64,000 bases of DNA from Ignisphaera aggregans DSM 17230 (GCA_000145985.1 CP002098.1:803853-867852), one strand, 5' to 3'. Counted from the first letter of the stretch, positions 1 through 64,000 are shown. Numbers and translations are program-made. Notes: generated by a model from the sequence alone, not told the origin.

Positions 1-335
1 CGAGTACAGGGCAGATAGGTAATGAGGTTGCCAGACTTCTGACCAATACCTATCCACAGCTTGTAAGAATGTGCTGTTTATCTGCTGTTGCAGCTGGTTC
101 ACAGCTCCATCTAAAAATATTTCGTGATGCTAAGACTGTTATAGCTATAAATGGCTGTGCACTTAAATGTGCTTCAAATGTCCTACGTAAAAATGGGATA
201 GAACCCACATATGAAGTAACAATAACAGAGCTAGGTATACCAAAAGAACATACCCTCGAATTTGACCCTGAAACCGTGCAGAGGATAGCACAGAAGATCA
301 GTGAAGAATTTGTATCGAGGTTTAGAGGAGGCTAA
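1..335 (+). CDS. Hypothetical Cys-containing protein, 5'-truncated: the frame is open from the window start, so the annotated Met at 69 is probably internal
   Basis: The reading frame has no stop between nt 3 and 68. The translation contains a ...NGCALKCAS... Cys motif. No recognisable catalytic motif. Confidence 0.4.
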   Translation, partial: STGQIGNEVARLLTNTYPQLVRMCCLSAVAAGSQLHLKIFRDAKTVIAINGCALKCASNVLRKNGIEPTYEVTITELGIPKEHTLEFDPETVQRIAQKISEEFVSRFRGG

Positions 336-862
336 GGTGAATCGTTAGATAGATTAGTAGATCATACTAGTACTAGTGTAGCTACACCTTCACCAAGACT
401 TAAAGCTGCTATATATTTGTTATGAAATGCTACGGTACTACCTTTATCTTTTTCTTACATACTCTAATATTTCATTGACCATCATCTCAATACTTCCAGG
501 ATAGTGATAGGGTTTCACCATATTATCTCTTCCATTGTGGAAGTGATGGGGAATGTTGGTATATATCTATGTATCTCATGGTATGCATTATTCCATCGAT
601 ATATAGTTCCATCAATGTGATGTCTATCCCAATGTATGGAGTATCTATTGGATTTTAATGAAACCCATATATCAATAAAACTTCCATCAACAAAGATCTA
701 CTCTTAATGCACCACACATCCTCCCTCTGCTAATCTCTTTAACTCTTATATCAACTACTATTTCTCTATACAAACTAACTATCTCTATAATTATAATTTT
801 CCTAAGTACATTATCTATCACATTAATTCCTCCAGCACGGATCTATCCACTGTATTCCTTAT

Positions 863-1141
863 CTAATTCCTCATCTCCTCACTATCGGATAGAGACCCAA
901 GTTTAAAATAATCATCTTCAACCTCTATAACACTCCTCTTAACATTCTCCAATTCTCCCTGTTCAAATCTCTTCTTAAAATCCTCAAAACTAGATACACC
1001 ATAGCGCTCCATGATATGATCCTCCTCAAGTTCTATCTCCCTAAGCTTAGAGGAGATATATGCATCCAGTGCCCTCTTAACTAATAGCTCCTCCTCAATA
1101 CCAAGTCTCTCAGAAACTCTTTCAAATAGTGAGCTATTCAA
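863..1141 (-). CDS. Small acidic hypothetical protein; possibly a toxin-antitoxin antitoxin-like family member
   Basis: 92 aa, highly acidic and Glu/Leu-rich. No partner toxin gene is visible. Weak call. Confidence 0.3.
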   Translation of the reverse strand: MNSSLFERVSERLGIEEELLVKRALDAYISSKLREIELEEDHIMERYGVSSFEDFKKRFEQGELENVKRSVIEVEDDYFKLGSLSDSEEMRN

Positions 1142-1229
1142 ATCTTATCACTATTATCTATTATAGAAAATAGTATTACCAAAAGCTAGTAAATGTTATA
1201 AAGAGCGCTAAAAATTTTAGGTTTATTGA

Positions 1230-2000
1230 TTGGCGATGCATATGAGTGTTATTATGTATAGAGGAGTTGTAAAGTCTTTTGGTGGTGTAACTGTTTTAAG
1301 GAATGTTGATATAGATGTTGATAGTTGTGAGATTGTTGCTCTTCTTGGCCCTAATGGCTCTGGTAAATCTACTTTGTTTAAGATGAGTATAGGTGTTGTT
1401 AAACCTGATAGTGGTTTTATTAGAGTTGGTGGTATAGATCCTGTTTCTAATCCTGTTGAAGCTCGTAGAGCTGTTGGCTATCTTCCTGAAGAGCCTCTTA
1501 TCTATGAATCTCTTCTTCTTGAAGAATATCTAAGTTTTGTTCTCTCTGTATATGGAGTTAAAGCCAGTGTTGACGAGGTTAGAGGTGTTGTTAGAGCTCT
1601 TGGTCTTGAGGAGCATATGGGTAAGTTTATGGGTGAGCTTAGCTATGGTAATAAGAGAAAAGCTATGATTGCAACAATAATTCTTAGAGATCCAAAGATT
1701 CTTGTATTAGACGAAGTTTTCTCTGGACTCGATGTAGCTAGTGTAAAGATTATACGTTCATGGCTAGAGGAGAAGAGGTCTAGGGGAGCAGCAATAATTT
1801 TCTCAACACATGTACTACCAATAGCAGAGGCTGTTGCTGATAGAATAGTTGTTATAAATAATGGAGAGATTGTTGTATCTGCAAAACCAAATGAACTAAA
1901 AGACTTCTTTAAATCACGAAATCTTGAAGATATATACCTTAGGTTAACAGGCTATAGAAGTGAATATGAAGAGATTATAAGGGCTCTAGGCCATAGGTAG
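1230..2000 (+). CDS. ABC transporter ATP-binding protein (ABC-2 exporter type)
   Basis: Walker A GPNGSGKST, ABC signature LSYGNKRK, Walker B ILVLDE. Immediately followed by a polytopic permease. Confidence 0.85.
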   Translation: MAMHMSVIMYRGVVKSFGGVTVLRNVDIDVDSCEIVALLGPNGSGKSTLFKMSIGVVKPDSGFIRVGGIDPVSNPVEARRAVGYLPEEPLIYESLLLEEYLSFVLSVYGVKASVDEVRGVVRALGLEEHMGKFMGELSYGNKRKAMIATIILRDPKILVLDEVFSGLDVASVKIIRSWLEEKRSRGAAIIFSTHVLPIAEAVADRIVVINNGEIVVSAKPNELKDFFKSRNLEDIYLRLTGYRSEYEEIIRALGHR

Positions 2001-2005
2001 AGTAT

Positions 2006-3442
2006 ATGGATATAGAGTTAAGGAGATTTGCAGAGATTCTAGCTAGAGAAGCTATGTATAGAAGCTTTCGTTTTAAAACACCTCTATCTACAGCTAATAG
2101 AGGTGGTGGAATACCTAGGGTATCAATCTTAGCATCAAATATTGTTGGAGCAGTACTACTATCAATACTATCCATAGTAATAACCATAAATGTATTTCGT
2201 CTTATTGAAACAGGTTTTGATCCATCCAATGCCTTTAAACTCTTCCTAACACTTATCACAGGGTTTGCAGTTCTATTGGTACTCTTATCGTCAGCAACAT
2301 TTACATCGACTATAATGCGTGAAAATATTATAGATATTTTAAAAACATTACCTCTAAGAGATATCGATATCCTTAAAATTTATCTTGTAGCACTCATACT
2401 ATACTGGGGTGGGTTATCAGCAATATTTATCTATATACCATTTATAGTTGGTGAGCTTATAGCTATATACAGTGGAATTCTCTCGGTAGAGATAATGTTG
2501 CTCACTATTCTCATAGCAATACTAGTTCTAGGAACATCCTACTGTCTAGGAATAGGTCTTGGTGCATATAGTCATCGTGGTAGGTATAGGGTCTCTATAA
2601 GAGCTCTATCTACATCGCTATGGATTGTAACTGCAATAGCATTCTCATCGATATACTACCTATTCTACAATATGTTGATTACAATTAGAGCAATAGAATC
2701 GATAGCATATTCATGGGGATACCTATTACCTATTGTAGGGATACTGTATTCAAATACTGTAGAAAGGACTATAGTATCACTGATAATTACAGTGACAATA
2801 GTGTTGATATCTATAGGAATAGCTATTCAAAATATGAATAGACTGATATACTCCGAACCAATTAAAGCAATACATAGGAAGCCAGCTATAGAGAGATTTG
2901 AACTAGGTATAAAACCTATACTCATAGCAGCAATAGTTAAGGATTTAAAGCTTATTGGAAGAGAGCCAAGGCTATTATCAGCAGCACTAATAACAATACT
3001 CATACCGCTAGTTATGGTTATACCATCAGCTATATCAAGAGTATTTGAAATTGGTGAAATACCATTTGAAGGATCTATCATACTATCATCGATACTCTCT
3101 ATTGCAATAGGCTTTATGGGTAGTATGGGTATAGACCATTTCTATTTCTCTGAAGGTAGAGGATCAGTACTGCTATATTATTTACCTATTAGTAGAAGAA
3201 TGGTAATGCTAAGTAAAGCACTAGCATCCTCAGCAATAGCCTCTCCACTAACAGCTCTCATCACAGGAATAATAACATTCCTAATCACAGATTCTATATT
3301 GAGTGCTACAGCCTTTGGACTCACTGCTATGATTATAACAATAGCATTCTCAATAATTCACTCAATAATTACAATAAGAGCACTACCAAAAGAACCATGC
3401 GAATGGAGTGAAACAGTTTTTTTGGAAAAACATAGCATCTAG
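2006..3442 (+). CDS. ABC-2 family transporter permease (polytopic membrane protein)
   Basis: 478 aa, many hydrophobic Ile/Leu-rich segments. Starts 6 nt after the ABC ATPase, consistent with one operon. Confidence 0.6.
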   Translation: MDIELRRFAEILAREAMYRSFRFKTPLSTANRGGGIPRVSILASNIVGAVLLSILSIVITINVFRLIETGFDPSNAFKLFLTLITGFAVLLVLLSSATFTSTIMRENIIDILKTLPLRDIDILKIYLVALILYWGGLSAIFIYIPFIVGELIAIYSGILSVEIMLLTILIAILVLGTSYCLGIGLGAYSHRGRYRVSIRALSTSLWIVTAIAFSSIYYLFYNMLITIRAIESIAYSWGYLLPIVGILYSNTVERTIVSLIITVTIVLISIGIAIQNMNRLIYSEPIKAIHRKPAIERFELGIKPILIAAIVKDLKLIGREPRLLSAALITILIPLVMVIPSAISRVFEIGEIPFEGSIILSSILSIAIGFMGSMGIDHFYFSEGRGSVLLYYLPISRRMVMLSKALASSAIASPLTALITGIITFLITDSILSATAFGLTAMIITIAFSIIHSIITIRALPKEPCEWSETVFLEKHSI

Positions 3443-3641
3443 ATTTAAATATGCATTAATTAACTTCGTAATAGCAATGCTTGGACTAATCACAGCTATA
3501 GCTCTAATACTACTACTAATCATAATCAATGTAGATGTGTATATGCAACACATAGCATTCGTTATATATGGTCTATCCCTACTATCCATATCAATCATAT
3601 CTATATATATATTCGTTCCAAACAAATCACTCACAGAATAA
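3408..3641 (+). CDS. Possible small 2-TM membrane protein
   Basis: 77 aa with two long hydrophobic stretches. Overlaps the end of the permease gene. Could be spurious. Confidence 0.25.
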   Translation: MKQFFWKNIASRFKYALINFVIAMLGLITAIALILLLIIINVDVYMQHIAFVIYGLSLLSISIISIYIFVPNKSLTE

Positions 3642-3772
3642 AAACATATCATCTTTGGAAAATATTGTTCCTATCCAATTTCATATCCTCTATCTATGGA
3701 TAGACTATGATAACCATATTAAAGTACTTTATATACTTTATATAATGCCCAGTCCCAGCTTCTCCAATAATC

Positions 3773-4681
3773 CTACCTGTTAAGAGTTCTATGTCTTGAT
3801 ACTAACCCTGAGCCATCGCATGTAGGTGCATTGATTATTGTTACCCCTGGACCTTCTCTACATGTAGCTATATATAGACCTAGCCTTAATGCCTCCTCTA
3901 TAACTGGTTTGAGTAGCTTCTCTCTAGCTTCTTTCTTTAGATACATATATCCATGTATCTTCTCACCCTCATAAACATACATCCTCCTAAGCTTTTCAGC
4001 AATATCTGGAAATGCCTCTTGGAGTCTCTTCAAGCTATCTCCTCTTGCTTTATATGTAGATGTTGTTATCTGTAGAGCACCTACATCTCTAGCAATGTTA
4101 ACGAGTTCCCTAAGTTTCTCAGGATCATCGTTTATCATAGGTATTACAGGATCTATTCTAATACCTACAGGTATACCAGCTCTACTAAGCTTTCTAACAG
4201 CCTCCATCCTCCTATCTGGTGGAGGTGCTCCTGGCTCTAAAACCTTTGCAACTCCTTGATCAAGAGTTGTTATAGTTATCATAACAGCTGAGGGATATCT
4301 CAACAAAATATCTATATCCCTAGCAACAATATCGGATTTTGTTGTTATTAAAATCCTAAAACCATTTCTACCAAGAACCTCAAGGGTTTTTCGTGTGAGT
4401 TCTAGCTGCATCTCTATTGGTGGATATGGATCACTACTACTACTAAGCTCTACAACAGCCCCCTTTACAATCTGTCTAAGATCCTTCTCTAGATTCTCAA
4501 TAAAGTTCTTCTTTGGTACACTAGGCTTTCTACCTATATAGGATGTTGCATAGCAATAGAGACAGAAATGACTACAGCCTGTATATGGATGTAGACTATA
4601 TTTAAATGGACATGTACAAAGGGGGGATTTCCAGGGATCAAATTCTCTTAAAACCTTCAAATAAGCTACCCTTTTAAACAA
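3773..4681 (-). CDS. Radical SAM domain protein (COG1533 / SplB-like family)
   Basis: CSHFCLYCYA gives the CxxxCxxC radical-SAM cluster motif near the N-terminus, preceded by an extra CTCP Cys pair. 302 aa. Confidence 0.6.
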   Translation of the reverse strand: MFKRVAYLKVLREFDPWKSPLCTCPFKYSLHPYTGCSHFCLYCYATSYIGRKPSVPKKNFIENLEKDLRQIVKGAVVELSSSSDPYPPIEMQLELTRKTLEVLGRNGFRILITTKSDIVARDIDILLRYPSAVMITITTLDQGVAKVLEPGAPPPDRRMEAVRKLSRAGIPVGIRIDPVIPMINDDPEKLRELVNIARDVGALQITTSTYKARGDSLKRLQEAFPDIAEKLRRMYVYEGEKIHGYMYLKKEAREKLLKPVIEEALRLGLYIATCREGPGVTIINAPTCDGSGLVSRHRTLNR

Positions 4682-4684
4682 TAA

Positions 4685-5314
4685 CTATATTGGGATAGGA
4701 GTTTGATTCAGCTTATAGGTTAAAGATAATATATCATCTATGTCGCCTATAGGCGCTTTATAGAGATCATAATTATATTCGATACTAAGCCTTCTCAACA
4801 TATTGTATAACTCCTCTAAAGTTTCATAGCTTTGATTTAATCGTGTCAACATGATCTCTGGATCATCGTTACTTACATCTGTTGCAAATGTATAGAGATT
4901 GGTAAACATTAAGTTGAGCTTTATGTACTTAGCATCTCTTGTATATTTATATGATAAACTGTATATTGTTGCTAGGGTATAGGAGTTATCCGAAATTTGA
5001 TTTAGCACTTCCCTCACAACATCAGCACTTGTATTACTATTAATAAGATAGAGTGTTAGGTTTAGATTGCTTAATAGCTTTGGTAGACTGTGTAAGGCGA
5101 ACCATCTTAGATCATTTATGACAATATTCTTCTCTATATAATACATATTGTAATAAACAATAATAGCTATAAACATGGCTATTACAGCTACCACAAGTAG
5201 TATCCTGGCTATCTTCTTTGTGTCTCTCCTTTGGGTTCCCTCCCTTCTATCCCAATATATTTTCTCTCTACTTTTAACTTTTTTCTTAGTGGACTTCTTT
5301 GGCTTCTTGCTCAC
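4685..5314 (-). CDS. Membrane-anchored hypothetical protein with a basic N-terminus
   Basis: N-terminal KKPKKSTKKKVKSRE tract followed by one TM helix (ILLVVAVIAMFIAIIVYY). Immediately downstream of the radical SAM gene. Confidence 0.4.
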   Translation of the reverse strand: MSKKPKKSTKKKVKSREKIYWDRREGTQRRDTKKIARILLVVAVIAMFIAIIVYYNMYYIEKNIVINDLRWFALHSLPKLLSNLNLTLYLINSNTSADVVREVLNQISDNSYTLATIYSLSYKYTRDAKYIKLNLMFTNLYTFATDVSNDDPEIMLTRLNQSYETLEELYNMLRRLSIEYNYDLYKAPIGDIDDILSLTYKLNQTPIPI

Positions 5315-5489
5315 TAGCTAGAACACCTCCTAAATCAGTGATATACTAAGAATAATAAGTTTAGATATTACCTAGCTTCTTTAAACCATTATATAGCTAT
5401 CATTATATATAATTAAATATTATCTCTATAGCTAATAATAGATTTATATACTCACAACAAGAAGTATCCTCTGTAAAATACTAAAAGCT

Positions 5490-6428
5490 GTGATATCTAT
5501 GGTTAGGGGTGTTGTTGAGAATCTTATTAGCAATGGTCTTCTTATTGAGAAGGAGTATGAACTTAAACTTATTGTATCTTCACTTCTTGCTCGTGGCCAT
5601 GTTCTTCTAGAGGGTGTTCCAGGTGTTGCTAAGACCTCTATGGCTAAGGCTATTGCTAAGGCTTTTGGTCTTGAGTTTAAGCGTATACAAATGACACCTG
5701 ATCTTCTTCCAATGGATATAATAGGTTTCTATGTATATGATTCTTCTACAGGTGAATTCAGGTTTAGGAAGGGTCCCATATTTACAAATATTCTTCTTGT
5801 TGATGAGATAAACAGAGCTTCTCCAAGAACACAATCAGCTCTTCTAGAGGCTATGCAGGAGAGACAGGTTACTGTAGAGGGAGTTACATATAAACTCGAC
5901 GAACCTTTCATCGTTATAGCTACACAGAACCCTATTGAGATGGAGGGTGTATTTCCACTTCCAGAGGCACAGCTAGATAGATTTCTTGTAAGGATATTCA
6001 CAGGTTATCCCTCTACCAAAGGATTTAAAGAGCTTCTAAAGAAGATTGACGAGATTGAGAGGGGTATAGAGGCTATAAAGCCTATGGCTACAAAGGAAGA
6101 TGTTCTAGAGGCTATAAAAGCTGTTGAGAGTATAAGGGTTGACGACTCTATATATGACTATATAGTTGCTATAGTTGAAGCAACAAGGAAACACCCAGCA
6201 GTTAGGCTCGGTGCTTCTCCTAGAGCTGGTATAGCTATTCTCAGACTTTCTAAGGCATGGGCATATCTAGAGGGTAGAAACTATGTTATTCCAGACGATG
6301 TAAAAACAGTTGCTCTACCTGTTCTAAACCACAGAATTATTATTAGACCTGAATACGAAGTTGAAGGAACATCTCCACAGAGAGTCATAGACGATATCCT
6401 CAAGAGTGTTTCGGTGCCAAAGCCATGA
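5490..6428 (+). CDS. MoxR-family AAA+ ATPase
   Basis: Walker A GVPGVAKT, Walker B LLVDEINRA, sensor region SALLEAMQERQVTVEG, about 310 aa. Architecture is typical of MoxR. Confidence 0.85.
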   Translation: MISMVRGVVENLISNGLLIEKEYELKLIVSSLLARGHVLLEGVPGVAKTSMAKAIAKAFGLEFKRIQMTPDLLPMDIIGFYVYDSSTGEFRFRKGPIFTNILLVDEINRASPRTQSALLEAMQERQVTVEGVTYKLDEPFIVIATQNPIEMEGVFPLPEAQLDRFLVRIFTGYPSTKGFKELLKKIDEIERGIEAIKPMATKEDVLEAIKAVESIRVDDSIYDYIVAIVEATRKHPAVRLGASPRAGIAILRLSKAWAYLEGRNYVIPDDVKTVALPVLNHRIIIRPEYEVEGTSPQRVIDDILKSVSVPKP

Positions 6429-7564
6429 GAAAAACAGCTATTCTCTTTATAGCAACAATACTTTTTGTGGTTATCAATGTATATGCACAAGAACCAGATA
6501 TAATCTCTATGAGACACACAATAGGTTTTCCAATAAACATAACAAATATAGATATATCACAACTGCTAAAAATACTCAATACAACATTTACACAGAATCC
6601 TCTCGAGGGTATGGAGAAATCGAGAGAATTTCTAGAGAATATAACTAGTCTATATCCAGAGGCGAGAAATATTGCAAGAGCTGTTGATATCTATACCAAT
6701 GCTAGTAGGGGATACATAGACAGATCATCTATAGAAAACATCTATAGATCTATAAACAACTCAATACTTAGGCAATTACTGGGAGATACTGTCTCTAGCT
6801 ATGTTAGTGGGAGAAATGTTGATAGAACAACAATTGAAAATCTTCTTAACACTATAAATAACCTCTATAGCAATAGAGAGATAAGTGTAGATGACTATCT
6901 AAAAGCTTTAAGCATATTGAGAACCATAGCGTCTTCCGAGGGATATAGAGATATCTCTATGGCTATAGATAGAAGTGCAGGTTCATCAACACTAAACGAA
7001 GTAAACAGCATCATGAACATGTTGAGCAATATAAACAACATTGCTAGCTCAATCAATCCACCAAACATAGGTTCTCTCCCAATCCAGCCCAGCTCCCAAT
7101 TTGCTTTACCAGCTTTCTCGGCACCATCAATACCAGCTATACCAGCTTCTCCCCCAAGTGTTGCAGGGGAGACCATAAGATATATACCTATTGTTGTTTG
7201 TATCGCCATAGCTATAGCCCTTGGAATCGCTATATATAGGAGGATTGGAAGAATTGCTATCCCTAAAATTTGGAGAAGCCCTATATCCCCAAAGAGCTTT
7301 GGGACAAAGCTATCTCTATATCCAAAGGTTGTTGAAGATTATTGGAGAGTTGTTAGAGTTGTTGAGTATAGAACTAGTAGACGTAGATATGATTGGCAGA
7401 CCCATAGGGAATACGAACATGAGGTGAAGGAATATCTAGGTATCTTGGGAGAGGACTTCAGCAGACTTACAAAGATATATGAGGTTGTTAGATATGGTGG
7501 TGAAGATGATTCTAGATATAGAGATGATGTTGATAGAATTGTGAAGAGGTTTGAAAAGCTATGA
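6425..7564 (+). CDS. Secreted/membrane protein, DUF4129-like C-terminal domain (MoxR-operon partner)
   Basis: N-terminal signal/TM segment, a second TM (IPIVVCIAIAIALGIAIY), and a cytoplasmic C-terminus with a VRYGGEDDSRY motif. Start overlaps the MoxR stop by 4 nt. Confidence 0.4.
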   Translation: MRKTAILFIATILFVVINVYAQEPDIISMRHTIGFPINITNIDISQLLKILNTTFTQNPLEGMEKSREFLENITSLYPEARNIARAVDIYTNASRGYIDRSSIENIYRSINNSILRQLLGDTVSSYVSGRNVDRTTIENLLNTINNLYSNREISVDDYLKALSILRTIASSEGYRDISMAIDRSAGSSTLNEVNSIMNMLSNINNIASSINPPNIGSLPIQPSSQFALPAFSAPSIPAIPASPPSVAGETIRYIPIVVCIAIAIALGIAIYRRIGRIAIPKIWRSPISPKSFGTKLSLYPKVVEDYWRVVRVVEYRTSRRRYDWQTHREYEHEVKEYLGILGEDFSRLTKIYEVVRYGGEDDSRYRDDVDRIVKRFEKL

Positions 7565-8661
7565 GGCTTAGAATTGTTTTGGAGATAGCTATAAGGATAA
7601 CTATAGCTTTTGTTCTATGGGAATATATAGCAAAGCTCTACAACCTTCTAACAGGCTTTGACATATACATGTTTATGCATATGGATATAGAGTCTAAAGC
7701 TAGATTCATCCTCATGTCGCTGGCATCTGTATTCGCATTAGTATCACTCATAACAGCAAACATAACACTATTTATAGCAACCATTGTCATAGGCTCTATA
7801 GCTGAGGGGCTTGCAGGCTCTACACCAATCTATATAGCTTTGGTATACCTCCCAATTGTATTGTCCCTAGACACTATAAAGAATCTCTATAGGGATGGTC
7901 AGGAGAAGGGAATTAGAATAGATATGAAGAAGATGGTGCTTGGAGCTATATATACAATAGTCATTGTCGGAGTGTCTATGTTTATCGCATATCTCTCAGC
8001 TAGATATATAGCCACACTAACAACACCCATACCAGCAACATCATCTAGGCTTGCCTTTGCTATAACAACAAATCCACTCTATCTACTTGCAATAGCTACA
8101 GCTATATCCATCATTCTATACATGGTAACGACAAGCCTATTCGATATAGCTATAACATATATCTATCCATCTAGACAAATAGCTCTAAAAACTCTCCTAA
8201 ATAGAGATGACATAGATATAAACCTAGTGCCACCGTTATCAACAATAAAAAGCTTTGTTATTGCAAGCATCATAGCTCCTCTACTCTATGCAGCTATATA
8301 TAGCTCTATACTGGATAGAATAGCTTCTCAGTATATTGCAAACCAAATTCTTCTTCTAGTCATTAGAGTATTTGTAGCTATCATAATATTTATATCTATT
8401 GGACTTATCTTCAATAGGATTGAAAAGGGATTGAGCTACAATCCAAAGACAATATTTTTAACATCTATAGCAATACTGCTGCTTATATATGGAGCTGCTG
8501 TATATGGTTCATATGCAGTTTATAGAGATCCCATCTACTCTTTCCTCCACCCAGATATATCTATGGTTACACAGTATGCTTCATCTATATACCATAACTA
8601 CTATATACTATTCATAGAGTTTATAGAGATTATACCAAAACTTTTTGGTGCTGTTCCATGA
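7561..8661 (+). CDS. Polytopic integral membrane protein of the MoxR/DUF58 cluster
   Basis: 366 aa with more than 8 hydrophobic segments. Translationally coupled to its neighbours. Confidence 0.5.
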   Translation: MRLRIVLEIAIRITIAFVLWEYIAKLYNLLTGFDIYMFMHMDIESKARFILMSLASVFALVSLITANITLFIATIVIGSIAEGLAGSTPIYIALVYLPIVLSLDTIKNLYRDGQEKGIRIDMKKMVLGAIYTIVIVGVSMFIAYLSARYIATLTTPIPATSSRLAFAITTNPLYLLAIATAISIILYMVTTSLFDIAITYIYPSRQIALKTLLNRDDIDINLVPPLSTIKSFVIASIIAPLLYAAIYSSILDRIASQYIANQILLLVIRVFVAIIIFISIGLIFNRIEKGLSYNPKTIFLTSIAILLLIYGAAVYGSYAVYRDPIYSFLHPDISMVTQYASSIYHNYYILFIEFIEIIPKLFGAVP

Positions 8662-8903
8662 GCTCAAGGAAATGGTATTATAGGATACCTCCATATGTAT
8701 ATCTATCCATAGGAATTGTGTTGATAGCTATAGCTATACTTATGCTGATATGGTCTATAGGATATATGGAGAGGGCTATGGTTGGAACATCGCTTCTATG
8801 TACATTCATAGGATTTACACTGCTGTCATCATCTCTATATGTATTGAGATTATCTGCATATGTATATGCGCTTGAGAAGGGGTCTAAGGGTGAAGAGATT
8901 TAG
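8658..8903 (+). CDS. Small membrane protein
   Basis: 81 aa, two hydrophobic helices, overlapping-stop coupling with neighbours. Confidence 0.3.
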   Translation: MSSRKWYYRIPPYVYLSIGIVLIAIAILMLIWSIGYMERAMVGTSLLCTFIGFTLLSSSLYVLRLSAYVYALEKGSKGEEI

Positions 8904-10335
8904 AGATATAAGAGTTTTATCAACATTATCAACACTTATACTCATAGCTATAGGGCTTATAGCATTAGCGGAGACACAACCTCCAAAGCTATATGTATTT
9001 AGAGGTGCATCGCCATTTAACGACGGTGTTATAGGGACAATGGATTTTATGAATATGGTTAGATCTAGATATCCAGACACAATATCTATATCGTCTCTAC
9101 ATGAACTTAACAGTATCTCCAAGGCTGATAGATGTCTATATATAGTTGTATCTCCTGAGATCCCATATAGTGTAGAGGAGGCTAGATATATAGCCAACAC
9201 ACTTATATCTAGATGCAACACATTATCGTTTCTTATAGCAGATGAGAACACCACATCAAACAATATTCTAACGTCTCTAGATAGCGACATAAGCATAGAT
9301 GGAAGGATAATATATAGCAATGTATATGGCTTCTATCCACCTACATACATAGACCTTAGAGATATTGCTAGGGAAGGAGATGCAAAGGTGTACAGCATTG
9401 TTCTAGATATTGCATCACCCATAAATGTCAAGGAATCTGCAATAGTTATTGGAAGAACTGTTGATGGTTATACCGTAGCTGTCTATAGAAGTCTACACAT
9501 GTTGAATAGGTCTATAGAGATTATAGCTATAGGCGATGGCTCTATATTTCTAAACCAGGTTATGAGATCAAATACAACTATCTATAGAGATCTTGCCATG
9601 TCTTTAACAAATATTTTATGTGGCTATGACAATAAATGCAAGGTTATCTTTGATGGAAGTCATTACCAGGCTATAGACCCTCTAAACATATTCTCTAGCT
9701 CTTCCAGCTTCAGACCAAGTGACATAGCTTCTCTAGCCATATACCAAGATGTCTTCACAATAGCTCTCTCAGTCATGCTGAGATTTATACATCCATCTAC
9801 ATGGCTACCACCACTAGTTGAATATATAAACAGATTCTTTGTCTCCATAACAACAAGTTTCCTGTTATCAACAGCTATTGCCGTTATTCTTATGGCTATA
9901 GTATACAGGGTCTTTCTCAGAAGGGAAAATATTGTTGTTGATCAGAGGCTCCCTGAGGTTAGGGAGGTAGAGATGTTTGTATTTAGAGATTTGAGAGAAT
10001 CTATCGCTAGGGGGAAATATAGATTGACTAAACACGATTTTGTTAACCTCTTTGAGATTATAGACAATGTCTTTAGGAGTGTTGTGGGTGTTGAGCTCTG
10101 TAGCAATAGGGCTTTAGAGTATATATCTAGTCTTGTTGGATCTGAGAAGGCTGGGAGGTATGTAGATAGGATGTGTAGGGGTTATAGGAAAGCTGTTAGA
10201 GGTGGTATAAGACCATTTATATTGTCGTGGCATAGATATACAATGTCTATGATTAGAGAGAGTGAGTCTATTCTAAATGCAATGGGGTATACACTAACTA
10301 GGGAGAAGGGAGTAGAATATATATTCCTAAAGTGA
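8860..10335 (+). CDS. N-terminally anchored hypothetical protein (position suggests a DUF4350-type partner of DUF58)
   Basis: N-terminal TM segment (LSTLSTLILIAIGLIALA) followed by a large soluble domain. Sits between the membrane genes and the DUF58 gene. Confidence 0.35.
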   Translation: MYMRLRRGLRVKRFRDIRVLSTLSTLILIAIGLIALAETQPPKLYVFRGASPFNDGVIGTMDFMNMVRSRYPDTISISSLHELNSISKADRCLYIVVSPEIPYSVEEARYIANTLISRCNTLSFLIADENTTSNNILTSLDSDISIDGRIIYSNVYGFYPPTYIDLRDIAREGDAKVYSIVLDIASPINVKESAIVIGRTVDGYTVAVYRSLHMLNRSIEIIAIGDGSIFLNQVMRSNTTIYRDLAMSLTNILCGYDNKCKVIFDGSHYQAIDPLNIFSSSSSFRPSDIASLAIYQDVFTIALSVMLRFIHPSTWLPPLVEYINRFFVSITTSFLLSTAIAVILMAIVYRVFLRRENIVVDQRLPEVREVEMFVFRDLRESIARGKYRLTKHDFVNLFEIIDNVFRSVVGVELCSNRALEYISSLVGSEKAGRYVDRMCRGYRKAVRGGIRPFILSWHRYTMSMIRESESILNAMGYTLTREKGVEYIFLK

Positions 10336-11681
10336 AGGTTATGAGTATCACGATAAGTGAGATAAGTGCTACATATAGATTCAAACTTGTTGTAATACTA
10401 ATATCTATCCTAATCGGCTTTGGTGCTATTGTGAATAGAGGTCTTCTAACTATAGCTATAGCATTAATTGTTTTAACAGCTATTATGAGGGGGTACACAA
10501 AGCTTTGTATACATATTGTATCCAATTTGAGGGTTTCTATACCTAGCTATATAGGTTATGAGGGTGAGGAGAAGGTTGTTGAGATATCTATAGAGAACCC
10601 TACCTATATACCCATAGCATTTCTTGAGATATCTATAAACTATTCACCATTTCTAAAACTTGTTGGTGGAACAAAATCAGCTCTTCTCCTAATTCCCCCA
10701 AGGGGTAAAGCTGTTGTTAAGCTTGTCTTCAATGCTAGGCTAGGGAGACATGTTGTTGGACCTATAAAAACTGTTGTCAGGGATCCCCTCGGGCTCTATA
10801 GATCTAGTGAGATTATGATTGGTAGAAAGTCTTATCTAGAGATATATCCAAGGGTTTCAGAAACAGTTGTTAGGAAACTTCTCGTCTTCACAAGATCTAC
10901 AGGTATTGTGAGAACTAGGCAGAGGGGCAGTGGTGTGGAGATCCATAGCATAAGAGAGTATACACCCTATGACGATGTCAGGAGAATTCTGTGGAAATAC
11001 TATGCATCTAAACGAAAACTTGTTGTCAAGGATACAGAGAGGGAGACTATGCAAAACATATTGTTTATCCTAGATGCAACACCCCCTATGTTCATAGGTC
11101 CCTATGGATATACACCATTTGAACACTGTTCAAGGACTATAGCAAGTATAGCTAGATATCTAGCACATAGAGGTGATCTCATGGGTATAGCAATATTTAC
11201 AAGGAAATATATAGAGGTTTCGCCAAGGTTTGAAAGGGGTATGAAGGGCTATAAAAATGTTATTAACTATATAAAGAATATAGATTTTGATACAGATGAT
11301 ACAGATGATAGTGTTAGAGCTCTAAGGATAGAGGGATTGTTTAGAAAAACAATATCTATGTTGCCAAGAGAGAGAAGCATAATATTCATATTTACAACAT
11401 CTGGAGGGAAAACATATAGAGAAATTCTAGCAAAATATGTGAATATCCTTAGAGAGATGATGCACGAGATATACATAGTTATACCAATAACAACTATATA
11501 TGAGATCAAGGGTCTACCTGAATGGGGGCAGGCAATATTTAGGATAAAAACATATGAGGCTATGAAGAGAGAGATAGAATTTGCAAATAGCTTAAAACAT
11601 ATGGGTATAGATGTTATTGCAGCAGGGCCACAACACATTCCACAGCTTATAGTGTCAATGATAGAAATGAGAAGATATTAG
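10332..11681 (+). CDS. DUF58 domain protein (vWA-fold partner of MoxR ATPases)
   Basis: N-terminal TM helices. Hallmark DUF58 motif IREYTPYDDVRRILWKYYASKRKLVVKDTERE (compare R-E-Y-x-x-G-D-x-x-R-x-I-x-W-K). Confidence 0.7.
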   Translation: MKVMSITISEISATYRFKLVVILISILIGFGAIVNRGLLTIAIALIVLTAIMRGYTKLCIHIVSNLRVSIPSYIGYEGEEKVVEISIENPTYIPIAFLEISINYSPFLKLVGGTKSALLLIPPRGKAVVKLVFNARLGRHVVGPIKTVVRDPLGLYRSSEIMIGRKSYLEIYPRVSETVVRKLLVFTRSTGIVRTRQRGSGVEIHSIREYTPYDDVRRILWKYYASKRKLVVKDTERETMQNILFILDATPPMFIGPYGYTPFEHCSRTIASIARYLAHRGDLMGIAIFTRKYIEVSPRFERGMKGYKNVINYIKNIDFDTDDTDDSVRALRIEGLFRKTISMLPRERSIIFIFTTSGGKTYREILAKYVNILREMMHEIYIVIPITTIYEIKGLPEWGQAIFRIKTYEAMKREIEFANSLKHMGIDVIAAGPQHIPQLIVSMIEMRRY

Positions 11682-11708
11682 ATTTGATCCAATAGCTACT
11701 CTATAGAT

Positions 11709-12767
11709 CTATCTTATCCTTAACCTCCTATATAGATCCGTAACAACAGCTACAGCTAGGATAATACCTGTTACAGATTCTATCCAATATGGTGATACCC
11801 CAGTCAATACCAATGAATTTCTTATTAATCCTATTAGAAATGAGCCTATAATTGCTCCAAGAGCCATTCCCTCACCACCAGCAAGACTAACACCACCCAC
11901 GGCATTAGACGCTATTGCAAAGAGTTCCATACCCAGACCTGTACCTGGATACGCTGTCATCATAAGAGAGGTATTTATGACACCAGCTAGAGCTGCACAA
12001 ACACCGCTATACCCATATACAAATAGTCTAACTTTATTTATAGGAACACCACTTATCCTAGCAACATCTATATTACCACCAACTGCATATACATATCTAC
12101 CAAGAATACTAAACCTCTGTATGTATATACTTAGAATAGCTGTGATAAGGAGTATTGTAACTAGTATAGGCGTTGTTGATACGAGTGCTAATGCTCTATA
12201 TTGATGTAGAACTATAGGCCATCCAAGCGTTATTGCTTGTGCAAATCCTCCAAAAAATATCTTACTCACAAGCGTTATGAGGAATGCTGGCATTATCTGT
12301 GGGAATGGTGGTGAAAGTATACTTACAAATGCACCATGGAAAAGACCTATAGAGAGACCGAATAGTAGTGTTAGAAATATTGATATGGGTATGGGAATCC
12401 CAATACAGTGAATTAGATATGCTAATACCATGCCAGAGGCAGCAGCTATAGAACCTACTGATAGATCTATACCACCACTAATCAAGACAAAGGATTCTCC
12501 CATAGCCATAACGCTTAGAGCTATAATCCACCTTAGTATAGCCTCCCAATTCTCTACAGTCCAAAAATTAGGATTAACAGCACCTGTTACAAAGGCTATA
12601 ACAGCTATAGCTAAAGAGATACCGAAGACAGGTTCAACTACAATTCTTCTTAGCATTGACATAGCCTTATCCCGATAAGGATTATTGGCATCAAATATAT
12701 AAGCTTTTATTACACCAAGAATACTAGCTGTATACATAGAACTTTTGATAGGAGATCTTAAATGCAT
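11709..12767 (-). CDS. Sugar ABC transporter permease (RbsC/branched-chain-type permease family)
   Basis: 352 aa polytopic protein. The SGGIDLSVGS motif is characteristic of ribose/monosaccharide ABC permeases. Confidence 0.75.
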   Translation of the reverse strand: MHLRSPIKSSMYTASILGVIKAYIFDANNPYRDKAMSMLRRIVVEPVFGISLAIAVIAFVTGAVNPNFWTVENWEAILRWIIALSVMAMGESFVLISGGIDLSVGSIAAASGMVLAYLIHCIGIPIPISIFLTLLFGLSIGLFHGAFVSILSPPFPQIMPAFLITLVSKIFFGGFAQAITLGWPIVLHQYRALALVSTTPILVTILLITAILSIYIQRFSILGRYVYAVGGNIDVARISGVPINKVRLFVYGYSGVCAALAGVINTSLMMTAYPGTGLGMELFAIASNAVGGVSLAGGEGMALGAIIGSFLIGLIRNSLVLTGVSPYWIESVTGIILAVAVVTDLYRRLRIR

Positions 12768-14264
12768 AGAGCTCCAATCCTTGAGACTGTAGACATATGG
12801 AAGAGATTTCCAGGCGTTATTGCTCTAAAGGGAGTCTCTATAAAGGTTTATGAGAATGAGATTGTAGGTCTTGTTGGAGAAAATGGTGCAGGTAAATCAA
12901 CATTTCTAAAGATTATAGGTGGAATTCTAAGGAAGGATTCTGGAAAGATATATTGGATGAGTAGAGAGGTAGAGTTTAGATCTCCTCATGAAGCTCTAGA
13001 GAATGGTGTTGCATATGTGCCTCAAGATGTAAATATCCTTGGCAATCTATCTCTATATGAGAATGTGTTTATTGGTAGAGAAAACAAATCTCTATTTCTA
13101 CCAAGGGATAGTAGACGTGAGATAGAAGCAAGTAGAAAGGTTTTCAAAGAGCTTGGTATAGATATAGATCCTATTATTAAGGGTAGAGAGGTGGGATTCT
13201 CAATAGCACAACTAACACTTATTGCTAGAGCTATATACTTTAAATCAAAACTAATAATGTTTGATGAACCTACATCAGGCTTAGGTGTTATAGAAACAGA
13301 GAAACTCCTTAATATAATGACGAGATTGAGGGATATGGGGGTATCAATAATATTTGTTAGTCATAAAATTGAAGAGGTTATGAATGTTGCTGATAGAATC
13401 TATGTGTTAAGAGATGGCACACTAGTTTCTGAGTATAGTAGAGAACAATTTGATTTACATAGAATTGTTAGAGATATGGTTGCACGTGAAGTAAAAGAGT
13501 TCTTCCCCAAGGAGAAGGTAGAAATAGGTAATATTATCATGGAGGTTAAAAACCTTTCAGATACTGTTGGATTTGTTAAAAATGTTAATTTCTATGTTAG
13601 ACGTGGCGAAATTCTGGGTATATATGGAATTGCAGGTTCTGGAAGAACAGAGATGGCACTTACACTAATAGGTTTTAGACCAAAGAAATCAGGTACTATA
13701 GTTATTGATGGAAAAACCGTTGAGATCCGTAGACCTAGGGATGCTATTAACCATGGAATAGGTTATCTACCAGAGGATTGGAGGCTATCCCTAGTTCTAA
13801 TTATGTCTATAAGTGAAAATATATCGTTACCGATAATAAATAGCTTAAGAGTTATAAACCTAGGTGGATTATCACCTATAGATTTCTCATCAGAGTCAAA
13901 AATATCTCGAGACTATGTCAATAAACTTAGAGTAGTGCCACCAGACATTAAGAGAAGGACGTTATATCTTAGTGGTGGAAATAAGCAGAAAGTTGCAATA
14001 GCAAAACTTCTTGCTTCTCGATCAAAGATACTTATACTTGATGAACCCACTCATGGTATTGATGTTGGTGCTAAAGTTGAAATTAGAAAGCTTATGTGTG
14101 ATATTGCTAAGGAGGGAAAGGCAGTTATATTGATATCATCAGAACTGCCAGAGGTTATAAATATGAGTGATAGGATTTTGGTAATGCGTGAAGGGACTAT
14201 TGTAGCTGAGTTTAGTAGAGATGAAGCATCAGAAGAGAAAATTGCTAGAGCTGCTATTCTCTAA
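12762..14264 (+). CDS. Sugar ABC transporter ATP-binding protein with tandem ABC domains (RbsA/MglA-like)
   Basis: Two Walker A sites (GENGAGKST; GIAGSGRTE), signature LSGGNKQK, Walker B ILILDEPT. 500 aa. Confidence 0.85.
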   Translation: MHRAPILETVDIWKRFPGVIALKGVSIKVYENEIVGLVGENGAGKSTFLKIIGGILRKDSGKIYWMSREVEFRSPHEALENGVAYVPQDVNILGNLSLYENVFIGRENKSLFLPRDSRREIEASRKVFKELGIDIDPIIKGREVGFSIAQLTLIARAIYFKSKLIMFDEPTSGLGVIETEKLLNIMTRLRDMGVSIIFVSHKIEEVMNVADRIYVLRDGTLVSEYSREQFDLHRIVRDMVAREVKEFFPKEKVEIGNIIMEVKNLSDTVGFVKNVNFYVRRGEILGIYGIAGSGRTEMALTLIGFRPKKSGTIVIDGKTVEIRRPRDAINHGIGYLPEDWRLSLVLIMSISENISLPIINSLRVINLGGLSPIDFSSESKISRDYVNKLRVVPPDIKRRTLYLSGGNKQKVAIAKLLASRSKILILDEPTHGIDVGAKVEIRKLMCDIAKEGKAVILISSELPEVINMSDRILVMREGTIVAEFSRDEASEEKIARAAIL

Positions 14265-14352
14265 ATCTATTTTTTGAAATAAATCAGTATATAGTAAAGA
14301 AAGAATAAACTTTTTTAACCCCGGCCAGAGATTTATCTTTCGGAGATCATAT

Positions 14353-15489
14353 ATGAGGGGTATATCTAGAACAACTTTAGCTATAGTGATAATAGCTGTT
14401 GTAGTAATAGCAGCAGTAGCAGGCTTCTTAGTATGGAGATACTACTTTGCTACACCACCTAAGAAAATGGTATTTGTTGTTATAGGAAAATCTGTTCATC
14501 CTTATTGGAGTGTTGTTGAAGCAGGTGTTAAGAAGGCTGGTCAAGAGCTTGGAGTTGAAGCAATCTTCTGGGTACCATCAAAGGAGGATGTACCTGCACA
14601 GCTAAGTACAATGGATACATATATAGCTCAGAATGTAGCAGGTATAGCTATTGCACCATCCGATCCTAGTGCAGCTACCCCCTATATCAATAAAGCTCTT
14701 GAAAAAGGTATACCCGTTATAACAATTGATACAGATGCTGCTCAAAGTAATAGACTTGCATATCTTGGTACAGGTAACTATAGAGCGGGTTGGCTAGCAG
14801 GTCTACTTGCATGGCAATGCCTAAAGGAGAAAGGATATGCAAAACCAGGAGCAACAGTTAAGGTAGCTATATTGACAGGTTCTCTAACAGCTGCAAACTC
14901 CCTAGAGAGAATAGCTGGATTTCAGCATGCTATTGGAAATGCTAGTAAAAAGGATCCAGATATAGGTGGTAATATAAATATTGTATGGCTTGGACCTTAT
15001 AACGATGAAGAAGATGCTGCCAAAGCATTAAGCCTAGCATCATCTGTCCTAGCTTCACATCCAGATCTCCATGCAGCATTTGGTGTATATGCCTATGATG
15101 GACCTGCATGGACAAAGGCTATGGAGGGTGCAGGGATACCACCGGGTAAGATATGTCTAATAGAATTCGATGTAACTCCAGACAACATACCACCTGTTAA
15201 AAGTGGATATGCATATGCTACTGTAGGACAAAGACAATACTTCATGGGCTACTATGGAGTTAAACTACTCTACAATATGACTAAGATGGGTGTAGAGCAA
15301 GCACTAAAGAACTTCATACCGGGTTATCCAAATAATAAGATCTATGATACTGGTGTAGACCTTGTATCTACAAGAACATTTGAGTTTACAGCTCCTACAG
15401 GTGAAAAGGTAAAGGTAACATCTATTGATGACTATAGAAATCTATGTGTACAACTAGGTGTAGATCCAAAGCTTCTCTTAGGAGAATAA
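14353..15489 (+). CDS. Sugar ABC transporter substrate-binding protein (periplasmic-binding-protein fold, membrane anchored)
   Basis: N-terminal TM anchor followed by a type-I PBP-like pattern (VFVVIGKSVHPYWS...GIPVITIDTD), typical of ribose/galactose-type binding proteins. Confidence 0.7.
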   Translation: MRGISRTTLAIVIIAVVVIAAVAGFLVWRYYFATPPKKMVFVVIGKSVHPYWSVVEAGVKKAGQELGVEAIFWVPSKEDVPAQLSTMDTYIAQNVAGIAIAPSDPSAATPYINKALEKGIPVITIDTDAAQSNRLAYLGTGNYRAGWLAGLLAWQCLKEKGYAKPGATVKVAILTGSLTAANSLERIAGFQHAIGNASKKDPDIGGNINIVWLGPYNDEEDAAKALSLASSVLASHPDLHAAFGVYAYDGPAWTKAMEGAGIPPGKICLIEFDVTPDNIPPVKSGYAYATVGQRQYFMGYYGVKLLYNMTKMGVEQALKNFIPGYPNNKIYDTGVDLVSTRTFEFTAPTGEKVKVTSIDDYRNLCVQLGVDPKLLLGE

Positions 15490-15502
15490 ACTAATTATAA
15501 TA

Positions 15503-15520
15503 TTTTTCATTTCTTTTTAT
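15503..15520 (+). terminator. T-rich tract downstream of the binding-protein gene (archaeal oligo-T terminator candidate)
   Basis: TATTTTTCATTTCTTTTTATT lies immediately after the stop codon of 14353..15489. Confidence 0.3.
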
Positions 15521-15630
15521 TAAGCTATACTCATAGTTTTCAAGAATATTGAAAGCACAATCCAGATGATACTATTTTATTGATTTTATATTAATGCTTT
15601 TATCTCTGATCCCCCATTAATCTATTTCTA

Positions 15631-17190
15631 GTGGTCTTAATGAGTTTTCTCTATGGCCTCTCACTTACATTGGTTATAGCAGTTATAGTTGCATCTATCT
15701 TTGAAAAGCTTAGGTTTCTTCCATCTGCAGGTTTTCTTTTAGCGGGTTTTATAGTCAAGATGATTTCATTGTATATCGCTCCAAATCTTTTTATGAGTTT
15801 TGATGTATATGGATTTGGATACTACCTCCTTGTTATTAGCAGTATTCTTATAGCTTTTGAGATGGGTAGAGAGATAGGTTCTACAGGATTTGATCCTAAG
15901 GTTGTATCATTTATAGCTCTTGAAACTACTCTAATAATGATTCTTTCAATATCTATACTAAGAGCTTTTGGATTAGCTTTAGATGAAGCTATATCTGTTG
16001 GTATAGCCCTTCTATCCTCTAGTAGCACAACTGTATATGTACTGACAAGAGATGTTTCTAGCTCTACAAGAAGTATTGCTCTATCCATAACTCTTCTAGA
16101 GGATATTGCTCTACTAACTATGCTAAGCCTTGTTAGGGGTAGGGGCAGTAATCCGTTGATAACACTAACACTTACAGTTCTAATGGCGCTAATCGGAAGC
16201 ATTATATTTAGATACCTTAGCAGGATATTCTATGTAAGTAGATACCCATATATATTATCCATAGCTATAGCATTGGCATATGCGGGAGTAGCAGAATCCT
16301 TTGCATCACCCTATCTAGGAGCATTTGTTGCTGGCTATATTATCCAGAGAAATATTGGCAGTATCAATTCCTCAGAGAGCTTTACATCGATAGCAGTATT
16401 GCTATATATGCTTTCAATAGGTATGGTATTTCCATATATAAACATATTTAGGCTCCACATATTTATACTCGTCATAATTCTATCGCTTATCTCTATAGCT
16501 ATTAGAGCTATAGCAGTATTCCTAACATCACTAATAATACTTGGTGATGCAAGAGAAGCTACCATTATAAGCCTTAGAATGACATCTATAAGTGAATTAG
16601 CACCTCTAGTAGCTCTAACAGCAGTTGGAGGAGGTATAACATCGCATGACATTGCAGTAGCACTTGTATTAATGCCTATAGCAACAATAGCTATAGCACC
16701 TATAATAGCATCTAGATCTAGTGGTATTGCAGATACTATTGGTAGATATATAAAAGTTAGAAAAGTATTTACAAGGATAGATGATTTATATAGAATTCTG
16801 TCAGATATAGTGTATACCTCTATAAAGATTGTAGGGATATTGATAGCTATAGCCATAGTAACGACATTTCTAAGCTATATAGCCCTAGCCTCTATACCTA
16901 TATCAGTCTATGCCCTGTATAGATACTATAAACAGCTATCAGATAAGATAGATAAGCTATATAGCGGCATAGGGATAGTAGCTAGATATATAGTGAGATT
17001 CTTTATAGTTCTAGCTCTATCACTATTAACAGTATATATATTGACAACACTATCAGAGACAATACAGATGATAAATATCTTGAGACCTTATCTACCTATA
17101 GCAATACCAATAGTTATAGCAGTCATAGTTATTGACATGGCTATAGAGATTATGAATAGATATCGCTTAAAATCTAATCAAATATATTGA
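15631..17190 (+). CDS. Cation:proton antiporter-like polytopic membrane protein
   Basis: 519 aa with more than 10 hydrophobic segments. Overall layout resembles the Na+/H+ exchanger (CPA) family. No diagnostic motif confirmed. Confidence 0.45.
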   Translation: MVLMSFLYGLSLTLVIAVIVASIFEKLRFLPSAGFLLAGFIVKMISLYIAPNLFMSFDVYGFGYYLLVISSILIAFEMGREIGSTGFDPKVVSFIALETTLIMILSISILRAFGLALDEAISVGIALLSSSSTTVYVLTRDVSSSTRSIALSITLLEDIALLTMLSLVRGRGSNPLITLTLTVLMALIGSIIFRYLSRIFYVSRYPYILSIAIALAYAGVAESFASPYLGAFVAGYIIQRNIGSINSSESFTSIAVLLYMLSIGMVFPYINIFRLHIFILVIILSLISIAIRAIAVFLTSLIILGDAREATIISLRMTSISELAPLVALTAVGGGITSHDIAVALVLMPIATIAIAPIIASRSSGIADTIGRYIKVRKVFTRIDDLYRILSDIVYTSIKIVGILIAIAIVTTFLSYIALASIPISVYALYRYYKQLSDKIDKLYSGIGIVARYIVRFFIVLALSLLTVYILTTLSETIQMINILRPYLPIAIPIVIAVIVIDMAIEIMNRYRLKSNQIY

Positions 17191-17947
17191 TCAATTCATT
17201 GACAACCCTCAAATAGTCGTAAACAATCTGTTTTATCACATTAGGTAGACTATCTTCATTCTCTATATAGCTTGATAATACTATATATCCCTCCTCATTA
17301 ACATCAACTCTACTCTTCACAACACCATATCTTCTTATCCTATGCTGAAAAGCTTCATCTAGAATCGAAAAGTTTCTTAGGTAGAGAGGATCAGACTCTA
17401 TAATATATCCAAAATCCTCTAGAAATATCTCAAACCCTACTCTAGTATTCTCCTCAATATATGCACCAACAATACTCTCAGAACCCCTCCATATCCTAGG
17501 TGCTACATAGATTCCATGAGAATGGAGCTTTTCTACAACCCTAACACTCTCCCTAGAATATATCTTCAGATCAATTAGATCGACACTAACATTAGCACCA
17601 TCCTTAATCTGTAACACATAGTGTCTAGGCCCTAGAAACCAGCCAACATGATTTACATATCCATATGGTTGATTAGCCCATGCAAAAAGACATAAAGCTT
17701 TTCCAGGAGGCCAATAAGCAAGAGAACCACTTGATACATATGTAGTTGTCTCTCCATCAAATTCTAGACCTATACCAAAATATACCTCCTCCTTCCACAC
17801 CCTAGCTATAGAGGAGATAGGTAAAATAGTTTTTATCCTATCAAAAAATCTATCATCTGTAACAAGAACGGGTATCTCAAGATCTTTGCCAAATCTTATC
17901 ATTAGATACAAAAATATACACCGAAATTTGCTGTCACCTAAAAACAT
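17174..17947 (-). CDS. Hypothetical soluble protein
   Basis: 257 aa ORF with normal composition. No recognised motif. Confidence 0.4.
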   Translation of the reverse strand: MFLGDSKFRCIFLYLMIRFGKDLEIPVLVTDDRFFDRIKTILPISSIARVWKEEVYFGIGLEFDGETTTYVSSGSLAYWPPGKALCLFAWANQPYGYVNHVGWFLGPRHYVLQIKDGANVSVDLIDLKIYSRESVRVVEKLHSHGIYVAPRIWRGSESIVGAYIEENTRVGFEIFLEDFGYIIESDPLYLRNFSILDEAFQHRIRRYGVVKSRVDVNEEGYIVLSSYIENEDSLPNVIKQIVYDYLRVVNELINIFD

Positions 17948-18620
17948 TTTAACTCTATATAAATTTACTCTTAATAGAGGTGAAAAAGTTATTCAAGAGT
18001 GGCTTATCTCTCTCATAGGCTCTATAGCCACTATAGTTATCTCTATCTCTAGTCTTGCTCATTGGCTTGGCAAAAAGTTTGGCGAGATTGATGCTAGGTT
18101 TAGAGAAATTGATAAAAGATTTGAATCATATGATAAGAAGTTTGAGGAGATAGATAAAAGATTTATATCTATAGACAAAAGATTTGAGGCTTTAGAGAAG
18201 AGATTAGATAGTATTGAAAATGAAATTAGATCTCTGAGAATAACAGTATCGAGAATTGTTGAAGTTGTTAAATCTTCTCAAGAGTTTATGATTGATTTTC
18301 TTTCTTATGAAGGTGTTTTGAGGAAGGAGGCATCTGATGTTATTAGACATGAGATTAGTAGAATATTTAGGGTTGTATCTATGTATACAAATCCATTGAC
18401 CAAGGAGGAGGTTGAAAGATTGAAACAGCTTATAGAGAAGGAAGAGTTAACACTTGAGGAAGCTGAGGAACTCTATGAGATAGCGAATAAGCTTGTGTAT
18501 GAATATGGAACATCAGAGACATGGAAACTTCTATTCTATGCAAGATTCTGGATAGGATATAATCTAAGGAAGATGAAGGAGCAGAGGGAAAGAGAGAAAC
18601 AAAAAGAGAAACAATGCTAA
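17886..18620 (+). CDS. Membrane-anchored coiled-coil protein with tandem heptad repeats (paralog of 44376..45035)
   Basis: One TM segment (LISLIGSIATIVISISSL), then seven heptads of form [I/Y/L]D[K/A]RF[E/R]x (IDARFRE IDKRFES YDKKFEE IDKRFIS IDKRFEA...), plus a conserved C-terminal NPLTKEE...ELTLEEA block. The true start is probably downstream of the annotated Met, since the ORF overlaps the opposite-strand ORF by 62 nt. Confidence 0.55.
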   Translation: MPNLIIRYKNIHRNLLSPKNILTLYKFTLNRGEKVIQEWLISLIGSIATIVISISSLAHWLGKKFGEIDARFREIDKRFESYDKKFEEIDKRFISIDKRFEALEKRLDSIENEIRSLRITVSRIVEVVKSSQEFMIDFLSYEGVLRKEASDVIRHEISRIFRVVSMYTNPLTKEEVERLKQLIEKEELTLEEAEELYEIANKLVYEYGTSETWKLLFYARFWIGYNLRKMKEQREREKQKEKQC

Positions 18621-18707
18621 CAATCTATTCTAGTTATATATCATAAATCGGATTTCTCAATAGCAACCCCATCTCTTGTGGTTGAAAGGATTACAACAAC
18701 ATTTATA

Positions 18708-19493
18708 CTAATACTTTGCTATACTCTCTAGGAATACAATGGTTTTTAGCTCTGGTATGACCATGGTCTTCACACCGTATACATATAGAATATTTTCCTC
18801 TGTTAAGACTTTTTCAGGTGGGCCTATTGAGAATACCTCTCCTCTTCTCATCATTATCACATTATCTGAGTATCTATAGGCTAGCGTAAGATCGTGTAGA
18901 GCCATTAGCACAGCAATATTCTTGTCTCTCGCTATCCTCTTTATCAGGTTCATAATCTCTATTTGGTGGTGTGGATCTAGATTTGATGTTGGTTCATCTA
19001 ATAGCAATATCCTTGGCTCGGATACAAGTGCTCTTGCTATTAATATCATTTGTAGTTCTCCACCACTAAGCTCTGTTATCCTCCTATTGGCTTTATCCTC
19101 CATACCTATCTCTTTAAGGATTTCAAATGCTTTTTCATAGTCCTTCTTTGTAGGTGTAAATAATATATATGGTTTTCTACCTGTAACAACAAATTCTATA
19201 ACTGTTACTGGTTGTAGTGAGGCTAGTCTCTGTGGAACATATCCAAATATCTTAGCTATATCCCTCCTACTAAGGCTATGAACAGTCTTCCCATCTATAT
19301 ATACAGAGCCTTTCCTAGGCTTTAGAATACCGTCTATAACTCTTAGAAGAGTTGTTTTTCCAGATCCATTAGGTCCTACAATAGATACAATTTCACCTCT
19401 GTCAACATCAAATCTTATATTCTTTAAAACATCTATACTCCTATAACTAAATTCAACTCCATCTACTCTCAGAAACACCATGTCTACCACCAA
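18708..19493 (-). CDS. ABC transporter ATP-binding protein (FecE/BtuD-like, iron/cobalamin-type importer)
   Basis: Walker A GPNGSGKTT, signature LSGGELQ, Walker B LLLDEPT. Co-operonic with a FecCD-type permease. Confidence 0.85.
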   Translation of the reverse strand: MVVDMVFLRVDGVEFSYRSIDVLKNIRFDVDRGEIVSIVGPNGSGKTTLLRVIDGILKPRKGSVYIDGKTVHSLSRRDIAKIFGYVPQRLASLQPVTVIEFVVTGRKPYILFTPTKKDYEKAFEILKEIGMEDKANRRITELSGGELQMILIARALVSEPRILLLDEPTSNLDPHHQIEIMNLIKRIARDKNIAVLMALHDLTLAYRYSDNVIMMRRGEVFSIGPPEKVLTEENILYVYGVKTMVIPELKTIVFLESIAKY

Positions 19494-20439
19494 ACATAAG
19501 CACTATGAGTAGAGGGACTCCTACAAGAGTTGTTGTAATACCAACGGGTAGTGTAACCGGGTTTAGAATTGTTCTACCTATAAAATCTGCTAACAACATT
19601 ATTATAGCTCCATAGAGAGCTGACGATATGATACATCTTCTAGAGCTCCAACCAACTGTAAGTCTAGCTATATGAGATGCTACAAGACCTGCAAAACCTA
19701 TTACACCTACAAATGATACAGATATGGCTGTTAGTAGAGAGGATATCAATAGAATAGCAATCCTAAGAATCTTGATATTAACACCACTCGATATAGCAAC
19801 CTCGTCTCCAAACACAGCCAGGTCTAGATCTGTTGAAAGAGCTAGAAATACTATAATCCCTGCTATAGCCACTATCATTAATATCCATACCTCTAGCCAT
19901 GCAGTTCTACTAACATTTCCATATGTCCAGAAGAGTAGTGTTGCTACCTGTATCTCGTTGAAGTATAGATATTGAAGAAGCGATAGTGTTGCCTGTATAG
20001 CAAATGATAATGTTATTGATGCTAATATTATTCCATAGATCGAAAGACCTATTGCATATGATAGAACTAGAATTAGAAAGGATTGCATCATAGCCATGGT
20101 AAATGCTGAGCCAACAACAATATAATAGTTAGTTATTGTTATCATAGATGTAGAAGCTGTACGTGCACCTACTATAGATAGTGTACCGGGTACAGACATA
20201 GCTATACCAACACCTAGAGCAGCTGCATGCTGAATACCTAGTGTAAATGGGGATGCCAAAGGGTTTCTAAGAATATTTTGTAGTGATATAGATGAGACTC
20301 CAAGTATTATTCCAACAGCTATTGATGTTAATGCTCTACGTATTCTCATATCAATTACACTAGCCAATGCCCTATCACGTGTATTACTAAGTATAGTGTT
20401 TAGTAGATCTTGGATAGAAAGCTTATAGTATCCTCCCAT
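19453..20439 (-). CDS. FecCD-family ABC permease (BtuC/FhuB-like)
   Basis: 328 aa polytopic protein. N-terminal region and TM layout are typical of FecCD-family permeases. Confidence 0.75.
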   Translation of the reverse strand: MGGYYKLSIQDLLNTILSNTRDRALASVIDMRIRRALTSIAVGIILGVSSISLQNILRNPLASPFTLGIQHAAALGVGIAMSVPGTLSIVGARTASTSMITITNYYIVVGSAFTMAMMQSFLILVLSYAIGLSIYGIILASITLSFAIQATLSLLQYLYFNEIQVATLLFWTYGNVSRTAWLEVWILMIVAIAGIIVFLALSTDLDLAVFGDEVAISSGVNIKILRIAILLISSLLTAISVSFVGVIGFAGLVASHIARLTVGWSSRRCIISSALYGAIIMLLADFIGRTILNPVTLPVGITTTLVGVPLLIVLMFGGRHGVSESRWS

Positions 20440-20525
20440 AGATATTGATAAAATTACTAGGAGTATAATAAGTGAAAAGAGAGCTATGTTTATAGCTAAA
20501 AATCTTATTGTACTATCTGAAATCT

Positions 20526-21701
20526 CTATTCACCCACACATCCAAATAGATCTGATAGATTGGTAAAACCTAGATATCCACCATCAATATATTTCTGGTA
20601 TAGCGGTTCATCAAGAAACTTCATAAATATCTCATTAGCTTTTTCTATCGGGTCTATATCGGTAAATCTATCTGGATATAGAACCTTTCCAATATAGTAT
20701 GCATCAGCAAGTGCAACTGCTAGATTAGTGTGATAATAATTATATGGTAGAAGTCCATAGACCTTACCATCTCTAAATGCCTTAAGACTACAGTATTTAT
20801 CTGAGGATCTATTGAAGTCCTGTAAAACAACATTAAGATTATTCTCATCTATAAATACAATATCTGGTTGCATAGATATGAGGTATTCAAAGTCTATGTT
20901 TATAAATCCTCTCGTAGATGTAGCGTTATCTACGATACTCTTTGTTGAAAGCCACCAGAGAGGCGGATAGGGAGATTGTGTAGCTGTAAACGGCTGTGCA
21001 CCTCTATATGATACTGCTCCCACATATACTCTAACCATAGATGTATCTACACCTTTTACCCTCTGCCTAAGATCATTCAAAATATTCTCTACATAGTTTA
21101 TGAGTTCCTCAGCTCTCTCACTCCTATTAAGAACTGTGCCAAGTAGTCTAAGAGCTCTATAGAATGCTGATAGATCTGGAGAAGTAGCAGGGGTATAGTC
21201 AACAACAACTACAGGAGCTCCAACTTCCTGCTGAAGCTTGTCAGGGTCATAGAGTTGGGCATAGTAGAGACTCATAACCACAAGATCGGGTTTAACCGCT
21301 AAGATTCTCTCTGGATCAGGTGTACGACCAGGGCCACCAGGTCCTATAGTAGGTAGATCTTTAAATCTATTGTAGACAGCCATAGCATAGTCTCTACCTA
21401 CAGGATCCCAAGTCTTCTCAATCTCTTCAACCCCTACAACCATATCAGTAGCATTTAGATATACTACAAGCCTTAGTGCTCCTGGTCCTATAGCAACTAT
21501 ACGACTTATGTTTCTAGGTATCTTAATAGTTCTATTAGCAAAATCAGTTACTGTTATATATGGTTCCAACACTGTTGATGTAGATATTGTTGTAGTTGCA
21601 CCTCTCTGTGTTGTTCCAATATAATAACCAATGATAATGGCGATAACAGCTATGATTATTACTATCGCTATATAGACTATAGATCTATTCATATTGATCA
21701 C
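20526..21701 (-). CDS. Periplasmic-binding-protein family substrate-binding protein (iron-complex/cobalamin type), membrane anchored
   Basis: N-terminal TM, then RIVAIGPGALRLVVYLNATDMVVGVEE, typical of cluster-A binding proteins (BtuF/FhuD-like). Confidence 0.6.
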   Translation of the reverse strand: MINMNRSIVYIAIVIIIAVIAIIIGYYIGTTQRGATTTISTSTVLEPYITVTDFANRTIKIPRNISRIVAIGPGALRLVVYLNATDMVVGVEEIEKTWDPVGRDYAMAVYNRFKDLPTIGPGGPGRTPDPERILAVKPDLVVMSLYYAQLYDPDKLQQEVGAPVVVVDYTPATSPDLSAFYRALRLLGTVLNRSERAEELINYVENILNDLRQRVKGVDTSMVRVYVGAVSYRGAQPFTATQSPYPPLWWLSTKSIVDNATSTRGFINIDFEYLISMQPDIVFIDENNLNVVLQDFNRSSDKYCSLKAFRDGKVYGLLPYNYYHTNLAVALADAYYIGKVLYPDRFTDIDPIEKANEIFMKFLDEPLYQKYIDGGYLGFTNLSDLFGCVGE

Positions 21702-22387
21702 CCTCTCGATATTCTAATAGGATATCTGATACTGTCTATACCACGCCCAATAACAGCCTGTAATAATCTATCTGCACATACTGGACATAGATATGTGTCG
21801 CCTATCTTTACAGCTTTTGGAGCCATTACAAGTTCTCCACATTTTACACATCTAATGCTTTCAAATATTGGTGCTCTTTCAATTGGTTCAACCTCAACCT
21901 CCTCAATAACGAATTCCTCCTCTGGGACTTCAGCCATTTTAAGTCCTATCTCCTCCCATAACCTGTGTAGCTTCTCTTTATCCTCTTTACTCCCCTCTCT
22001 CCTCCTAACAACTTTATCAAAGAGATCTAAAGCCTCTCTAGAGAAGTATTTCGATCTAAGCTTTTCAGCATCTATATACACCCTAACGCCTCTCCAAGTA
22101 CCTCTCCTAACAAGGGTCAAAGCATTCTTCCCAACATCAATATATATCAAACTATTGTTACCCAATGTACAGCCAGTAGCTATCTGAACACCATCAGCCA
22201 TACAGTTATTAGCTTCAACAATAGCTAAAAGCTCTTCACCAATAGTCTCAGCTTCACCAGCCCTAGAGACACCAAGTCTCTTCATAGCTATTTCAGATAT
22301 TCTAAGACCTAGGACTAGAAATGGACATATATGGCCGTGAAACCATTTAGCTTTTTCAATAAGATTTCTATCAACCAATATGTACAC
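21698..22387 (-). CDS. FmdE-domain protein with a C-terminal zinc ribbon
   Basis: N-terminal FHGHICPF motif (the FmdE HGHxCP signature) and a C-terminal CVKCG...CPVCADR ribbon. Stop-start overlap with the binding-protein gene. Confidence 0.6.
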   Translation of the reverse strand: MYILVDRNLIEKAKWFHGHICPFLVLGLRISEIAMKRLGVSRAGEAETIGEELLAIVEANNCMADGVQIATGCTLGNNSLIYIDVGKNALTLVRRGTWRGVRVYIDAEKLRSKYFSREALDLFDKVVRRREGSKEDKEKLHRLWEEIGLKMAEVPEEEFVIEEVEVEPIERAPIFESIRCVKCGELVMAPKAVKIGDTYLCPVCADRLLQAVIGRGIDSIRYPIRISRG

Positions 22388-22473
22388 CTACTATTTGGCT
22401 AGATGCACCAGGTTAAAATATTTATGTGTCTAAGGTTTATATATAGCTATAAAGGTTAGAAAGGCTGGATGCA

Positions 22474-22923
22474 ATGCCTTTTGAAGATCCTAGATGTCTA
22501 ATGTGTAGAAAGTGCTGTATAGAGACAGAGATGATTCTTCTGCCAAGCGATATAGAGAGGATAAAGAGGTTTACAGAGCTAGATATAGATAGATTTGCTG
22601 TATTTAGAGATGGTTTCTATAGGCTTAGAAATGTGGATGGTAGATGTATATTCCTAGACGATAACGGCTGTAGAATATATCCTATAAAACCTATTGGATG
22701 CTCAATATATCCTCTAATTTTCGACTCTATACATGGACCAGTGATAGATAGTCTCTGTCCTCTAGCCAAAGAATTTATATATAGATGTAGAGATATTGAA
22801 GAGGCATTGAACCTACTAAAAGATTTTCTTAGAGAGCTTGAGGATAGCTATAGCTATAGAGTCAACTGGAATACTTTTTATAGAGAATCAAAAAGATTAA
22901 TCGATATGTGTAACAGGAGATAA
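22474..22923 (+). CDS. YkgJ/UPF0153-type CxxCxxCC putative Fe/Zn-chelating domain protein
   Basis: CLMCRKCC matches the CxxCxxCC motif near the N-terminus. 149 aa. Confidence 0.5.
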   Translation: MPFEDPRCLMCRKCCIETEMILLPSDIERIKRFTELDIDRFAVFRDGFYRLRNVDGRCIFLDDNGCRIYPIKPIGCSIYPLIFDSIHGPVIDSLCPLAKEFIYRCRDIEEALNLLKDFLRELEDSYSYRVNWNTFYRESKRLIDMCNRR

Positions 22924-22953
22924 CACAGTAGGTTCTAGACCTTGGATCAACAG

Positions 22954-24036
22954 CTATATTGATCCATAGTAAACCTTGAAATCTGCTATGGTGACAACAA
23001 ATCTTGCGGATGCTCCTCCATTGTTTTGCGTTCCCCACTCTGTTCCTATCTCCCAGTTTAGTAGATAGTATCCTGACATAGATACATATTTCTTTGCTGC
23101 TTGTATAAATAGTGTTGGGTCATATGCAACAGATCCGCATCTCACACTCCATCCACTTGGTGCGAATGCTATATAGTCCCATCCACCCCATGGGACAGAT
23201 CGCTGTAGATATACATCCCATTTAGCATCAATTCTAGTTCCATTTATAACTATAGGTATTATCTCCTCACCAACCCTATCACCAGCAGGACCTAGATTCT
23301 GACTAAATAGCCATACCATAATCTCTATATCTCCCTTACCAGGAGGTGTACCAGGAGCTCTAGCAACAGATTCCCTCACAATCCATGCATCTGCAGCTAT
23401 ATTAAAATTCATTGTTGGATCCAAATCCTCTATACATACATAGAAACTTACAACGAATTGCCTTGGATTATCAACATTTATTGGAAATGCAACTCCATAG
23501 CCATCAATATATCTTGTATCCCAAGGCTTTCTACCAACATATATCTCTGGATATCCATTGACCCACTGAACAGGTTGAATGCTATGTAAATCGCTAACAA
23601 TTTTAATGGTTAGATTATGGATATAGATATACATTCTTTGGTAGCCCAGAGCAGAGTTAACTCCATAGAGATTGAGTGAAGCTCTAAAGTCTGGAACATT
23701 GTCATTGTTGATATCTATATTTGTTGATGGGTATAGACCTTGTGTAGGATATTCAAGTATCTTTGGTGTAGGGATCTGTGGAGATAGTGTGATATATGTG
23801 GTTATGGTTTGAGTTTCTGTTAGTGTTACCGTCTCTGGAGGTAGAGTAGTTGTGATATACATGGTTTGTATCGCTGTAACTGTTGTAGATACTGTTTTTG
23901 TTGATACAGCTGTTTGATATACTGTTATTGTAACAGATGTACCTGTTCTCTGCATCTCCACACCAATATATATACCCATAGCAATTATCGCTACAACCAA
24001 TATGGCTACAACTATATATGTAGTTCTAAGAGCCAT
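22954..24036 (-). CDS. Glycoside hydrolase family 12 endo-1,4-beta-glucanase, N-terminally membrane anchored with a Thr-rich linker
   Basis: N-terminal TM plus Thr/Val-rich linker. GH12-like catalytic region with DIEIMVWL (nucleophile Glu context) and WEIGTEWG (acid/base Glu context) motifs. Confidence 0.6.
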   Translation of the reverse strand: MALRTTYIVVAILVVAIIAMGIYIGVEMQRTGTSVTITVYQTAVSTKTVSTTVTAIQTMYITTTLPPETVTLTETQTITTYITLSPQIPTPKILEYPTQGLYPSTNIDINNDNVPDFRASLNLYGVNSALGYQRMYIYIHNLTIKIVSDLHSIQPVQWVNGYPEIYVGRKPWDTRYIDGYGVAFPINVDNPRQFVVSFYVCIEDLDPTMNFNIAADAWIVRESVARAPGTPPGKGDIEIMVWLFSQNLGPAGDRVGEEIIPIVINGTRIDAKWDVYLQRSVPWGGWDYIAFAPSGWSVRCGSVAYDPTLFIQAAKKYVSMSGYYLLNWEIGTEWGTQNNGGASARFVVTIADFKVYYGSI

Positions 24037-24089
24037 AATACCACAAGATATCTGTTCATGAAAACCAATAAAAATCTTTTAGAGAATAT

Positions 24090-24177
24090 TGGTGCGGGGG
24101 GTGGGATTTGAACCCACGCAGGCCTACGCCATCGGGTCCTAAGCCCGACCCCTTTGACCTGGCTCGGGCACCCCCGC
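24090..24177 (-). tRNA. tRNA-Leu (anticodon UAG), class II with long variable arm; 3' CCA encoded
   Basis: Reverse complement reads GCGGGGG-UG-CCC...GGG-G-UCGGG-CUUAGGA-CCCGA-[14-nt variable arm]-GUGGG-UUCAAAU-CCCAC-CCCCCGC-A-CCA. Seven-bp acceptor stem pairs perfectly. Anticodon loop is CU-UAG-GA with G37. Confidence 0.85.
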
Positions 24178-24238
24178 ACATCTAATCTATCATTATCTTA
24201 CTCTCTTGTGTCTAGCTTTTTAGTTTTTCAGTACCTTT

Positions 24239-24550
24239 CTATATTAGTGAGAATTCTATTATATATACATCTGGATTGCTATTAATTCTCTTCATACCAT
24301 ATATCTTTGCTAATTCTCTCAGTAGTGCTTCTCTTGATGAAAATCCATCTGCTTTTATTTCCTCATCTGTTAACTCATTTAGCTTCTTTCTATTGATTCT
24401 CTTTATAATAGCTCTACCTATTCTTACATGTCCTACATATACCTCTACAGTTTCACCCTCCTTTAGATCTGTATTCAATCTTATTGTTGTTTTCTTCTCA
24501 CCTGTAAGTATCTTTCCTGCATATTCTAGTTTAAATACTAGTTTCTTCAT
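24239..24550 (-). CDS. ASCH (PUA-like) domain protein
   Basis: 103 aa. The N-terminal KKTTIRL pattern and overall size fit ASCH domain proteins. Confidence 0.5.
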   Translation of the reverse strand: MKKLVFKLEYAGKILTGEKKTTIRLNTDLKEGETVEVYVGHVRIGRAIIKRINRKKLNELTDEEIKADGFSSREALLRELAKIYGMKRINSNPDVYIIEFSLI

Positions 24551-24570
24551 CTCTATATATTCCCACTACC

Positions 24571-25194
24571 CTATGACTCTTCTACTTCCTCTTCAGGTAT
24601 CTTAACAATTAGATATCCATTCCTTATCAGATTAGCAACATCCCTCCTGATCATCTCTGTAACTATCTCTCTAAAACCTTCTATAGGTACTTCAGATCTT
24701 ATCTTAATATCAAGTTTTCTAGCTAAATCCTTAACAGCTCTCAGACATTCATCTCTAACTATACAGATCTCACACCTACACCTATCACCCTTTACAAAAA
24801 CAAATCCCAGCTTCCCATCAACAAAACCTCCCTTATCAGTATAGACATTTATCTTTATAAGATTATTATTCTCATCTATAGACAGATCATACACTAGAAA
24901 CATTCTTGCACCAACATAGAAACCACCATTTCTATATACAATAAATCCATTTCTCTCTAAAACATGGAGATGCCTATATATAGCAGTTCTAGAAATATTT
25001 AAAGCATTCGCAATTTCAGCAGCTGATGATACTCCTCTTGCAAGTATAGACATGATAGCACATCTAATTTCATTTGCTATACATCCCTCAAATGCCTTAC
25101 GATTAATTAGCCTTATGATATCTGGCTCAGGATAGTTAGATGGTAGACTTAGGGATTTTAATCTGAGTAAAGCTTCTTGAGGCATAAACTTCAC
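24571..25194 (-). CDS. Winged-helix (ArsR-like) transcriptional regulator with a C-terminal domain
   Basis: HTH segment EIANALNISRTAIYRHLHVLERNGFI. 207 aa. Confidence 0.55.
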   Translation of the reverse strand: MKFMPQEALLRLKSLSLPSNYPEPDIIRLINRKAFEGCIANEIRCAIMSILARGVSSAAEIANALNISRTAIYRHLHVLERNGFIVYRNGGFYVGARMFLVYDLSIDENNNLIKINVYTDKGGFVDGKLGFVFVKGDRCRCEICIVRDECLRAVKDLARKLDIKIRSEVPIEGFREIVTEMIRRDVANLIRNGYLIVKIPEEEVEES

Positions 25195-25219
25195 TACATA
25201 GATAATATTTAGCTTCTCT

Positions 25220-25978
25220 CTAAAACCTTTTTACCTTTCTTAAAAACTCTTCACTTGTCCTCGATATAACATCTATAACAGAGTCTATATCGATACTCTT
25301 TATAGAGGCTATAACTCTATATAGCTCTAATACCATCTTTGGATGCATATCAATACCCCTATACCTATATGGTGCATCACTCTCAAGAAGCATAACCTCT
25401 AGTGGAGCTGCTCTAACTATCTCTCTATGCTTCTCCTGTATAGATATTGCAGGATTAATAGTAATTCTATACCCCCTATCAGCTATCTCCTTCAAAAGCT
25501 CTATAGGACCTGTATACCAATGGATTATAGCTAGAGATATATCGTATCTATATAGAAGCTCTAATGCTTCTCTCCAAGCACCTGCAGCATGTATATTGAC
25601 AACAAGATTTCTATCCCTTGCAATACTGAGAAACATCTTCAGAATCTCTATCTGTTTATCAAATGTTTCATATCTAAACTTCTTATCAAGTCCTATCTCT
25701 CCTAGAACCATAACATCTCTAGCCTCAATAACATCAATAATATTTCTAGCCTCCTGTAACGAGCTATCCCCTACATTCCATGGATGTAGCCCTACAGCAG
25801 GTATAACCCATGGAAATCTTCTACTGAGATCAAGAGTCCTTAGAGAAGATTTATAGTCATCACTAACAGCAAGGACGTATATACCAAGACTTGCAATATC
25901 GTTTTCTATAGATTCCTCGCTATATTCATGAAGGTGGCAATGTGCATCAAGAACCACCCTGCTTCTTGCCGATGACAA
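25220..25978 (-). CDS. tatD: TatD-family metal-dependent hydrolase (DNase)
   Basis: N-terminal DAHCHL motif (HxH) and TIM-barrel hydrolase pattern. 252 aa. Confidence 0.75.
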   Translation of the reverse strand: MSSARSRVVLDAHCHLHEYSEESIENDIASLGIYVLAVSDDYKSSLRTLDLSRRFPWVIPAVGLHPWNVGDSSLQEARNIIDVIEARDVMVLGEIGLDKKFRYETFDKQIEILKMFLSIARDRNLVVNIHAAGAWREALELLYRYDISLAIIHWYTGPIELLKEIADRGYRITINPAISIQEKHREIVRAAPLEVMLLESDAPYRYRGIDMHPKMVLELYRVIASIKSIDIDSVIDVISRTSEEFLRKVKRF

Positions 25979-27098
25979 ATTCCCTCACCTTATTACTAGG
26001 TATATGGATAAACTCTGTATATACCTCTAGAGGAATATATGCAAATCTATCTAGTTTATATGTTGGATGTATCCTCCCAACTATATTAACCTTATATCCA
26101 CAGTATGGACAGCTCATATCATCTCTCAAATTAACCTCCACTATATCGAACCCCATTCTTCTTATCAATAGCTTTCCACATCTTGGGCAATAGGTATTTT
26201 CAAGTTCATGGCCAGGAACATTACCTAGATATACATAGTGAAGACCCTCCTCCTTAGCTATAGCAGCATGTTTCTCTAAAACTTTTACAGATGTTGATGG
26301 AATATCGAGTAGCTTGTAATCTGGGTGAAATCTTAGGAAGTGTATAGGTGTTTCAGGACCTAGATTCTCAACAACCCATCTAGCTAATTTTCTTGCCTTC
26401 TCAAGATCATCTCCATATCTTGGTATAACTAGATCTGTAATCTCTACATATACACCCCTCCTCTTAAGCTCTACAATAGCCTGAAATACAGGTTCTATAT
26501 CTGGAACTAGAGAGAGTTTTCTTGCAACATCTCTATCCCCATGGCCCTTCAGATCAACTGTAGCTGCATCCATAAACTTTACCACTAGATCTATAGTTTC
26601 ATCAGTCATATATCCATTTGTAACCATAGTGTTAAATAGCCCCTCCTTCCTAGCTAGAATACCTACATCATATGCATACTCTATAAATACCACAGGCTCG
26701 TTATATGTATATGTAATTCCCTGAGCACCATAAGCAGTAGCAAGCTTTACAGCTAGCTCAGGCTCTAGCTTCCATCCAGCAATAACCCTCCTCTGACTAA
26801 TATCCCAATTCTGACAAAATACACAGCCCCAGCTACAGCCAGTTGTAGACATTGAGAACACCATTGAACCTGGATTAAATTGATATAGAGGCTTCTTCTC
26901 TATAGGATCAATAGCAACAGCTATTGCAAGTCCATGGGAAACTAGATAGAGCTTCCCATCAAAATTCCATCTAATACCACAAAAACCATATTGATTATCT
27001 AAAAGCTTACATCTCCTAGGACAAGCACTACATTCCACAAGTTTCTTAGACTCATCAATAACTCTATATAGCATAGCTTCCTTAGGCATTGAAAGCAC
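25947..27098 (-). CDS. Radical SAM enzyme of the AmmeMemoRadiSam / PFL-activase-like family
   Basis: N-terminal auxiliary Cys cluster CSACPRRCKL...GFCGIR followed by the radical-SAM motif GCSWGCVFCQN. C-terminal CPRCG...CPYCG Cys pairs. Confidence 0.7.
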   Translation of the reverse strand: MLSMPKEAMLYRVIDESKKLVECSACPRRCKLLDNQYGFCGIRWNFDGKLYLVSHGLAIAVAIDPIEKKPLYQFNPGSMVFSMSTTGCSWGCVFCQNWDISQRRVIAGWKLEPELAVKLATAYGAQGITYTYNEPVVFIEYAYDVGILARKEGLFNTMVTNGYMTDETIDLVVKFMDAATVDLKGHGDRDVARKLSLVPDIEPVFQAIVELKRRGVYVEITDLVIPRYGDDLEKARKLARWVVENLGPETPIHFLRFHPDYKLLDIPSTSVKVLEKHAAIAKEEGLHYVYLGNVPGHELENTYCPRCGKLLIRRMGFDIVEVNLRDDMSCPYCGYKVNIVGRIHPTYKLDRFAYIPLEVYTEFIHIPSNKVREFVIGKKQGGS

Positions 27099-27233
27099 CT
27101 TACCAATAATAATTGCTTAAACCAGTAATAAATCATCATAATTCTCATTAGAGATATACCCTAGAATCTAAGACAATATATCCTAATCCCCTCAGACTCA
27201 TTAACACCACAAATACTCATATCCCAACTTCTC

Positions 27234-27905
27234 TTATTCTAGTGAATATCTGTCTTCAGAGATTAGAACTCCATTATCAATATAAATAGTTCTATCTATG
27301 TCGAGTCTCTCAATAGATTCATATAGATGTGTTGCTATCACTATTCCTCTCCCCTTTAATTTATAGCTATTTAGAATCTCTATCACTCTATTCCTCTTCT
27401 CCCTATCTAGATTCGTAAATGGTTCATCAATAAACATCATCTCTGGTTCTAATACCAATGCTCTTCCAATAGCTATAAGCTGTTTCTGACCCATTGACAA
27501 GTTCTTTGCCTTCTCCTGTAAAAGACTCTTTATCCCTAGCAGCTCAGCTATATCATTTACAGCTTTCTCTATATAGCTATCACTATAACCTCTTATTATA
27601 AGTCCATATGCAAGATTGTCATAGACAGTACCACTAAACATAATTGGTCTATCATGGATATAAACAATTCTTCTCCTATACATATCCACAGCATTGGTCT
27701 TCCATACATTGACACCATCAACAAGTACCACACCCTTGCTAGGTCTATACAAAAGTGATGCTATCTTCATAAGCGTTGTCTTCCCCGCCCCATTAGCTCC
27801 CCTAAGAATAACTATCTCCCTAGGGTTAAATGCTATGGTTATACCCTTAACAACCCAGTTCCCCATATCTTCATATCTATACCATACATCGATAAGTCTA
27901 ATCAT
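27234..27905 (-). CDS. tupC: ABC transporter ATP-binding protein (TupC-like, tungstate/oxyanion transporter)
   Basis: Walker A GANGAGKTT, signature LSMGQKQ, Walker B MFIDEPF. 223 aa. Operon with TupB/TupA-like genes. Confidence 0.65.
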   Translation of the reverse strand: MIRLIDVWYRYEDMGNWVVKGITIAFNPREIVILRGANGAGKTTLMKIASLLYRPSKGVVLVDGVNVWKTNAVDMYRRRIVYIHDRPIMFSGTVYDNLAYGLIIRGYSDSYIEKAVNDIAELLGIKSLLQEKAKNLSMGQKQLIAIGRALVLEPEMMFIDEPFTNLDREKRNRVIEILNSYKLKGRGIVIATHLYESIERLDIDRTIYIDNGVLISEDRYSLE

Positions 27906-28639
27906 CTCTCCATACCCCTCAACAATCTTATTGTTACTATTAGAAGAATCTCTATAGCCAACAATATTGCTCCTAGCTTTAATGCATAGTCAAAATTCCC
28001 CATCTCTACATATAGTGCTATAGCTGTTGAGAATACCCTTGTCTCCCACCTAATATTTCCACCAACCAGTAGAGCTACTCCAAGCTCTCCTAAAGCTCTT
28101 GAAAATGCTATCATTATTGATGCTATAACCATATTGAATGACTCTCTAAATACTGTAGCCATAACCTGGCTCTTTCTAGCTCCTAGAGATAGTGCAAGTT
28201 CTCCATACTGTTCATATACGTTTCTTAGAGCTCCAAACGATGTAGCTATGATTAGCGGTGTTACAAGAATTGACTGTCCAATTATTATTGCATAAGGTGT
28301 ATATAGAAGGTTTAGAAAGCCTAGAGGACCACTTCTACTGAGTAATAGATAGAGGAGAAGTCCTATTAGAACTGTTGGAATACCTGAGAGAGATTCCATG
28401 ATAGGGATTAAGATTCTTAGCCTTGGCCTTACAACAGCTGTATACGCTAGGGGTAGACTCCAGAGAGATGATAATATTGTTGCTGTTCCTGATACCAATA
28501 TAGATCTTATAGCTATATCTACTATCTCATCCACATAGCTCACCAAGGATCTATAGCTAGTCACTATAGCTAACACAAGAATCTTATAGCTATATGATCG
28601 ATCTATGTATATTATTGCTCCCGTGCTAGTTGGCTCCAT
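27902..28639 (-). CDS. tupB: ABC transporter permease (TupB-like)
   Basis: 245 aa, about 6 TM helices. Overlapping stop/start with ATPase and binding-protein genes. Confidence 0.65.
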   Translation of the reverse strand: MEPTSTGAIIYIDRSYSYKILVLAIVTSYRSLVSYVDEIVDIAIRSILVSGTATILSSLWSLPLAYTAVVRPRLRILIPIMESLSGIPTVLIGLLLYLLLSRSGPLGFLNLLYTPYAIIIGQSILVTPLIIATSFGALRNVYEQYGELALSLGARKSQVMATVFRESFNMVIASIMIAFSRALGELGVALLVGGNIRWETRVFSTAIALYVEMGNFDYALKLGAILLAIEILLIVTIRLLRGMER

Positions 28640-29526
28640 ATATCTAGAAGCTGTTGCTCTCTCCCAGCTACTGAGCTAAATAGTGGTACACCATATCTCT
28701 CTATATCATAGCTAGAGATGAACTTCTGCCCCTCCTCACCAGCAATAAACTCTATAAATTTCTCTGCATATTCAAGCTCACGTCCACTACATCTAGAGGA
28801 GAGATAAGCACTATAGATATTTATTAGCTGTGTATCGTTGTGGAAGAGAATCTCTAGATTTTGTATAGATCCATTATATCTAAGTACTAGAAATGTTGAT
28901 ATATCGCTAAGTGTATAGCCATCCATTTCACTAGCTTGTATAAGGGCTTGAACCATCCCACATCCACACTCCTTATACCATCTCCTACCAAATGGATTAA
29001 GTCCTGCCATCCTCCACAGCTGAATCTCCTTGGCATTAGTACCAGAATTATCCCCTCTACTAATAAATACTGTTAACCCCCTTTCAGTAGCATTATATAT
29101 CCTTCTAAAAGCATCTATAGCATCACTAGCCCTAGAAACATTTGCAGGGTCACCCCGAGGACCAATAACTATGAAGTAGTTGTATGCAAATATTGTGTGT
29201 CTATATAGAGCTCCATTATCAAGATATTTAATTTCTAGAGAGGGTGCATGGACAAGAGCTATACATGTATCTCCCCTAGAAGCTCTCTCCAGAGCTTCTC
29301 CACTACCAATAGGTAGAAAAACTATATCTACATCAGGATAATACCTCTTAAAATTCATGGCTAGATACTCTAGTAAACCTGTTTGGTAGAGAGATGTTGT
29401 TGTTGATACAAATATCTTTATCCTACTAGATCTAGATATATGATATATTGCAAGACCTGTTAGAGCTAGAGCAATGATAGCTATAGTAATAAGCAGATAG
29501 ACTCTATTTAATCTATCCATATACAA
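28612..29526 (-). CDS. tupA: Tungstate-type ABC substrate-binding protein (TupA-like)
   Basis: N-terminal TM, then IFVSTTTSLYQTGLLEYL...PIGSGEALERASRGDTCIALVHAPS, matching the TupA TTTS/anion-binding pattern. Confidence 0.6.
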   Translation of the reverse strand: MYMDRLNRVYLLITIAIIALALTGLAIYHISRSSRIKIFVSTTTSLYQTGLLEYLAMNFKRYYPDVDIVFLPIGSGEALERASRGDTCIALVHAPSLEIKYLDNGALYRHTIFAYNYFIVIGPRGDPANVSRASDAIDAFRRIYNATERGLTVFISRGDNSGTNAKEIQLWRMAGLNPFGRRWYKECGCGMVQALIQASEMDGYTLSDISTFLVLRYNGSIQNLEILFHNDTQLINIYSAYLSSRCSGRELEYAEKFIEFIAGEEGQKFISSYDIERYGVPLFSSVAGREQQLLDIWSQLAREQ

Positions 29527-29533
29527 AACCTGT

Positions 29534-30337
29534 TTATATTGTTGTAATAGGTGCTATTTCTAGATAGCCATAGCTATTACAGTAAATAGTTATACCCCTA
29601 ATACTACTACTAATCTTTATAACCTTTAGAAGCTCCATAGGCTTCCAACAACCTGTATTTATAATCTTTCTGCTATAGTCTATATAGCCTATATGTGAAT
29701 GTCCATAGACAAGCCAAACATTTCTACCAAGAGAATACAGCTTCCTTAGAAGTTCACCAGTTGGAAGTCTTCCAAATAGTTTGATCCCCATAATATCTAG
29801 GAGAAATGCTATTACACCAGATCTAAATGCATAATCTCCATGGGTAACAACAATATAATCATTACATCTATCTATCTTGAATACAGCTATATCTGGTATA
29901 ACCACTATATCTATATCTCTATATTTAAAGAATAGAGGTTTTGTAAATAGTGCTCTAAAGTCATGAAAACTTCTACTCGGTATAAATACGAGTCTAGTGT
30001 TGTGAAGATCCATAGCATTAATAGCTCTCTTTAAAGCCTCTACAATGGTTCTAGTACTAGAAATCTCTATAGGTTCATCAAATAGGTCACCTGCAACTAT
30101 AACAACATCAATATTCTTCTCCCTAACAATTCTACCAATATTATTAACGCCCTTAGATTTCCAGAGATGAACATCAGATACAATCATAATCTTCCTAAGA
30201 TTCCTAAAGCTATATCCAAATACCCTAGGTCTCCAGTACCCAGTTATCCAAGGCATATTCCAAGATATATATAGGGTTATGACCATTAATAGTGCTGTGA
30301 CTAGGAGTAGTATGGCTATAGTATCAATAAAGTTCAT
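29534..30337 (-). CDS. Calcineurin-like metallophosphoesterase, N-terminally membrane anchored
   Basis: Motifs VSDVHLW (DxH), VIVAGDLFD (GDxxD), THGDY and YGHSHIG (GHxH). N-terminal TM. Confidence 0.5.
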   Translation of the reverse strand: MNFIDTIAILLLVTALLMVITLYISWNMPWITGYWRPRVFGYSFRNLRKIMIVSDVHLWKSKGVNNIGRIVREKNIDVVIVAGDLFDEPIEISSTRTIVEALKRAINAMDLHNTRLVFIPSRSFHDFRALFTKPLFFKYRDIDIVVIPDIAVFKIDRCNDYIVVTHGDYAFRSGVIAFLLDIMGIKLFGRLPTGELLRKLYSLGRNVWLVYGHSHIGYIDYSRKIINTGCWKPMELLKVIKISSSIRGITIYCNSYGYLEIAPITTI

Positions 30338-30612
30338 ATATAATCCAAATCTCTAGAACTTGGACAACCCTTAAAAACTCTCTCTATATAATAGATCTCT
30401 ATTCTCTAAAATCTTATTGATATTCACTATAGTTGCATTAGCAGTATAGGGGATAAAAGATATGGAAAAATATTTCTTCCTCATCCATATACCTATAGTT
30501 AATAGGGTTAAGAGAGTTGAGGAGATTTTGGTATTAGCTATATATTTCGTCATAACAATATTTATATCCCTTACACTATAGATCTGTTCTGTAGAATGAT
30601 CTGGGGATATAG

Positions 30613-30927
30613 ATGAGAATAAGCATCTCAACTATTATTGCATCTACATTCTTTATTCTACTAGCCCTTACCATATTAGCTATACTTCATGGTTTTAACA
30701 TAGGGGTTGTAGTGGGTATAGATCTATCTATATTTTCAGCGATATTCCTAGTATATGGATCTGTTGTTAAGAGGGAGAGGATATTCTATATGTTTTGGGG
30801 ATTTCTAACACTGGTTCTAGCTATATCTATAATCATCGCATCAATCTATGAATTTATATATGGATTGATAGTATTTCTTATTGGTATAGGACTACTAATA
30901 CTCTTTATCGGTATGCATAAAAGTTAA
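30613..30927 (+). CDS. Small 3-TM membrane protein
   Basis: 104 aa, almost entirely hydrophobic helices. Confidence 0.35.
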   Translation: MRISISTIIASTFFILLALTILAILHGFNIGVVVGIDLSIFSAIFLVYGSVVKRERIFYMFWGFLTLVLAISIIIASIYEFIYGLIVFLIGIGLLILFIGMHKS

Positions 30928-30969
30928 TAACTTTGTATAGACAAATCTAGTTGTATATGGTGACAATAT

Positions 30970-31473
30970 TTGGCTAGAGAGAAAACAGTTTTGGAGAAGC
31001 TCCTTGAGCTTCTACCAGGTTTCCATGGATATAAAGCAAAGGAGTATCTGAGGGAGGATGATCAGCTTATTAGGGAGTATGTATATAGGATTATGGTTGA
31101 TAGTGTTAGAAATATAGAGAATGCTATTGCGAGAGTAGCTACATATGATTTTAGCGGTGCTGATATTCTAAATGAGTTTTTGAGGGATCTGAGATTCGTT
31201 ATGGATAAGATTAGATGGGCTGAACATGGCTATTCTCCTCACTATGATATTGTCAAGATAAGAGAGGATGATCTTGAGAAGATAAGGAAGATAGATGAAC
31301 AACTGGTTTCTATTGCCATGGATATAAAGGGTAAGAGTAGTGAGCTTCTTAATGAGGCAGAGCTTGGAAATCCTATAAGACCTAAGATAGGGGAGCTAAA
31401 AGCACTTATATCTAGGGTTAGAGATATTATCTTTGAGAGAGAGAAGCTACTTAGAGAGTGGGGTGCTAGATAA
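30970..31473 (+). CDS. Hypothetical helical protein, first gene of the SPFH/zinc-ribbon cluster
   Basis: 167 aa, charged, predicted helical. Stop overlaps the start of the SPFH gene (ATAATGG). Confidence 0.45.
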   Translation: MAREKTVLEKLLELLPGFHGYKAKEYLREDDQLIREYVYRIMVDSVRNIENAIARVATYDFSGADILNEFLRDLRFVMDKIRWAEHGYSPHYDIVKIREDDLEKIRKIDEQLVSIAMDIKGKSSELLNEAELGNPIRPKIGELKALISRVRDIIFEREKLLREWGAR

Positions 31474-32528
31474 TGGTTCTAAACAAAATAGGTAAGGGTA
31501 TAGGTACAATAGGTAGGAAGGCAACAGGATTTGAACCTATTGTCATTGAGTGGAAGGATGCATCTCCTCAGGACATAGTTTGGAGATTTCCTAATGAGGT
31601 TATTCCATGGGGATCTACGGTAATTGTTAAGGAGTGGGAGAGAGTTGTCTTCTATAGAGATGGAAAGGTATATGGTGTTCTCGATCCAGGTAGACATGTT
31701 CTAGATACACAAAATGTACCTTTTCTAAAAGGACTTGTAGAGGGTCTCTATGGAGAAAACATATTTAAGGCAATAGTCATTTTTGTCAATGTCAATAGGC
31801 TCCAGGGTAGATTCGGTGGTCAGAGTCAAACTGTTGAGCTTATCCCCATAAAATTCCATGGCAGTTACTACTATAGGGTTGTAGATCCTGCTCTATTTGT
31901 GAATAAGGTTGTTGGACCTGACAACAGGTTTACCACGGAGGAACTTGATTCATATATAAGGGGATACTTTATGTCTAGACTCATAGCATTTCTTGCACAG
32001 ACAAGTATAAGAGATGTTTATCAGAGGATTGAGGAAGCTGGGAAGAGAGCTCTATTTGTTTTGAGAAAACCTTTTGAGGAGATAGGTCTTATGCTTGAAG
32101 ATGTTGTTTTCGAGGGTCTAGAGGTACCACCTGAATATAGAGAGAGAATGTTCTGGTTATTACAAGGGACATCAGCTGCATATCTAGTTCAGCAAGAAAC
32201 TGCAAGAAAGTTTGCTGAAGCTATAGAGAAGACCCAGGCTGGGGGAGCAGCTATAGGTGCAGGTCTTGTTGCTATCCCCTATGCACTTCAGCCACCTCCA
32301 CCAACAGCACAACAACCAGTACAACAACAGCCAGGGGTTGCTGGAGGTGTTGTTGGAGCTGTAACAGGCTATGTAGCTAGATGCCCATATTGTGGAGGTA
32401 GCCCCATTCCACAGGGAGCAAAATTCTGTCCATTCTGTGGCCACCAGATAAAGTGGTGTAGAAATGGACATATAGTTCCAGTAGAAGCTAGATTCTGCCC
32501 AGTTTGTGGTGTAGCTATTGAGCAGTAA
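31473..32528 (+). CDS. SPFH (band-7/stomatin-like) domain protein with C-terminal double zinc ribbon (COG4260-like)
   Basis: SPFH-like N-terminal region (VIVKEWERVVFYRDGKVYGVLDPGRH), Gln/Pro-rich linker, and C-terminal CPYCG...CPFCG...CPVCG ribbons. Confidence 0.5.
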   Translation: MVLNKIGKGIGTIGRKATGFEPIVIEWKDASPQDIVWRFPNEVIPWGSTVIVKEWERVVFYRDGKVYGVLDPGRHVLDTQNVPFLKGLVEGLYGENIFKAIVIFVNVNRLQGRFGGQSQTVELIPIKFHGSYYYRVVDPALFVNKVVGPDNRFTTEELDSYIRGYFMSRLIAFLAQTSIRDVYQRIEEAGKRALFVLRKPFEEIGLMLEDVVFEGLEVPPEYRERMFWLLQGTSAAYLVQQETARKFAEAIEKTQAGGAAIGAGLVAIPYALQPPPPTAQQPVQQQPGVAGGVVGAVTGYVARCPYCGGSPIPQGAKFCPFCGHQIKWCRNGHIVPVEARFCPVCGVAIEQ

Positions 32529-33534
32529 TGGTTTTAGATGTAGCAACTGTGGAGCACCCCTAGAGATTTCTCCTGAGACAATAGTTGCAATATGTTCATA
32601 CTGTGGATATCCAAATTGGATTAGAGGAGATCTAAAGAGTGATATATACATAGTTAAAAGTGTTGATGAAGATGAAGCTATAAAGGTTGCAAAGAGATAC
32701 ATAGGATTATCATCTATAGATAGACCTCTAGTATTATTCATACCATTCTATATCGCTGAAGCTAGTGCTGATGCAGACTATGAAGCATTGACAAGGGTTA
32801 CTGTCCAGAGATGTACAACAGATAGCAAGGGAAGAACACACTGTACATCGAGAAGTATTAGGATTCATGTAGATGGAGTTCTTAATGGATATTACAATAG
32901 ATATCCTATTGTCGCTAGAAAGGGGGTTAGGGGTAAGACTATAGAGACACTATCTAAATACATATTATCATCGGGTATTAAAACTGTGAAACTTAGTGAA
33001 GCGAATATTGATAGAAGCAAGTCTAGATCTATACTAATGATAGATCTCTCACATGATGATACAAGAGATCTTGTGTTAGATAAACATCTGGATTCACTAC
33101 GTAAAACAGTTGAAGATAGGATAAAGAGTGAAGCTAGAGCTAGAGCATTAATCCACGGTACACCAATATCTGTGAATATACTGTGGAAGAGGATAACTCC
33201 TAGAAATATAAAGATAGATATATCGCCACCTATACTAGTTCCACTATATATCTTTACCGATGTTGGAAATAGATATAAAGCTGTTTTGACGGGGTGGGAT
33301 CTAAAGCCATTGATTATAGAGAAACCTGTTAGCCTTATATATAGAGCTCTATGGCTATCTCTAGGTGTTTTAACAGCTGGGGGTATAGGAGGTTTAGTGG
33401 GGCTTATAATACCCTTTGCAACAACTCCTATACCGCTAGCAATAGCAATATTGTTAATAGTTTTTGGGGGTATAGTCTCTTGGTATTCTGCTAAAAAGGC
33501 TCTAAGACCTGTTAGAGTAGTAGTTAAGGTGTAG
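32518..33534 (+). CDS. Zinc-ribbon protein with C-terminal TM anchor (paralog A)
   Basis: N-terminal CSNCG...CSYCG ribbon. Two C-terminal TM helices. Confidence 0.45.
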   Translation: MSSNGFRCSNCGAPLEISPETIVAICSYCGYPNWIRGDLKSDIYIVKSVDEDEAIKVAKRYIGLSSIDRPLVLFIPFYIAEASADADYEALTRVTVQRCTTDSKGRTHCTSRSIRIHVDGVLNGYYNRYPIVARKGVRGKTIETLSKYILSSGIKTVKLSEANIDRSKSRSILMIDLSHDDTRDLVLDKHLDSLRKTVEDRIKSEARARALIHGTPISVNILWKRITPRNIKIDISPPILVPLYIFTDVGNRYKAVLTGWDLKPLIIEKPVSLIYRALWLSLGVLTAGGIGGLVGLIIPFATTPIPLAIAILLIVFGGIVSWYSAKKALRPVRVVVKV

Positions 33535-33538
33535 ACTA

Positions 33539-34474
33539 GTGTCTGAGTCTATAGATATTAAATGTCCTTATTGTGGTGCTGGATATAGAGTTCCTAGAAC
33601 TGTTACATATGCTACATGTCCATACTGTGGAACAACATTTAAACTGGATAACCCTAGTGAGAAGATAGATCACTATCTATTCAAGGCTCTCATAGATGAT
33701 CAGAAGGCTTTCAACATTATAAAATCCTTTGCATCTCAGCAGGTTGGTGCGGAGAAGGATCTTATTGATAGAGCTAGTTTTGTATCCTCAAAACTCTTCT
33801 ACATACCTATATATCTATATGAGGCTAGGGTAAGAGCTCTATGTAGAGATGGTGATAAGGAGTATCATGGCGGAGAATCATATAATCAATATATTGTGAT
33901 TGCTATTGATAACCCTCCAATAGCTCTACCTACAGACTATGGCTTTCCAGCTAGAATGAGGGAATATTTCAAACCTACAATCTCTAGAAACTATATATAT
34001 CTACAACCAGTTAAAGACCCTATAGCAATATTTGAGGGGTTAAAGAGAAGAGATATTAGTGAGGCTATGAACGAGGCTAGAGAGGCATGTCCTTCATCAG
34101 ATATAAAGCTTGCTGATGAATCTAGATATATAGGATTAGCACACTATCCATTCTGGCAAATAGAGTATTCATATAAAGGAAACATATTTAGAGCAATTGT
34201 AGATGCAGCTGATGGAACTATACTATATCTAGAGTATCCACTCAATATAAAGAATGCTACTAAGGCATTGATAGGAGTTATTGCAGGCACAATCATAGCA
34301 AGTCTAATAGGTACAACAATAGCTATACAAAGCAATACAGCTTTTATAGGAGGTCTTGCAAGCTTCATAGCATTTACACCAGCACTCTATATCTCACTAT
34401 CAATGCTACTGAAAAGAAAAGCTACATATATGTATAATCCAGAGGAAGAAGCAGAATTCCTACCAACAAGATAA
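33539..34474 (+). CDS. Zinc-ribbon protein with C-terminal TM anchor (paralog B)
   Basis: N-terminal CPYCG...CPYCG ribbon and C-terminal TM helices. Same architecture as the preceding gene. Confidence 0.45.
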   Translation: MSESIDIKCPYCGAGYRVPRTVTYATCPYCGTTFKLDNPSEKIDHYLFKALIDDQKAFNIIKSFASQQVGAEKDLIDRASFVSSKLFYIPIYLYEARVRALCRDGDKEYHGGESYNQYIVIAIDNPPIALPTDYGFPARMREYFKPTISRNYIYLQPVKDPIAIFEGLKRRDISEAMNEAREACPSSDIKLADESRYIGLAHYPFWQIEYSYKGNIFRAIVDAADGTILYLEYPLNIKNATKALIGVIAGTIIASLIGTTIAIQSNTAFIGGLASFIAFTPALYISLSMLLKRKATYMYNPEEEAEFLPTR

Positions 34475-34911
34475 TATAAGAGTAGAACAACATCATTATG
34501 GTCAATACCAAATAAAGTCGATGTAGCCTCCATCTCTCTTTTCATTAGTGTTAGATAAATGTAATGTTTCATCAGTAATCATCAGAATAGATTACTAGCA
34601 TCATTTGAATTAGTTATTGTTACATATATAATGGCTATAGCTATGAAATTGCTTCTAGGGATAATAACTACTGTTAAAGGAGATATATGTTACAGCTGGT
34701 CCTTAGTACCAACTTGGATTTCCTGATAGCTATATACAAAGATGTATATGTAATGTTTATGGGATGAAGAGACATAGAAGGTGTTCAATGAATGGGCTAT
34801 GATAAATAACTTTGAGAATAAGCTAAGAAATGATAGATATATATGGGGAACTATATATAGATATCTTATTGAGTCAGCAGATATTAAATAGATTTTAAAT
34901 GTCTATTAGAT

Positions 34912-35373
34912 ATGCTGTATAGTTTTTATACCTTTTTCTATGTAGAGTTTGATATTAGTGAGAATATGGGTATTCAACTAGGTTTAACAATTGATGAAAA
35001 TATTTATGAGAAGCTTAGCATAGGTTCTAAGAAGCTGGGGGTAGATATAAACACTTTAGTTAGTAATATATTGAGGGAATGGATTGATAAGAATAGAATG
35101 CTTCTACTATCAGTTGATGAAATAGCTAAAGAATATGAAAATAGTCTATCCTCGTACTCTGAACATACACAGAAAACAAAGATTAGAATGGTTAGAAGTT
35201 TTCTTGAGTGGTGTGAGAGTAGAGGTATAAGTTTTGATAAAATAGATGTTAATACTGTTGAGTCATTTGCAAAGGAGTTAGAGAGTAGATATACATCCAA
35301 ATATGTTAATAGCTATAGAGCTACTCTTAGAGACTTTATCTACTGGTTTCAACAGAGATATGGAGTTAAGTAG
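34912..35373 (+). CDS. RHH-like plus integrase N-terminal SAM-like domain protein; no catalytic integrase domain
   Basis: Residues 19-60 look like a ribbon-helix-helix DNA-binding segment. The C-terminal half (IRMVRSFLEWCESRGISFDKIDVNTVESFAKELE...YRATLRDFIYWF) resembles the N-terminal core-binding domain of tyrosine recombinases. Confidence 0.4.
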   Translation: MLYSFYTFFYVEFDISENMGIQLGLTIDENIYEKLSIGSKKLGVDINTLVSNILREWIDKNRMLLLSVDEIAKEYENSLSSYSEHTQKTKIRMVRSFLEWCESRGISFDKIDVNTVESFAKELESRYTSKYVNSYRATLRDFIYWFQQRYGVK

Positions 35374-35467
35374 ATTCTAAATATTTTTTCAAAGGATTCA
35401 ATCTATTAGTTTTGCTATACTCTCACAAAATATAGCTATTGTACTGTTATATAGATATATTGAGACT

Positions 35468-36547
35468 ATGTCTATACATAAAGAAGAGGAGAAGATATAT
35501 ACTAATCCAAATCTAATCTATCTCATAAGAGAAAAACTTCTTAAATTCTTTAGCAATATTGCCTCCAACTGTATTGAGCCAAAGGCTATTGAGAAATGTC
35601 TTAATAGACTTAAAGATTCTAGGGATAGGATAAAGAGTAGTGGATGGCGACCTAGGAGAATAGGGGTTGTAGATGGTGGTAGTACTATAATAGCTCTTAA
35701 CTCTGGGTATATAGGTATTGCTGCAGCTATAGGCATAGTTATCGATGGTGATAGAGTTGTTGATAGAGTTGTTGCTGAACCTATTATAGTTCCTGAGGAT
35801 GTTGATAAATTATCGTTATTCCCAACACAACTAGATATTGATAGTGTTATAGATAAGCTGAGGGAGTCTCTAGTCTTTGAAACTAGTGCTAATCTTCTTG
35901 ATAAAGGTATAGATATGATTGTTATAGATGGTCCCTTAGCACCCTATTCAGCTCTTGGAAGGATAGTGGCATTTGAAGATATTGAGAGAAGTGCTTTAGA
36001 GAGATATAGAGATGCTGTTCTTAGATTCCATAAGATGTCCTATGAATATGATATAGATGTTGTTGGATTTGTTAAAAGACCTAGATCTAGATATCTTAGG
36101 AGGATGTATAGTGAATGTAGTATTGATGTCTTTGACCATGTGCTACTAGCTATGCTTCTTAGCGATGGAGAGTACTTCCCATCTATACCTAGAGAAATTA
36201 TTCCAGAGCCAGATATTATTAGAAGGCATGAGATTAGAGATATTGTTGATATTATAAAGCCTAGATTTATATATACAAGATTCTCTAGCTCTATGCCCCC
36301 ATATAGAGTTGAGTTTGGCCAACTAGAGAATGATTTTAGAGATATTCTAGGCTATCTATATTCATCTAGAACTAGGGAGGGGATACCATATATAGTTATG
36401 AAGGTTGATGAGGAGGTTAAGATGTCTAGGAAGCTTATAAGAGATCTCTATGACGATGTAAGACATGAATATATAGTTAAGTTTAGTGGAAGGGGATACA
36501 ATGCCTTAATCCCAATTCTACCAGAGTTTGGAGAATTGGGTGGTTGA
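35468..36547 (+). CDS. nurA: NurA-family 5'-3' nuclease
   Basis: N-terminal IGVVDGGS matches the NurA (I/V)DGS motif. 359 aa. 20-nt overlap with the downstream HerA gene. Confidence 0.55.
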   Translation: MSIHKEEEKIYTNPNLIYLIREKLLKFFSNIASNCIEPKAIEKCLNRLKDSRDRIKSSGWRPRRIGVVDGGSTIIALNSGYIGIAAAIGIVIDGDRVVDRVVAEPIIVPEDVDKLSLFPTQLDIDSVIDKLRESLVFETSANLLDKGIDMIVIDGPLAPYSALGRIVAFEDIERSALERYRDAVLRFHKMSYEYDIDVVGFVKRPRSRYLRRMYSECSIDVFDHVLLAMLLSDGEYFPSIPREIIPEPDIIRRHEIRDIVDIIKPRFIYTRFSSSMPPYRVEFGQLENDFRDILGYLYSSRTREGIPYIVMKVDEEVKMSRKLIRDLYDDVRHEYIVKFSGRGYNALIPILPEFGELGG

Positions 36548-38093
36548 AATGCTTAGTAGTACAATTGTTGAGAAGAGGATTGGCTATATATTTTCAGAGG
36601 ATGGGGTTTATCTACCAGATGAAATAACATTTACAGTTGAACTAGGTTCAAAGGTAGAGATAGGTGATATAGTCTGTATAGAACATCCATCGAAGGAGGG
36701 TATACCTGTATTCTACCAGGTTATAGAGGTTCCACTTAGGAGAAAGGCTAGGGATTATGAGGAGGATCTTGCTAGAGTTGGAAAGCCTTTACAGGATGAG
36801 TCTAGGAATTATCCTAGGGCTAGAGCTAGACAGATAGGATATATAGATGATTTGGAGAAGCTACTAGGTGGGGAGACATCTATAGATGATCTCCTTATGC
36901 TTATAGAGCATATAAAGCCTTTGAGCGAAGTCTATATACCTACACCAGAGGTTATAGATAAGCTACTTGCGCCCTCTGGACCAAGTATATCTCTAGGCTA
37001 TATATATCCAAGTTGGAAACATCAGCTAAAGCTAGATTTACAGAAGCTTATGAGACAGGGACTACTTATTGTTGGTGGTGTTGGGACTGGTAAGACAACG
37101 ACTATGCTTACAGTTATTATAAGGGTTATAGAGGAGGTTAAGAGGCTTGGTGGAAAGCCTCATATCGTTATCATCGATAAAGATGGTGAGTATGGTACAA
37201 AGGAGCTTATAGATGCTACAGGTATTGATGGATATGAGAGGATAGATATAGATATGGTAAAGCCTTTGGAGTATCGAGACAAGAATATGTATATAGACCA
37301 GCTGTTGTTAGCCCTAGGATTTGTTGATAAGAGAACAAAAGCTGCTAAGGCATTGACACAGACGGTTATGTCTCTAGATGAAGATATGTATATATTGACA
37401 CCAGAATTTGTAGAGAGAACAATTCTGCCGAAGATACCAAGCGATGTTAGAAGCGAGATAATGGCAAGAGTTGCACAGTGGAAGATCAGGGTCTCTAAAC
37501 CAAATACAAAATTCCATACAATTGAAACACTGCTACAGCTAGTAAAGACAAAGACTGTTGTACACATAGATCTATCGACAACTAGAAACTTTGACAATGC
37601 ATATCTAATTCTAGACAACTTGCTTAGAAGTATATACAACGAGGCTCTAGCAGATGAGGGATTTGGCTGTGTAATAGCTATAGATGAGGCACATCTATTT
37701 GCACCAGAGAGAGGAGGAATATCACTAGCATCAAATGAAGTGATAGAGAAAAACCTTAGAGACACGATACATCTAATAGCAACTACAGGTCCTAGAAATG
37801 GAGTGACACTATTCATAGCTACACAGAGGCCAAGCCTAATATCAAAAACAATAACAACACAAATGGGTCAAAACATAATTGCTCACAGAGTTGAAGACAT
37901 AGATCTAGAGAGAATAGAGGAGATAATGGGGAGTATAGCGAGAAGAGTAAGGGTATTGCCAAGGGGATGGGCATTAGTAAAATCACTTGCAGCAAAAGTT
38001 AGAGAGCCACTTATAATAAGGGTAGAAGCTATATCAAAACCTATGAGCATAGGAAAGACAGCATTTGATAGATTCATAGCCAAGAAATCTTAA
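36528..38093 (+). CDS. herA: HerA-family (FtsK/HerA superfamily) hexameric helicase/ATPase
   Basis: HAS-barrel-like N-terminus, Walker A GGVGTGKTTT, HerA-specific IIDKDGEYG motif, Walker B VIAIDEAHLFAPE. 521 aa. Confidence 0.75.
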   Translation: MENWVVEMLSSTIVEKRIGYIFSEDGVYLPDEITFTVELGSKVEIGDIVCIEHPSKEGIPVFYQVIEVPLRRKARDYEEDLARVGKPLQDESRNYPRARARQIGYIDDLEKLLGGETSIDDLLMLIEHIKPLSEVYIPTPEVIDKLLAPSGPSISLGYIYPSWKHQLKLDLQKLMRQGLLIVGGVGTGKTTTMLTVIIRVIEEVKRLGGKPHIVIIDKDGEYGTKELIDATGIDGYERIDIDMVKPLEYRDKNMYIDQLLLALGFVDKRTKAAKALTQTVMSLDEDMYILTPEFVERTILPKIPSDVRSEIMARVAQWKIRVSKPNTKFHTIETLLQLVKTKTVVHIDLSTTRNFDNAYLILDNLLRSIYNEALADEGFGCVIAIDEAHLFAPERGGISLASNEVIEKNLRDTIHLIATTGPRNGVTLFIATQRPSLISKTITTQMGQNIIAHRVEDIDLERIEEIMGSIARRVRVLPRGWALVKSLAAKVREPLIIRVEAISKPMSIGKTAFDRFIAKKS

Positions 38094-38221
38094 TTCCATG
38101 TATAAATGTGGCCAATGTTTTTGATGTGCTGATAGCTTCTTGGATCTCTATTAAGAGGTTCTAGAGTATAAAGCTTTAATTTTAATCCTTGTATCCACTT
38201 TCTAGTGTCTAGGTTGGTGTA

Positions 38222-40930
38222 ATGGGTATGTCTCAGGTTTTGTTGTGTGGTGAGATGCATTATTTTAGGATACCTAGCGGTCTATGGTTTGATAGGTTGT
38301 TGAAGCTTAAGAGAGCTGGTTTTAATTGTGTTAATATCTATTTTGCGTGGAATTATCATGAGGTTGAGCCAGGTGTTTTTGATGTTAGTGGTGAGAGGGA
38401 TTTTACTAGGTTTATAGAGATTGCTAGGGATCTTGGTCTATATGTTGTAGCTAGAGTTGGTCCATATATATGTTCTGAGTGGGATAATGGTGGTCTTCCT
38501 GATTGGCTTATTAGTAAAGATCTTGTTCCAAGGTCTCTAGACCCTTCATATTTTAGATATGCTGAGAGATGGCTAAGATTTGTATTGTCTATGTTGAGTA
38601 GATATAGTGTTAAGAGGGGTGGTAATCTTGTTGCTGTTCAATTGGAGAACGAATATTTCTGGGGAGATATACCATATCATATGAGGCTTAAGGATATTGC
38701 TAGAGAGGTTGGTATTGATGTTGATCTATATACAAATATGAATAGATATGCAAGAAATACAGATTTTATAGATTCTATAGATCTATATCCACGCCCATGG
38801 GATATAAAATCTGTTATAAATGCATTCAAAGATTTACTAGAGACACAACCTGGGAGAAATCTAAAGATTATGGAATATGAAGGTGGTTGGTTCTCTGCCA
38901 TAGGTAAGCCCCTGCCCACGGAGAGAGGAAGTTTTCCACCAAACTGGACAAAAATGCTTTTAACGCTTGCTATTGCCTATGGTGCTGACCTCATAAGCTT
39001 CTATATGTTTCATGGAGGTACAAACTTTGGTTATTGGACTGGGAGATGGATTACTACAACATATGACTATGAGGCTTCTATAAGGGAGTGGGGAGAGCTG
39101 TGGGATAGATACTATAGGGTTAAGCTCTTAGCACCAATAGCATTTCTATCAGCTGGAAGTAAAATGGTTTCAGAGGAATTTGTTGACGAAAATAGGATTA
39201 GGATAGTTAGGGAGAGTGGTGGAACAAGATTTGTGTTCTATATAAATAACTCTGATGAGCTTTGGATAGATAGAGATATAATTGTTCAGCCAAGAGATAC
39301 AAAGATTATTGTCTATAATCTTGTTGTTGGAGATATAGAGATTGTTGAATCTAATCTAAATCTATTGAATGTTATTGAAAACAATGTTATACTCTATGAT
39401 GTTCCTGGCCATAGCTATAGAGTTATTGTTAAAGGTATAGATAGTGGCGTATGTCGCAATGCTTCTCTTGATGTAGATGGAGATAGATATGTTGTTAGGG
39501 GTAGTGTTCTAGAAGATGATGTTGCTGGATGCCTAGTTGTATCTAGGGGTAAGGAGTATAGGATTCTCATAGTCCCTCAGCATATGGCTGAAAGAACATG
39601 GTTTATAGATAACAGGTTTATTGTTTCTAATACATATCTTGTTAGGGACTGGAATAGGGATAGAATAGTTGTTGAAGCTTCTAGAGGTAGAAATATCCTC
39701 TATATACCGTATAAGACAAGTGTTGGTGAATATATTGAGAGTCTTAAGATGAGTAGAATAGTATTTGATTCTGAGCCTGTAGAGCCAAAGATAGATATTT
39801 TGTCTATAGCTATAGCACCTCTATCCAAGGAACATATACTGGATATAGATAGGGTTGCTCCTCTGGAGGAGCTTGGGATATATAGACATGACTACTATAT
39901 CTATTCAACACATATTGATAGAGATAGCGATATCTATGTTAGGGCAAATGACTATATAGCTGTTATAAATAATGGAAAGATTATTGCATCAGGGTTTATA
40001 TCTATATCTACAAAGGTTGAGAGAGGTGATATAGATATAGTTGTAGAGCCTCTTGGTCATCCAAATGATGGTATAGTACCAAGTTTCACAGGTTTGCTGT
40101 CACCTATACTAGTTGAGAAGATTAGGAGTGTAGATCTAGAGGTTGTTGGCTATGGACTTGTAGATCTTGGACATAGATATAGACCAGGTATAGCTACTTC
40201 CCATAGCCATAGCTATCTAATTAATAGAGAGATAAGAGAGTTTGTCTCTAGAGCTATATGGTATAAAGAGCTACCGGAACTCAGACAGTGGACAGGTATC
40301 ATATATATAAAGTCTAGGTTTATTGGTGAAAAGAAGCCATCTGTATTGAGACTAGATATCTCTGGATATCCTTCATATGGACACATAGTTGTTCTGGTCA
40401 ATGGTATAGAGATTTATAGAGGTCTCGATAGAGAGATCTACATAGATCCGTCAATTCTTAGAGATGGTGAAAACGAGGTTATTGTTGGGCTACATCTATA
40501 TAATGTAGATGGCAAACCAGGGATAGGGCTTAGAGGTAGTGTAGCTATATATAGAGACAAGATCGAGAGATTTTCTATACATAGATTTGTTGACTCTAAA
40601 AACTATAGAGATACAAAGATCCCAATAGAGATATCGAAACCCTCTATAGTTGTTATAAGATTTGGATTAGATAGAAAGGAGAATATTGTTGCACCTATGT
40701 ATCTAGAGATAGAGGGAGAAGTCGTAGCTCAGATATATTTGAATAATAGGTTTATAGGTAGATACTATTGGGTTGGACCGCAAACAAAATTCTATCTGCC
40801 AGAGCCATACCTAGATAGAGAGAATGAGGTAAAGCTAGTTGTAGTACCAATACATGGGAAGGCTCAGATAACAAAGATAGCTATAGAGCCATATTTCAAG
40901 AACCAAATAATAGAATTGTCACTAAGATAA
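38222..40930 (+). CDS. Glycoside hydrolase family 35 beta-galactosidase
   Basis: GH35 N-terminal signature GEMHYFRIP...NCVNIYFAWNYHE...GPYICSEWDNGGLPDWL. 902 aa. Confidence 0.8.
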   Translation: MGMSQVLLCGEMHYFRIPSGLWFDRLLKLKRAGFNCVNIYFAWNYHEVEPGVFDVSGERDFTRFIEIARDLGLYVVARVGPYICSEWDNGGLPDWLISKDLVPRSLDPSYFRYAERWLRFVLSMLSRYSVKRGGNLVAVQLENEYFWGDIPYHMRLKDIAREVGIDVDLYTNMNRYARNTDFIDSIDLYPRPWDIKSVINAFKDLLETQPGRNLKIMEYEGGWFSAIGKPLPTERGSFPPNWTKMLLTLAIAYGADLISFYMFHGGTNFGYWTGRWITTTYDYEASIREWGELWDRYYRVKLLAPIAFLSAGSKMVSEEFVDENRIRIVRESGGTRFVFYINNSDELWIDRDIIVQPRDTKIIVYNLVVGDIEIVESNLNLLNVIENNVILYDVPGHSYRVIVKGIDSGVCRNASLDVDGDRYVVRGSVLEDDVAGCLVVSRGKEYRILIVPQHMAERTWFIDNRFIVSNTYLVRDWNRDRIVVEASRGRNILYIPYKTSVGEYIESLKMSRIVFDSEPVEPKIDILSIAIAPLSKEHILDIDRVAPLEELGIYRHDYYIYSTHIDRDSDIYVRANDYIAVINNGKIIASGFISISTKVERGDIDIVVEPLGHPNDGIVPSFTGLLSPILVEKIRSVDLEVVGYGLVDLGHRYRPGIATSHSHSYLINREIREFVSRAIWYKELPELRQWTGIIYIKSRFIGEKKPSVLRLDISGYPSYGHIVVLVNGIEIYRGLDREIYIDPSILRDGENEVIVGLHLYNVDGKPGIGLRGSVAIYRDKIERFSIHRFVDSKNYRDTKIPIEISKPSIVVIRFGLDRKENIVAPMYLEIEGEVVAQIYLNNRFIGRYYWVGPQTKFYLPEPYLDRENEVKLVVVPIHGKAQITKIAIEPYFKNQIIELSLR

Positions 40931-41102
40931 TCTATATTAACTGTCGTTAGAGAAGGGTGTATGAAAAGATATTGAAAAGGTTATTGTATATAGATCTCAG
41001 AGCGAATCCCTAAGCATTATTTAGAAGAAGGATGGTAATGAGATGAAATCTTCATAGATATTATGTAGAAGACTTATAAGCATCTAGTATCTATCTAAGC
41101 AC

Positions 41103-42944
41103 ATGGGCATAGGATATAGACAGCTCTTTAGAAAATCTATTGATGCTATAAAGAGAGTTATCGATGTTGCTTTTGGTAGAGAGTCTGCTGATCTTGTTCT
41201 TGAGAATGCTACTCTTGTAAATGTTGTAACGGGGGAGATACTTGATAGAGTCTCTATAGCTATAGCTGATAGGTATATAGCTATAGTCTCAGAGGAAAGA
41301 GTTGGAGGTATAAGAGCTCTAAATAGTGTGGATCTTAGGGGTATGTATATAGTTCCAGGGTTCATAGATGCTCATGTCCATATAGAATCGTCATTTCTAT
41401 CGCCAGAGGAATTCTCAAGGGTTGCAGAGCTTCATGGAACTACGCTAGCTGTTATAGATCCACATGAGCTTGCTAATATTGGTGGGAGAAGATTTCTAGA
41501 GCTGTTGCTAGAATTTATTACTGGTTGTGGTGATAGATGTATAAAGCTATTGGTTCAGATACCTAGCTGTGTACCACCATCAAAAGATTCATATGTTCTT
41601 GATACACCTGGATCCATCTTATCTATGGATGATATAGCTATTCTCATTGAGAAGGGTTTTCATAGTCTTGGAGAGGTTATGGATTTTGAATCTATTGTTA
41701 ATGGCGATGAAGATACTCTTAACAGGGTCATATATAGTTTAGATCATGGACTTAGGGTATACGGACATATGCCAGTAAATGATATTGGCGCTCTAAATAT
41801 CTATTTCTCAACAGGTATAAGCTCTGACCATGAGATTTCTACATATGGAGAATTTGTTGAGAGGGTTAGACGTGGTGTATATGCAATGGTTAGAGGTGGT
41901 GGTGCTTGGGATGATGTTTCACGTATAATACCTGGGATTGCTAAGAGTGGGATTGATACTAGGAGGCTTATACTTGTAACAGATGATATATCTGTTATTG
42001 ATCTTGTTGAAAAGGGTTATATGGATAGAGTTGTTAGGGAGGCTATAGAATATGGCTTAGATCCTGTTAGAGCTATACAAGCTGTAACTATTAATCCTGC
42101 TGAATATCTGAGGATAGATGACTATGTAGGTATTATTGCCCCAGGTAGATTTGCTGATATGGTTATTCTTAGAGATCTTAGGAGTGTTGATGTCTTTGGC
42201 GTTATAAGGGATGGTGTTATGAGGGTGTGGAATGGTGATAGAGTTAGAGATATAGATACGAGGAAGATCGATGATTCTTTAGCAAAACAGTTTAGGGTTA
42301 TGAATGTCAATCCTATGGCTAGCTGGAGAGATCTTGTGATTAGTGCTCCAGATAATGTTTCTAGAGCTATTGTAAGGGTTATTGTTATTAGACCTGGGGA
42401 AACTATTAGTAGAGCTGAGATAGCTGAACTACCTATATACAATGGCTATATAGCTTCTGATCCAAGTAGAGGTATTCTACATATAGCTGTTGTTGATAGA
42501 TATAGAGCTAGTCGAGATATTGGCAAAGGCTTTATAAAGATTGTTCCTATGGCTAGAAGGGGTGCTATAGCCCAGAGCTATGCCCATGATACACACAATA
42601 TTGTTGTTATTGGCTCTGACCCCATAAACATGTATATAGCTTTAAACGAGGTTGTAAGGATTGGTGGAGGTATAGCTGTTGTAGCTGATGAAAAACCTGT
42701 AGCTGTATTAGATCTTGGGATAGGGGGTGTTATGAGTGTTAAACCCCTTGAAACTGTGTATAGATTTATGAAGAGTATTGAGAATAGTGTTATAGAGCTT
42801 TTCAGTGGTGCTCCCCCTAGAGATTTCCTCATATCTTTATCACTCATAAGCCTTACTGTTATTCCAGAGGTTAGACTCACTACTAAAGGTCTTGTAGATG
42901 TCTCTAGTAGGAGGGTTATAGATGTGGTAGTTAGATATATGTAG
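41103..42944 (+). CDS. ade: Adenine deaminase (amidohydrolase superfamily)
   Basis: PGFIDAHVHIESS metal-binding motif and about 600 aa size are typical of Ade. Confidence 0.75.
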   Translation: MGIGYRQLFRKSIDAIKRVIDVAFGRESADLVLENATLVNVVTGEILDRVSIAIADRYIAIVSEERVGGIRALNSVDLRGMYIVPGFIDAHVHIESSFLSPEEFSRVAELHGTTLAVIDPHELANIGGRRFLELLLEFITGCGDRCIKLLVQIPSCVPPSKDSYVLDTPGSILSMDDIAILIEKGFHSLGEVMDFESIVNGDEDTLNRVIYSLDHGLRVYGHMPVNDIGALNIYFSTGISSDHEISTYGEFVERVRRGVYAMVRGGGAWDDVSRIIPGIAKSGIDTRRLILVTDDISVIDLVEKGYMDRVVREAIEYGLDPVRAIQAVTINPAEYLRIDDYVGIIAPGRFADMVILRDLRSVDVFGVIRDGVMRVWNGDRVRDIDTRKIDDSLAKQFRVMNVNPMASWRDLVISAPDNVSRAIVRVIVIRPGETISRAEIAELPIYNGYIASDPSRGILHIAVVDRYRASRDIGKGFIKIVPMARRGAIAQSYAHDTHNIVVIGSDPINMYIALNEVVRIGGGIAVVADEKPVAVLDLGIGGVMSVKPLETVYRFMKSIENSVIELFSGAPPRDFLISLSLISLTVIPEVRLTTKGLVDVSSRRVIDVVVRYM

Positions 42945-42954
42945 AGGTGGTTGT

Positions 42955-44358
42955 ATGGGGTTTAGAGAAAAGCTCTCGAATGCTATAAGAGCTATAGATT
43001 TTGGAGATATCTATCTAAGGCCATCTCTATCACCTGTAGATCCAAATGAGGTTGATACTAGTACAAGATTTACTAGGAATATTAGGATAAAGATACCAAT
43101 AGTTTCATCGCCTATGGATACAGTTACAGAGCTTGATATGGCTATAGCTATGGCTCTTCTTGGAGGTATAGGTGTTGTCCATAGGAATATGTCTATAGAT
43201 CAACAGCTAGATATTGTTAGGAAGGTGAAGGAGCATCCACCGATAAGACTTAGAAGAATCTATGTATCTATAGGTGATAGCTGTAGATATGCTTTAGAGA
43301 TTATGAAGAGCTATGGAATTAGATCTATACCTGTAGTTGATAGTGATACAAAGGTTGTTGGCTATGTATATATACATGATGTATTGGATAGAGAGTCTAT
43401 GTATAAACCTGTGGCAATGTGTATGAGGTCTGGTGAGATATATAGTGTTAGAGATATTGAGAGAGCTAGAGATAGCGTTATTAGGGGGTCTATGGATACA
43501 GTTGCTATTGTTAGTCATAACGGTGATTACCTCGGTACCTTAACACTTGACGATGCTCTCCTAGATGTTACACCATCGCTAGATGAAAATGGTTCTCTAC
43601 TTGTAGCTGCAGCTATATCTCCATATGATTTTGCTAGAGCTGAGAAGCTCGATAGATATGTAGATGCATTTGTATCTGATGTAGCTCACTTCCATAACAT
43701 AAACGTTATTAGAGCATCTAAAGAACTTGTTAAGAAGATCTCTGCAGATTTTGTGGCTGGTAATATAGCTACATATGATGCTACTATAGATGTTTTGACC
43801 CATATAGATAGAGTTGATGCTTTTAGAGTTGGTCTTGGCGGAGGATCTATATGTACAACACCACAGGTAGCAGGAGCATATATACCTACTCTATGGGGTG
43901 TTGCAGAGGTTAGAGATGCTTTAGAGGATCAGAAGGTGGATATACCTATAATTGCTGACGGTGGTATTAGAACAGGTGGAGATATTGTAAAGGCTCTTGC
44001 TACAGGTGCTAGTAGTGCTATGGTTGGATATCTAGTTGCTGGAACAGATGAAGCTTCTGCACCTATAATAGCTATAGGGGATAATCTATATAAACCGTAT
44101 AGAGGTATGGCGAGTATAGGGGCTATGAAGAGAAGATTTGCTGTTGATAGATATAGTAGAGTTTCTAAGAGGGTTGCAGAAGGTGTTGAGGGTCTTGTAC
44201 CATATAGAGGCTCTGTCTATAACGTTATACAAGATGTGGTAGAAGCTATTAGAGCTGGCATGGGATATGCAGGGGCGAGAACAGTAGAGGAGCTGTGGAG
44301 CAAGGCTATATTCATATCTACAAGGTCTAAGGATAAACCAGTGGATCTACATATATAG
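42955..44358 (+). CDS. guaB: IMP dehydrogenase with CBS domain pair
   Basis: SSPMDTVTE, catalytic loop GGGSICTT (Cys) and GGIRTGGDIVKALA motifs. Inserted CBS pair. Confidence 0.8.
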   Translation: MGFREKLSNAIRAIDFGDIYLRPSLSPVDPNEVDTSTRFTRNIRIKIPIVSSPMDTVTELDMAIAMALLGGIGVVHRNMSIDQQLDIVRKVKEHPPIRLRRIYVSIGDSCRYALEIMKSYGIRSIPVVDSDTKVVGYVYIHDVLDRESMYKPVAMCMRSGEIYSVRDIERARDSVIRGSMDTVAIVSHNGDYLGTLTLDDALLDVTPSLDENGSLLVAAAISPYDFARAEKLDRYVDAFVSDVAHFHNINVIRASKELVKKISADFVAGNIATYDATIDVLTHIDRVDAFRVGLGGGSICTTPQVAGAYIPTLWGVAEVRDALEDQKVDIPIIADGGIRTGGDIVKALATGASSAMVGYLVAGTDEASAPIIAIGDNLYKPYRGMASIGAMKRRFAVDRYSRVSKRVAEGVEGLVPYRGSVYNVIQDVVEAIRAGMGYAGARTVEELWSKAIFISTRSKDKPVDLHI

Positions 44359-44375
44359 CACATAATATTTTGTCT

Positions 44376-45035
44376 CTAAGACTCTCTTCTTTCCTCCTGC
44401 TTCTTCTCCTGCTGTTCCCTAAGCTTCTTATATGCTAATCCAACCATTATAGATGCATATATATGTAACTTCCATGCCTCAGGTCTATCACCATACTCAT
44501 CAGTAACCTTTCTAGCCAACTCCCTAAGCTCTAGAGCCTCCTCAAGAGTAAGCTCATCCTTCTCTAAAAGCTCTTTTATCCTCATCCACTCCTCCTTAGT
44601 AAGAGGATTCATCATAGCAATTCTAACAACTCTAGAAGCCTCATTCCTAATCATAGTTGCTTCCAATGGCTTTAAAATACCTTGTGAAACCATATACTCG
44701 ATAAAGAACTCTTGATAAGACCTAAAAGCTTCTCCAATCCTATTAATCCTAGAATCTACATAGTTCTTCAACCAGTTGAACTTGTCATCAACATATCTTC
44801 TCATCTCATCAAATCTATTATCTATAGCCTCAAACCTTCTGTTAATTTCATCAAATCTTCTATCAATCTCCTTAAACCTCTCATCTATTTGCTGAAACCT
44901 CATATCAATCTCTCTAAATCTAGCATCAATCTCTGCAAATTTTCTACCTAGCCAATATATCATTCCTCCAAGAGTTGTTAGAATAGATATAGCTGTAGCT
45001 ACTATGGCAACTATAGTTGCTATATCTACAACCAT
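44376..45035 (-). CDS. Membrane-anchored coiled-coil protein with tandem heptad repeats (paralog of 17886..18620)
   Basis: N-terminal TM, heptads IDARFRE IDMRFQQ IDERFKE IDRRFDE INRRFEA IDNRFDE, and a C-terminal NPLTKEE...DELTLEEALEL block shared with the paralog. Confidence 0.55.
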   Translation of the reverse strand: MVVDIATIVAIVATAISILTTLGGMIYWLGRKFAEIDARFREIDMRFQQIDERFKEIDRRFDEINRRFEAIDNRFDEMRRYVDDKFNWLKNYVDSRINRIGEAFRSYQEFFIEYMVSQGILKPLEATMIRNEASRVVRIAMMNPLTKEEWMRIKELLEKDELTLEEALELRELARKVTDEYGDRPEAWKLHIYASIMVGLAYKKLREQQEKKQEERRES

Positions 45036-45179
45036 TGTAACACCTATTATAATATCGCTTTAGAGAACTTATATGTGTATCCGTAAGCATGTTTTTATAG
45101 ACAGTCAATACTTTTTACTAGGTATAGATATGGCTATGAAAAGGTTTGGGATATAGCTAAAAAAATGATTTGAATAGAA

Positions 45180-46772
45180 CTACTTTTTCCTTAATATAAA
45201 TCCTAATGCTATTCCTATGATAGCTATTATAGCTCCTATAGCTATTGTTGTCATAGATATTTTCTCTATTGTTGTTGTAGATATGGATACAGTTGTTGTT
45301 GTGACTATAGATGTAACTGTCTGTGTAATGGTTTGTAGAACTGTTGTTGGAATAGTTATGCTCTCTGTAACTATTTTCGTCGCAGTCTGTGTAACTGTTG
45401 TAGTGAGTGTTGTGTATTGTTGTAGTTGTGTTGGTATGGTCGTTGTATAATATGTTGTTGTAGGTGTATATATTTCTGTTACTGCTCCTATACCTCCTAT
45501 AGCTGTTAATGGGCTGATAAGAGTGCTAAATGTTGGTGTAAATAGAGATCCGCTATATGCAAGAGTTGCAGCTCTATAGATATTTGAGGTAATGGCTGGA
45601 TCAGATGCTACATCAATAGTTGTTACAATATTCATTGGTAGCAGCATCTTTACTGGTTCTAGGACTGATATAATGATTTGTACAACTCTTTTTGTAGCTT
45701 CATATCCTGATAGGGTTGAGTGTATAATTCTTATACCCTTTGCACTAAGACTTACATCGGCTACACCTTTACCTATACTACCTTCAAAGGATATACTCAT
45801 ATTTGATGGTATTGGCACAAGTTCTTGTAGAAATCCAAGGGCTTCTCTACCCTCTTTAGATAATACAAGATTTGATATAGCCTCTGTAATCAGCTTGGCA
45901 TTAATCTTAGCAAAATCTATTGTAAGACCATTATAATCGAAATTAATGTTGCTAACCATTTTCGTATAGCATTTATCTCCAAGAGATGTGCCCTCAGCTC
46001 TAAGCTGTACAATATTATTTAGCTGAATAGCTCTATACATATCGGTATACTTTTTAACAAGATCAATATTTGTTATATTCATATATAGAGCCATAGCTAT
46101 CTGGTCAACGGCAGTAGAAACATTGAATCTTATTACATCTACATCATCTCTACTCTCTACAGATATCCTTATATCTTTAAACGATACCCAGTTGATTCCC
46201 TGTGACATAAGCTGCATGTTCATCATATCTGGGGTAAGTATTGAAAACATTGATAGCTGTTCTCTTGGAATCGCACCAGCTGGTATCTCTATATATCCAC
46301 TATATGTAGATAGAGCATTGTATTTTTCATCTATTACCGAGCGACTTGATAGATAGAGCCTCACAACCTCAACTCTATCTTTAGCAGGGTTAAAGTTATA
46401 GGTAGTCATGTTTGCATTGGTTATATAGTCTCCTCCACTCCCACTAGCCACAATATCCATTGAGAAGTTCCCGCCATAACAACTATATGGATTTACCATA
46501 TCTATTGAGAAACTTGCAGAACCTGTATATCTAGAGTCTATGTATGTGGTATATGCATTTAGACTCATCTTACTCTCTGTATCGCCTGGGGCACTACCTC
46601 TATAGCTAGCATCTATATCTATTTCAACACCATTCTCAACACCTCTAATATATATGTTTATATTTGGCATCTGTGAATATACTGAGGATATTATTGGTAT
46701 AACCATTATTGCTATAGCTATGAGAGCTACTCCCACTATATATCTACGGGATATACCCATTACACATCCCAA
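45180..46772 (-). CDS. Secreted surface protein with C-terminal Thr-rich stalk and TM anchor
   Basis: N-terminal signal/TM, large extracellular domain, Thr-rich region (TTTYYTTTIPTQ...TTVTQT...), and a C-terminal hydrophobic anchor plus RKK. Confidence 0.45.
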   Translation of the reverse strand: MGCVMGISRRYIVGVALIAIAIMVIPIISSVYSQMPNINIYIRGVENGVEIDIDASYRGSAPGDTESKMSLNAYTTYIDSRYTGSASFSIDMVNPYSCYGGNFSMDIVASGSGGDYITNANMTTYNFNPAKDRVEVVRLYLSSRSVIDEKYNALSTYSGYIEIPAGAIPREQLSMFSILTPDMMNMQLMSQGINWVSFKDIRISVESRDDVDVIRFNVSTAVDQIAMALYMNITNIDLVKKYTDMYRAIQLNNIVQLRAEGTSLGDKCYTKMVSNINFDYNGLTIDFAKINAKLITEAISNLVLSKEGREALGFLQELVPIPSNMSISFEGSIGKGVADVSLSAKGIRIIHSTLSGYEATKRVVQIIISVLEPVKMLLPMNIVTTIDVASDPAITSNIYRAATLAYSGSLFTPTFSTLISPLTAIGGIGAVTEIYTPTTTYYTTTIPTQLQQYTTLTTTVTQTATKIVTESITIPTTVLQTITQTVTSIVTTTTVSISTTTIEKISMTTIAIGAIIAIIGIALGFILRKK

Positions 46773-46886
46773 TCTCAGTAGATAGATATTGGTACAAGAC
46801 TTAAAAACCTTACCCTACATCGAGCTGTTTCAAGATTCATTAATGCTTTTATCATTTTGGTGCTATCTCAGTATATGTGAGTCTCT

Positions 46887-48347
46887 ATGTCTATAAAGCT
46901 TGGGAAAGACTTTAGATTTGGATTCTCTATAGTTGGTGTTCAGCATGAGATGGGTTTACCTGGATCAGAATTTGTTAGCGACTGGGTTTTGTGGCTCCAT
47001 GACCAGGAAAACATTGTCTCTGGACTTGTGAGTGGTGATTTTCCTGAGAATGGACCTGGCTATTGGCATCTATATAGACAGGATCATGATATTGCTGAGA
47101 GGCTTGGTATGGATGCTATGTGGATAACTATTGAATGGGCAAGGATATTCCCTAGACCGACAACAGATGTTGTTGTACCTATTGATAGGGATTCCGAGGG
47201 TATTAAGGGTGTATATATAGATGTTGAACATATAGAGAAGCTTAGGAGCTATGCAGATAGAGATGCATTGAGACGCTATAGGGAGATTATAGAGGATTGG
47301 AAGAGCCGTGGAGGTATGGTTATAGTAAATCTCTTCCACTGGTCTCTACCCATATGGCTCCACGACCCTATAAAGGTTAGGAAGCTTGGTGTTGATAGAG
47401 CACCTGCGGGTTGGGTTGATGAGAAGACTGTTGTTGAATATACAAAGTTTGTTGCTTTTATTGCTCATGAGCTTGGGGATGTTGTTGATATGTGGTATAC
47501 AATGAATGAACCAAATGTTATTGCCTCTCTTGGATATATACAGATACAGTCTGGTTTCCCACCCGGCTATCTAGATATTGACTGCTATAAGAGGGTTGTT
47601 AAACATCTTGCTGAAGCCCATGCAAGAGGCTATGAAGCAGTAAAGCTATTTTCGAAGAAGCCTATAGGAATTGTAGAGTCTATAGCTAGCTGGATACCTC
47701 TGAGAGAAGGTGATAGAGAGGCTGCAGAGAAGGGATTTAGATATAATCTGTGGCCAATAGAAGTAGCTGTAAATGGCTATCTAGATGATGTATATAGAGA
47801 TGATCTAAAGGGTCATCTAGATTGGATAGGGCTCAACTACTATACTAGAAATGTTGTTGTCTCTGACCCTAGATCTCTACAGGGCTTTAGGATTCTCCCA
47901 GGATACGGATATGGATGTACACCAAGGGGAATATCTATAGATGGTAGACCGTGTAGCGATTTTGGCTGGGAGATATATCCTGAGGGTATATACGATGTAC
48001 TCAAAAGGCTTTGGGATAGATATAGACTCCCAATATATGTTACAGAGAATGGCATTGCAGATGCTGTTGATGCACTAAGACCTCATTTCATAGTCTCACA
48101 TCTATACCAGATACATAGAGCTAGGAGCGAAGGTGTTGATGTTAGAGGCTACTTCCACTGGAATCTTATAGATAATCTTGAGTGGGCACAGGGATATAGA
48201 ATGAGGTTTGGTCTTGTCCACGTTGATTTTGAGACTAAGAAGAGGTATCTAAGGCCAAGTGCATTGCTGTTTAGAGAGATTGCAAGTGGTAAGGAGATAC
48301 CGGATGAGTTTATGCATATGGTTTATCCACCTAGGTACAGGGTATAG
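46887..48347 (+). CDS. Glycoside hydrolase family 1 beta-glycosidase (LacS-like)
   Basis: GH1 acid/base motif YTMNEPN and nucleophile motif YVTENGIAD. 486 aa. Confidence 0.85.
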   Translation: MSIKLGKDFRFGFSIVGVQHEMGLPGSEFVSDWVLWLHDQENIVSGLVSGDFPENGPGYWHLYRQDHDIAERLGMDAMWITIEWARIFPRPTTDVVVPIDRDSEGIKGVYIDVEHIEKLRSYADRDALRRYREIIEDWKSRGGMVIVNLFHWSLPIWLHDPIKVRKLGVDRAPAGWVDEKTVVEYTKFVAFIAHELGDVVDMWYTMNEPNVIASLGYIQIQSGFPPGYLDIDCYKRVVKHLAEAHARGYEAVKLFSKKPIGIVESIASWIPLREGDREAAEKGFRYNLWPIEVAVNGYLDDVYRDDLKGHLDWIGLNYYTRNVVVSDPRSLQGFRILPGYGYGCTPRGISIDGRPCSDFGWEIYPEGIYDVLKRLWDRYRLPIYVTENGIADAVDALRPHFIVSHLYQIHRARSEGVDVRGYFHWNLIDNLEWAQGYRMRFGLVHVDFETKKRYLRPSALLFREIASGKEIPDEFMHMVYPPRYRV

Positions 48348-48350
48348 AAT

Positions 48351-51125
48351 GTGTCTCATCTATATAGAGAGACAGTTGTTTTTATCACAACAATAATATT
48401 TGTCTTACAGATATCGCCACTATCTATATCTATAGCAGAGCGGTTTTCTCCAGATCTAGCTGTAAAGATGTTTATAGAGAGCCATAGCATCCCCGACTTT
48501 GTTAAGCATTCTATAGACCCTATGCTCCCAGATGTTTTTAGAGATGGTGTTCTGCTTTCCTATATAATTGCATCTGAAGGTATTGTTCTTCTAAAGAACA
48601 ATGGTGTTCTACCTCTCAACCATCATGAGAAGATAGCTGTATTTGGTGTTGCTCAGCACTGGGCTTGGTATTACCATGGCGGTGGATCTGGATATGTAGC
48701 TGTATCCCCTGATAGAGTTGTTACACTTCTAGAGGGTTTGAGGAACGCTGGTTTTATTGTTGATGAGGAGCTTGTTGATTTCTATAGGAGGTGGGTTGAG
48801 AGATATGGATATAGATATAGGGTTCATTGGTGGAATATAACTATTGCTGATGAGCCTAGTTTTAGTGATGATGAGGTGAAGCACTATGCTGAGAGAAACG
48901 GTGCTGCTATAGTTGTCATATCTAGATGGTCTATGGAGGGAGGAGATATTCCTTCGACAGAGAAAGGGGTTATCTCTACATGGGGAGGTATATCAATTGT
49001 TGCCCCGGGCTATAGATTAACACCACAGGAGTTAAACCTCATAAAACTTGTTTCGAGATACTTCAACAAAACCATTGTTATCCTAAACACCCCGGGTCCT
49101 ATAGATATGTCTTGGGATAGTCCAGATATAGATGCTATTCTATGGGTTGGATACCCAGGTGAACAGGGTGGAAACGCTGTTGCTGCTATCCTCCTAGGAC
49201 TTGTCTCTCCATCTGGTAAACTACCAGATACATGGGCATACAGGTTAGAGGACTATCCATCCACAAAGTACTTCGGTGTTGATGAATCTGTATATTGGGA
49301 GGATATATATGTTGGCTATAGATACTTCGATACATTTGGTATAGATGTTGCATATCCATTTGGATACGGTCTCTCATACACAAGGTTTAGGATAGATGTT
49401 GAAAATATTGGTATTGAGAATGGATACTATGTAAAGATTAGGGTGAGGGTTACCAACACAGGTTGTTACCCGGGTAAAGAGGTTGTGCAAATATATGTGA
49501 GTAAACCTGATAGTATTCTTGAGAAGCCTTATCAAGAGCTTATAGCTTTTGCTAAGACAGATCTTCTTCAACCTGGTCAGAGCCAGTATATAGATATAAC
49601 ATTTGATGTTAGGTCTATGGCTTCATACTCAGAGGAGCTCTCTGCATGGGTTCTAGAGCCAGGGGAGTATATTATCAGAGTTGGAAACTCGTCTAGAGAT
49701 ACACATATAGCTGCTATACTCATTCTCAACAAAATGGTTATAGTTGAAGACACTGAGAATAGACTACATGCACCTCATATCAATAGGCTTAGCAAGTGGG
49801 CTCTAAATGCAAAGCCCATACCTTATCAGGGGGAGTTAGATGAGTATAGATCTGCCCCTAGAATCTATATAGATCCAAGCTCTATACCTACAACGAATAG
49901 AACTGGATGGCCTGAAAAACCAAAGCCCCTCAACGTGAGTATTCCTCCCGATGCTGTGATAAAGCTTAGAGATGTCTTTGAGGGTAGATACACATTAGAA
50001 CAATTTGTAGCTCAGATGAGTTCTAGAGAACTTGTTGATCTGCTCATTGGTTTAAGGGGTGTGGATAGATATGGTATTCCAGAGCTTAGACATGTAGATG
50101 GACCTAACGGTGTTAGACAAGGGCCTTCACCAAACCCTGGAGGAACAGCATTCCCTGTTGCAACGATTATCGCTGCTACATGGGATATAGAGCTCGCTAA
50201 GGTCTATGGGTATCAGATAGGTCGTGAGCTTCTATATCTAGGGATATCGCTATGGCTTGCACCTGGTCTCAATATACATAGGAATCCTCTTGGTGGTAGA
50301 AACTTTGAGTATTTCTCTGAGGATCCTCTGCTTAGTGGTGTTATTGGTGCATCTATTGTTAAAGGTGTTCAGAGTGTTAATGGTGTTGGAGCTGTTCCAA
50401 AGCATTTTGTTGGAAATGAACAGGAGTTTAATAGATATAGCTCAAATTCAATTGTATCTGAAAGAGCATTGAGAGAGATATATCTAAAGCCATTTGAGAT
50501 TGTTGTAAAGACATCTGATCCATGGGCTATAATGACCTCGTATAACAAGGTAAACAATGTCTATACAGGAAATGACTGGAGTCTCATCGAAGGTGTTTTA
50601 AGGTTTGAGTGGGGATTCAGCGGATTTGTTATGACTGATTGGTACTCTGCTAGCTACAACTATAGAGCATTTATAGCTGGAAACGATGTTTTAATGCCAT
50701 ATGATGCAGATCTCTATAGAGCTGTACAGACACAGGTGGCTAACGCTCTGAACAGTGGTGAGATGGGTATAGAATATCTACAGAGATGTGCATACAACCT
50801 ACTAAGAGTTGTTATGAGGACTAGAATATTTGCTGAATCTATAGGGATGAAGCAAGAGGATGTATATCTATATACACCACCCCCAGATCTATTCAAGATA
50901 GAGAAACACTATACAGGGTATAGAGAGATATATACAGCTAGCACCATCTATACAACAACCATAGAGAAATCCACTACCACAACAATCACACCAACGACAA
51001 CACAGACAATTACAACAGTAACAACAACAATGAAGAGAATAGATATTGAGGCACTGTTTATCGCTACATCTGTTTTTCTAATCGGTATAGCGATAGGATA
51101 TATCGTGGCTAGGAGAAGGACATGA
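48351..51125 (+). CDS. Glycoside hydrolase family 3 beta-glucosidase/xylosidase-like enzyme with C-terminal Thr-rich stalk and TM anchor
   Basis: GH3 nucleophile motif GFVMTDW. C-terminal TTTIEKSTTTTITPTTTQT linker followed by a TM helix and RRRT. Confidence 0.7.
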   Translation: MSHLYRETVVFITTIIFVLQISPLSISIAERFSPDLAVKMFIESHSIPDFVKHSIDPMLPDVFRDGVLLSYIIASEGIVLLKNNGVLPLNHHEKIAVFGVAQHWAWYYHGGGSGYVAVSPDRVVTLLEGLRNAGFIVDEELVDFYRRWVERYGYRYRVHWWNITIADEPSFSDDEVKHYAERNGAAIVVISRWSMEGGDIPSTEKGVISTWGGISIVAPGYRLTPQELNLIKLVSRYFNKTIVILNTPGPIDMSWDSPDIDAILWVGYPGEQGGNAVAAILLGLVSPSGKLPDTWAYRLEDYPSTKYFGVDESVYWEDIYVGYRYFDTFGIDVAYPFGYGLSYTRFRIDVENIGIENGYYVKIRVRVTNTGCYPGKEVVQIYVSKPDSILEKPYQELIAFAKTDLLQPGQSQYIDITFDVRSMASYSEELSAWVLEPGEYIIRVGNSSRDTHIAAILILNKMVIVEDTENRLHAPHINRLSKWALNAKPIPYQGELDEYRSAPRIYIDPSSIPTTNRTGWPEKPKPLNVSIPPDAVIKLRDVFEGRYTLEQFVAQMSSRELVDLLIGLRGVDRYGIPELRHVDGPNGVRQGPSPNPGGTAFPVATIIAATWDIELAKVYGYQIGRELLYLGISLWLAPGLNIHRNPLGGRNFEYFSEDPLLSGVIGASIVKGVQSVNGVGAVPKHFVGNEQEFNRYSSNSIVSERALREIYLKPFEIVVKTSDPWAIMTSYNKVNNVYTGNDWSLIEGVLRFEWGFSGFVMTDWYSASYNYRAFIAGNDVLMPYDADLYRAVQTQVANALNSGEMGIEYLQRCAYNLLRVVMRTRIFAESIGMKQEDVYLYTPPPDLFKIEKHYTGYREIYTASTIYTTTIEKSTTTTITPTTTQTITTVTTTMKRIDIEALFIATSVFLIGIAIGYIVARRRT

Positions 51126-51315
51126 GATAGCTATACCCTACCCTAAAACAGTATTACTATTCCAGAGACAATATGTGGCTATATAGCCATAACTTGTTTA
51201 GGGTGTGGGAATTAGAGCTTTATGTTAATGACATAGGGTTTGTATTGAGATGAAATGTTCATTTCATTAAAATATTTTATCTCCTCCATAGAAACTATAG
51301 TACATGGTGTAGAAA

Positions 51316-52515
51316 TTGAGGCCTAGAATGATAGTAGATAATGTGTATTGGGTTGGTGTTAATGATTATCTAAAGGATCTTTTTGAAGGGCTATGGCCTC
51401 TACCCTACGGTATTTCATATAATTCATATGTTGTTGTTGGGGATAGAGATGTTGCACTTATAGATACTGTTGATGAGCACTATATCTATGAGTATATCGG
51501 TAGGGTGCAGGAGGTTGTTAGAGATCTGTCTAGGGTTAGATATATAGTTGTAAATCATCTTGAGCCTGATCACCATGGGGCTACAGAGGAGCTGATAAAG
51601 ATGTTGCCAAATGCTAGATTGGTTATGTCTTCTATAGCTATGAACATAGCTAACTCTCTATACAATATCCCTAGGGAGAGAATAGTGACTGTAAAAGATG
51701 GTGATGTGATTGACCTTGGTGGAAAAAAGCTTAGATTCATATATACACCGTGGCTCCACTGGCCAGAGACAATGATGACATATCTTGAGGAGGATGGAAT
51801 TCTATTCTCATGTGATGCATTTGGTAGCTATGGAGCTCTAGAAAACGGTGTTTTTGATGACGAGGTAGATCTAGATTTCTATCTAGATGAAGCCAAGAGA
51901 TACTTCTCAAATATAGTGATTAAATATTCTAAAAATGTTATTGATGCTATAGAGAAGCTTGAGAAGCTAGGGATAGATATAAGGATTATAGCTCCATCAC
52001 ATGGACCTATATATAGATCCAACCCTAGAAGGATAATAGATCTATATCGCCTATGGACAGACTCCTCAAGGCATAGAGATGTTCTACTAATCTACGGCTC
52101 TATGTATGGTAGAACAAAGAGTATTGTAGATACCATTGAGAATAGCCTTAGGGAGAAAGGCATAAATATAGTCTCCATCGATGCCTCTAGAGTACACGAA
52201 TCCTTTGTCCTACAATATGTAGTAACATCAAAGGTCTTAGTAATAATATATCCATCCTACGACGCTTCAGTATTCCCATATATATACAACCTACTATATC
52301 TATTCTATATCAAGAATATTGGCAGAGGAAGATATATAGCAATAATAAACACATACTCATGGGCACCAACACACAGAGAAACAGAAGACATAATCAAAAA
52401 AGCCGGCTTCACAGTAATAGAACCTATAATCTCTATGAGATCACTACCCAGCGAATCCGACAAAAAGACAATATCCGAACTAATAGAGAAAATAGCTAAA
52501 CTAGCCAAAGACTAA
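51316..52515 (+). CDS. Flavodiiron protein (metallo-beta-lactamase-like diiron domain plus flavodoxin domain)
   Basis: Diiron ligand motif NHLEPDHHG (H-x-E-x-D-H). About 400 aa. C-terminal flavodoxin-like region. Confidence 0.75.
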   Translation: MRPRMIVDNVYWVGVNDYLKDLFEGLWPLPYGISYNSYVVVGDRDVALIDTVDEHYIYEYIGRVQEVVRDLSRVRYIVVNHLEPDHHGATEELIKMLPNARLVMSSIAMNIANSLYNIPRERIVTVKDGDVIDLGGKKLRFIYTPWLHWPETMMTYLEEDGILFSCDAFGSYGALENGVFDDEVDLDFYLDEAKRYFSNIVIKYSKNVIDAIEKLEKLGIDIRIIAPSHGPIYRSNPRRIIDLYRLWTDSSRHRDVLLIYGSMYGRTKSIVDTIENSLREKGINIVSIDASRVHESFVLQYVVTSKVLVIIYPSYDASVFPYIYNLLYLFYIKNIGRGRYIAIINTYSWAPTHRETEDIIKKAGFTVIEPIISMRSLPSESDKKTISELIEKIAKLAKD

Positions 52516-52617
52516 AACAACACAAAACATCTCCATTAGATCTAACCACCATCTAACCACATTCACAACCCAAAAAATAAACAACCATAGGACAAAACTC
52601 CCTAAACCCCAACACAT

Positions 52618-54231
52618 CTTTCTACCTCTTTGGGAGTTTCTATTTCTCTGTAAACACAAACATTACATCTTTTGTTTCGTGGTACAACCTTTCTACTCCC
52701 TTTTGGGAGTTTCTTAACAAGCAGCTATGGATCAGCTGTCATAGTCGGCGTCGCGGACGTCTTTCTACTCCCTTTTGAGAGTTTCTTAACTGTATCAAAT
52801 CCGCAGTTCTGGTTCAGAGCAACGGACAAATACTTTCTACTCCCTTTTGGGAGTTTCTGTTGTAACACTTTATTTATAGACTCGAGATCTAGTCTATACG
52901 CAATCGAGTCTTTCTACTCCCTTTTGGGAGTTTCGTTCTACATAGATAGTAGCGGGAATACGGTTTACGTAACTGCGTATCTTTCTACTCCCTTTTGGGA
53001 GTTTCAGATATATGGACAGGTGCTACAGGCTATAGCATCCATCAGAGCTTTCTACTCCCTTTTTGGAGTTTCAGGATATAGCCTATAGCAAATATAAACA
53101 CTCCAAAGAGACACAGAAACCTTTCTACTCCCTTTTGGGAGTTTCCAGATATGTGTCAGGCTTCCCCGTGCAATAAGGAAATATTTGGAGCAGACTTTCT
53201 ACTCCCTTTTGGGAGTTTCCTACTGCTTTGGGTACATATGTCTCTGGCTCTAGCCCTAGGAAGTTGTAGTATGCCTTTCTACTCCCTTTTGGGAGTTTCA
53301 TTTTTTGAGGTGGGAAGATGGGAAGAGACTATGTATACCTTGGAAAAACTTTCTACTCCCTTTTGGGAGTTTCTCTCCTCATGCCGAGCTTTACAAGTAA
53401 TGAGTATGTAACTATGTCTAGCTTTCTACTCCCTTTTGGGAGTTTCACGTATGATTCCTCGATCTTATCCTTCTGGCAGAGTAGCGTTCCATCTTTCTAC
53501 TCCCTTTTGGGAGTTTCGTGGTAGAGTTATCGAGGTGGGTAGGCCAGATGTTGACGTTCACGAAGACTTTCTACTCCCTTTTGGGAGTTTCTCATTTACA
53601 AATCCGTATTGGTCGTTAGGAGAGCTCTCAAAGATATCTTTCTACTCCCTTTTGGGAGTTTCATCAAGCAACAATAAGAGCTTGATCATCATAGCTATTG
53701 TACTTAGACCTCTTTCTACTCCCTTTTGGGAGTTTCAATTGCCTTTGCAGGTTATTTCCTTGGGGCTTACAGAGACTACCTTTCTACTCCCTTTTGGGAG
53801 TTTCTTGGCTTGTGATCTGCGGACTTTGCGATTAACTATCTTGATTAAACTTTCTACTCCCTTTTGGGAGTTTCTGCTGGACATGGATAACCTCAATGGG
53901 CTGTCTTCCGATCATGACCTTTCTACTCCCTTTTGGGAGTTTCAGGGATACTAACATCTCTATTGCCATTGATATTAACAATAGTTGTCATCATGACTTT
54001 CTACTCCCTTTTGGGAGTTTCTATATAAGACGTATTCGCAGATAATAGATCTATTCGCTGTAAGCCTTTCTACTCCCTTTTGGGAGTTTCAATAGACATT
54101 CGTCAATAGCTGTGCCCTGATTGTTGCAACAACAATCTTTCTACTCCCTTTTGGGAGTTTCAGGCGTGCTATCATGATTGGCTCTGTCGCTGCGATCCTG
54201 ACTGTGCTTTCTACTCCCTTTTGGGAGTTTC
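52618..54231 (-). CRISPR. CRISPR array: 23 copies of a 25-nt repeat, 22 spacers of 42-55 nt. Transcription is inferred on the minus strand, with the leader at the high-coordinate end
   Basis: Repeat CTTTCTACTCCCTTTTGGGAGTTTC. Repeat start positions are 52618 (degenerate, 23 nt), 52689, 52761 (GGGA to GAGA variant), 52833, 52910, 52981, 53048 (TTTTTGGAG variant), 53121, 53195, 53275, 53349, 53422, 53493, 53567, 53638, 53712, 53780, 53850, 53919, 53997, 54066, 54137, 54207. On the minus strand the repeat ends ...GUAGAAAG, like the archaeal 8-nt crRNA 5' handle. The degenerate repeat lies at the low-coordinate (trailer) end. Confidence 0.95.
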
Positions 54232-54428
54232 CGAGTATTATGTTTATATATCTGTTTATAAGTCTATATGATTTCATTACCAATGGATATTATTGGAACA
54301 TTCGTAGAGTCATTGATTAGCAACGACAATAGTGTTCTAATGAAAAAGAATAGAAATAATGAAACAGTACTAATTGTGAAGACACAATAACCATGCCATA
54401 GGTGTTCTAATAGGAAAAGAGTTGATTG
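54232..54428 (-). promoter_or_regulatory. CRISPR leader (AT-rich, about 200 nt) between the last perfect repeat and the csa3 stop
   Basis: AT-rich non-coding sequence next to the conserved end of the array, opposite the degenerate repeat. Confidence 0.5.
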
Positions 54429-55136
54429 CTAGAGCAACATTTTTGCTAGGTCTGTAGGTATATATTCATAGCTCTTTCCTTTCTTTTCATATTCTAGAAG
54501 TTCTTTCTTTACTAGTTTTACCAGTTTTCTTTGGAGTGTTTGTCTTGGTATGCCGAGTTTCTTTACTAGGTGTTTTGTTCTTTTTGTTCCTGTTGCTATC
54601 TCTTTCAATATCTGTAGCTCTGTATAGTCTATCTCTGCTAGTTTAAGTAGTATTGGTATTCTTATTACTCTTGATTCTTGTGTTGGGAATATCTGTCTTA
54701 TTATATCCCTCGTCTTTGTATCTTCCTCTAGCTCAAGCTCAAGTGTCTCTACAGAGACATTTGTGATATGTGAAAGTGTATGTGTTGCAAATGCTGCATA
54801 GGCAACAGCCATCGAAAGCCATCTAAAACCTCCAACAGCTAGGAAATAGGCTTTGCAGGGAGCAAATCTTTCAACATTTCTTCTAATCAGAGCAACATTC
54901 TCCTCAAAACCATTTCTAGGATCAAGCCAAAACATCTCAACAACAACCTCTCTATACACCTCTCTAAGCCATAGATCAAGTCTATTCATAGCATCCTCAG
55001 CATCAGACACCCTAGGAATAGAATTAAACAATAAAACAACATCGCCCTCACCAATACCAGTTCTACCAATAGCCCTAGCAACCCTCTCCCACGAAATACC
55101 AACACTTACAACAACAACCTTCCTCAAGCGACTCAC
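54429..55136 (-). CDS. csa3: Csa3-type CRISPR-associated transcriptional regulator (CARF-like N-domain plus C-terminal wHTH)
   Basis: 235 aa. N-terminal Rossmann-like segment (KVVVVSVGISWERV...). C-terminal HTH (TELQILKEIATGTKRTKHLVKKLGIPRQTLQRKL). Directly abuts the leader. Confidence 0.55.
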   Translation of the reverse strand: MSRLRKVVVVSVGISWERVARAIGRTGIGEGDVVLLFNSIPRVSDAEDAMNRLDLWLREVYREVVVEMFWLDPRNGFEENVALIRRNVERFAPCKAYFLAVGGFRWLSMAVAYAAFATHTLSHITNVSVETLELELEEDTKTRDIIRQIFPTQESRVIRIPILLKLAEIDYTELQILKEIATGTKRTKHLVKKLGIPRQTLQRKLVKLVKKELLEYEKKGKSYEYIPTDLAKMLL

Positions 55137-55174
55137 CTTAGCTGTAGCTATATGCTATATAGCTATAACTCACT

Positions 55175-55190
55175 GACAAAGTTTATAAGC
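55175..55190 (+). promoter_or_regulatory. BRE/TATA-like element (AAAGTTTATAAG) for the cas interference operon
   Basis: TTTATAA at 55182-55188 lies about 25-30 nt upstream of the first TTG/GTG start (55211/55229), consistent with a leaderless archaeal transcript. Confidence 0.35.
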
Positions 55191-55210
55191 TCAGTAGAAC
55201 GTATCTTCAG

Positions 55211-55618
55211 TTGCAGAGGTTTGAAACCGTGTCTCAAGAGAAACCCTCTATAGAGGAATCGATAGACATCGTTGGCGAATACCTAGCCGCCTTCCTGGCA
55301 GTTGAGCAGGACTGGGGCGCTATTGACGGACTTATGCATGCTCATAGACCTGAAGAAGCCTTGATGTACTACGACATGGCGCTTAGGCATGTCCACAAAG
55401 TTATGGAGGAGCTCGAAGAGCTGGGTCTGAAACTGTGGTTCCTCCACGGATTCGATCAGCACAGCAAAAACGTTAGAGACCTGCTATGCGATGAAGGCAA
55501 GGTGAAGAGTGTAGCGCTTAAACTTGTTGAGAGGGCTCTGTCAAAATATCCCAAATACTATGCCAAGCTGAAGAAGGAGACTGAGAAAGAAGAAGAGAAG
55601 GAAGAGGTAGAGGGATGA
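55211..55618 (+). CDS. csa5: Small alpha-helical subunit of type I-A Cascade (Csa5/Cas11-like candidate)
   Basis: 135 aa with a Glu/Lys-rich tail. Position immediately upstream of cas7 matches the I-A order. Start is TTG (55211) or GTG (55229). Assigned from context, not motif. Confidence 0.4.
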   Translation: MQRFETVSQEKPSIEESIDIVGEYLAAFLAVEQDWGAIDGLMHAHRPEEALMYYDMALRHVHKVMEELEELGLKLWFLHGFDQHSKNVRDLLCDEGKVKSVALKLVERALSKYPKYYAKLKKETEKEEEKEEVEG

Positions 55619-55622
55619 AACC

Positions 55623-56675
55623 TTGACGACTCCAAACCTCAAGCTCTACGTTCTAGCCCGCGTAGAGCTACAGCTGAGCTCGCTTAACGCCAGTGGTGCC
55701 ATAGGCAACTATACAAAGCTTCAGGAGGGATATGTGATAGTAAATACCAGCAGAGGTCCACTCCACGTACCAGTCCCAGTCATAACGGGCAACGCACTAA
55801 AGAACTGGCATGCAAGAGCAATGGCTGAAACGTATGTTAGCCTAGGAGGTAAAAAGATTCACGAATCGCACTTCGCAGACATGTACAGGCTCTCCCTCAA
55901 AAGACTTGGGAGCGAAGGAGAGCAAAAGAGCAAACTGTCTGAGGCTGGGCTCGTTAATGAATGCAGCATATGTGATGTTCACGGGTATCTCATAGCCGAA
56001 GCGGGTGTTCAACTAAAGAGGGAATCACTCATAAAGTTCAGTTTTGCTGTTCCAGTCGAAGAGGAGGTCAAACAGGTCACCGAGCAATATCTTCAGCTAA
56101 AGTTTGCGATAACACATAACAGAGTTACTGCTGATCCAAAGGAAATGATGCTCTTTAAGCGAGAATACGGAAGCACAGTGTTCGGATGGGAGACAATCTT
56201 AGACGTGGCATCTATAGGCAGATCGCAGTTCGAACGCAACAGTAGCTCCAATTCATGGCTCGGAAAACCGCTACTTACCAAAGACGGTAATAAAATTGCA
56301 TTCGACGAAATTACATTGCGCGCCAAAGCCGCAATACTAGCGTTTGTAGCACTACTAAGCGGACATCTTGGTGCCAACACATCTAGAGCCCTACCCCTGT
56401 CCAAGGTCGTTGATCTGGTTGTAATACGTTCCAACGGCTCTATACCTGTTCCGTTGCATCCGTTCTACGAGGACTACGCAAAGGATCTGCTGAGCCTCGT
56501 CAAATCGCCACTCGGTAACAGAATACAGAAGGTGTACTGCTTGAAGTATGGGAAGGCGTATGCGGAGCTACAGAATGAGAGGTCGAAGCTCGTAGAGTTC
56601 GATACATACTACGGGCTACTAGACGCCGTTGCCAAGGATGTTGAGGAAGCGCTGAAGCCGAGCCAGGCTAGCTAA
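55623..56675 (+). CDS. cas7: Cas7 (Csa2) backbone subunit of type I-A Cascade
   Basis: 350 aa. Region PVITGNALKNWHARA resembles the Csa2 G-rich loop. Conserved position between csa5 and cas5. Confidence 0.7.
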   Translation: MTTPNLKLYVLARVELQLSSLNASGAIGNYTKLQEGYVIVNTSRGPLHVPVPVITGNALKNWHARAMAETYVSLGGKKIHESHFADMYRLSLKRLGSEGEQKSKLSEAGLVNECSICDVHGYLIAEAGVQLKRESLIKFSFAVPVEEEVKQVTEQYLQLKFAITHNRVTADPKEMMLFKREYGSTVFGWETILDVASIGRSQFERNSSSNSWLGKPLLTKDGNKIAFDEITLRAKAAILAFVALLSGHLGANTSRALPLSKVVDLVVIRSNGSIPVPLHPFYEDYAKDLLSLVKSPLGNRIQKVYCLKYGKAYAELQNERSKLVEFDTYYGLLDAVAKDVEEALKPSQAS

Positions 56676-56684
56676 ATCGAATGG

Positions 56685-57503
56685 ATGAGCGGGGCTGAGC
56701 AGCGCATGAAGGTGCTCCTGTTCGAAGTCAAATCCCTTTTTTACTCCTACAAGGCACCCATCGCCTACCAGGTCAAGGCCTCCAACATGCTTCCCCCACC
56801 GTCTGCGCTCCTGGGGGCTGTGTACAGGAACTACGTAAGGGAAACCTCAAGCTCATACAGCAAGGATTCCCTGTCTGAATTCTTGAGGTCTGTGGCGTAT
56901 GCAGGCTTTGCGGTCCTCCCCGTGGATGACAGAGGCTTCGTATCGTTCAGGAAGTTCGTGGTTCTGCTGAAGCATTGGAGACTCGAAAAGGACGAAGAAG
57001 AACCCCGCCCCGATGCTATGCTCCGCGAGTACGTCTATATGCACGGCAGGCTCGTGGGTGTGATTGCCTATAACGGGTTAAACAACGAAACCTTAACGAA
57101 GGTTGTTGAAACTATTGAGTACTTGGGGAACAGCGAATCGCTGATTGGCATCAGGGCACTGGAATCGGGGCTCTCAGTAAAGAGCGCCGAAGAGTGCGGA
57201 GATGGGTACATGACGCAGATGATCTCTAGCTCTGTAAATAATCTGCCCCGCCACGGAGTTATAGAGCAGTGCGGAAGGGTTCCCAGATCACCCTGGGGTG
57301 GGCGTGAAACCGCTGATGTATGCTATGTGTGGAACCCCCTCGAGCCCGCCGGTAAAGACCTCTACAGACCCATACGGTTCGGTGACATACGAACCGAGCT
57401 ACTAGAGGATCTACGCAAGAAGGTTGCCTGCGTCGAGAGCGTAGCACTGAACGCCAGACTCGTGTTCACCTCCGCGGGCTTTGAATGCCTCAAGAGGGGG
57501 TAG
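56685..57503 (+). CDS. cas5: Cas5 (Cas5a)
   Basis: 272 aa. N-terminal KAPIAYQVKASNMLPPPSALLGAVYRN matches the Cas5 RAMP N-terminal pattern (PPPS..LxG). Confidence 0.65.
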   Translation: MSGAEQRMKVLLFEVKSLFYSYKAPIAYQVKASNMLPPPSALLGAVYRNYVRETSSSYSKDSLSEFLRSVAYAGFAVLPVDDRGFVSFRKFVVLLKHWRLEKDEEEPRPDAMLREYVYMHGRLVGVIAYNGLNNETLTKVVETIEYLGNSESLIGIRALESGLSVKSAEECGDGYMTQMISSSVNNLPRHGVIEQCGRVPRSPWGGRETADVCYVWNPLEPAGKDLYRPIRFGDIRTELLEDLRKKVACVESVALNARLVFTSAGFECLKRG

Positions 57504-59535
57504 GCTCGCGATGGATTCAATGCTCGATACAACGGTTGAGGCATTTAAGGTGATGATCTCAAGACGTGCAGGCTTAGACAAGGAAGCCGTTACGCCCTAC
57601 AGATACCAGCTGGAAGCCTTCAGAGAGTTCGAGAGGCTGGCTAGCGGTGACTTGGACGTGCTGATTGTACGGGCTCCACCAGCGAGGGGCAAAACAGAGG
57701 CACCCATCGCTTCCTTCTTGGCTCAGTTCGTTTCGGGCGAAATCCTCCTCCCAAGGATCATCTACGCCACCCCTACACAGACGCTACTGTATAGCATGGT
57801 TAGAAGGTTCGAGGGCTATCTCGAGGCTCTCTCCTCAGCATACGAGAGCTTCAAGTCATGGAGGGAGAAGCTGAACCCCGTGGCCGAGCACGGGCTGGAC
57901 GTGGATCCACAGTATCTGATTCCTAGGTTCACGGTGTCCACATATGACGTTGTAGCGTATGCGTGGACCGCCAGGAGGGCGATTCCGTGGAGGCCCTTCA
58001 CGACCCGCGGAGCCCTGATCTCAAGCCTCGTGGTGTTCGACGAGGCGCACTTAGTGCAGGATTCGTACACGTACTCTCAGAGGGTGTTCGTTAAGCTCGT
58101 CGAAACCATGGCTAGATCCGGGACCCCGATCGTGATCATGTCCGCGACTCTGCCCAACAAGTTCGTCGAGGATCTGAGCAAGGGTCTCGACGGAGACCTC
58201 GTGAGAGAGGTTGTTGATAGTGGCGCGTCGATTCCCGGCAAAATATCCGTATCCGTCGTTGATGACAGCGCCCCCACCACAGATTTCGAGCGGGCTATGG
58301 CCGAAATCCTCAATGTTGCGAATGATGCTGCGAGAAGTGGTAAGGACGTGCTGCTGGTCTTCAACACGGTCAGAGCTGCCGTTAAGGTCTACAACGTGTT
58401 AGCTACGAAGTTGGAGAAGGAGGCATTCACCGTAGTTGAGGTGAAGGATAAGGACGATGTCGAGAGGGCTCTGAAGGACGATGGGAAGGGCAGGATCGCC
58501 CTTCTGGTGCTCGTTCACGGCAGGCTTCCCATGGGCGTGCGCAGGAGGCGCGAAGAGCTGTTCGAAAGTTTGAGGAGAATACGCAGTGGAATGACTGAGG
58601 AAGGTTTGGAGAAGAGGTGGAGCCTCATAGTTGTGGCGACACAGGTGGCTGAGGTGGGTCTCGACTACAGCTTCGACTATGTGGTCGCTGAGCTTGCGCC
58701 GCCGTCAGCGCTAGTGCAACGGATTATGCGGGCTGGTAGAATCAGGGGGCAACACTCCGAAGCCTTAGTTCTGCCGCCCATCGCATTCGAATGCGACATC
58801 GATTCGGAGTGTACACCCCCCTCTTTCTTCGTGTACGCGAAAAGTACTCTAGACCTTGGAAGGGAGTTCGTGGGGGAGATCAGCAAAGACCCCGCTAGGG
58901 TTGCGGACGTAATCTACGTCGCCGACTGGGTGGACAGGGAGTTCAAGGCTATCGAGTCAGAGACCAAGGAATGGGCAGAAATACTTGTGAACCGAGCGCA
59001 CCAGATCCTCGACACAAGCAGGTTCGTTCCGCCGTTCGCAACAGTAGTTCATCGGAGAATCCTTGAGAGCTTCAAGTTCAGGCTCGGAGAGTACGTAGCT
59101 CTGCGCATACTCGGCGAAGAGACCTCGGAACTTGAGAAGGTCGCTGACATCGGGGAATTCGAGAGAAGGCTCGGCGAGCTGATTGCCAAGCCCGGTGAGG
59201 GGCTGCGCGAACTCATCGAGGGGAGCGTTAGATACGCGCTCCACTTCAGAAAGAGGGAGATCGGCGGTGACAAGTATACTGTTGCCATGCTGCCAAGGGA
59301 ATGCGTGTGGACCGTGGGCGACGAGCATGTTGTGACGTATGTGCGCTCGGTGCGTGGAGGGAAGGTCGAAATCGGCTTCCTGGTGCTGAAGAAGCTGGAC
59401 GAGAGCGGCAGAGTCTACGCCGCACCAGGCGTGGAGGACATCTGCGGCAGATTACTGATCTGCAAGCGCGTTCCCGGATTCGAGCCGGAGATTGGTCTTG
59501 TAGAGGTGGAAGAGGTTGAACTCGTCGTTCGGTGA
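57481..59535 (+). CDS. cas3': Cas3' superfamily-2 helicase
   Basis: Motif I PARGKTEA, motif II VVFDEAHL, and later helicase motifs (VATQVAEVGLD). 684 aa. Confidence 0.75.
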   Translation: MNASRGGRLAMDSMLDTTVEAFKVMISRRAGLDKEAVTPYRYQLEAFREFERLASGDLDVLIVRAPPARGKTEAPIASFLAQFVSGEILLPRIIYATPTQTLLYSMVRRFEGYLEALSSAYESFKSWREKLNPVAEHGLDVDPQYLIPRFTVSTYDVVAYAWTARRAIPWRPFTTRGALISSLVVFDEAHLVQDSYTYSQRVFVKLVETMARSGTPIVIMSATLPNKFVEDLSKGLDGDLVREVVDSGASIPGKISVSVVDDSAPTTDFERAMAEILNVANDAARSGKDVLLVFNTVRAAVKVYNVLATKLEKEAFTVVEVKDKDDVERALKDDGKGRIALLVLVHGRLPMGVRRRREELFESLRRIRSGMTEEGLEKRWSLIVVATQVAEVGLDYSFDYVVAELAPPSALVQRIMRAGRIRGQHSEALVLPPIAFECDIDSECTPPSFFVYAKSTLDLGREFVGEISKDPARVADVIYVADWVDREFKAIESETKEWAEILVNRAHQILDTSRFVPPFATVVHRRILESFKFRLGEYVALRILGEETSELEKVADIGEFERRLGELIAKPGEGLRELIEGSVRYALHFRKREIGGDKYTVAMLPRECVWTVGDEHVVTYVRSVRGGKVEIGFLVLKKLDESGRVYAAPGVEDICGRLLICKRVPGFEPEIGLVEVEEVELVVR

Positions 59536-60439
59536 CCTTGTGAAGCGGCTCGAAGCCTTAACCGGGGGCAGAGTCGAGGAATACCTCTCCTACAGACCTA
59601 AGGAGAGCGAGGGACGGGAGACGCTGATGAGTCACATCATGCTGACCGTCCGCTACGCCTCGGCGCTGAGCGATCACATAGTCACGCTCGCAAGGATAGT
59701 ACGCAAGATCGACATTGCTCTGAGCCCCGAAAACGCTAGGAGGGTCGTGCGGTACCTGGTTCTGTTCACAGCATTCTACCACGACATAGGGAAGGCTGAG
59801 GCGCATTATCAGCTCTACGCTCACGGAGCGGTGGACAGAGTGGGGGTGCCCCACAACTACGCCTCGGTGGCTTTCGTGGTCGAGAACGACGACATCTTCG
59901 AGGGCTTCGTTGAGGCGCTGACTGGGAACTACGGCGTTAGTGTCAGGGCGGCGGAGGTCATGTTCGACTCGTCCCTGACCGCGATAGCCCTACACCACGA
60001 GTACTACGACTACAAGGATCTGTCCTTCGTCGAGGTTCTGACGCCTCTGACGATAGCCCTAGCCAAGAATGTCGATTCGCTGACTGAGCTTGCGTTCCAC
60101 GAATCCGTTTTCGACCTCTTGCGGAGTCTCGCAGAAGAGGTCGGACGAAACCTCAACGTACGAATCCCTGTTCCAGCTACTCGCAGGAACTTTTCGACGA
60201 CGCTCGGTCGAGCGATAGAGTACGTTGCCACGCTGCACTACGAGTTCGGAGCACTGAACGTCAGACGGGAGGGTGGATCCATTAGAGTAAGCATGGACGA
60301 AGCCATCGCCTCGGTCCTCGAGCTGGCTGAGGCGCTGACGTGGGTTCTAGTGCTCGCAGACAACCTCGCCGCGCGCCACAGGGGTTCGACAGGCGAGGAA
60401 TCCTTTTTCGCGTCCCTGATCGGCAGGTACTACGGGTGA
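59516..60439 (+). CDS. cas3'': Cas3'' HD-domain nuclease
   Basis: HD motif FYHDIGKAEAHYQ plus downstream His-rich LHHEYYD. 307 aa. Split-cas3 arrangement typical of type I-A. Confidence 0.7.
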   Translation: MNSSFGDLVKRLEALTGGRVEEYLSYRPKESEGRETLMSHIMLTVRYASALSDHIVTLARIVRKIDIALSPENARRVVRYLVLFTAFYHDIGKAEAHYQLYAHGAVDRVGVPHNYASVAFVVENDDIFEGFVEALTGNYGVSVRAAEVMFDSSLTAIALHHEYYDYKDLSFVEVLTPLTIALAKNVDSLTELAFHESVFDLLRSLAEEVGRNLNVRIPVPATRRNFSTTLGRAIEYVATLHYEFGALNVRREGGSIRVSMDEAIASVLELAEALTWVLVLADNLAARHRGSTGEESFFASLIGRYYG

Positions 60440-60449
60440 GGGGATTGGT

Positions 60450-61658
60450 ATGGGAGGTCTCAAATTAATTCCCATATACACGCACTATGTCACACCGACA
60501 TACAGTAAATATAATTTGCTGGGAATGCTGCACGTAGCAAGTAGGTTCCGGACAGCCATCATCCGCCGTGTTCGGGTGCACGGCTACACCTACACTGTCG
60601 AGCTACTGACCGACAAGAGCGAGCGAGAGCTGGCGCAGGATTTGGCGGAGACCGTACAAAGGGAGCGCAGAGAAATAGTGAGGGCTGAGGGCAAGCGCTA
60701 CAGAGCTATGGATGGGTTTGGCTTCGTCTGCCAATCATCGGGTACCGACCCTTACTTCAATGCTCCGGCTGTCTGCAGGTATATTGAATACCTCACAGGC
60801 AAGGAGACCTCGCTGTCGACTGTAAGCAAGTCCGGGAAGGGTCGAAAATCCACTCAGGCATCAGAAAGCGAAGTCTTCAGCTCGATATTCGCAGAGAGGA
60901 TACATGACAAGCGCAGTAGCACCGGAAAATCACCCTCCCTCATCCTCGCTCCGGAGCTCGGGAAATACGCAACATCGGGAATCCCATACGAGGGCGGTCT
61001 CTACCCCGACGTTGGAGATTCCGGCGGCGCTTCCGCATGCCTGCTTTTCGCTCTGATCGGGTGGGCTTGCTGTAGCTTCAAGTGGGAGATCGCTGAAGAG
61101 AGGAGGAGCCACCACGTCTTCGCATATGTGGCTCCGAAAGACTATCTAGGCCATGCCGAGGCCAAGGCTCTGTACTGGATCGGGAGGAGGCTTGCGTACG
61201 TTACGTCGCTCTTCGTGAGCTACGCAGGTCGGGAGGCCAGCGAAGTGAAGGAGAAGCTCTCAACTCTAGGTATCTTGGCTATGCTTTCACCTGTTATCAG
61301 AGATGTTGCGGAGAGCGCTGATATCCTCTCGAAGCTCGAACTGAACATATACACGCACTCATTTGAGGGCGGTAGGCATAGCATCAGGATCGCTGGAGCC
61401 TTTGGTCTCGATAGGGTTGATGTGAGGTTGCTTCCATCTAGACTCGTAGGGGCTATGCTCGCATATGTCAATCACCTACCAAAGCTGGTCTTCGAGGTTC
61501 CATCGTTTCTGAATACGCTGGGTGAGTACTTGGTTTCTGGCAACGACGTTCTATATATTGAGGCTCTCAGAGAGTTAGCATCAGTTCTAAGCGATAGAGA
61601 GACGTCTGAGGATACTAAATGGATGGCAAGAGTACTCCTGCAGAATGCTGGAAGGTGA
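60450..61658 (+). CDS. cas8a: Candidate large subunit Cas8a (Cas8a2/Csa4-like)
   Basis: 402 aa. The position after cas3'' in the I-A gene order is the main evidence. No diagnostic motif recognised. Confidence 0.4.
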   Translation: MGGLKLIPIYTHYVTPTYSKYNLLGMLHVASRFRTAIIRRVRVHGYTYTVELLTDKSERELAQDLAETVQRERREIVRAEGKRYRAMDGFGFVCQSSGTDPYFNAPAVCRYIEYLTGKETSLSTVSKSGKGRKSTQASESEVFSSIFAERIHDKRSSTGKSPSLILAPELGKYATSGIPYEGGLYPDVGDSGGASACLLFALIGWACCSFKWEIAEERRSHHVFAYVAPKDYLGHAEAKALYWIGRRLAYVTSLFVSYAGREASEVKEKLSTLGILAMLSPVIRDVAESADILSKLELNIYTHSFEGGRHSIRIAGAFGLDRVDVRLLPSRLVGAMLAYVNHLPKLVFEVPSFLNTLGEYLVSGNDVLYIEALRELASVLSDRETSEDTKWMARVLLQNAGR

Positions 61659-61664
61659 GAATTC

Positions 61665-62447
61665 ATGCTATACACAGCTAGAGTTTACTTCACACCGATG
61701 AAACTAATTCCGTTAGCTGTCTGGAGTGGGATGTACCTATACAGAGAGTTACTTAACCTCTTTGAAGCTTATGGAGCTAGATTTGAACATAGGAATAGAA
61801 AACCGTTTTATTTATCGCCTATATTTAGTGATGATGGAAAATTTATTACCTCTGGCATGCTAGAGCCTGATAAAATCTATATGTTTAGGTTTTCAACTAT
61901 AGATTCAATGCTTATAGATATATTTAGAACAGCGTTAGGCAATAATATGAACAATAATCCTATATTTCGAATCGTAAGAATTGAAGAATCCGTATTTAAC
62001 TCTCCTATCTTGGGACAGAGAGATGTTGATGGGAAATATATGGCTAGAATAGAACTTAAATTCGCTCCAACAGTCTTTAAATATAGGGGCTTGGAAATTC
62101 TATACCCCTCTCCTACAAGATTTTTTCTCTCCATTGCAAGAGATTTATACGATATATTCAATGTGAATCTTCGTAAAGATACTATTAATATTATTATGAA
62201 CACGGAAATTGCATCTCAAAAAATTAATATTGTTAAGATATACATTGGCAAATCATCAAATAATGCTGAGAGACATATAAAAACATTTTCGGGTAAAGCC
62301 ACATACGTTGTTTTATTACATGGGGAAAGAGTACCTATATTAAATATTTTTCTAAGACTTGCCGAAATGGTGGGTGTAGGTAAGAACAGATCCATAGGAC
62401 TTGGTCATGTAGATATTCTGAGTATTGATGTGAAGAAACTGAAATGA
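61665..62447 (+). CDS. cas6: Cas6 crRNA endoribonuclease
   Basis: 260 aa with the C-terminal Gly-rich loop GVGKNRSIGLGHV characteristic of Cas6. Composition is AT-rich, unlike the upstream cassette. Confidence 0.7.
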   Translation: MLYTARVYFTPMKLIPLAVWSGMYLYRELLNLFEAYGARFEHRNRKPFYLSPIFSDDGKFITSGMLEPDKIYMFRFSTIDSMLIDIFRTALGNNMNNNPIFRIVRIEESVFNSPILGQRDVDGKYMARIELKFAPTVFKYRGLEILYPSPTRFFLSIARDLYDIFNVNLRKDTINIIMNTEIASQKINIVKIYIGKSSNNAERHIKTFSGKATYVVLLHGERVPILNIFLRLAEMVGVGKNRSIGLGHVDILSIDVKKLK

Positions 62448-62472
62448 ATAATACAAACTAACGATTCGAACT

Positions 62473-63057
62473 TTATACACATATCTTTCTATAGAAGCAG
62501 TGGTTGCATCTTGTTTTCATAGGTGTTTTTGGTGGTGGTTTTTGTTGCTGTATATATTTCTTAAACTCCTCTACAATGTTTATAGTTGTCCGTCTTAGGT
62601 TTGGAGATATGTTTATCTCTATAATCTCTCCCCCTATCTGTGTCACTATAAATGTTCTGTCTATTGGTTTGTGAAATGTTTCTTCTGTTGCTATTGTATA
62701 TGCTGTTAGCTGTATTAGGTGGTGATACGATTTTCTCCATAGCCTTGCTCTAGATGTCTCCAGTTTTATCTCTGCTATACTCACCCTCTTCCCATTATCT
62801 ATAACAATATCTATCTTTCCATATATCCCTAGAGATCTTGATTTTACTGGATACTCCATGTATATATCTCCATCTATTCCATAGCCTCTAACAATCTTCA
62901 GGATATCTATCTTTGAATATCTTGCAAATTTCATTGACTCTGTTGGTGGTTCCCAATACATAAAGTATTTGTAGAATGCTATTCTTGGGCAGTAGACATA
63001 CTCTTTTATCAATACTATGGGTATCTCGATACTAGATAACTCCATAGCTCTGCTCAT
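62473..63057 (-). CDS. cas4: Cas4 (RecB-like nuclease with Fe-S cluster)
   Basis: N-terminal CPR Cys, C-terminal CNHCFYRKIC Cys cluster, RecB-like DxK-type core. 194 aa. In operon with cas2/cas1. Confidence 0.7.
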   Translation of the reverse strand: MSRAMELSSIEIPIVLIKEYVYCPRIAFYKYFMYWEPPTESMKFARYSKIDILKIVRGYGIDGDIYMEYPVKSRSLGIYGKIDIVIDNGKRVSIAEIKLETSRARLWRKSYHHLIQLTAYTIATEETFHKPIDRTFIVTQIGGEIIEINISPNLRRTTINIVEEFKKYIQQQKPPPKTPMKTRCNHCFYRKICV

Positions 63058-63316
63058 TTATCTCAACCCTATTTACACCAATTGTAATTGTCTTCTCAAG
63101 AACTTCCCTCGGTATAACCATGACTAGGACACTATCTGTAGATCTATCTATATATCTCTGTAGAGCTCTTGCAACATCTTTTGCCTTTGAAGATCCTCCT
63201 CTAGCTATATAGAGACTCCTCTGAATTCTTGTAAAGCCCATAGACTTCAGCTTTTCGCATACCTCAAGCCTCTTTCTATCATCTGATATATCATATGCAA
63301 CAACTATGTATGGCAC
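63032..63316 (-). CDS. cas2: Cas2
   Basis: 94 aa. N-terminal YIVVAYDISDDRKRLEV...MGFTRIQRSLY matches the Cas2 fold pattern. Overlaps cas1 and cas4. Confidence 0.7.
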   Translation of the reverse strand: MPYIVVAYDISDDRKRLEVCEKLKSMGFTRIQRSLYIARGGSSKAKDVARALQRYIDRSTDSVLVMVIPREVLEKTITIGVNRVEINEQSYGVI

Positions 63317-64000
63317 TATAGATACACCCTAAACCCTTTATACACAGATCCCTCTCTGAAGAACTTTGCCAAGTCCCATGCCTCTCTCCTTATATGCTCC
63401 TCTAGAGACATAGATCTATCAATCTTGCTACATCTATACTTGGCACTAAGATTGGATAGAACTATCTCTGCTATCCTCTTTCTAGATTCATAGTCAAGCC
63501 TATTACCAACAACATCTATCTTAAGTCTCTTAGACTCTATAACAAGAGGTTTATCGATAGCTATAGGTCTGAACATCTCTACAAAGTCTAGGGTTAGAGA
63601 AGGTCTACCGCTTTTAGCTACATGGAGAACACCTAGATATGGATCTAGACCAGCTAGAACAAGAGCCTTTTCACAGACGCTATATAGAATTCCATAGCCA
63701 TAGTTGAGAGCCATATTGAATGGATCTAGAGAATCTGGGTCACGCCCCCTAAAACCGAGGTTCTCGGGGATGAGAGATGCTATAGCCTGCCAATATTTTC
63801 TAGATGCATGTGCCTCAAAACCCATTATCCTATCTCTATCTAGATCCTTTGCAGAGTAGAGATCTGTTGCAATAGCCTCTACCTCATATCCGAGATCCCT
63901 AAGCCACTCCTCACGACTACTCTTAGCTAGATACTTCAACAGCTGTGCCTGATTCATAATCTTGCTATATATAAGCTCCTTCGCTATCTCAATACCAAGA
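63316..64000 (-). CDS. cas1: Cas1 integrase, N-terminally truncated by the window end (frame open to nt 64000)
   Basis: Cas1 C-terminal catalytic region pattern. The reading frame continues without a stop upstream of the annotated Met to the window edge. Confidence 0.75.
   Translation of the reverse strand, partial: LGIEIAKELIYSKIMNQAQLLKYLAKSSREEWLRDLGYEVEAIATDLYSAKDLDRDRIMGFEAHASRKYWQAIASLIPENLGFRGRDPDSLDPFNMALNYGYGILYSVCEKALVLAGLDPYLGVLHVAKSGRPSLTLDFVEMFRPIAIDKPLVIESKRLKIDVVGNRLDYESRKRIAEIVLSNLSAKYRCSKIDRSMSLEEHIRREAWDLAKFFREGSVYKGFRVYL

Follow-up and report, generated by a model that had tools for sequence, protein, structure and literature searches.

A putative autonomous nurA–herA operon of Ignisphaera aggregans within a small archaeal paralogue clade

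Within the window, as we call the whole 64-kb stretch of Ignisphaera aggregans DSM 17230 DNA analysed here, a nurA paralogue lies directly upstream of a herA paralogue, and the two probably, though by no means certainly, form an autonomous two-gene operon, read from nurA into herA and paralogous to the DNA-end-processing HerA–NurA machine of archaea. The original prediction of a genuine NurA–HerA pair set apart from Mre11/Rad50 and preceded by a third open reading frame holds, as do the positions of all three frames. Most probably the pair gives the cell a second, specialised system for degrading DNA ends; a second specialised DNA-processing system was among the options first proposed, and it is the one that best fits a discrete, mostly vertically inherited and always two-gene paralogue clade. 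The pair is a further example of the paralogous crenarchaeal nurA–herA pairs known since 2012, and I. aggregans is apparently the sole cultivated host in which this clade could be studied.

Layout, fold and catalytic motifs of the pair

The nurA paralogue (35468..36547, plus strand) encodes a 359-aa nuclease of the RNase H-like type whose acidic triad is intact, and the herA paralogue (36549..38093, plus strand) encodes a 514-aa FtsK/HerA-type P-loop ATPase, counted from an ATG at 36549 that falls 1 nt past the nurA stop and has a GGTGG motif just before it. The translations are 100% identical to the deposited 'NurA domain' protein of I. aggregans DSM 17230 and to the deposited I. aggregans 'AAA ATPase', which is likewise 514 aa long, and homologues of HerA also start at ATG 36549. 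Alternative upstream starts are found at GTG 36540 and TTG 36528. Tight coupling of the two genes, as predicted, stands with either start, but the 20-nt overlap claimed along with it would exist only if TTG 36528 were used. In all homologous loci nurA and herA abut or overlap. A TATA-like element, AAAATATAGCTA (35427..35438, plus strand), lies upstream of nurA and is kept in I. aggregans and in L007 and L008, the homologous loci of Ignisphaera relatives that we used for upstream comparison, and so also in L007, where the small gene preceding the pair is a pseudogene; this element is the putative promoter from which nurA and herA would be driven on their own.

The nurA-like product is recognised by the NurA model PF09376 (E 7e-14; 52.4 bits, cut-off 21) over its full profile, positions 2-253 of 254, and the same family is present in 33 of 33 NurA homologues. 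The VDGGS motif reported earlier occupies residues 68-72. By sequence, the NurA family profile found no solved NurA among solved structures, even at E ≤ 1, and identity to 2YGK is 17%. A Foldseek search with the AF2 model (pLDDT 87) placed this same structure, Sulfolobus NurA, at the top of the PDB matches (E 5.6e-15, TM 0.61/0.67), followed by the T. kodakarensis (9X1M) and P. furiosus (3TAI) enzymes, and ranks 1-10 are NurA structures throughout. Residues D69, E133, D154, K203, D223-H224, K312, D314-E315 and D330 are invariant across 27 homologues; in the model D69 lies in a strand, E133 in a helix, and D154 and K203 at strand ends. The active site of Sulfolobus NurA is formed by D58/E116/D133 plus K202 (PMC3326311), and D69/E133/D154 would be the counterparts of D58/E116/D133, as judged by their order, spacing and predicted secondary-structure position rather than by superposition.

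The ATPase scores 41.6 bits (E 2e-10; cut-off 23.2) with DUF87, the model for the central domain of HerA, and its translation contains the motifs GGVGTGKTT (Walker A), IIDKDGEYG and AIDEAHLFAPE that had been quoted for it. Among 21 homologues the motifs GGVGTGKTT (Walker A), IDEAH (Walker B), ATTGPRNG and TQRP vary hardly or not at all; the catalytic motifs of both NurA and HerA are intact. Positions 104-480 of the HerA family profile, most of its length, align with 4D2I, the Sulfolobus HerA (E 7.7e-14); the profile also matches 9X1L, while the single sequence reaches 4D2I directly at only E 1.5e-5. Residues 1-150 have no Pfam match, the PDB profile alignments start at profile position ~71-104, and the N-terminal ~100 residues, where a HAS barrel is expected, matched no solved HerA by sequence.

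A mechanism can be extrapolated by homology from the solved complexes of Sulfolobus and Thermococcus. HerA, as a hexamer, would load where duplex DNA has a free end and, powered by ATP hydrolysis, would feed the DNA through its pore to a NurA dimer seated on the ring, whose RNase H-like active sites would degrade one strand or both. Docking of NurA on HerA is an assumption, because it would involve a HerA whose N-terminal region resembles no solved HerA in sequence. Such a machine might act on repair intermediates or on unwanted linear DNA.

The clade, defence and end resection

About 25 clusters (50% identity) among 1.84 billion representatives make up the NurA–HerA clade to which the pair belongs; the threshold was E ≤ 1e-30, which gave 25 representative clusters, with full-length members at ~190-666 bits, and most other HerA relatives fall at about 80-120 bits. 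One such relative, at 106 bits, has a Metallophos-type gene next to it in the canonical herA-mre11 order, the Pfam match being faint. In the clade itself nurA lies immediately 5' of herA in all 34 of the 34 related loci having upstream sequence, neither Mre11 nor Rad50 was found beside the homologues in the related loci, and there is no third conserved gene, at most 5 of the 39 loci sharing any other gene cluster. Taken relative by relative, NurA/HerA identities to the I. aggregans pair are 89/81, 77/77, 52/69, 47/66, 40/57 and 27/43%, the two proteins diverging together. The hosts are Thermoprotei/Desulfurococcales, Korarchaeia, Caldarchaeales/Nitrososphaeria, Aenigmatarchaeota and Hydrothermarchaeales, and the HerA tree is largely congruent with taxonomy; an Asgard sequence nested beside Desulfurococcales points to one transfer of the pair to Asgard. 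The clade thus appears to be a small, old, discrete and mostly vertically inherited group of archaeal paralogues that always consists of two genes, and the pair, on this evidence, would need no third linked gene and be distinct from the herA-mre11-rad50-nurA repair genes. Other cultivated organisms did not yield the clade, either through named protein matches or in a pattern-based genome scan, which did not return I. aggregans itself.

That the pair is a stand-alone anti-virus or anti-plasmid module, degrading incoming linear DNA from its ends as RecBCD does or as has been proposed for Thermococcus HerA–NurA, seems to us unlikely, and the broader idea that the whole clade is a self-contained archaeal innate-immunity nuclease, a functional analogue of RecBCD separate from the repair HerA–NurA, a shade more doubtful. 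The PADLOC HerA models recognise HerA, the best of them at 1e-19, mostly over its C-terminal half, but NurA has no PADLOC match, and when the PADLOC anti-phage systems (SIR2-HerA, DUF4297-HerA, MADS and others) were searched for, their signature effector was absent and the small upstream gene, like nurA, was unmatched. The HerA profile also scores as high as against canonical HerA, or higher, against 9C1M and 8XAU, which, together with 8ZIQ and 8YHO, we take to be HerA-family chains of bacterial defence systems. The rarity and patchiness of the clade, with its Asgard sequence nested beside Desulfurococcales, would suit defence genes, but the tree mostly follows taxonomy, unlike those of fast-moving defence genes, and no members were found on viral contigs, plasmids or phages. 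HEPN/MNT or PIN/RHH toxin–antitoxin genes, or a DUF262/GmrSD-like gene with a SIR2-family gene, adjoin some loci, such toxin–antitoxin or restriction-like neighbours being occasional; HEPN/MNT pairs abound in the genomes of hyperthermophiles, so that their adjacency is weak evidence. The neighbours are mostly housekeeping or unrelated genes (148 Pfam families in 118 neighbours, PIN in only 3), and their few PADLOC matches are mostly generic, one being an ordinary DNA methyltransferase. The defence-island context first suggested therefore comes out of the neighbourhood comparison as weak and inconsistent, with only occasional toxin–antitoxin or DUF262 genes. Also in favour of a defence role are the CRISPR-Cas locus 14.6 kb away in I. 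aggregans and the finding that the HerA–NurA of T. kodakarensis breaks down both strands, with an antiviral role proposed by the authors of that work (PMC12977600).

We regard it as improbable that the pair is instead the organism's only HerA–NurA, serving end resection with an Mre11–Rad50 encoded outside the window. Pfam scans bear out the statement that neither mre11 nor rad50 lies within the 64 kb. They covered nearly all open reading frames of at least 150 aa, the rest being too short for Mre11/Rad50 or antisense shadows, and found no SMC/Rad50-type protein; the only frames longer than 600 aa encode GH35, adenine deaminase, GH3 and Cas3. The sole Metallophos match in the window, a 267-aa protein (29534-30337) that does not adjoin nurA–herA, was considered as Mre11 and rejected on length. 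In favour of the pair being the only one, the repair nurA and herA of some crenarchaea (Vulcanisaeta) lie apart from each other (PMC3396285). In Pyrobaculum, however, the repair pair is found with BLAST E of about 1e-38 to 1e-40 and Pfam E of 1e-43 to 1e-65, against about 1e-5 and 1e-9 to 1e-43 for the non-repair paralogues (Table A2, PMC3396285), and because the present HerA (E 1.5e-5 to the Sulfolobus repair protein) and NurA (Pfam E 7e-14) stand at the level of the latter, the pair does not appear to be the repair orthologue. The failure to recover the clade from other cultivated organisms argues in the same direction, as does a passage of PMC4641729 in which HerA, NurA, Mre11 and Rad50 are reported from all known thermophilic archaea. 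An I. aggregans NurA, which may be either copy, was moreover aligned with canonical orthologues in PMC3326311.

The CRISPR locus, the small upstream gene and the upstream border

A CRISPR array (52683-54232) begins 14.6 kb downstream of the pair, and with it a type I-A locus comprising a Csa3 regulator gene and cas genes extends over 14.6-26 kb downstream. CRISPR-linked nurA–herA paralogues do exist (PMC3396285, PMC3973734), and Sulfolobus Csa3a reportedly binds nurA/herA promoters, according to work cited in a passage of PMC12977600. It is nevertheless very improbable that our pair serves the type I-A locus as an accessory, on the pattern of nurA-csm6-herA in Pyrobaculum or of the Thermosphaera 'Cas HerA/NurA': eight unrelated metabolic genes intervene between herA and the array, the I. 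aggregans pair has no detected csm6/CARF neighbour, and the linkage is not conserved, all of the more than 50 related loci being free of CRISPR arrays and cas homologues to a distance of 10 kb from the pair.

The small gene that precedes the pair (34966..35373, plus strand) encodes a DNA-binding protein of 135 aa if read from ATG 34966 and of 153 aa from ATG 34912; the former, used by 2 of 3 homologues, is most likely the start. A TATA-like element, TTTTTATAC (34923..34931, plus strand), lies 35-43 nt upstream of ATG 34966, is invariant in I. aggregans, L007 and L008, and is the putative promoter element of the gene. The integrase-N-like domain predicted in the 153-aa frame is borne out by a Phage_int_SAM_1 match over residues 74-145 (26.4 bits; cut-off 22.3), whereas the RHH_3 score of 16.5 bits falls below its cut-off of 21.6. 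In the AF2 model (pLDDT 81, but only 65-84 across the RHH-like N-terminal region) a strand (19-28) and helices 29-42 and 46-60 are followed by four helices. Foldseek's top matches are to the N-terminal part of tyrosine recombinases (2KIW, Cre, Tn1549 Int and an archaeal Xer), with probabilities of 0.97-1 for the first dozen, 0.72 for Tn1549 Int and 0.44 for Xer, at E 0.16-3; 2KIW is a stand-alone domain N-terminal to an integrase.

As predicted, the protein lacks the catalytic domain with the R-H-R-Y site; it ends after its core-binding domain, as do its homologues, and no open reading frame with such a domain was recognised when the window was scanned with Pfam. It is not a truncated integrase, because a homologue of 41% identity ends at the same point. 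Only three homologue clusters were found, exclusively in Ignisphaera relatives, and the gene is a pseudogene in the closest relative, L007, and missing from all more distant loci; the idea of the three genes as a unit does not survive this pattern. The gene is at most a local regulator, and dispensable, and we read it as a lineage-specific protein combining a putative RHH-like region with a core-binding domain under a promoter of its own.

The AT-rich gap noted upstream of this gene is not empty. It holds a relic of a DUF1028/PG_binding_2 gene, the last ~45 codons (34757..34891, plus strand) with an in-frame TAG at 34775-34777. Once translated, the relic can be aligned with the C-terminal ends encoded by the DUF1028 genes of L007 and L008, which are intact and 91% identical to each other. 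In blastn and tblastx comparisons of L007 and L008 with the window, homology begins at 34732-34757, and the relic marks the upstream rearrangement breakpoint (~34755) of a block common to Ignisphaera relatives. Beyond it lies an SPFH/zinc-ribbon membrane-protein operon in place of the transporter genes described earlier.

That the small gene, nurA and herA came as cargo of an integrated element, or are what is left of one, is highly unlikely: the recombinase core-binding domain and the sharp borders of the block, with differing flanking genes, would fit such an origin, but the upstream border is a host rearrangement, because the DUF1028 gene that it cuts is intact and adjacent in two relatives, no att-like direct repeats flank the block, the window scans found no frame with a recombinase catalytic domain, the small protein is not a truncated integrase, the GC content (0.33-0.39) equals that of the surroundings with no anomaly in composition, and the search of viral contigs, plasmids and phages for clade members found none.

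Comparison with known systems

The four-helix core-binding (SAM-like) domain of tyrosine recombinases (PF02899; 2KIW, Cre, Tn1549 Int, Xer 4A8E) is common to the small protein, which differs from them in being a stand-alone protein of 135 aa with a fused RHH-like N-terminus and no catalytic domain. The SIR2–HerA and DUF4297–HerA defence systems are, like the present pair, two-gene cassettes of a HerA-family ATPase and a nuclease-type effector, and our HerA scores about as well or better against bacterial defence-type HerA chains as against canonical HerA; here, however, the partner is NurA, and the distribution is archaeal and largely vertical.

Closer in kind are the paralogous pairs of Thermoproteales, the CRISPR-associated nurA-csm6-herA and a third pair, PAE2154/PAE2155, to which no role was assigned (Bernick et al. 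2012, PMC3396285), and the 'Cas HerA/NurA' of Thermosphaera (Tagg_0815/0814; PMC3973734). The Thermoproteales pairs are also extra copies, apart from Mre11/Rad50, with comparably weak similarity to the repair proteins by the published values. The present clade differs from these pairs in having no detected csm6 or CRISPR adjacency, and the pattern-based scan found no member of it in Pyrobaculum, Thermosphaera or other cultivated genera.

With the canonical HerA–NurA of S. solfataricus (4D2I/2YGK), T. kodakarensis (9X1L-9X1P) and P. furiosus (3TAI), the pair shares both families, the predicted fold, the acidic triad plus lysine, the Walker motifs and tight gene coupling. It differs in its very low sequence similarity, in a HerA N-terminal domain unrecognisable by sequence and, relative to canonical herA-mre11-rad50-nurA, in having nurA and then herA directly adjacent, with no mre11/rad50 linkage. 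The bacterial NurA–HerA systems (Deinococcus radiodurans 7F6D, Thermus HepA, Thermotoga TM1739 1ZUP) are also two-gene systems with no linked Mre11/Rad50; their NurA folds match our model (7F6D_G at E 8.8e-6, 1ZUP at E 5.7e-5) but are more distant than the archaeal NurAs, and the present clade is essentially archaeal.

The NurA–HerA pair and the canonical repair genes

An ORF check of the window bore out all three predicted genes: a small gene (34912–35373), nurA (35468–36547, plus strand) and herA (36549–38093, plus strand). The two larger products are 100% identical to proteins of I. aggregans DSM 17230 in the protein database, labeled "NurA domain" and "AAA ATPase", respectively. Pfam NurA matched the first over the whole profile (E 7e-14) and DUF87, the HerA central domain, matched the second (E 2e-10), and every NurA and HerA motif quoted in the original prediction was found in the translations. 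The predicted 20-nt overlap of the two genes holds only with a TTG start; the deposited HerA and all homologues start at ATG 36549, which lies 1 nt past the nurA stop with a GGTGG motif in front.

In a fold search with the predicted NurA model (pLDDT 87), ranks 1–10 were all solved NurA structures, led by 2YGK from Sulfolobus solfataricus (E 5.6e-15, TM 0.61/0.67, 17% identity) and followed by the Thermococcus and Pyrococcus NurAs. Residues D69, E133, D154 and K203 are invariant in an alignment of 27 homologues, and they have the same order and spacing as the catalytic D58, E116 and D133 and the essential K202 of Sulfolobus NurA (PMC3326311). In HerA, four motifs vary little or not at all among 21 homologues: Walker A (GGVGTGKTT), Walker B (IDEAH), ATTGPRNG and TQRP. 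The HerA family profile aligned over most of its length with the HerA of Sulfolobus (4D2I, E 7.7e-14) and that of Thermococcus (9X1L), and its alignments with several other solved ATPases of the bacterial HerA family were as good or better; the N-terminal ~100 residues are not recognizable by sequence. As the catalytic residues and motifs are conserved among the homologues, both enzymes look active. By homology with solved complexes, a HerA hexamer would most likely translocate a DNA end into a NurA dimer, which would then degrade the DNA fed into it.

As predicted, the window holds no mre11 or rad50: when nearly all ORFs of at least 150 aa were scanned with Pfam, neither an Mre11 candidate nor an SMC-type protein came up, and the only ORFs above 600 aa encode a GH35 beta-galactosidase, an adenine deaminase, a GH3 enzyme and Cas3. 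The sole Metallophos match, a 267-aa protein (29534–30337) that does not adjoin the pair, was rejected as Mre11 on length. Metallophos neighbors, considered as possible Mre11 and rejected, were found at only three related Aenigmatarchaeota loci and one other among the relatives of the pair; they are 255–256 aa long and bear no similarity to the Metallophos gene of the window.

The window HerA matches Sulfolobus HerA at E 1.5e-5 only, and the NurA profile found none of the solved NurAs by sequence. In Pyrobaculum, Bernick et al. set a repair pair (NurA Pfam E 1e-43 to 1e-65; HerA BLAST against SSO2251 about 1e-38 to 1e-40) apart from two non-repair pairs (Pfam E 1e-9 to 1e-43, BLAST about 1e-5; PMC3396285, Table A2). 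Judged against these ranges, the window pair has the similarity values of the non-repair kind. Because reviews place HerA, NurA, Mre11 and Rad50 in all known thermophilic archaea (so a passage of PMC4641729), a canonical set is expected elsewhere in I. aggregans; a published alignment includes an I. aggregans NurA, copy unspecified (PMC3326311).

A clade of two-gene paralogues

Relatives of the pair in the protein database number 33 for NurA and 85 for HerA, nearly all from metagenome-assembled hyperthermophilic archaea. A genome scan with one genome per species, in which I. aggregans itself was not among the genomes returned, gave 35 loci clearly in the clade, and also ten archaeal matches that are weaker and eight weak ones from bacteria. 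These 35 loci, none from a cultivated genus, belong to Thermoprotei/Desulfurococcales/Pyrodictiaceae, Korarchaeia, Caldarchaeales/Nitrososphaeria, Wolframiiraptor, Aenigmatarchaeota, Hydrothermarchaeales and one Asgard archaeon. Among 1.84 billion representatives searched exhaustively with the HerA profile, just 25 clusters reached E ≤ 1e-30. Scores of full-length clade members run from about 190 to 666 bits, as against about 80–120 for most other HerA relatives; one of the latter, at 106 bits, is followed by a Metallophos-type gene (a faint Pfam match), which is the canonical herA–mre11 order.

Wherever upstream sequence is available (34 of 34 loci), nurA lies directly upstream of herA. All-against-all clustering of the ORFs within 7 kb of herA at 39 loci disclosed no conserved third gene, with only nurA recurring and any other cluster present at no more than five loci, and the 118 immediate neighbors matched 148 Pfam families without a recurrent theme. 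The NurA and HerA identities to the window proteins drop in parallel (89/81, 77/77, 52/69, 47/66, 40/57 and 27/43%), and in a neighbor-joining tree the HerA sequences group largely by taxonomy, the clearest transfer being the Asgard HerA, which adjoins the Desulfurococcales clade. Taken together, the linkage, neighbors, co-divergence, tree and clade size point to an old, autonomous two-gene paralogue that has been inherited mostly vertically and often lost.

Long NurA forms (452–557 aa; loci L019 and L027) were considered as fusions and look like artefacts of the longest-ORF choice of start. At the two Hydrothermarchaeales loci (L044:298–3601 and L045:7795–11134), HerA is about 660 aa long with an N-terminal extension of ~150 aa, and the upstream partner of 436–444 aa does not cluster with NurA, yet carries the NurA-like motifs VGxDGSQ and IFMDYPL; this partner is likely to be a highly divergent NurA.

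Defense context and the CRISPR-Cas locus

The original prediction offered two functions, a defense module and a second specialized DNA-processing system, and we prefer the latter, given an old, autonomous two-gene paralogue with similarity values of the non-repair kind. The pair may still have a defense role, as proposed for Thermococcus HerA–NurA (PMC12977600), and some related loci adjoin HEPN/MNT or PIN/RHH pairs, or DUF262/HEC-05-like and SIR2-family genes. Such neighbors are, however, inconsistent across loci: Pfam and PADLOC found no recurrent defense family among the 118 immediate neighbors, where a DUF262/HEC-05-like gene occurs at one locus, and PADLOC recognizes only the HerA component of the pair. 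The PADLOC matches to mad8, mad3 and mad2 among the neighbors look generic ATPase-type or partial; mad2 alone was traced, and it is a partial match. A defense role is rated below a second DNA-end-processing system. The most defense-like neighborhood seen is that of L010 (418–5124), a related locus with a 52% identical NurA, where a divergently oriented SIR2-family gene lies on one side and a DUF262/GmrSD_N gene, matching PADLOC HEC-05 at 9e-30, lies downstream.

The window also carries a CRISPR array and a cas locus, which the original prediction does not mention. The array (52683–54232), missed by TRF at default settings and detected by a general repeat search, has at least 22 repeats with the core CTTTCTACTCCCTTTTGGGAGTTTC, spaced ~67–80 nt; a 172-aa ORF inside it (53436–53954) is spurious. 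By Pfam scans, a type I-A-like cas locus follows (54429–63957), comprising the Csa3 regulator (54429–55136, minus strand), Cas7/Csa2 (55623–56675), a 272-aa ORF that is probably cas5 (56685–57503), the Cas3 helicase (57481–59535) and Cas3 HD (59516–60439), a 402-aa ORF that is possibly cas8a (60450–61658), Cas6 (61665–62447), Cas4 (62473–63057, minus) and Cas1 (63316–63957, minus). As the Cas1 match begins only at profile position 111, the true cas1 probably begins upstream of the ORF start, at higher coordinates. The interference module, from cas7 to the putative cas8a (~55200–61500), has a GC content of 0.46–0.59 versus ~0.36 in the rest of the window and 0.31–0.36 in the adjoining cas6, cas4 and cas1, and this jump of ~20 points suggests a high-GC donor, from which the module would have been acquired or swapped in. 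Eight metabolic genes separate the pair from CRISPR-Cas, and at none of the more than 50 related loci does a CRISPR array or a homologue of any cas gene lie less than 10 kb from the pair, so that CRISPR linkage is not a conserved feature of the clade.

The upstream border and known systems

The small gene had been tentatively joined with nurA and herA into a three-gene module. It most probably starts at ATG 34966, giving 135 aa rather than 153; two of its three homologues start at the matching position, and a TATA-like element, TTTTTATAC, conserved in three Ignisphaera sequences, lies 35–43 nt upstream. Of the domains predicted, the recombinase core-binding domain was recovered (Phage_int_SAM_1, 26.4 bits against a cut-off of 22.3), the ribbon-helix-helix match stayed below threshold, and the lack of a catalytic domain was confirmed. 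In the model (pLDDT 81), residues 19–60 form a strand and two helices, resembling a ribbon-helix-helix, and a four-helix bundle follows. Fold searching matched it best to the N-terminal region of tyrosine recombinases (2KIW, which is a domain on its own, Cre, Tn1549 Int and an archaeal Xer), with high probability for the first dozen, lower for Tn1549 Int and Xer, and weak E-values throughout; viral integrases give the same picture. A fragment of a split SSV-type integrase was rejected, the domain being SAM-like, the end point conserved and no partner fragment found. Since it ends where its 41%-identical homologue does and has no catalytic domain, the modeled protein is best read as a DNA-binding protein in its own right rather than the remains of an integrase.

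The small gene has only three homologue clusters and does not occur at any more distant locus. The closest relative, the Ignisphaera-related metagenomic contig L007 (NurA 89% identical), carries its homologue as a pseudogene (2030–2457), with ATG changed to ATA, a 28-nt deletion, several frameshifting indels of 1–2 nt and TGG changed to TAG, although the TATA-like element of nurA, AAAATATAGCTA, and nurA–herA are intact. Given this absence and decay, the three genes are not a functional unit; the small protein is at most a local regulator of the pair.

The supposed AT-rich gap farther upstream is not empty. It holds a relic of a DUF1028/PG_binding_2 gene (34757–34891), of which translation recovers the last ~45 residues with an in-frame stop at 34775–34777. 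The gene is intact in L007 and in L008, another such contig (91% identical between the two), where it directly precedes the small gene and nurA. Because it is intact at the same position there, the shared block's abrupt upstream border (~34755) is, on this comparison, a rearrangement breakpoint in I. aggregans and not the edge of a mobile element. The relic is the trace of a deletion or rearrangement by which the block came to adjoin its present upstream neighbors. By Pfam these are not transporter genes, as had been thought, but an SPFH/zinc-ribbon membrane-protein operon: four tightly packed genes (30970–34474), whose products are a 167-aa protein, an SPFH/Band-7 protein that has a double zinc ribbon at its C-terminus, and two membrane proteins, each with an N-terminal zinc ribbon. 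Two related loci, L005 and L006, likewise have a Band_7 gene ~5.5 kb upstream from the pair, probably by coincidence. An origin from a mobile element is disfavored by a repeat search over 33.5–39.5 kb, which found no att sites but only short direct and inverted repeats (67–94% identity, chance level for AT-rich DNA), by a GC content of the pair region like that of its surroundings, and by the lack of clade members found on viral contigs, plasmids or phages.

In other respects the finding is ordinary, as the window's nurA and herA are already annotated in databases, extra crenarchaeal nurA–herA pairs without Mre11/Rad50 linkage were described in 2012 (PMC3396285), and CRISPR-linked pairs in 2014 (PMC3973734). 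What is added is the delineation of a small, discrete and, by its conserved residues, apparently catalytically intact clade, its strict two-gene architecture, and the demonstration that the upstream gene and "gap" are incidental. The role of archaeal HerA–NurA is under renewed debate, with a 2026 study arguing for degradation of both DNA strands and for a possible antiviral function in place of resection (PMC12977600). A catalytically intact clade that never occurs with Mre11/Rad50 would be a natural test case for "repair" versus "DNA destruction" roles, and as no other cultivated organism among the named matches carries the clade, the proteins of I. aggregans DSM 17230 are the practical entry point for biochemistry. 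Bacterial NurA–HerA pairs likewise work without linked Mre11/Rad50.

Follow-up and report, generated by a model that had tools for sequence, protein, structure and literature searches.

Atypical-composition islands in genomes reportedly arise, as Lawrence and Ochman described, by horizontal transfer followed by amelioration, and Garrett and colleagues are said to have set out the modular exchange of cas cassettes in archaea in 2011. Vestergaard, Garrett and Shah (2014) documented such exchange for archaeal adaptation and interference cassettes; in Methanocaldococcus, for example, adaptation modules that are 93% identical are linked to different interference modules (PMC3973734). The name Ignisphaera does not occur in that paper (0 occurrences).

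The locus described here lies in a 64,000-nucleotide stretch of DNA (the window) from Ignisphaera aggregans DSM 17230 (GC 35.7%), whose genome is a finished single chromosome (PMC3035270). It is a clear example of CRISPR module swapping, although modular exchange in archaea is already documented. As in the archaeal precedents, conserved adaptation and Cas6 genes are joined to an interference cassette of another history, and the cassettes are arranged as separate operons; the Methanocaldococcus case is paralleled by protein identities to the metagenome contig L008, which are 92% for Cas6 but 71–77% for Cas7, Cas5, Cas3', Cas3'' and Cas8a. Unlike those precedents, the exchange appears to involve allelic variants of one I-A subfamily rather than subtypes; it seems to be observed at a stage prior to amelioration, GC3 still differing by ~0.4; one crossover would fall inside cas8a, giving a chimeric large subunit; and there is evidence that this one site received two imports in succession. 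The locus also shares with classical genomic islands a sharp break in GC, GC3 and codon usage, and AT-ward substitution in the older copy (L008). It differs from them in lacking an integrase, tRNA target, insertion sequence and flanking direct repeats, and in that homologous genes were apparently replaced in register, none being newly inserted.

Gene content of the locus

The six genes from csa5 to cas8a and their flanks constitute one type I-A CRISPR-Cas locus, in which csa5 and cas8a are putative (Table 1). All six cassette ORFs are intact, with operon-like overlaps, and cas1 extends beyond the window end (325 aa on the public assembly). Curated cut-offs are passed by csa3 (TIGR01884, 96.7 bits vs. 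60.2), cas5a (TIGR01874, 65.9 vs. 23.05), the cas3' helicase (TIGR01587, 131.7 vs. 102.45), cas4, cas2 and cas1. The cas3' product is 100% identical to an annotated I. aggregans DSM 17230 protein (P0001), and its GKT and DEAH motifs are invariant; cas3'' retains the HD motif and matches PF18019 Cas3_HD (27.2 vs. a cut-off of 23.1), with a TIGR01596 score of 42.8 (cut-off 43.45). Cas7 passes at the level of the DevR family (TIGR01875, 123.5 bits vs. 67.3), its score with the I-A-specific TIGR02583 being 196.1, under the cut-off of 212.6; Cas6 scores 51.5 with TIGR01877, under its cut-off of 58.65, and has a precomputed PF10040 match.

The remaining two genes were named by position and size, csa5 from its place upstream of cas7 and cas8a from its place after cas3''. 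The candidate Csa5 (135 aa) has no significant match in Pfam or NCBIfam; a profile built from eight homologues weakly matches Pyrococcus furiosus Cas11a (7r21, E = 0.03). The candidate Cas8a has no match in NCBIfam, Pfam or the PDB by sequence search; one of its eight homologues weakly matches PF09703 Cas_Csa4 (E = 0.057), and a single-sequence AlphaFold model (pLDDT 40.5) was of too low confidence for use. The locus nevertheless resembles the I-A modules of Sulfolobales, Thermoproteus and Pyrococcus in its gene order (csa5-cas7-cas5-cas3'-cas3''-cas8a), in its split Cas3, here two neighbouring, overlapping ORFs, in its Csa2-family Cas7, Cas5a and divergent csa3, and in having, at the Csa5 position, a small alpha-helical protein with the weak Cas11a profile match. 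It departs from those modules in that neither the Csa5 nor the Cas8a candidate has a match among curated families and Cas7 stays under the I-A-specific cut-off.

Table 1. Features of the I. aggregans CRISPR-Cas locus, in window coordinates
Feature	Position	Strand	Remarks
CRISPR array	52617..54231	-	23 repeats; host-like, presumably retained part of the locus
Leader, AT-rich, array to csa3	54232..54428	-	GC 0.31-0.34; adjoins newest-looking array end
csa3, CARF/HTH regulator	54429..55136	-	GC3 0.28, host-like; public assembly start 55127
csa3/csa5 divergent control region and left junction	55137..55210	.	GC change point; conservation with L012
Putative csa5/cas11a small subunit	55211..55618	+	GC 0.485, GC3 0.56; public call starts 55229
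cas7 (Csa2/DevR family)	55623..56675	+	GC 0.486, GC3 0.52; TIGR01875
cas5a	56685..57503	+	GC 0.547, GC3 0.67; TIGR01874
cas3' helicase	57511..59535	+	GC 0.564, GC3 0.69; TIGR01587
cas3'' HD nuclease	59516..60439	+	GC 0.583, GC3 0.74, cassette maximum; PF18019
Putative cas8a, 5' three-quarters (codons 1-319)	60450..61406	+	GC3 0.58-0.72; probably last incoming part
cas8a 3' end (codons 320-402)	61407..61658	+	GC3 0.47, intermediate; ~91% DNA identity to L008
cas6	61665..62447	+	GC 0.33, host-like; 92% identical to L008 Cas6
Adaptation genes, host-like composition	62473..64000	-	cas4 62473-63057, cas2 63032-63316, cas1 from 63316

Composition and nearest relatives

The original prediction of a GC-rich effector cassette between AT-rich, host-like flanks is borne out by both 1-kb windows and per-gene counts. 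GC is 0.32–0.42 over 1–55 kb, 0.47–0.58 over 55–61 kb and 0.34 over 62–63 kb, and it lies between 0.48 and 0.58 in each of the six genes (0.530 for the whole of cas8a, GC3 0.60). The 42 other ORFs of the window provide the background (GC 0.371 ± 0.023; GC3 0.265 ± 0.039, range 0.20–0.34), against which cassette GC3 has z = +6.5 to +12. Codon usage is likewise far from uniform: by an index resembling CAI, for which the remainder of the window was the training set, the cassette has z of −5.6 to −10.8, and CGN codons make up 33% of its arginine codons but 5% of those of the host. The predicted abundance of antisense ORFs also holds, with six of at least 80 aa in the cassette. In csa3, cas6, cas4 and cas2 GC3 is within the host range (0.28, 0.27, 0.33 and 0.30), and the flanks are within ~2 SD of the host except for a slightly high cas1 GC3 (0.35, z +2.3) and the cas6 codon index (z −3.1). 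By composition, then, the cassette has the character of horizontally acquired DNA, and its flanks are host-like.

The cassette proteins had been expected to be rich in alanine and arginine. This is true of alanine (8.8% vs. 6.6% in the host), but arginine is not enriched (7.3% vs. 6.9%); the larger change is in isoleucine (4.6% vs. 11.4%). Since amino acid usage has shifted along with codon usage, long evolution in a GC-rich genome is implied.

The nearest neighbours of effector and adaptation genes are not the same. The cassette groups with the loci L008, L011, L012 and L009, and csa3, cas1, cas2 and cas4 with L025 and L026. The closest full-length Csa3 proteins (78%, 71% and 64% identical) are in L025, L026 and L028; L026 also carries Cas1, Cas2 and Cas4 at 75%, 67% and 64%. 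These three loci have an unrelated I-A cassette, with Cas7 and Cas3' ~25% identical to those of the window. GC-rich relatives of the cassette, 70–85% identical, are found on two contigs of 5–6 kb that hold cas genes only (L011, GC 0.565; L012, GC 0.558, with a csa3 fragment that is itself GC-rich). In a neighbour-joining tree of Cas5 plus Cas3', ((L011,L012)100,(window,L008)90)100, the sisterhood of window and L008 is weak. The clade as a whole is small and known only from I. aggregans plus a handful of contigs from hot-spring metagenomes. The dN/dS of the window's cassette genes against relatives is ~0.15–0.2, which, like the intact ORFs, suggests that the cassette still functions.

Junctions and competing histories

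On the left, the GC change point falls at 55227 (support 54991–55290), which agrees with the predicted boundary, being at or close to the intergenic stretch of csa3 and csa5. The phylogenetic signal at this boundary is weak, because Csa3 is as close to the GC-rich L012 (82% identity across 98 aa) as are the proteins of the cassette. The right boundary is not where it was predicted, as an abrupt shift between the cas8a stop and the cas6 start: GC descends in steps, from 0.55 up to ~61260 to 0.47 over 61260–61750 and then 0.32, and the historical junction lies within cas8a. Divergence from L008, a contig without a left end that informs on the right junction only, has a single breakpoint at 61407 (support 61395–61425; chi-square 133, where 500 permutations reached at most 17.7), ~84 codons before the stop; mismatch is 0.227 on the left side of this point but 0.080 on the right. 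Cas8a is therefore chimeric. Across this point GC3 in cas8a drops from 0.58–0.72 to 0.47 in the window but is flat in L008 (0.51, 0.53, 0.45, 0.47, 0.43). Rightward, the 46-aa C-terminal fragment of Cas4 available in L008 is 85% identical, and NG86 dS, which is unreliable where GC3 differs strongly between the sequences compared, is 0.23 in cas6 and 0.16 in cas4, roughly a quarter of the 0.72–0.97 in the effector genes. The histories on either side of 61407 differ, and the last ~84 codons of cas8a are probably what is left of an earlier resident cassette that had already been ameliorated in part.

The direction of recent change points the same way. Synonymous third-position changes, polarised by parsimony over a few hundred sites, number 35 S>W and 12 W>S on the window branch (implied equilibrium GC3 0.59), compared with 91 and 5 on the L008 branch (0.19; Fisher p 0.0015); cas8a alone has the same contrast (11:15 in the window vs. 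25:7 in L008). On these counts the cassette branch of the window shows no amelioration. Because the L008 cassette drifts AT-ward and that of the window does not, a very recent replacement of an L008-like resident is implied.

We regard it as likely that ~6.2 kb, from the csa5 start to about cas8a codon 319 (~55.2–61.4 kb), was very recently overwritten by a homologous, allelic, GC-rich cassette. Four independent lines, namely a composition and codon usage whose extreme discordance is confined to the six genes, the jump in dS, nearest neighbours and polarised changes, support the central claim of the original prediction, that the effector genes were recently replaced from a higher-GC source and csa3, the array, cas6 and the adaptation genes were retained. 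The exchanged segment begins at the operon start and ends in mid-cas8a, and so is not a whole cassette; the exchange is a partial-cassette replacement, still of the kind known as archaeal cas module exchange. The incoming DNA probably derives from an element or genome whose GC was far higher (~56% or more). That the donor was a much higher-GC archaeon, as proposed, would follow from composition and from GC-rich metagenomic relatives; no donor genome was found, the best GC-rich relatives being only 70–85% identical. The replaced cassette was probably itself GC-rich DNA of this subfamily imported earlier, drifting AT-ward and resembling that of L008, so that the data suggest at least two successive imports, in an order that is probable rather than observed.

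Other histories account for parts of this pattern. A single old GC-rich acquisition in the ancestor of I. aggregans and L008, with effectors then evolving faster through an arms race and amelioration and with no recent replacement, would suit the sister placement of the two cassettes (90% bootstrap), their common cas8a 3' end, cas6 junction and GC drop, the generally lower conservation of effector proteins relative to Cas6 or Cas1, and the inflation of synonymous change by non-equilibrium composition. We consider it unlikely: amelioration would add at most ~1.6–2 fold to dS by our own rough mutation-bias calculation, against the roughly four-fold excess in the cassette; the step at 61407 is sharp and lies within one gene, which gene-by-gene constraint does not predict; the two branches change in opposite directions although both hosts are AT-rich; and GC3 falls at the breakpoint in the window alone. 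That last discontinuity also weighs against an alternative we hold to be somewhat less probable still, in which the AT-rich right block (the cas8a 3' end, cas6, cas4 and perhaps cas2 and cas1) moved between the I. aggregans and L008 lineages and the effector cassettes are older residents. The step itself means that coalescence times differ but is silent on the side that moved; exchange of adaptation modules has been documented (PMC3973734); and, L008 aside, no relative of Cas6 exceeds 48% identity. But long residence at a host GC3 of 0.265 predicts AT-ward drift, seen in L008 and not in the window, and the right-hand genes match host composition, the odd cas6 codon index notwithstanding.

It is very improbable that the composition is intrinsic, that is, that a native cassette was kept GC-rich by mRNA structure, expression at ~90 °C or biased gene conversion. 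L011 and L012 do repeat the internal GC3 profile of the window (cas7 and cas8a lower; cas5, cas3' and cas3'' higher), and cas6 GC is below that of effector genes in several related loci; yet homologous cassettes that are AT-rich occur on AT-rich contigs (L009, GC 0.40; L005, 0.36; L003 and L004, 0.39), which largely refutes the idea, the L008 copy is losing GC, and amino acid composition has shifted as well. Nothing but the abrupt change of composition would favor a chimera or contamination in the reference assembly, which is scarcely credible for a finished single chromosome. Both junctions are reproduced, with 100% identity to the window, in four Logan assemblies built from separate read sets, so an assembly artefact is excluded as their source; the independent L008 contig repeats the gene order cas8a-cas6-cas4, and GC drops there too.

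Probable exchange route and predicted crRNA pathway

No direct or inverted repeats were found bracketing the cassette; there is no tRNA near it, the window's sole tRNA being at 24.1 kb; and no integrase, transposase or insertion sequence is present among the ORFs of 54.4–64 kb, every one of which is a cas gene. Homologous recombination is the probable route of the favored partial replacement, with one crossover within or beside the conserved csa3/csa5 control region and the other inside cas8a. The intergenic part of that region contains a TATA-like AAAGTTTATAAG and a palindromic TAGCTGTAGCTATATGCTATATAGCTATA; over 55100–55260, including the gene starts, mean column identity to L012 is 85%, and the core is nearly invariant. 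More tentatively, the locus could be a recurrent "landing pad" at which cohabiting hyperthermophiles that differ greatly in GC repeatedly overwrite one another's I-A effector genes, homologous recombination taking place between two fixed ends, the conserved csa3/csa5 promoter on one side and the 3' end of cas8a, or cas6, on the other. If so, functional chimeric Cas8a proteins would be produced, and hosts might escape virus-encoded inhibitors of Cascade or Cas3 and keep their spacer memory, Cas6 and adaptation genes.

By analogy with known systems, Csa3 and the conserved promoter would drive the operon, and host Cas6 would process the transcribed array, yielding crRNAs whose 8-nt handle derives from ...GUAGAAAG. 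The imported Csa5, Cas7 and Cas5, together with the chimeric Cas8a, would assemble on the crRNA, and matching DNA would be degraded by the Cas3' helicase and the Cas3'' HD nuclease. The suggestion that Cas6, repeat and handle are non-cognate for the incoming effectors probably goes too far, because L008 already combines their subfamily, of which they are an allelic variant, with a Cas6 that is 92% identical to that of the window. The array repeat reads CTTTCTACTCCCTTTTGGGAGTTTC on the plus strand and GAAACTCCCAAAAGGGAGTAGAAAG on the transcribed strand, ending in ...GTAGAAAG, a GAAAG-type handle. The array probably runs in the orientation of Table 1, given this 3' handle and the degenerate terminal repeat at its distal end (52617).

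Composition and gene content of the locus

The original prediction, made by eye, described a GC-rich interference operon between AT-rich, host-like flanks, and sliding GC and codon-usage analyses confirm that its six genes are discordant with their surroundings. GC per 1-kb window stays at 0.32-0.42 over the first 55 kb, reaches 0.47-0.58 over 55-61 kb, and is back at 0.34 by 62-63 kb. Relative to the 42 other ORFs in the window (GC 0.371±0.023; GC3 0.265±0.039, range 0.20-0.34), the six genes have GC of 0.485-0.583 and GC3 of 0.52-0.74 (z +6.5 to +12), and their codon-adaptation index is low when the remainder of the window serves as training set (z -5.6 to -10.8). Arginine is encoded by CGN codons in 33% of cases in the cassette versus 5% in the host; isoleucine content is 4.6% versus 11.4%, and the shift therefore affects protein composition and not silent sites alone. 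The predicted abundance of antisense ORFs is also recovered, with six of at least 80 aa within the GC-rich segment. Among the flanking genes, csa3, cas6, cas4, and cas2 all lie inside the range of the host, and cas1 lies marginally above it (GC3 z +2.3). The AT-rich cas6 has host-like GC3, yet an oddly low codon index (z -3.1) and a GC-elevated start (GC3 0.40-0.47 over its first ~20 codons); these features of cas6 and cas1 may be traces of older exchanges.

Features of the type I-A locus and its surroundings (window positions)
Feature	Position	Strand	Remarks
Two large ORFs	46887-51125	+	486 aa and 924 aa; GC slightly raised, 0.40-0.42
CRISPR array	52617-54231		23 repeats; GAAACTCCCAAAAGGGAGTAGAAAG read on - strand; leader adjoins csa3
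csa3	54429-55136	-	NCBIfam/Pfam
csa3/csa5 intergenic region	55137-55210
Six cassette genes	55211-61658	+	csa5-cas7-cas5-cas3'-cas3''-cas8a
csa5 (putative)	55211-55618	+	135 aa
cas3' start codon	57511	+	ATG
cas6	61665-62447
cas1	63316-64000

Cas7 (Csa2/DevR family), Cas5a, the Cas3' helicase, the Cas3'' HD nuclease, Cas4, Cas2, and Cas1 are supported by NCBIfam and Pfam. Cas6 scores 51.5 against TIGR01877, under the cut-off of 58.65, and owes its identity to a precomputed PF10040 match. The putative Csa5 matches no curated family in NCBIfam or Pfam; a profile built from eight homologs in the Csa5 position gives a weak match to Pyrococcus furiosus Cas11a (E=0.03). The putative Cas8a (402 aa) is named solely for its position and size, as NCBIfam, Pfam, and PDB profile searches returned no identifying match and its single-sequence AlphaFold model (pLDDT 40.5) was unusable. 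For Cas3', the first in-frame TTG (57481) was rejected as the start. The Cas3' sequence matches at 100% identity the protein of Ignisphaera aggregans DSM 17230, whose genome is a single 1,875,953-bp chromosome of 35.7% GC (PMC3035270).

Beyond the cas genes, the 924-aa product encoded within 46887-51125 is, by eye, a candidate family-3 glycoside hydrolase that also seems to have a Thr-rich linker and, at its C-terminus, a hydrophobic anchor. Past the window end (~290-1200 bp), the assembled contig L029 places a minus-strand gene of at least 302 aa (L029:9926-10834) downstream of full-length cas1 (325 aa). All four assemblies break off within this gene, which may be csa1; an array beyond it may be what ends the contigs.

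Separate relatives of the effector and flanking genes

The nearest Cas3' relatives derive from one JGI metagenome and are 70-71% (three proteins), 63%, and ~49% identical to that of the window; Cas3' proteins from Ignisphaera sp. MAGs reach only ~40%. Contigs L008, L011, and L012 belong to JGI sample 3300020567 (Ga0213465). The cassette order is the same on the retrieved contigs, although their hosts differ widely in GC: 0.565 (L011), 0.558 (L012), 0.53 (L010, GC-rich throughout), 0.47 (L008), 0.40 (L009), 0.39 (L003 and L004), and 0.36 (L005). As AT-rich versions exist, high GC is not intrinsic to the cassette. GC3 also varies along the cassette in L011 and L012 as it does in the window, being lower in cas7 and cas8a than in cas5, cas3', and cas3''; this within-cassette gradient is therefore inherited and does not indicate partial amelioration. 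No CRISPR array was found on contigs L008-L012, and L005 has only two isolated repeat-like sequences. The Csa5 of AT-rich L009 is 75% identical to the window's, compared with 50-63% for its other cassette proteins; because L012 and L009 Csa5 are themselves 70% identical, the likely cause is that Csa5 is more strongly conserved, not that there is another mosaic junction.

The metagenome contig L008 (cas7'-cas5-cas3'-cas3''-cas8a-cas6-cas4') spans the cas8a-cas6 junction. Its Cas6 is 92% identical to the window's and its Cas4 C-terminal fragment (46 aa) 85%, versus 71-77% for Cas7, Cas5, Cas3', Cas3'', and Cas8a. The effector genes have Nei-Gojobori dS values of 0.72-0.97, whereas cas6 and cas4 have 0.23 and 0.16. 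In a collection of 5.8 billion proteins, no Cas6 relative above 48% identity was found besides that of L008. The original prediction held that the cassette must work with a non-cognate Cas6, repeat, and crRNA handle; the pairing of this cassette subfamily with so similar a Cas6 in L008 weakens that view, and the relationship is probably better described as allelic.

The other flanking genes lead to different loci. The closest full-length Csa3 proteins (78%, 71%, and 64% identical) lie on contigs L025, L026, and L028 (GC 0.47-0.54); L026 also encodes Cas1, Cas2, and Cas4 at 75%, 67%, and 64% identity, and L025 the next-best Cas6, a fragment at 55%. These three loci carry another I-A cassette in another gene order, with Cas7 and Cas3' ~25% identical to the window's. 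The nearest-neighbor comparison proposed with the original prediction therefore yields incongruent relatives for flanks and effectors. The order in these loci is csa5-cas7-cas5-(360-375 aa protein)-cas3'-(250-280 aa protein), with cas6 directly next in L025 and L026; in L028 an AAA-ATPase gene (PF13476/PF13304-like, 396 aa) intervenes. Two tandem csa3-type genes occur in L025-L027.

Junctions at either end of the GC-rich segment

The left change point in GC falls at 55227 (support 54991-55290), in agreement with a predicted boundary in the csa3/csa5 intergenic region. This divergent intergenic region is conserved in L012 (positions 297-400), where the GC-rich csa3 fragment has 82% identity to csa3 of the window. 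The core of the region hardly varies, and the aligned stretch, including the gene starts, is 85% identical, versus 78-81% for flanking coding DNA. The region carries a TATA-like AAAGTTTATAAG and a palindromic TAGCTGTAGCTATATGCTATATAGCTATA, plausible promoter and Csa3 elements, and may represent a Csa3 operator/promoter common to hosts of very different GC. The left crossover would naturally fall in such a control region. The GC-rich segment has neither direct nor inverted repeats at its ends, and no tRNA or Rfam element lies nearby.

An abrupt right junction had been predicted at the cas8a stop and cas6 start. GC there is instead graded: a three-state fit gives 0.55 to ~61260, 0.47 over 61260-61750, and 0.32 beyond. 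A maximum-chi-square scan of the 6.5-kb window/L008 DNA alignment places a single breakpoint at 61407 (support 61395-61425), where mismatch drops from 0.227 on the left side to 0.080 on the right (chi-square 133 versus a maximum of 17.7 in 500 permutations); the junction thus lies inside cas8a, ~84 codons upstream of its stop. Along cas8a, GC3 in L008 is flat (0.51, 0.53, 0.45, 0.47, 0.43), whereas in the window it falls from 0.58-0.72 to 0.47 exactly past the breakpoint, where the two sequences become ~91% identical. L008 GC likewise drops at cas6, from ~0.50 to 0.31-0.39.

Proposed direction and history of the exchange

A neighbor-joining tree of Cas5 and Cas3' (860 ungapped columns) recovers ((L011,L012)100,(window,L008)90)100, with AT-rich L009 branching next out. 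Substitutions were polarized at codons where the four proteins agree, taking the third base shared by L011 and L012 as ancestral. On the L008 branch, GC→AT changes outnumber AT→GC by 91 to 5, implying an equilibrium GC3 of 0.19 that resembles an AT-rich host; on the window branch the counts are 35 and 12 (implied equilibrium 0.59; Fisher p 0.0015 for the contrast). The contrast is repeated in cas8a polarized by L011 alone (25:7 in L008 versus 11:15 in the window). The L008 cassette has thus long been decaying AT-ward, and the window cassette is essentially undecayed despite a genome GC3 of 0.265.

The order of events that we infer, like the recombination mechanism and the function of the cassette, would be as follows. 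The ancestor shared by the window and L008 loci would already have had, beside cas6, an older GC-rich cassette of this subfamily whose amelioration was under way. Then, very recently and on the line leading to I. aggregans, a homologous cassette still evolving in a GC-rich background would have overwritten everything from ~55.2 kb to 61407. The 84 C-terminal codons of the old cas8a would be retained, making Cas8a chimeric.

A single old acquisition followed by fast evolution of the effector genes agrees with the window and L008 cassettes being sisters, but is at odds with the sharp step inside a gene, with the opposite substitution spectra, and with the four-fold dS excess, to which amelioration could add at most about two-fold by a rough estimate. 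The divergence step, taken alone, is compatible with movement of the AT-rich right-hand block instead, a reading that the unameliorated state of the window cassette contradicts. Intrinsic selection for GC is contradicted both by the AT-rich homologs and by the decay in L008, and an assembly artifact is excluded, since four separate read-set assemblies match the window at 100% identity through both junctions.

Recent replacement of the effector module, as originally interpreted, is therefore supported, with corrections: the right junction lies in cas8a, the replacement is allelic rather than non-cognate, and the genome and viral scans turned up no close relative that would name the donor, which had been proposed to be a much higher-GC archaeon. 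Cas3' and Cas7 profiles returned from genome contigs either nothing or Cas7 at 30-34% (Bathyarchaeia, Geoglobus, and other MAGs). I. aggregans itself went unmatched; the collection apparently lacks it and its close relatives, so the absence of a named relative is a weak negative. The Cas3' profile found no relative in viral contigs, which leaves a viral carrier unsupported.

There is good published precedent for cas cassettes being exchanged as modules and transferred horizontally, and this case belongs to the same class. It differs in being an allelic replacement inside one cassette subfamily, seen before amelioration, with a crossover within cas8a and signs of two successive imports at one site. 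The current picture of CRISPR evolution is unchanged; this is rather a well-resolved, unusually clean natural case of effector-module replacement, in which a GC gap of ~20 points labels the new DNA, L008 keeps the earlier state, and one crossover is placed to ~30 bp. It also offers a natural test of how far the type I-A complex tolerates sequence change: the imported parts (Cas5, Cas7, Csa5, and three-quarters of Cas8a) differ by ~25% from those they replaced, and would need to function alongside the Cas6, repeat, Csa3 regulator, and Cas8a C-terminus already in place.

A more distant locus, L001 (Ga0185307_1003618), has effector genes of GC 0.46-0.50 whose products are 39-46% identical to the window's, beside a cas6 of GC 0.37 and Cas4 and Cas2 that are 65% identical; mismatch between effector and adaptation genes may be common in this group.
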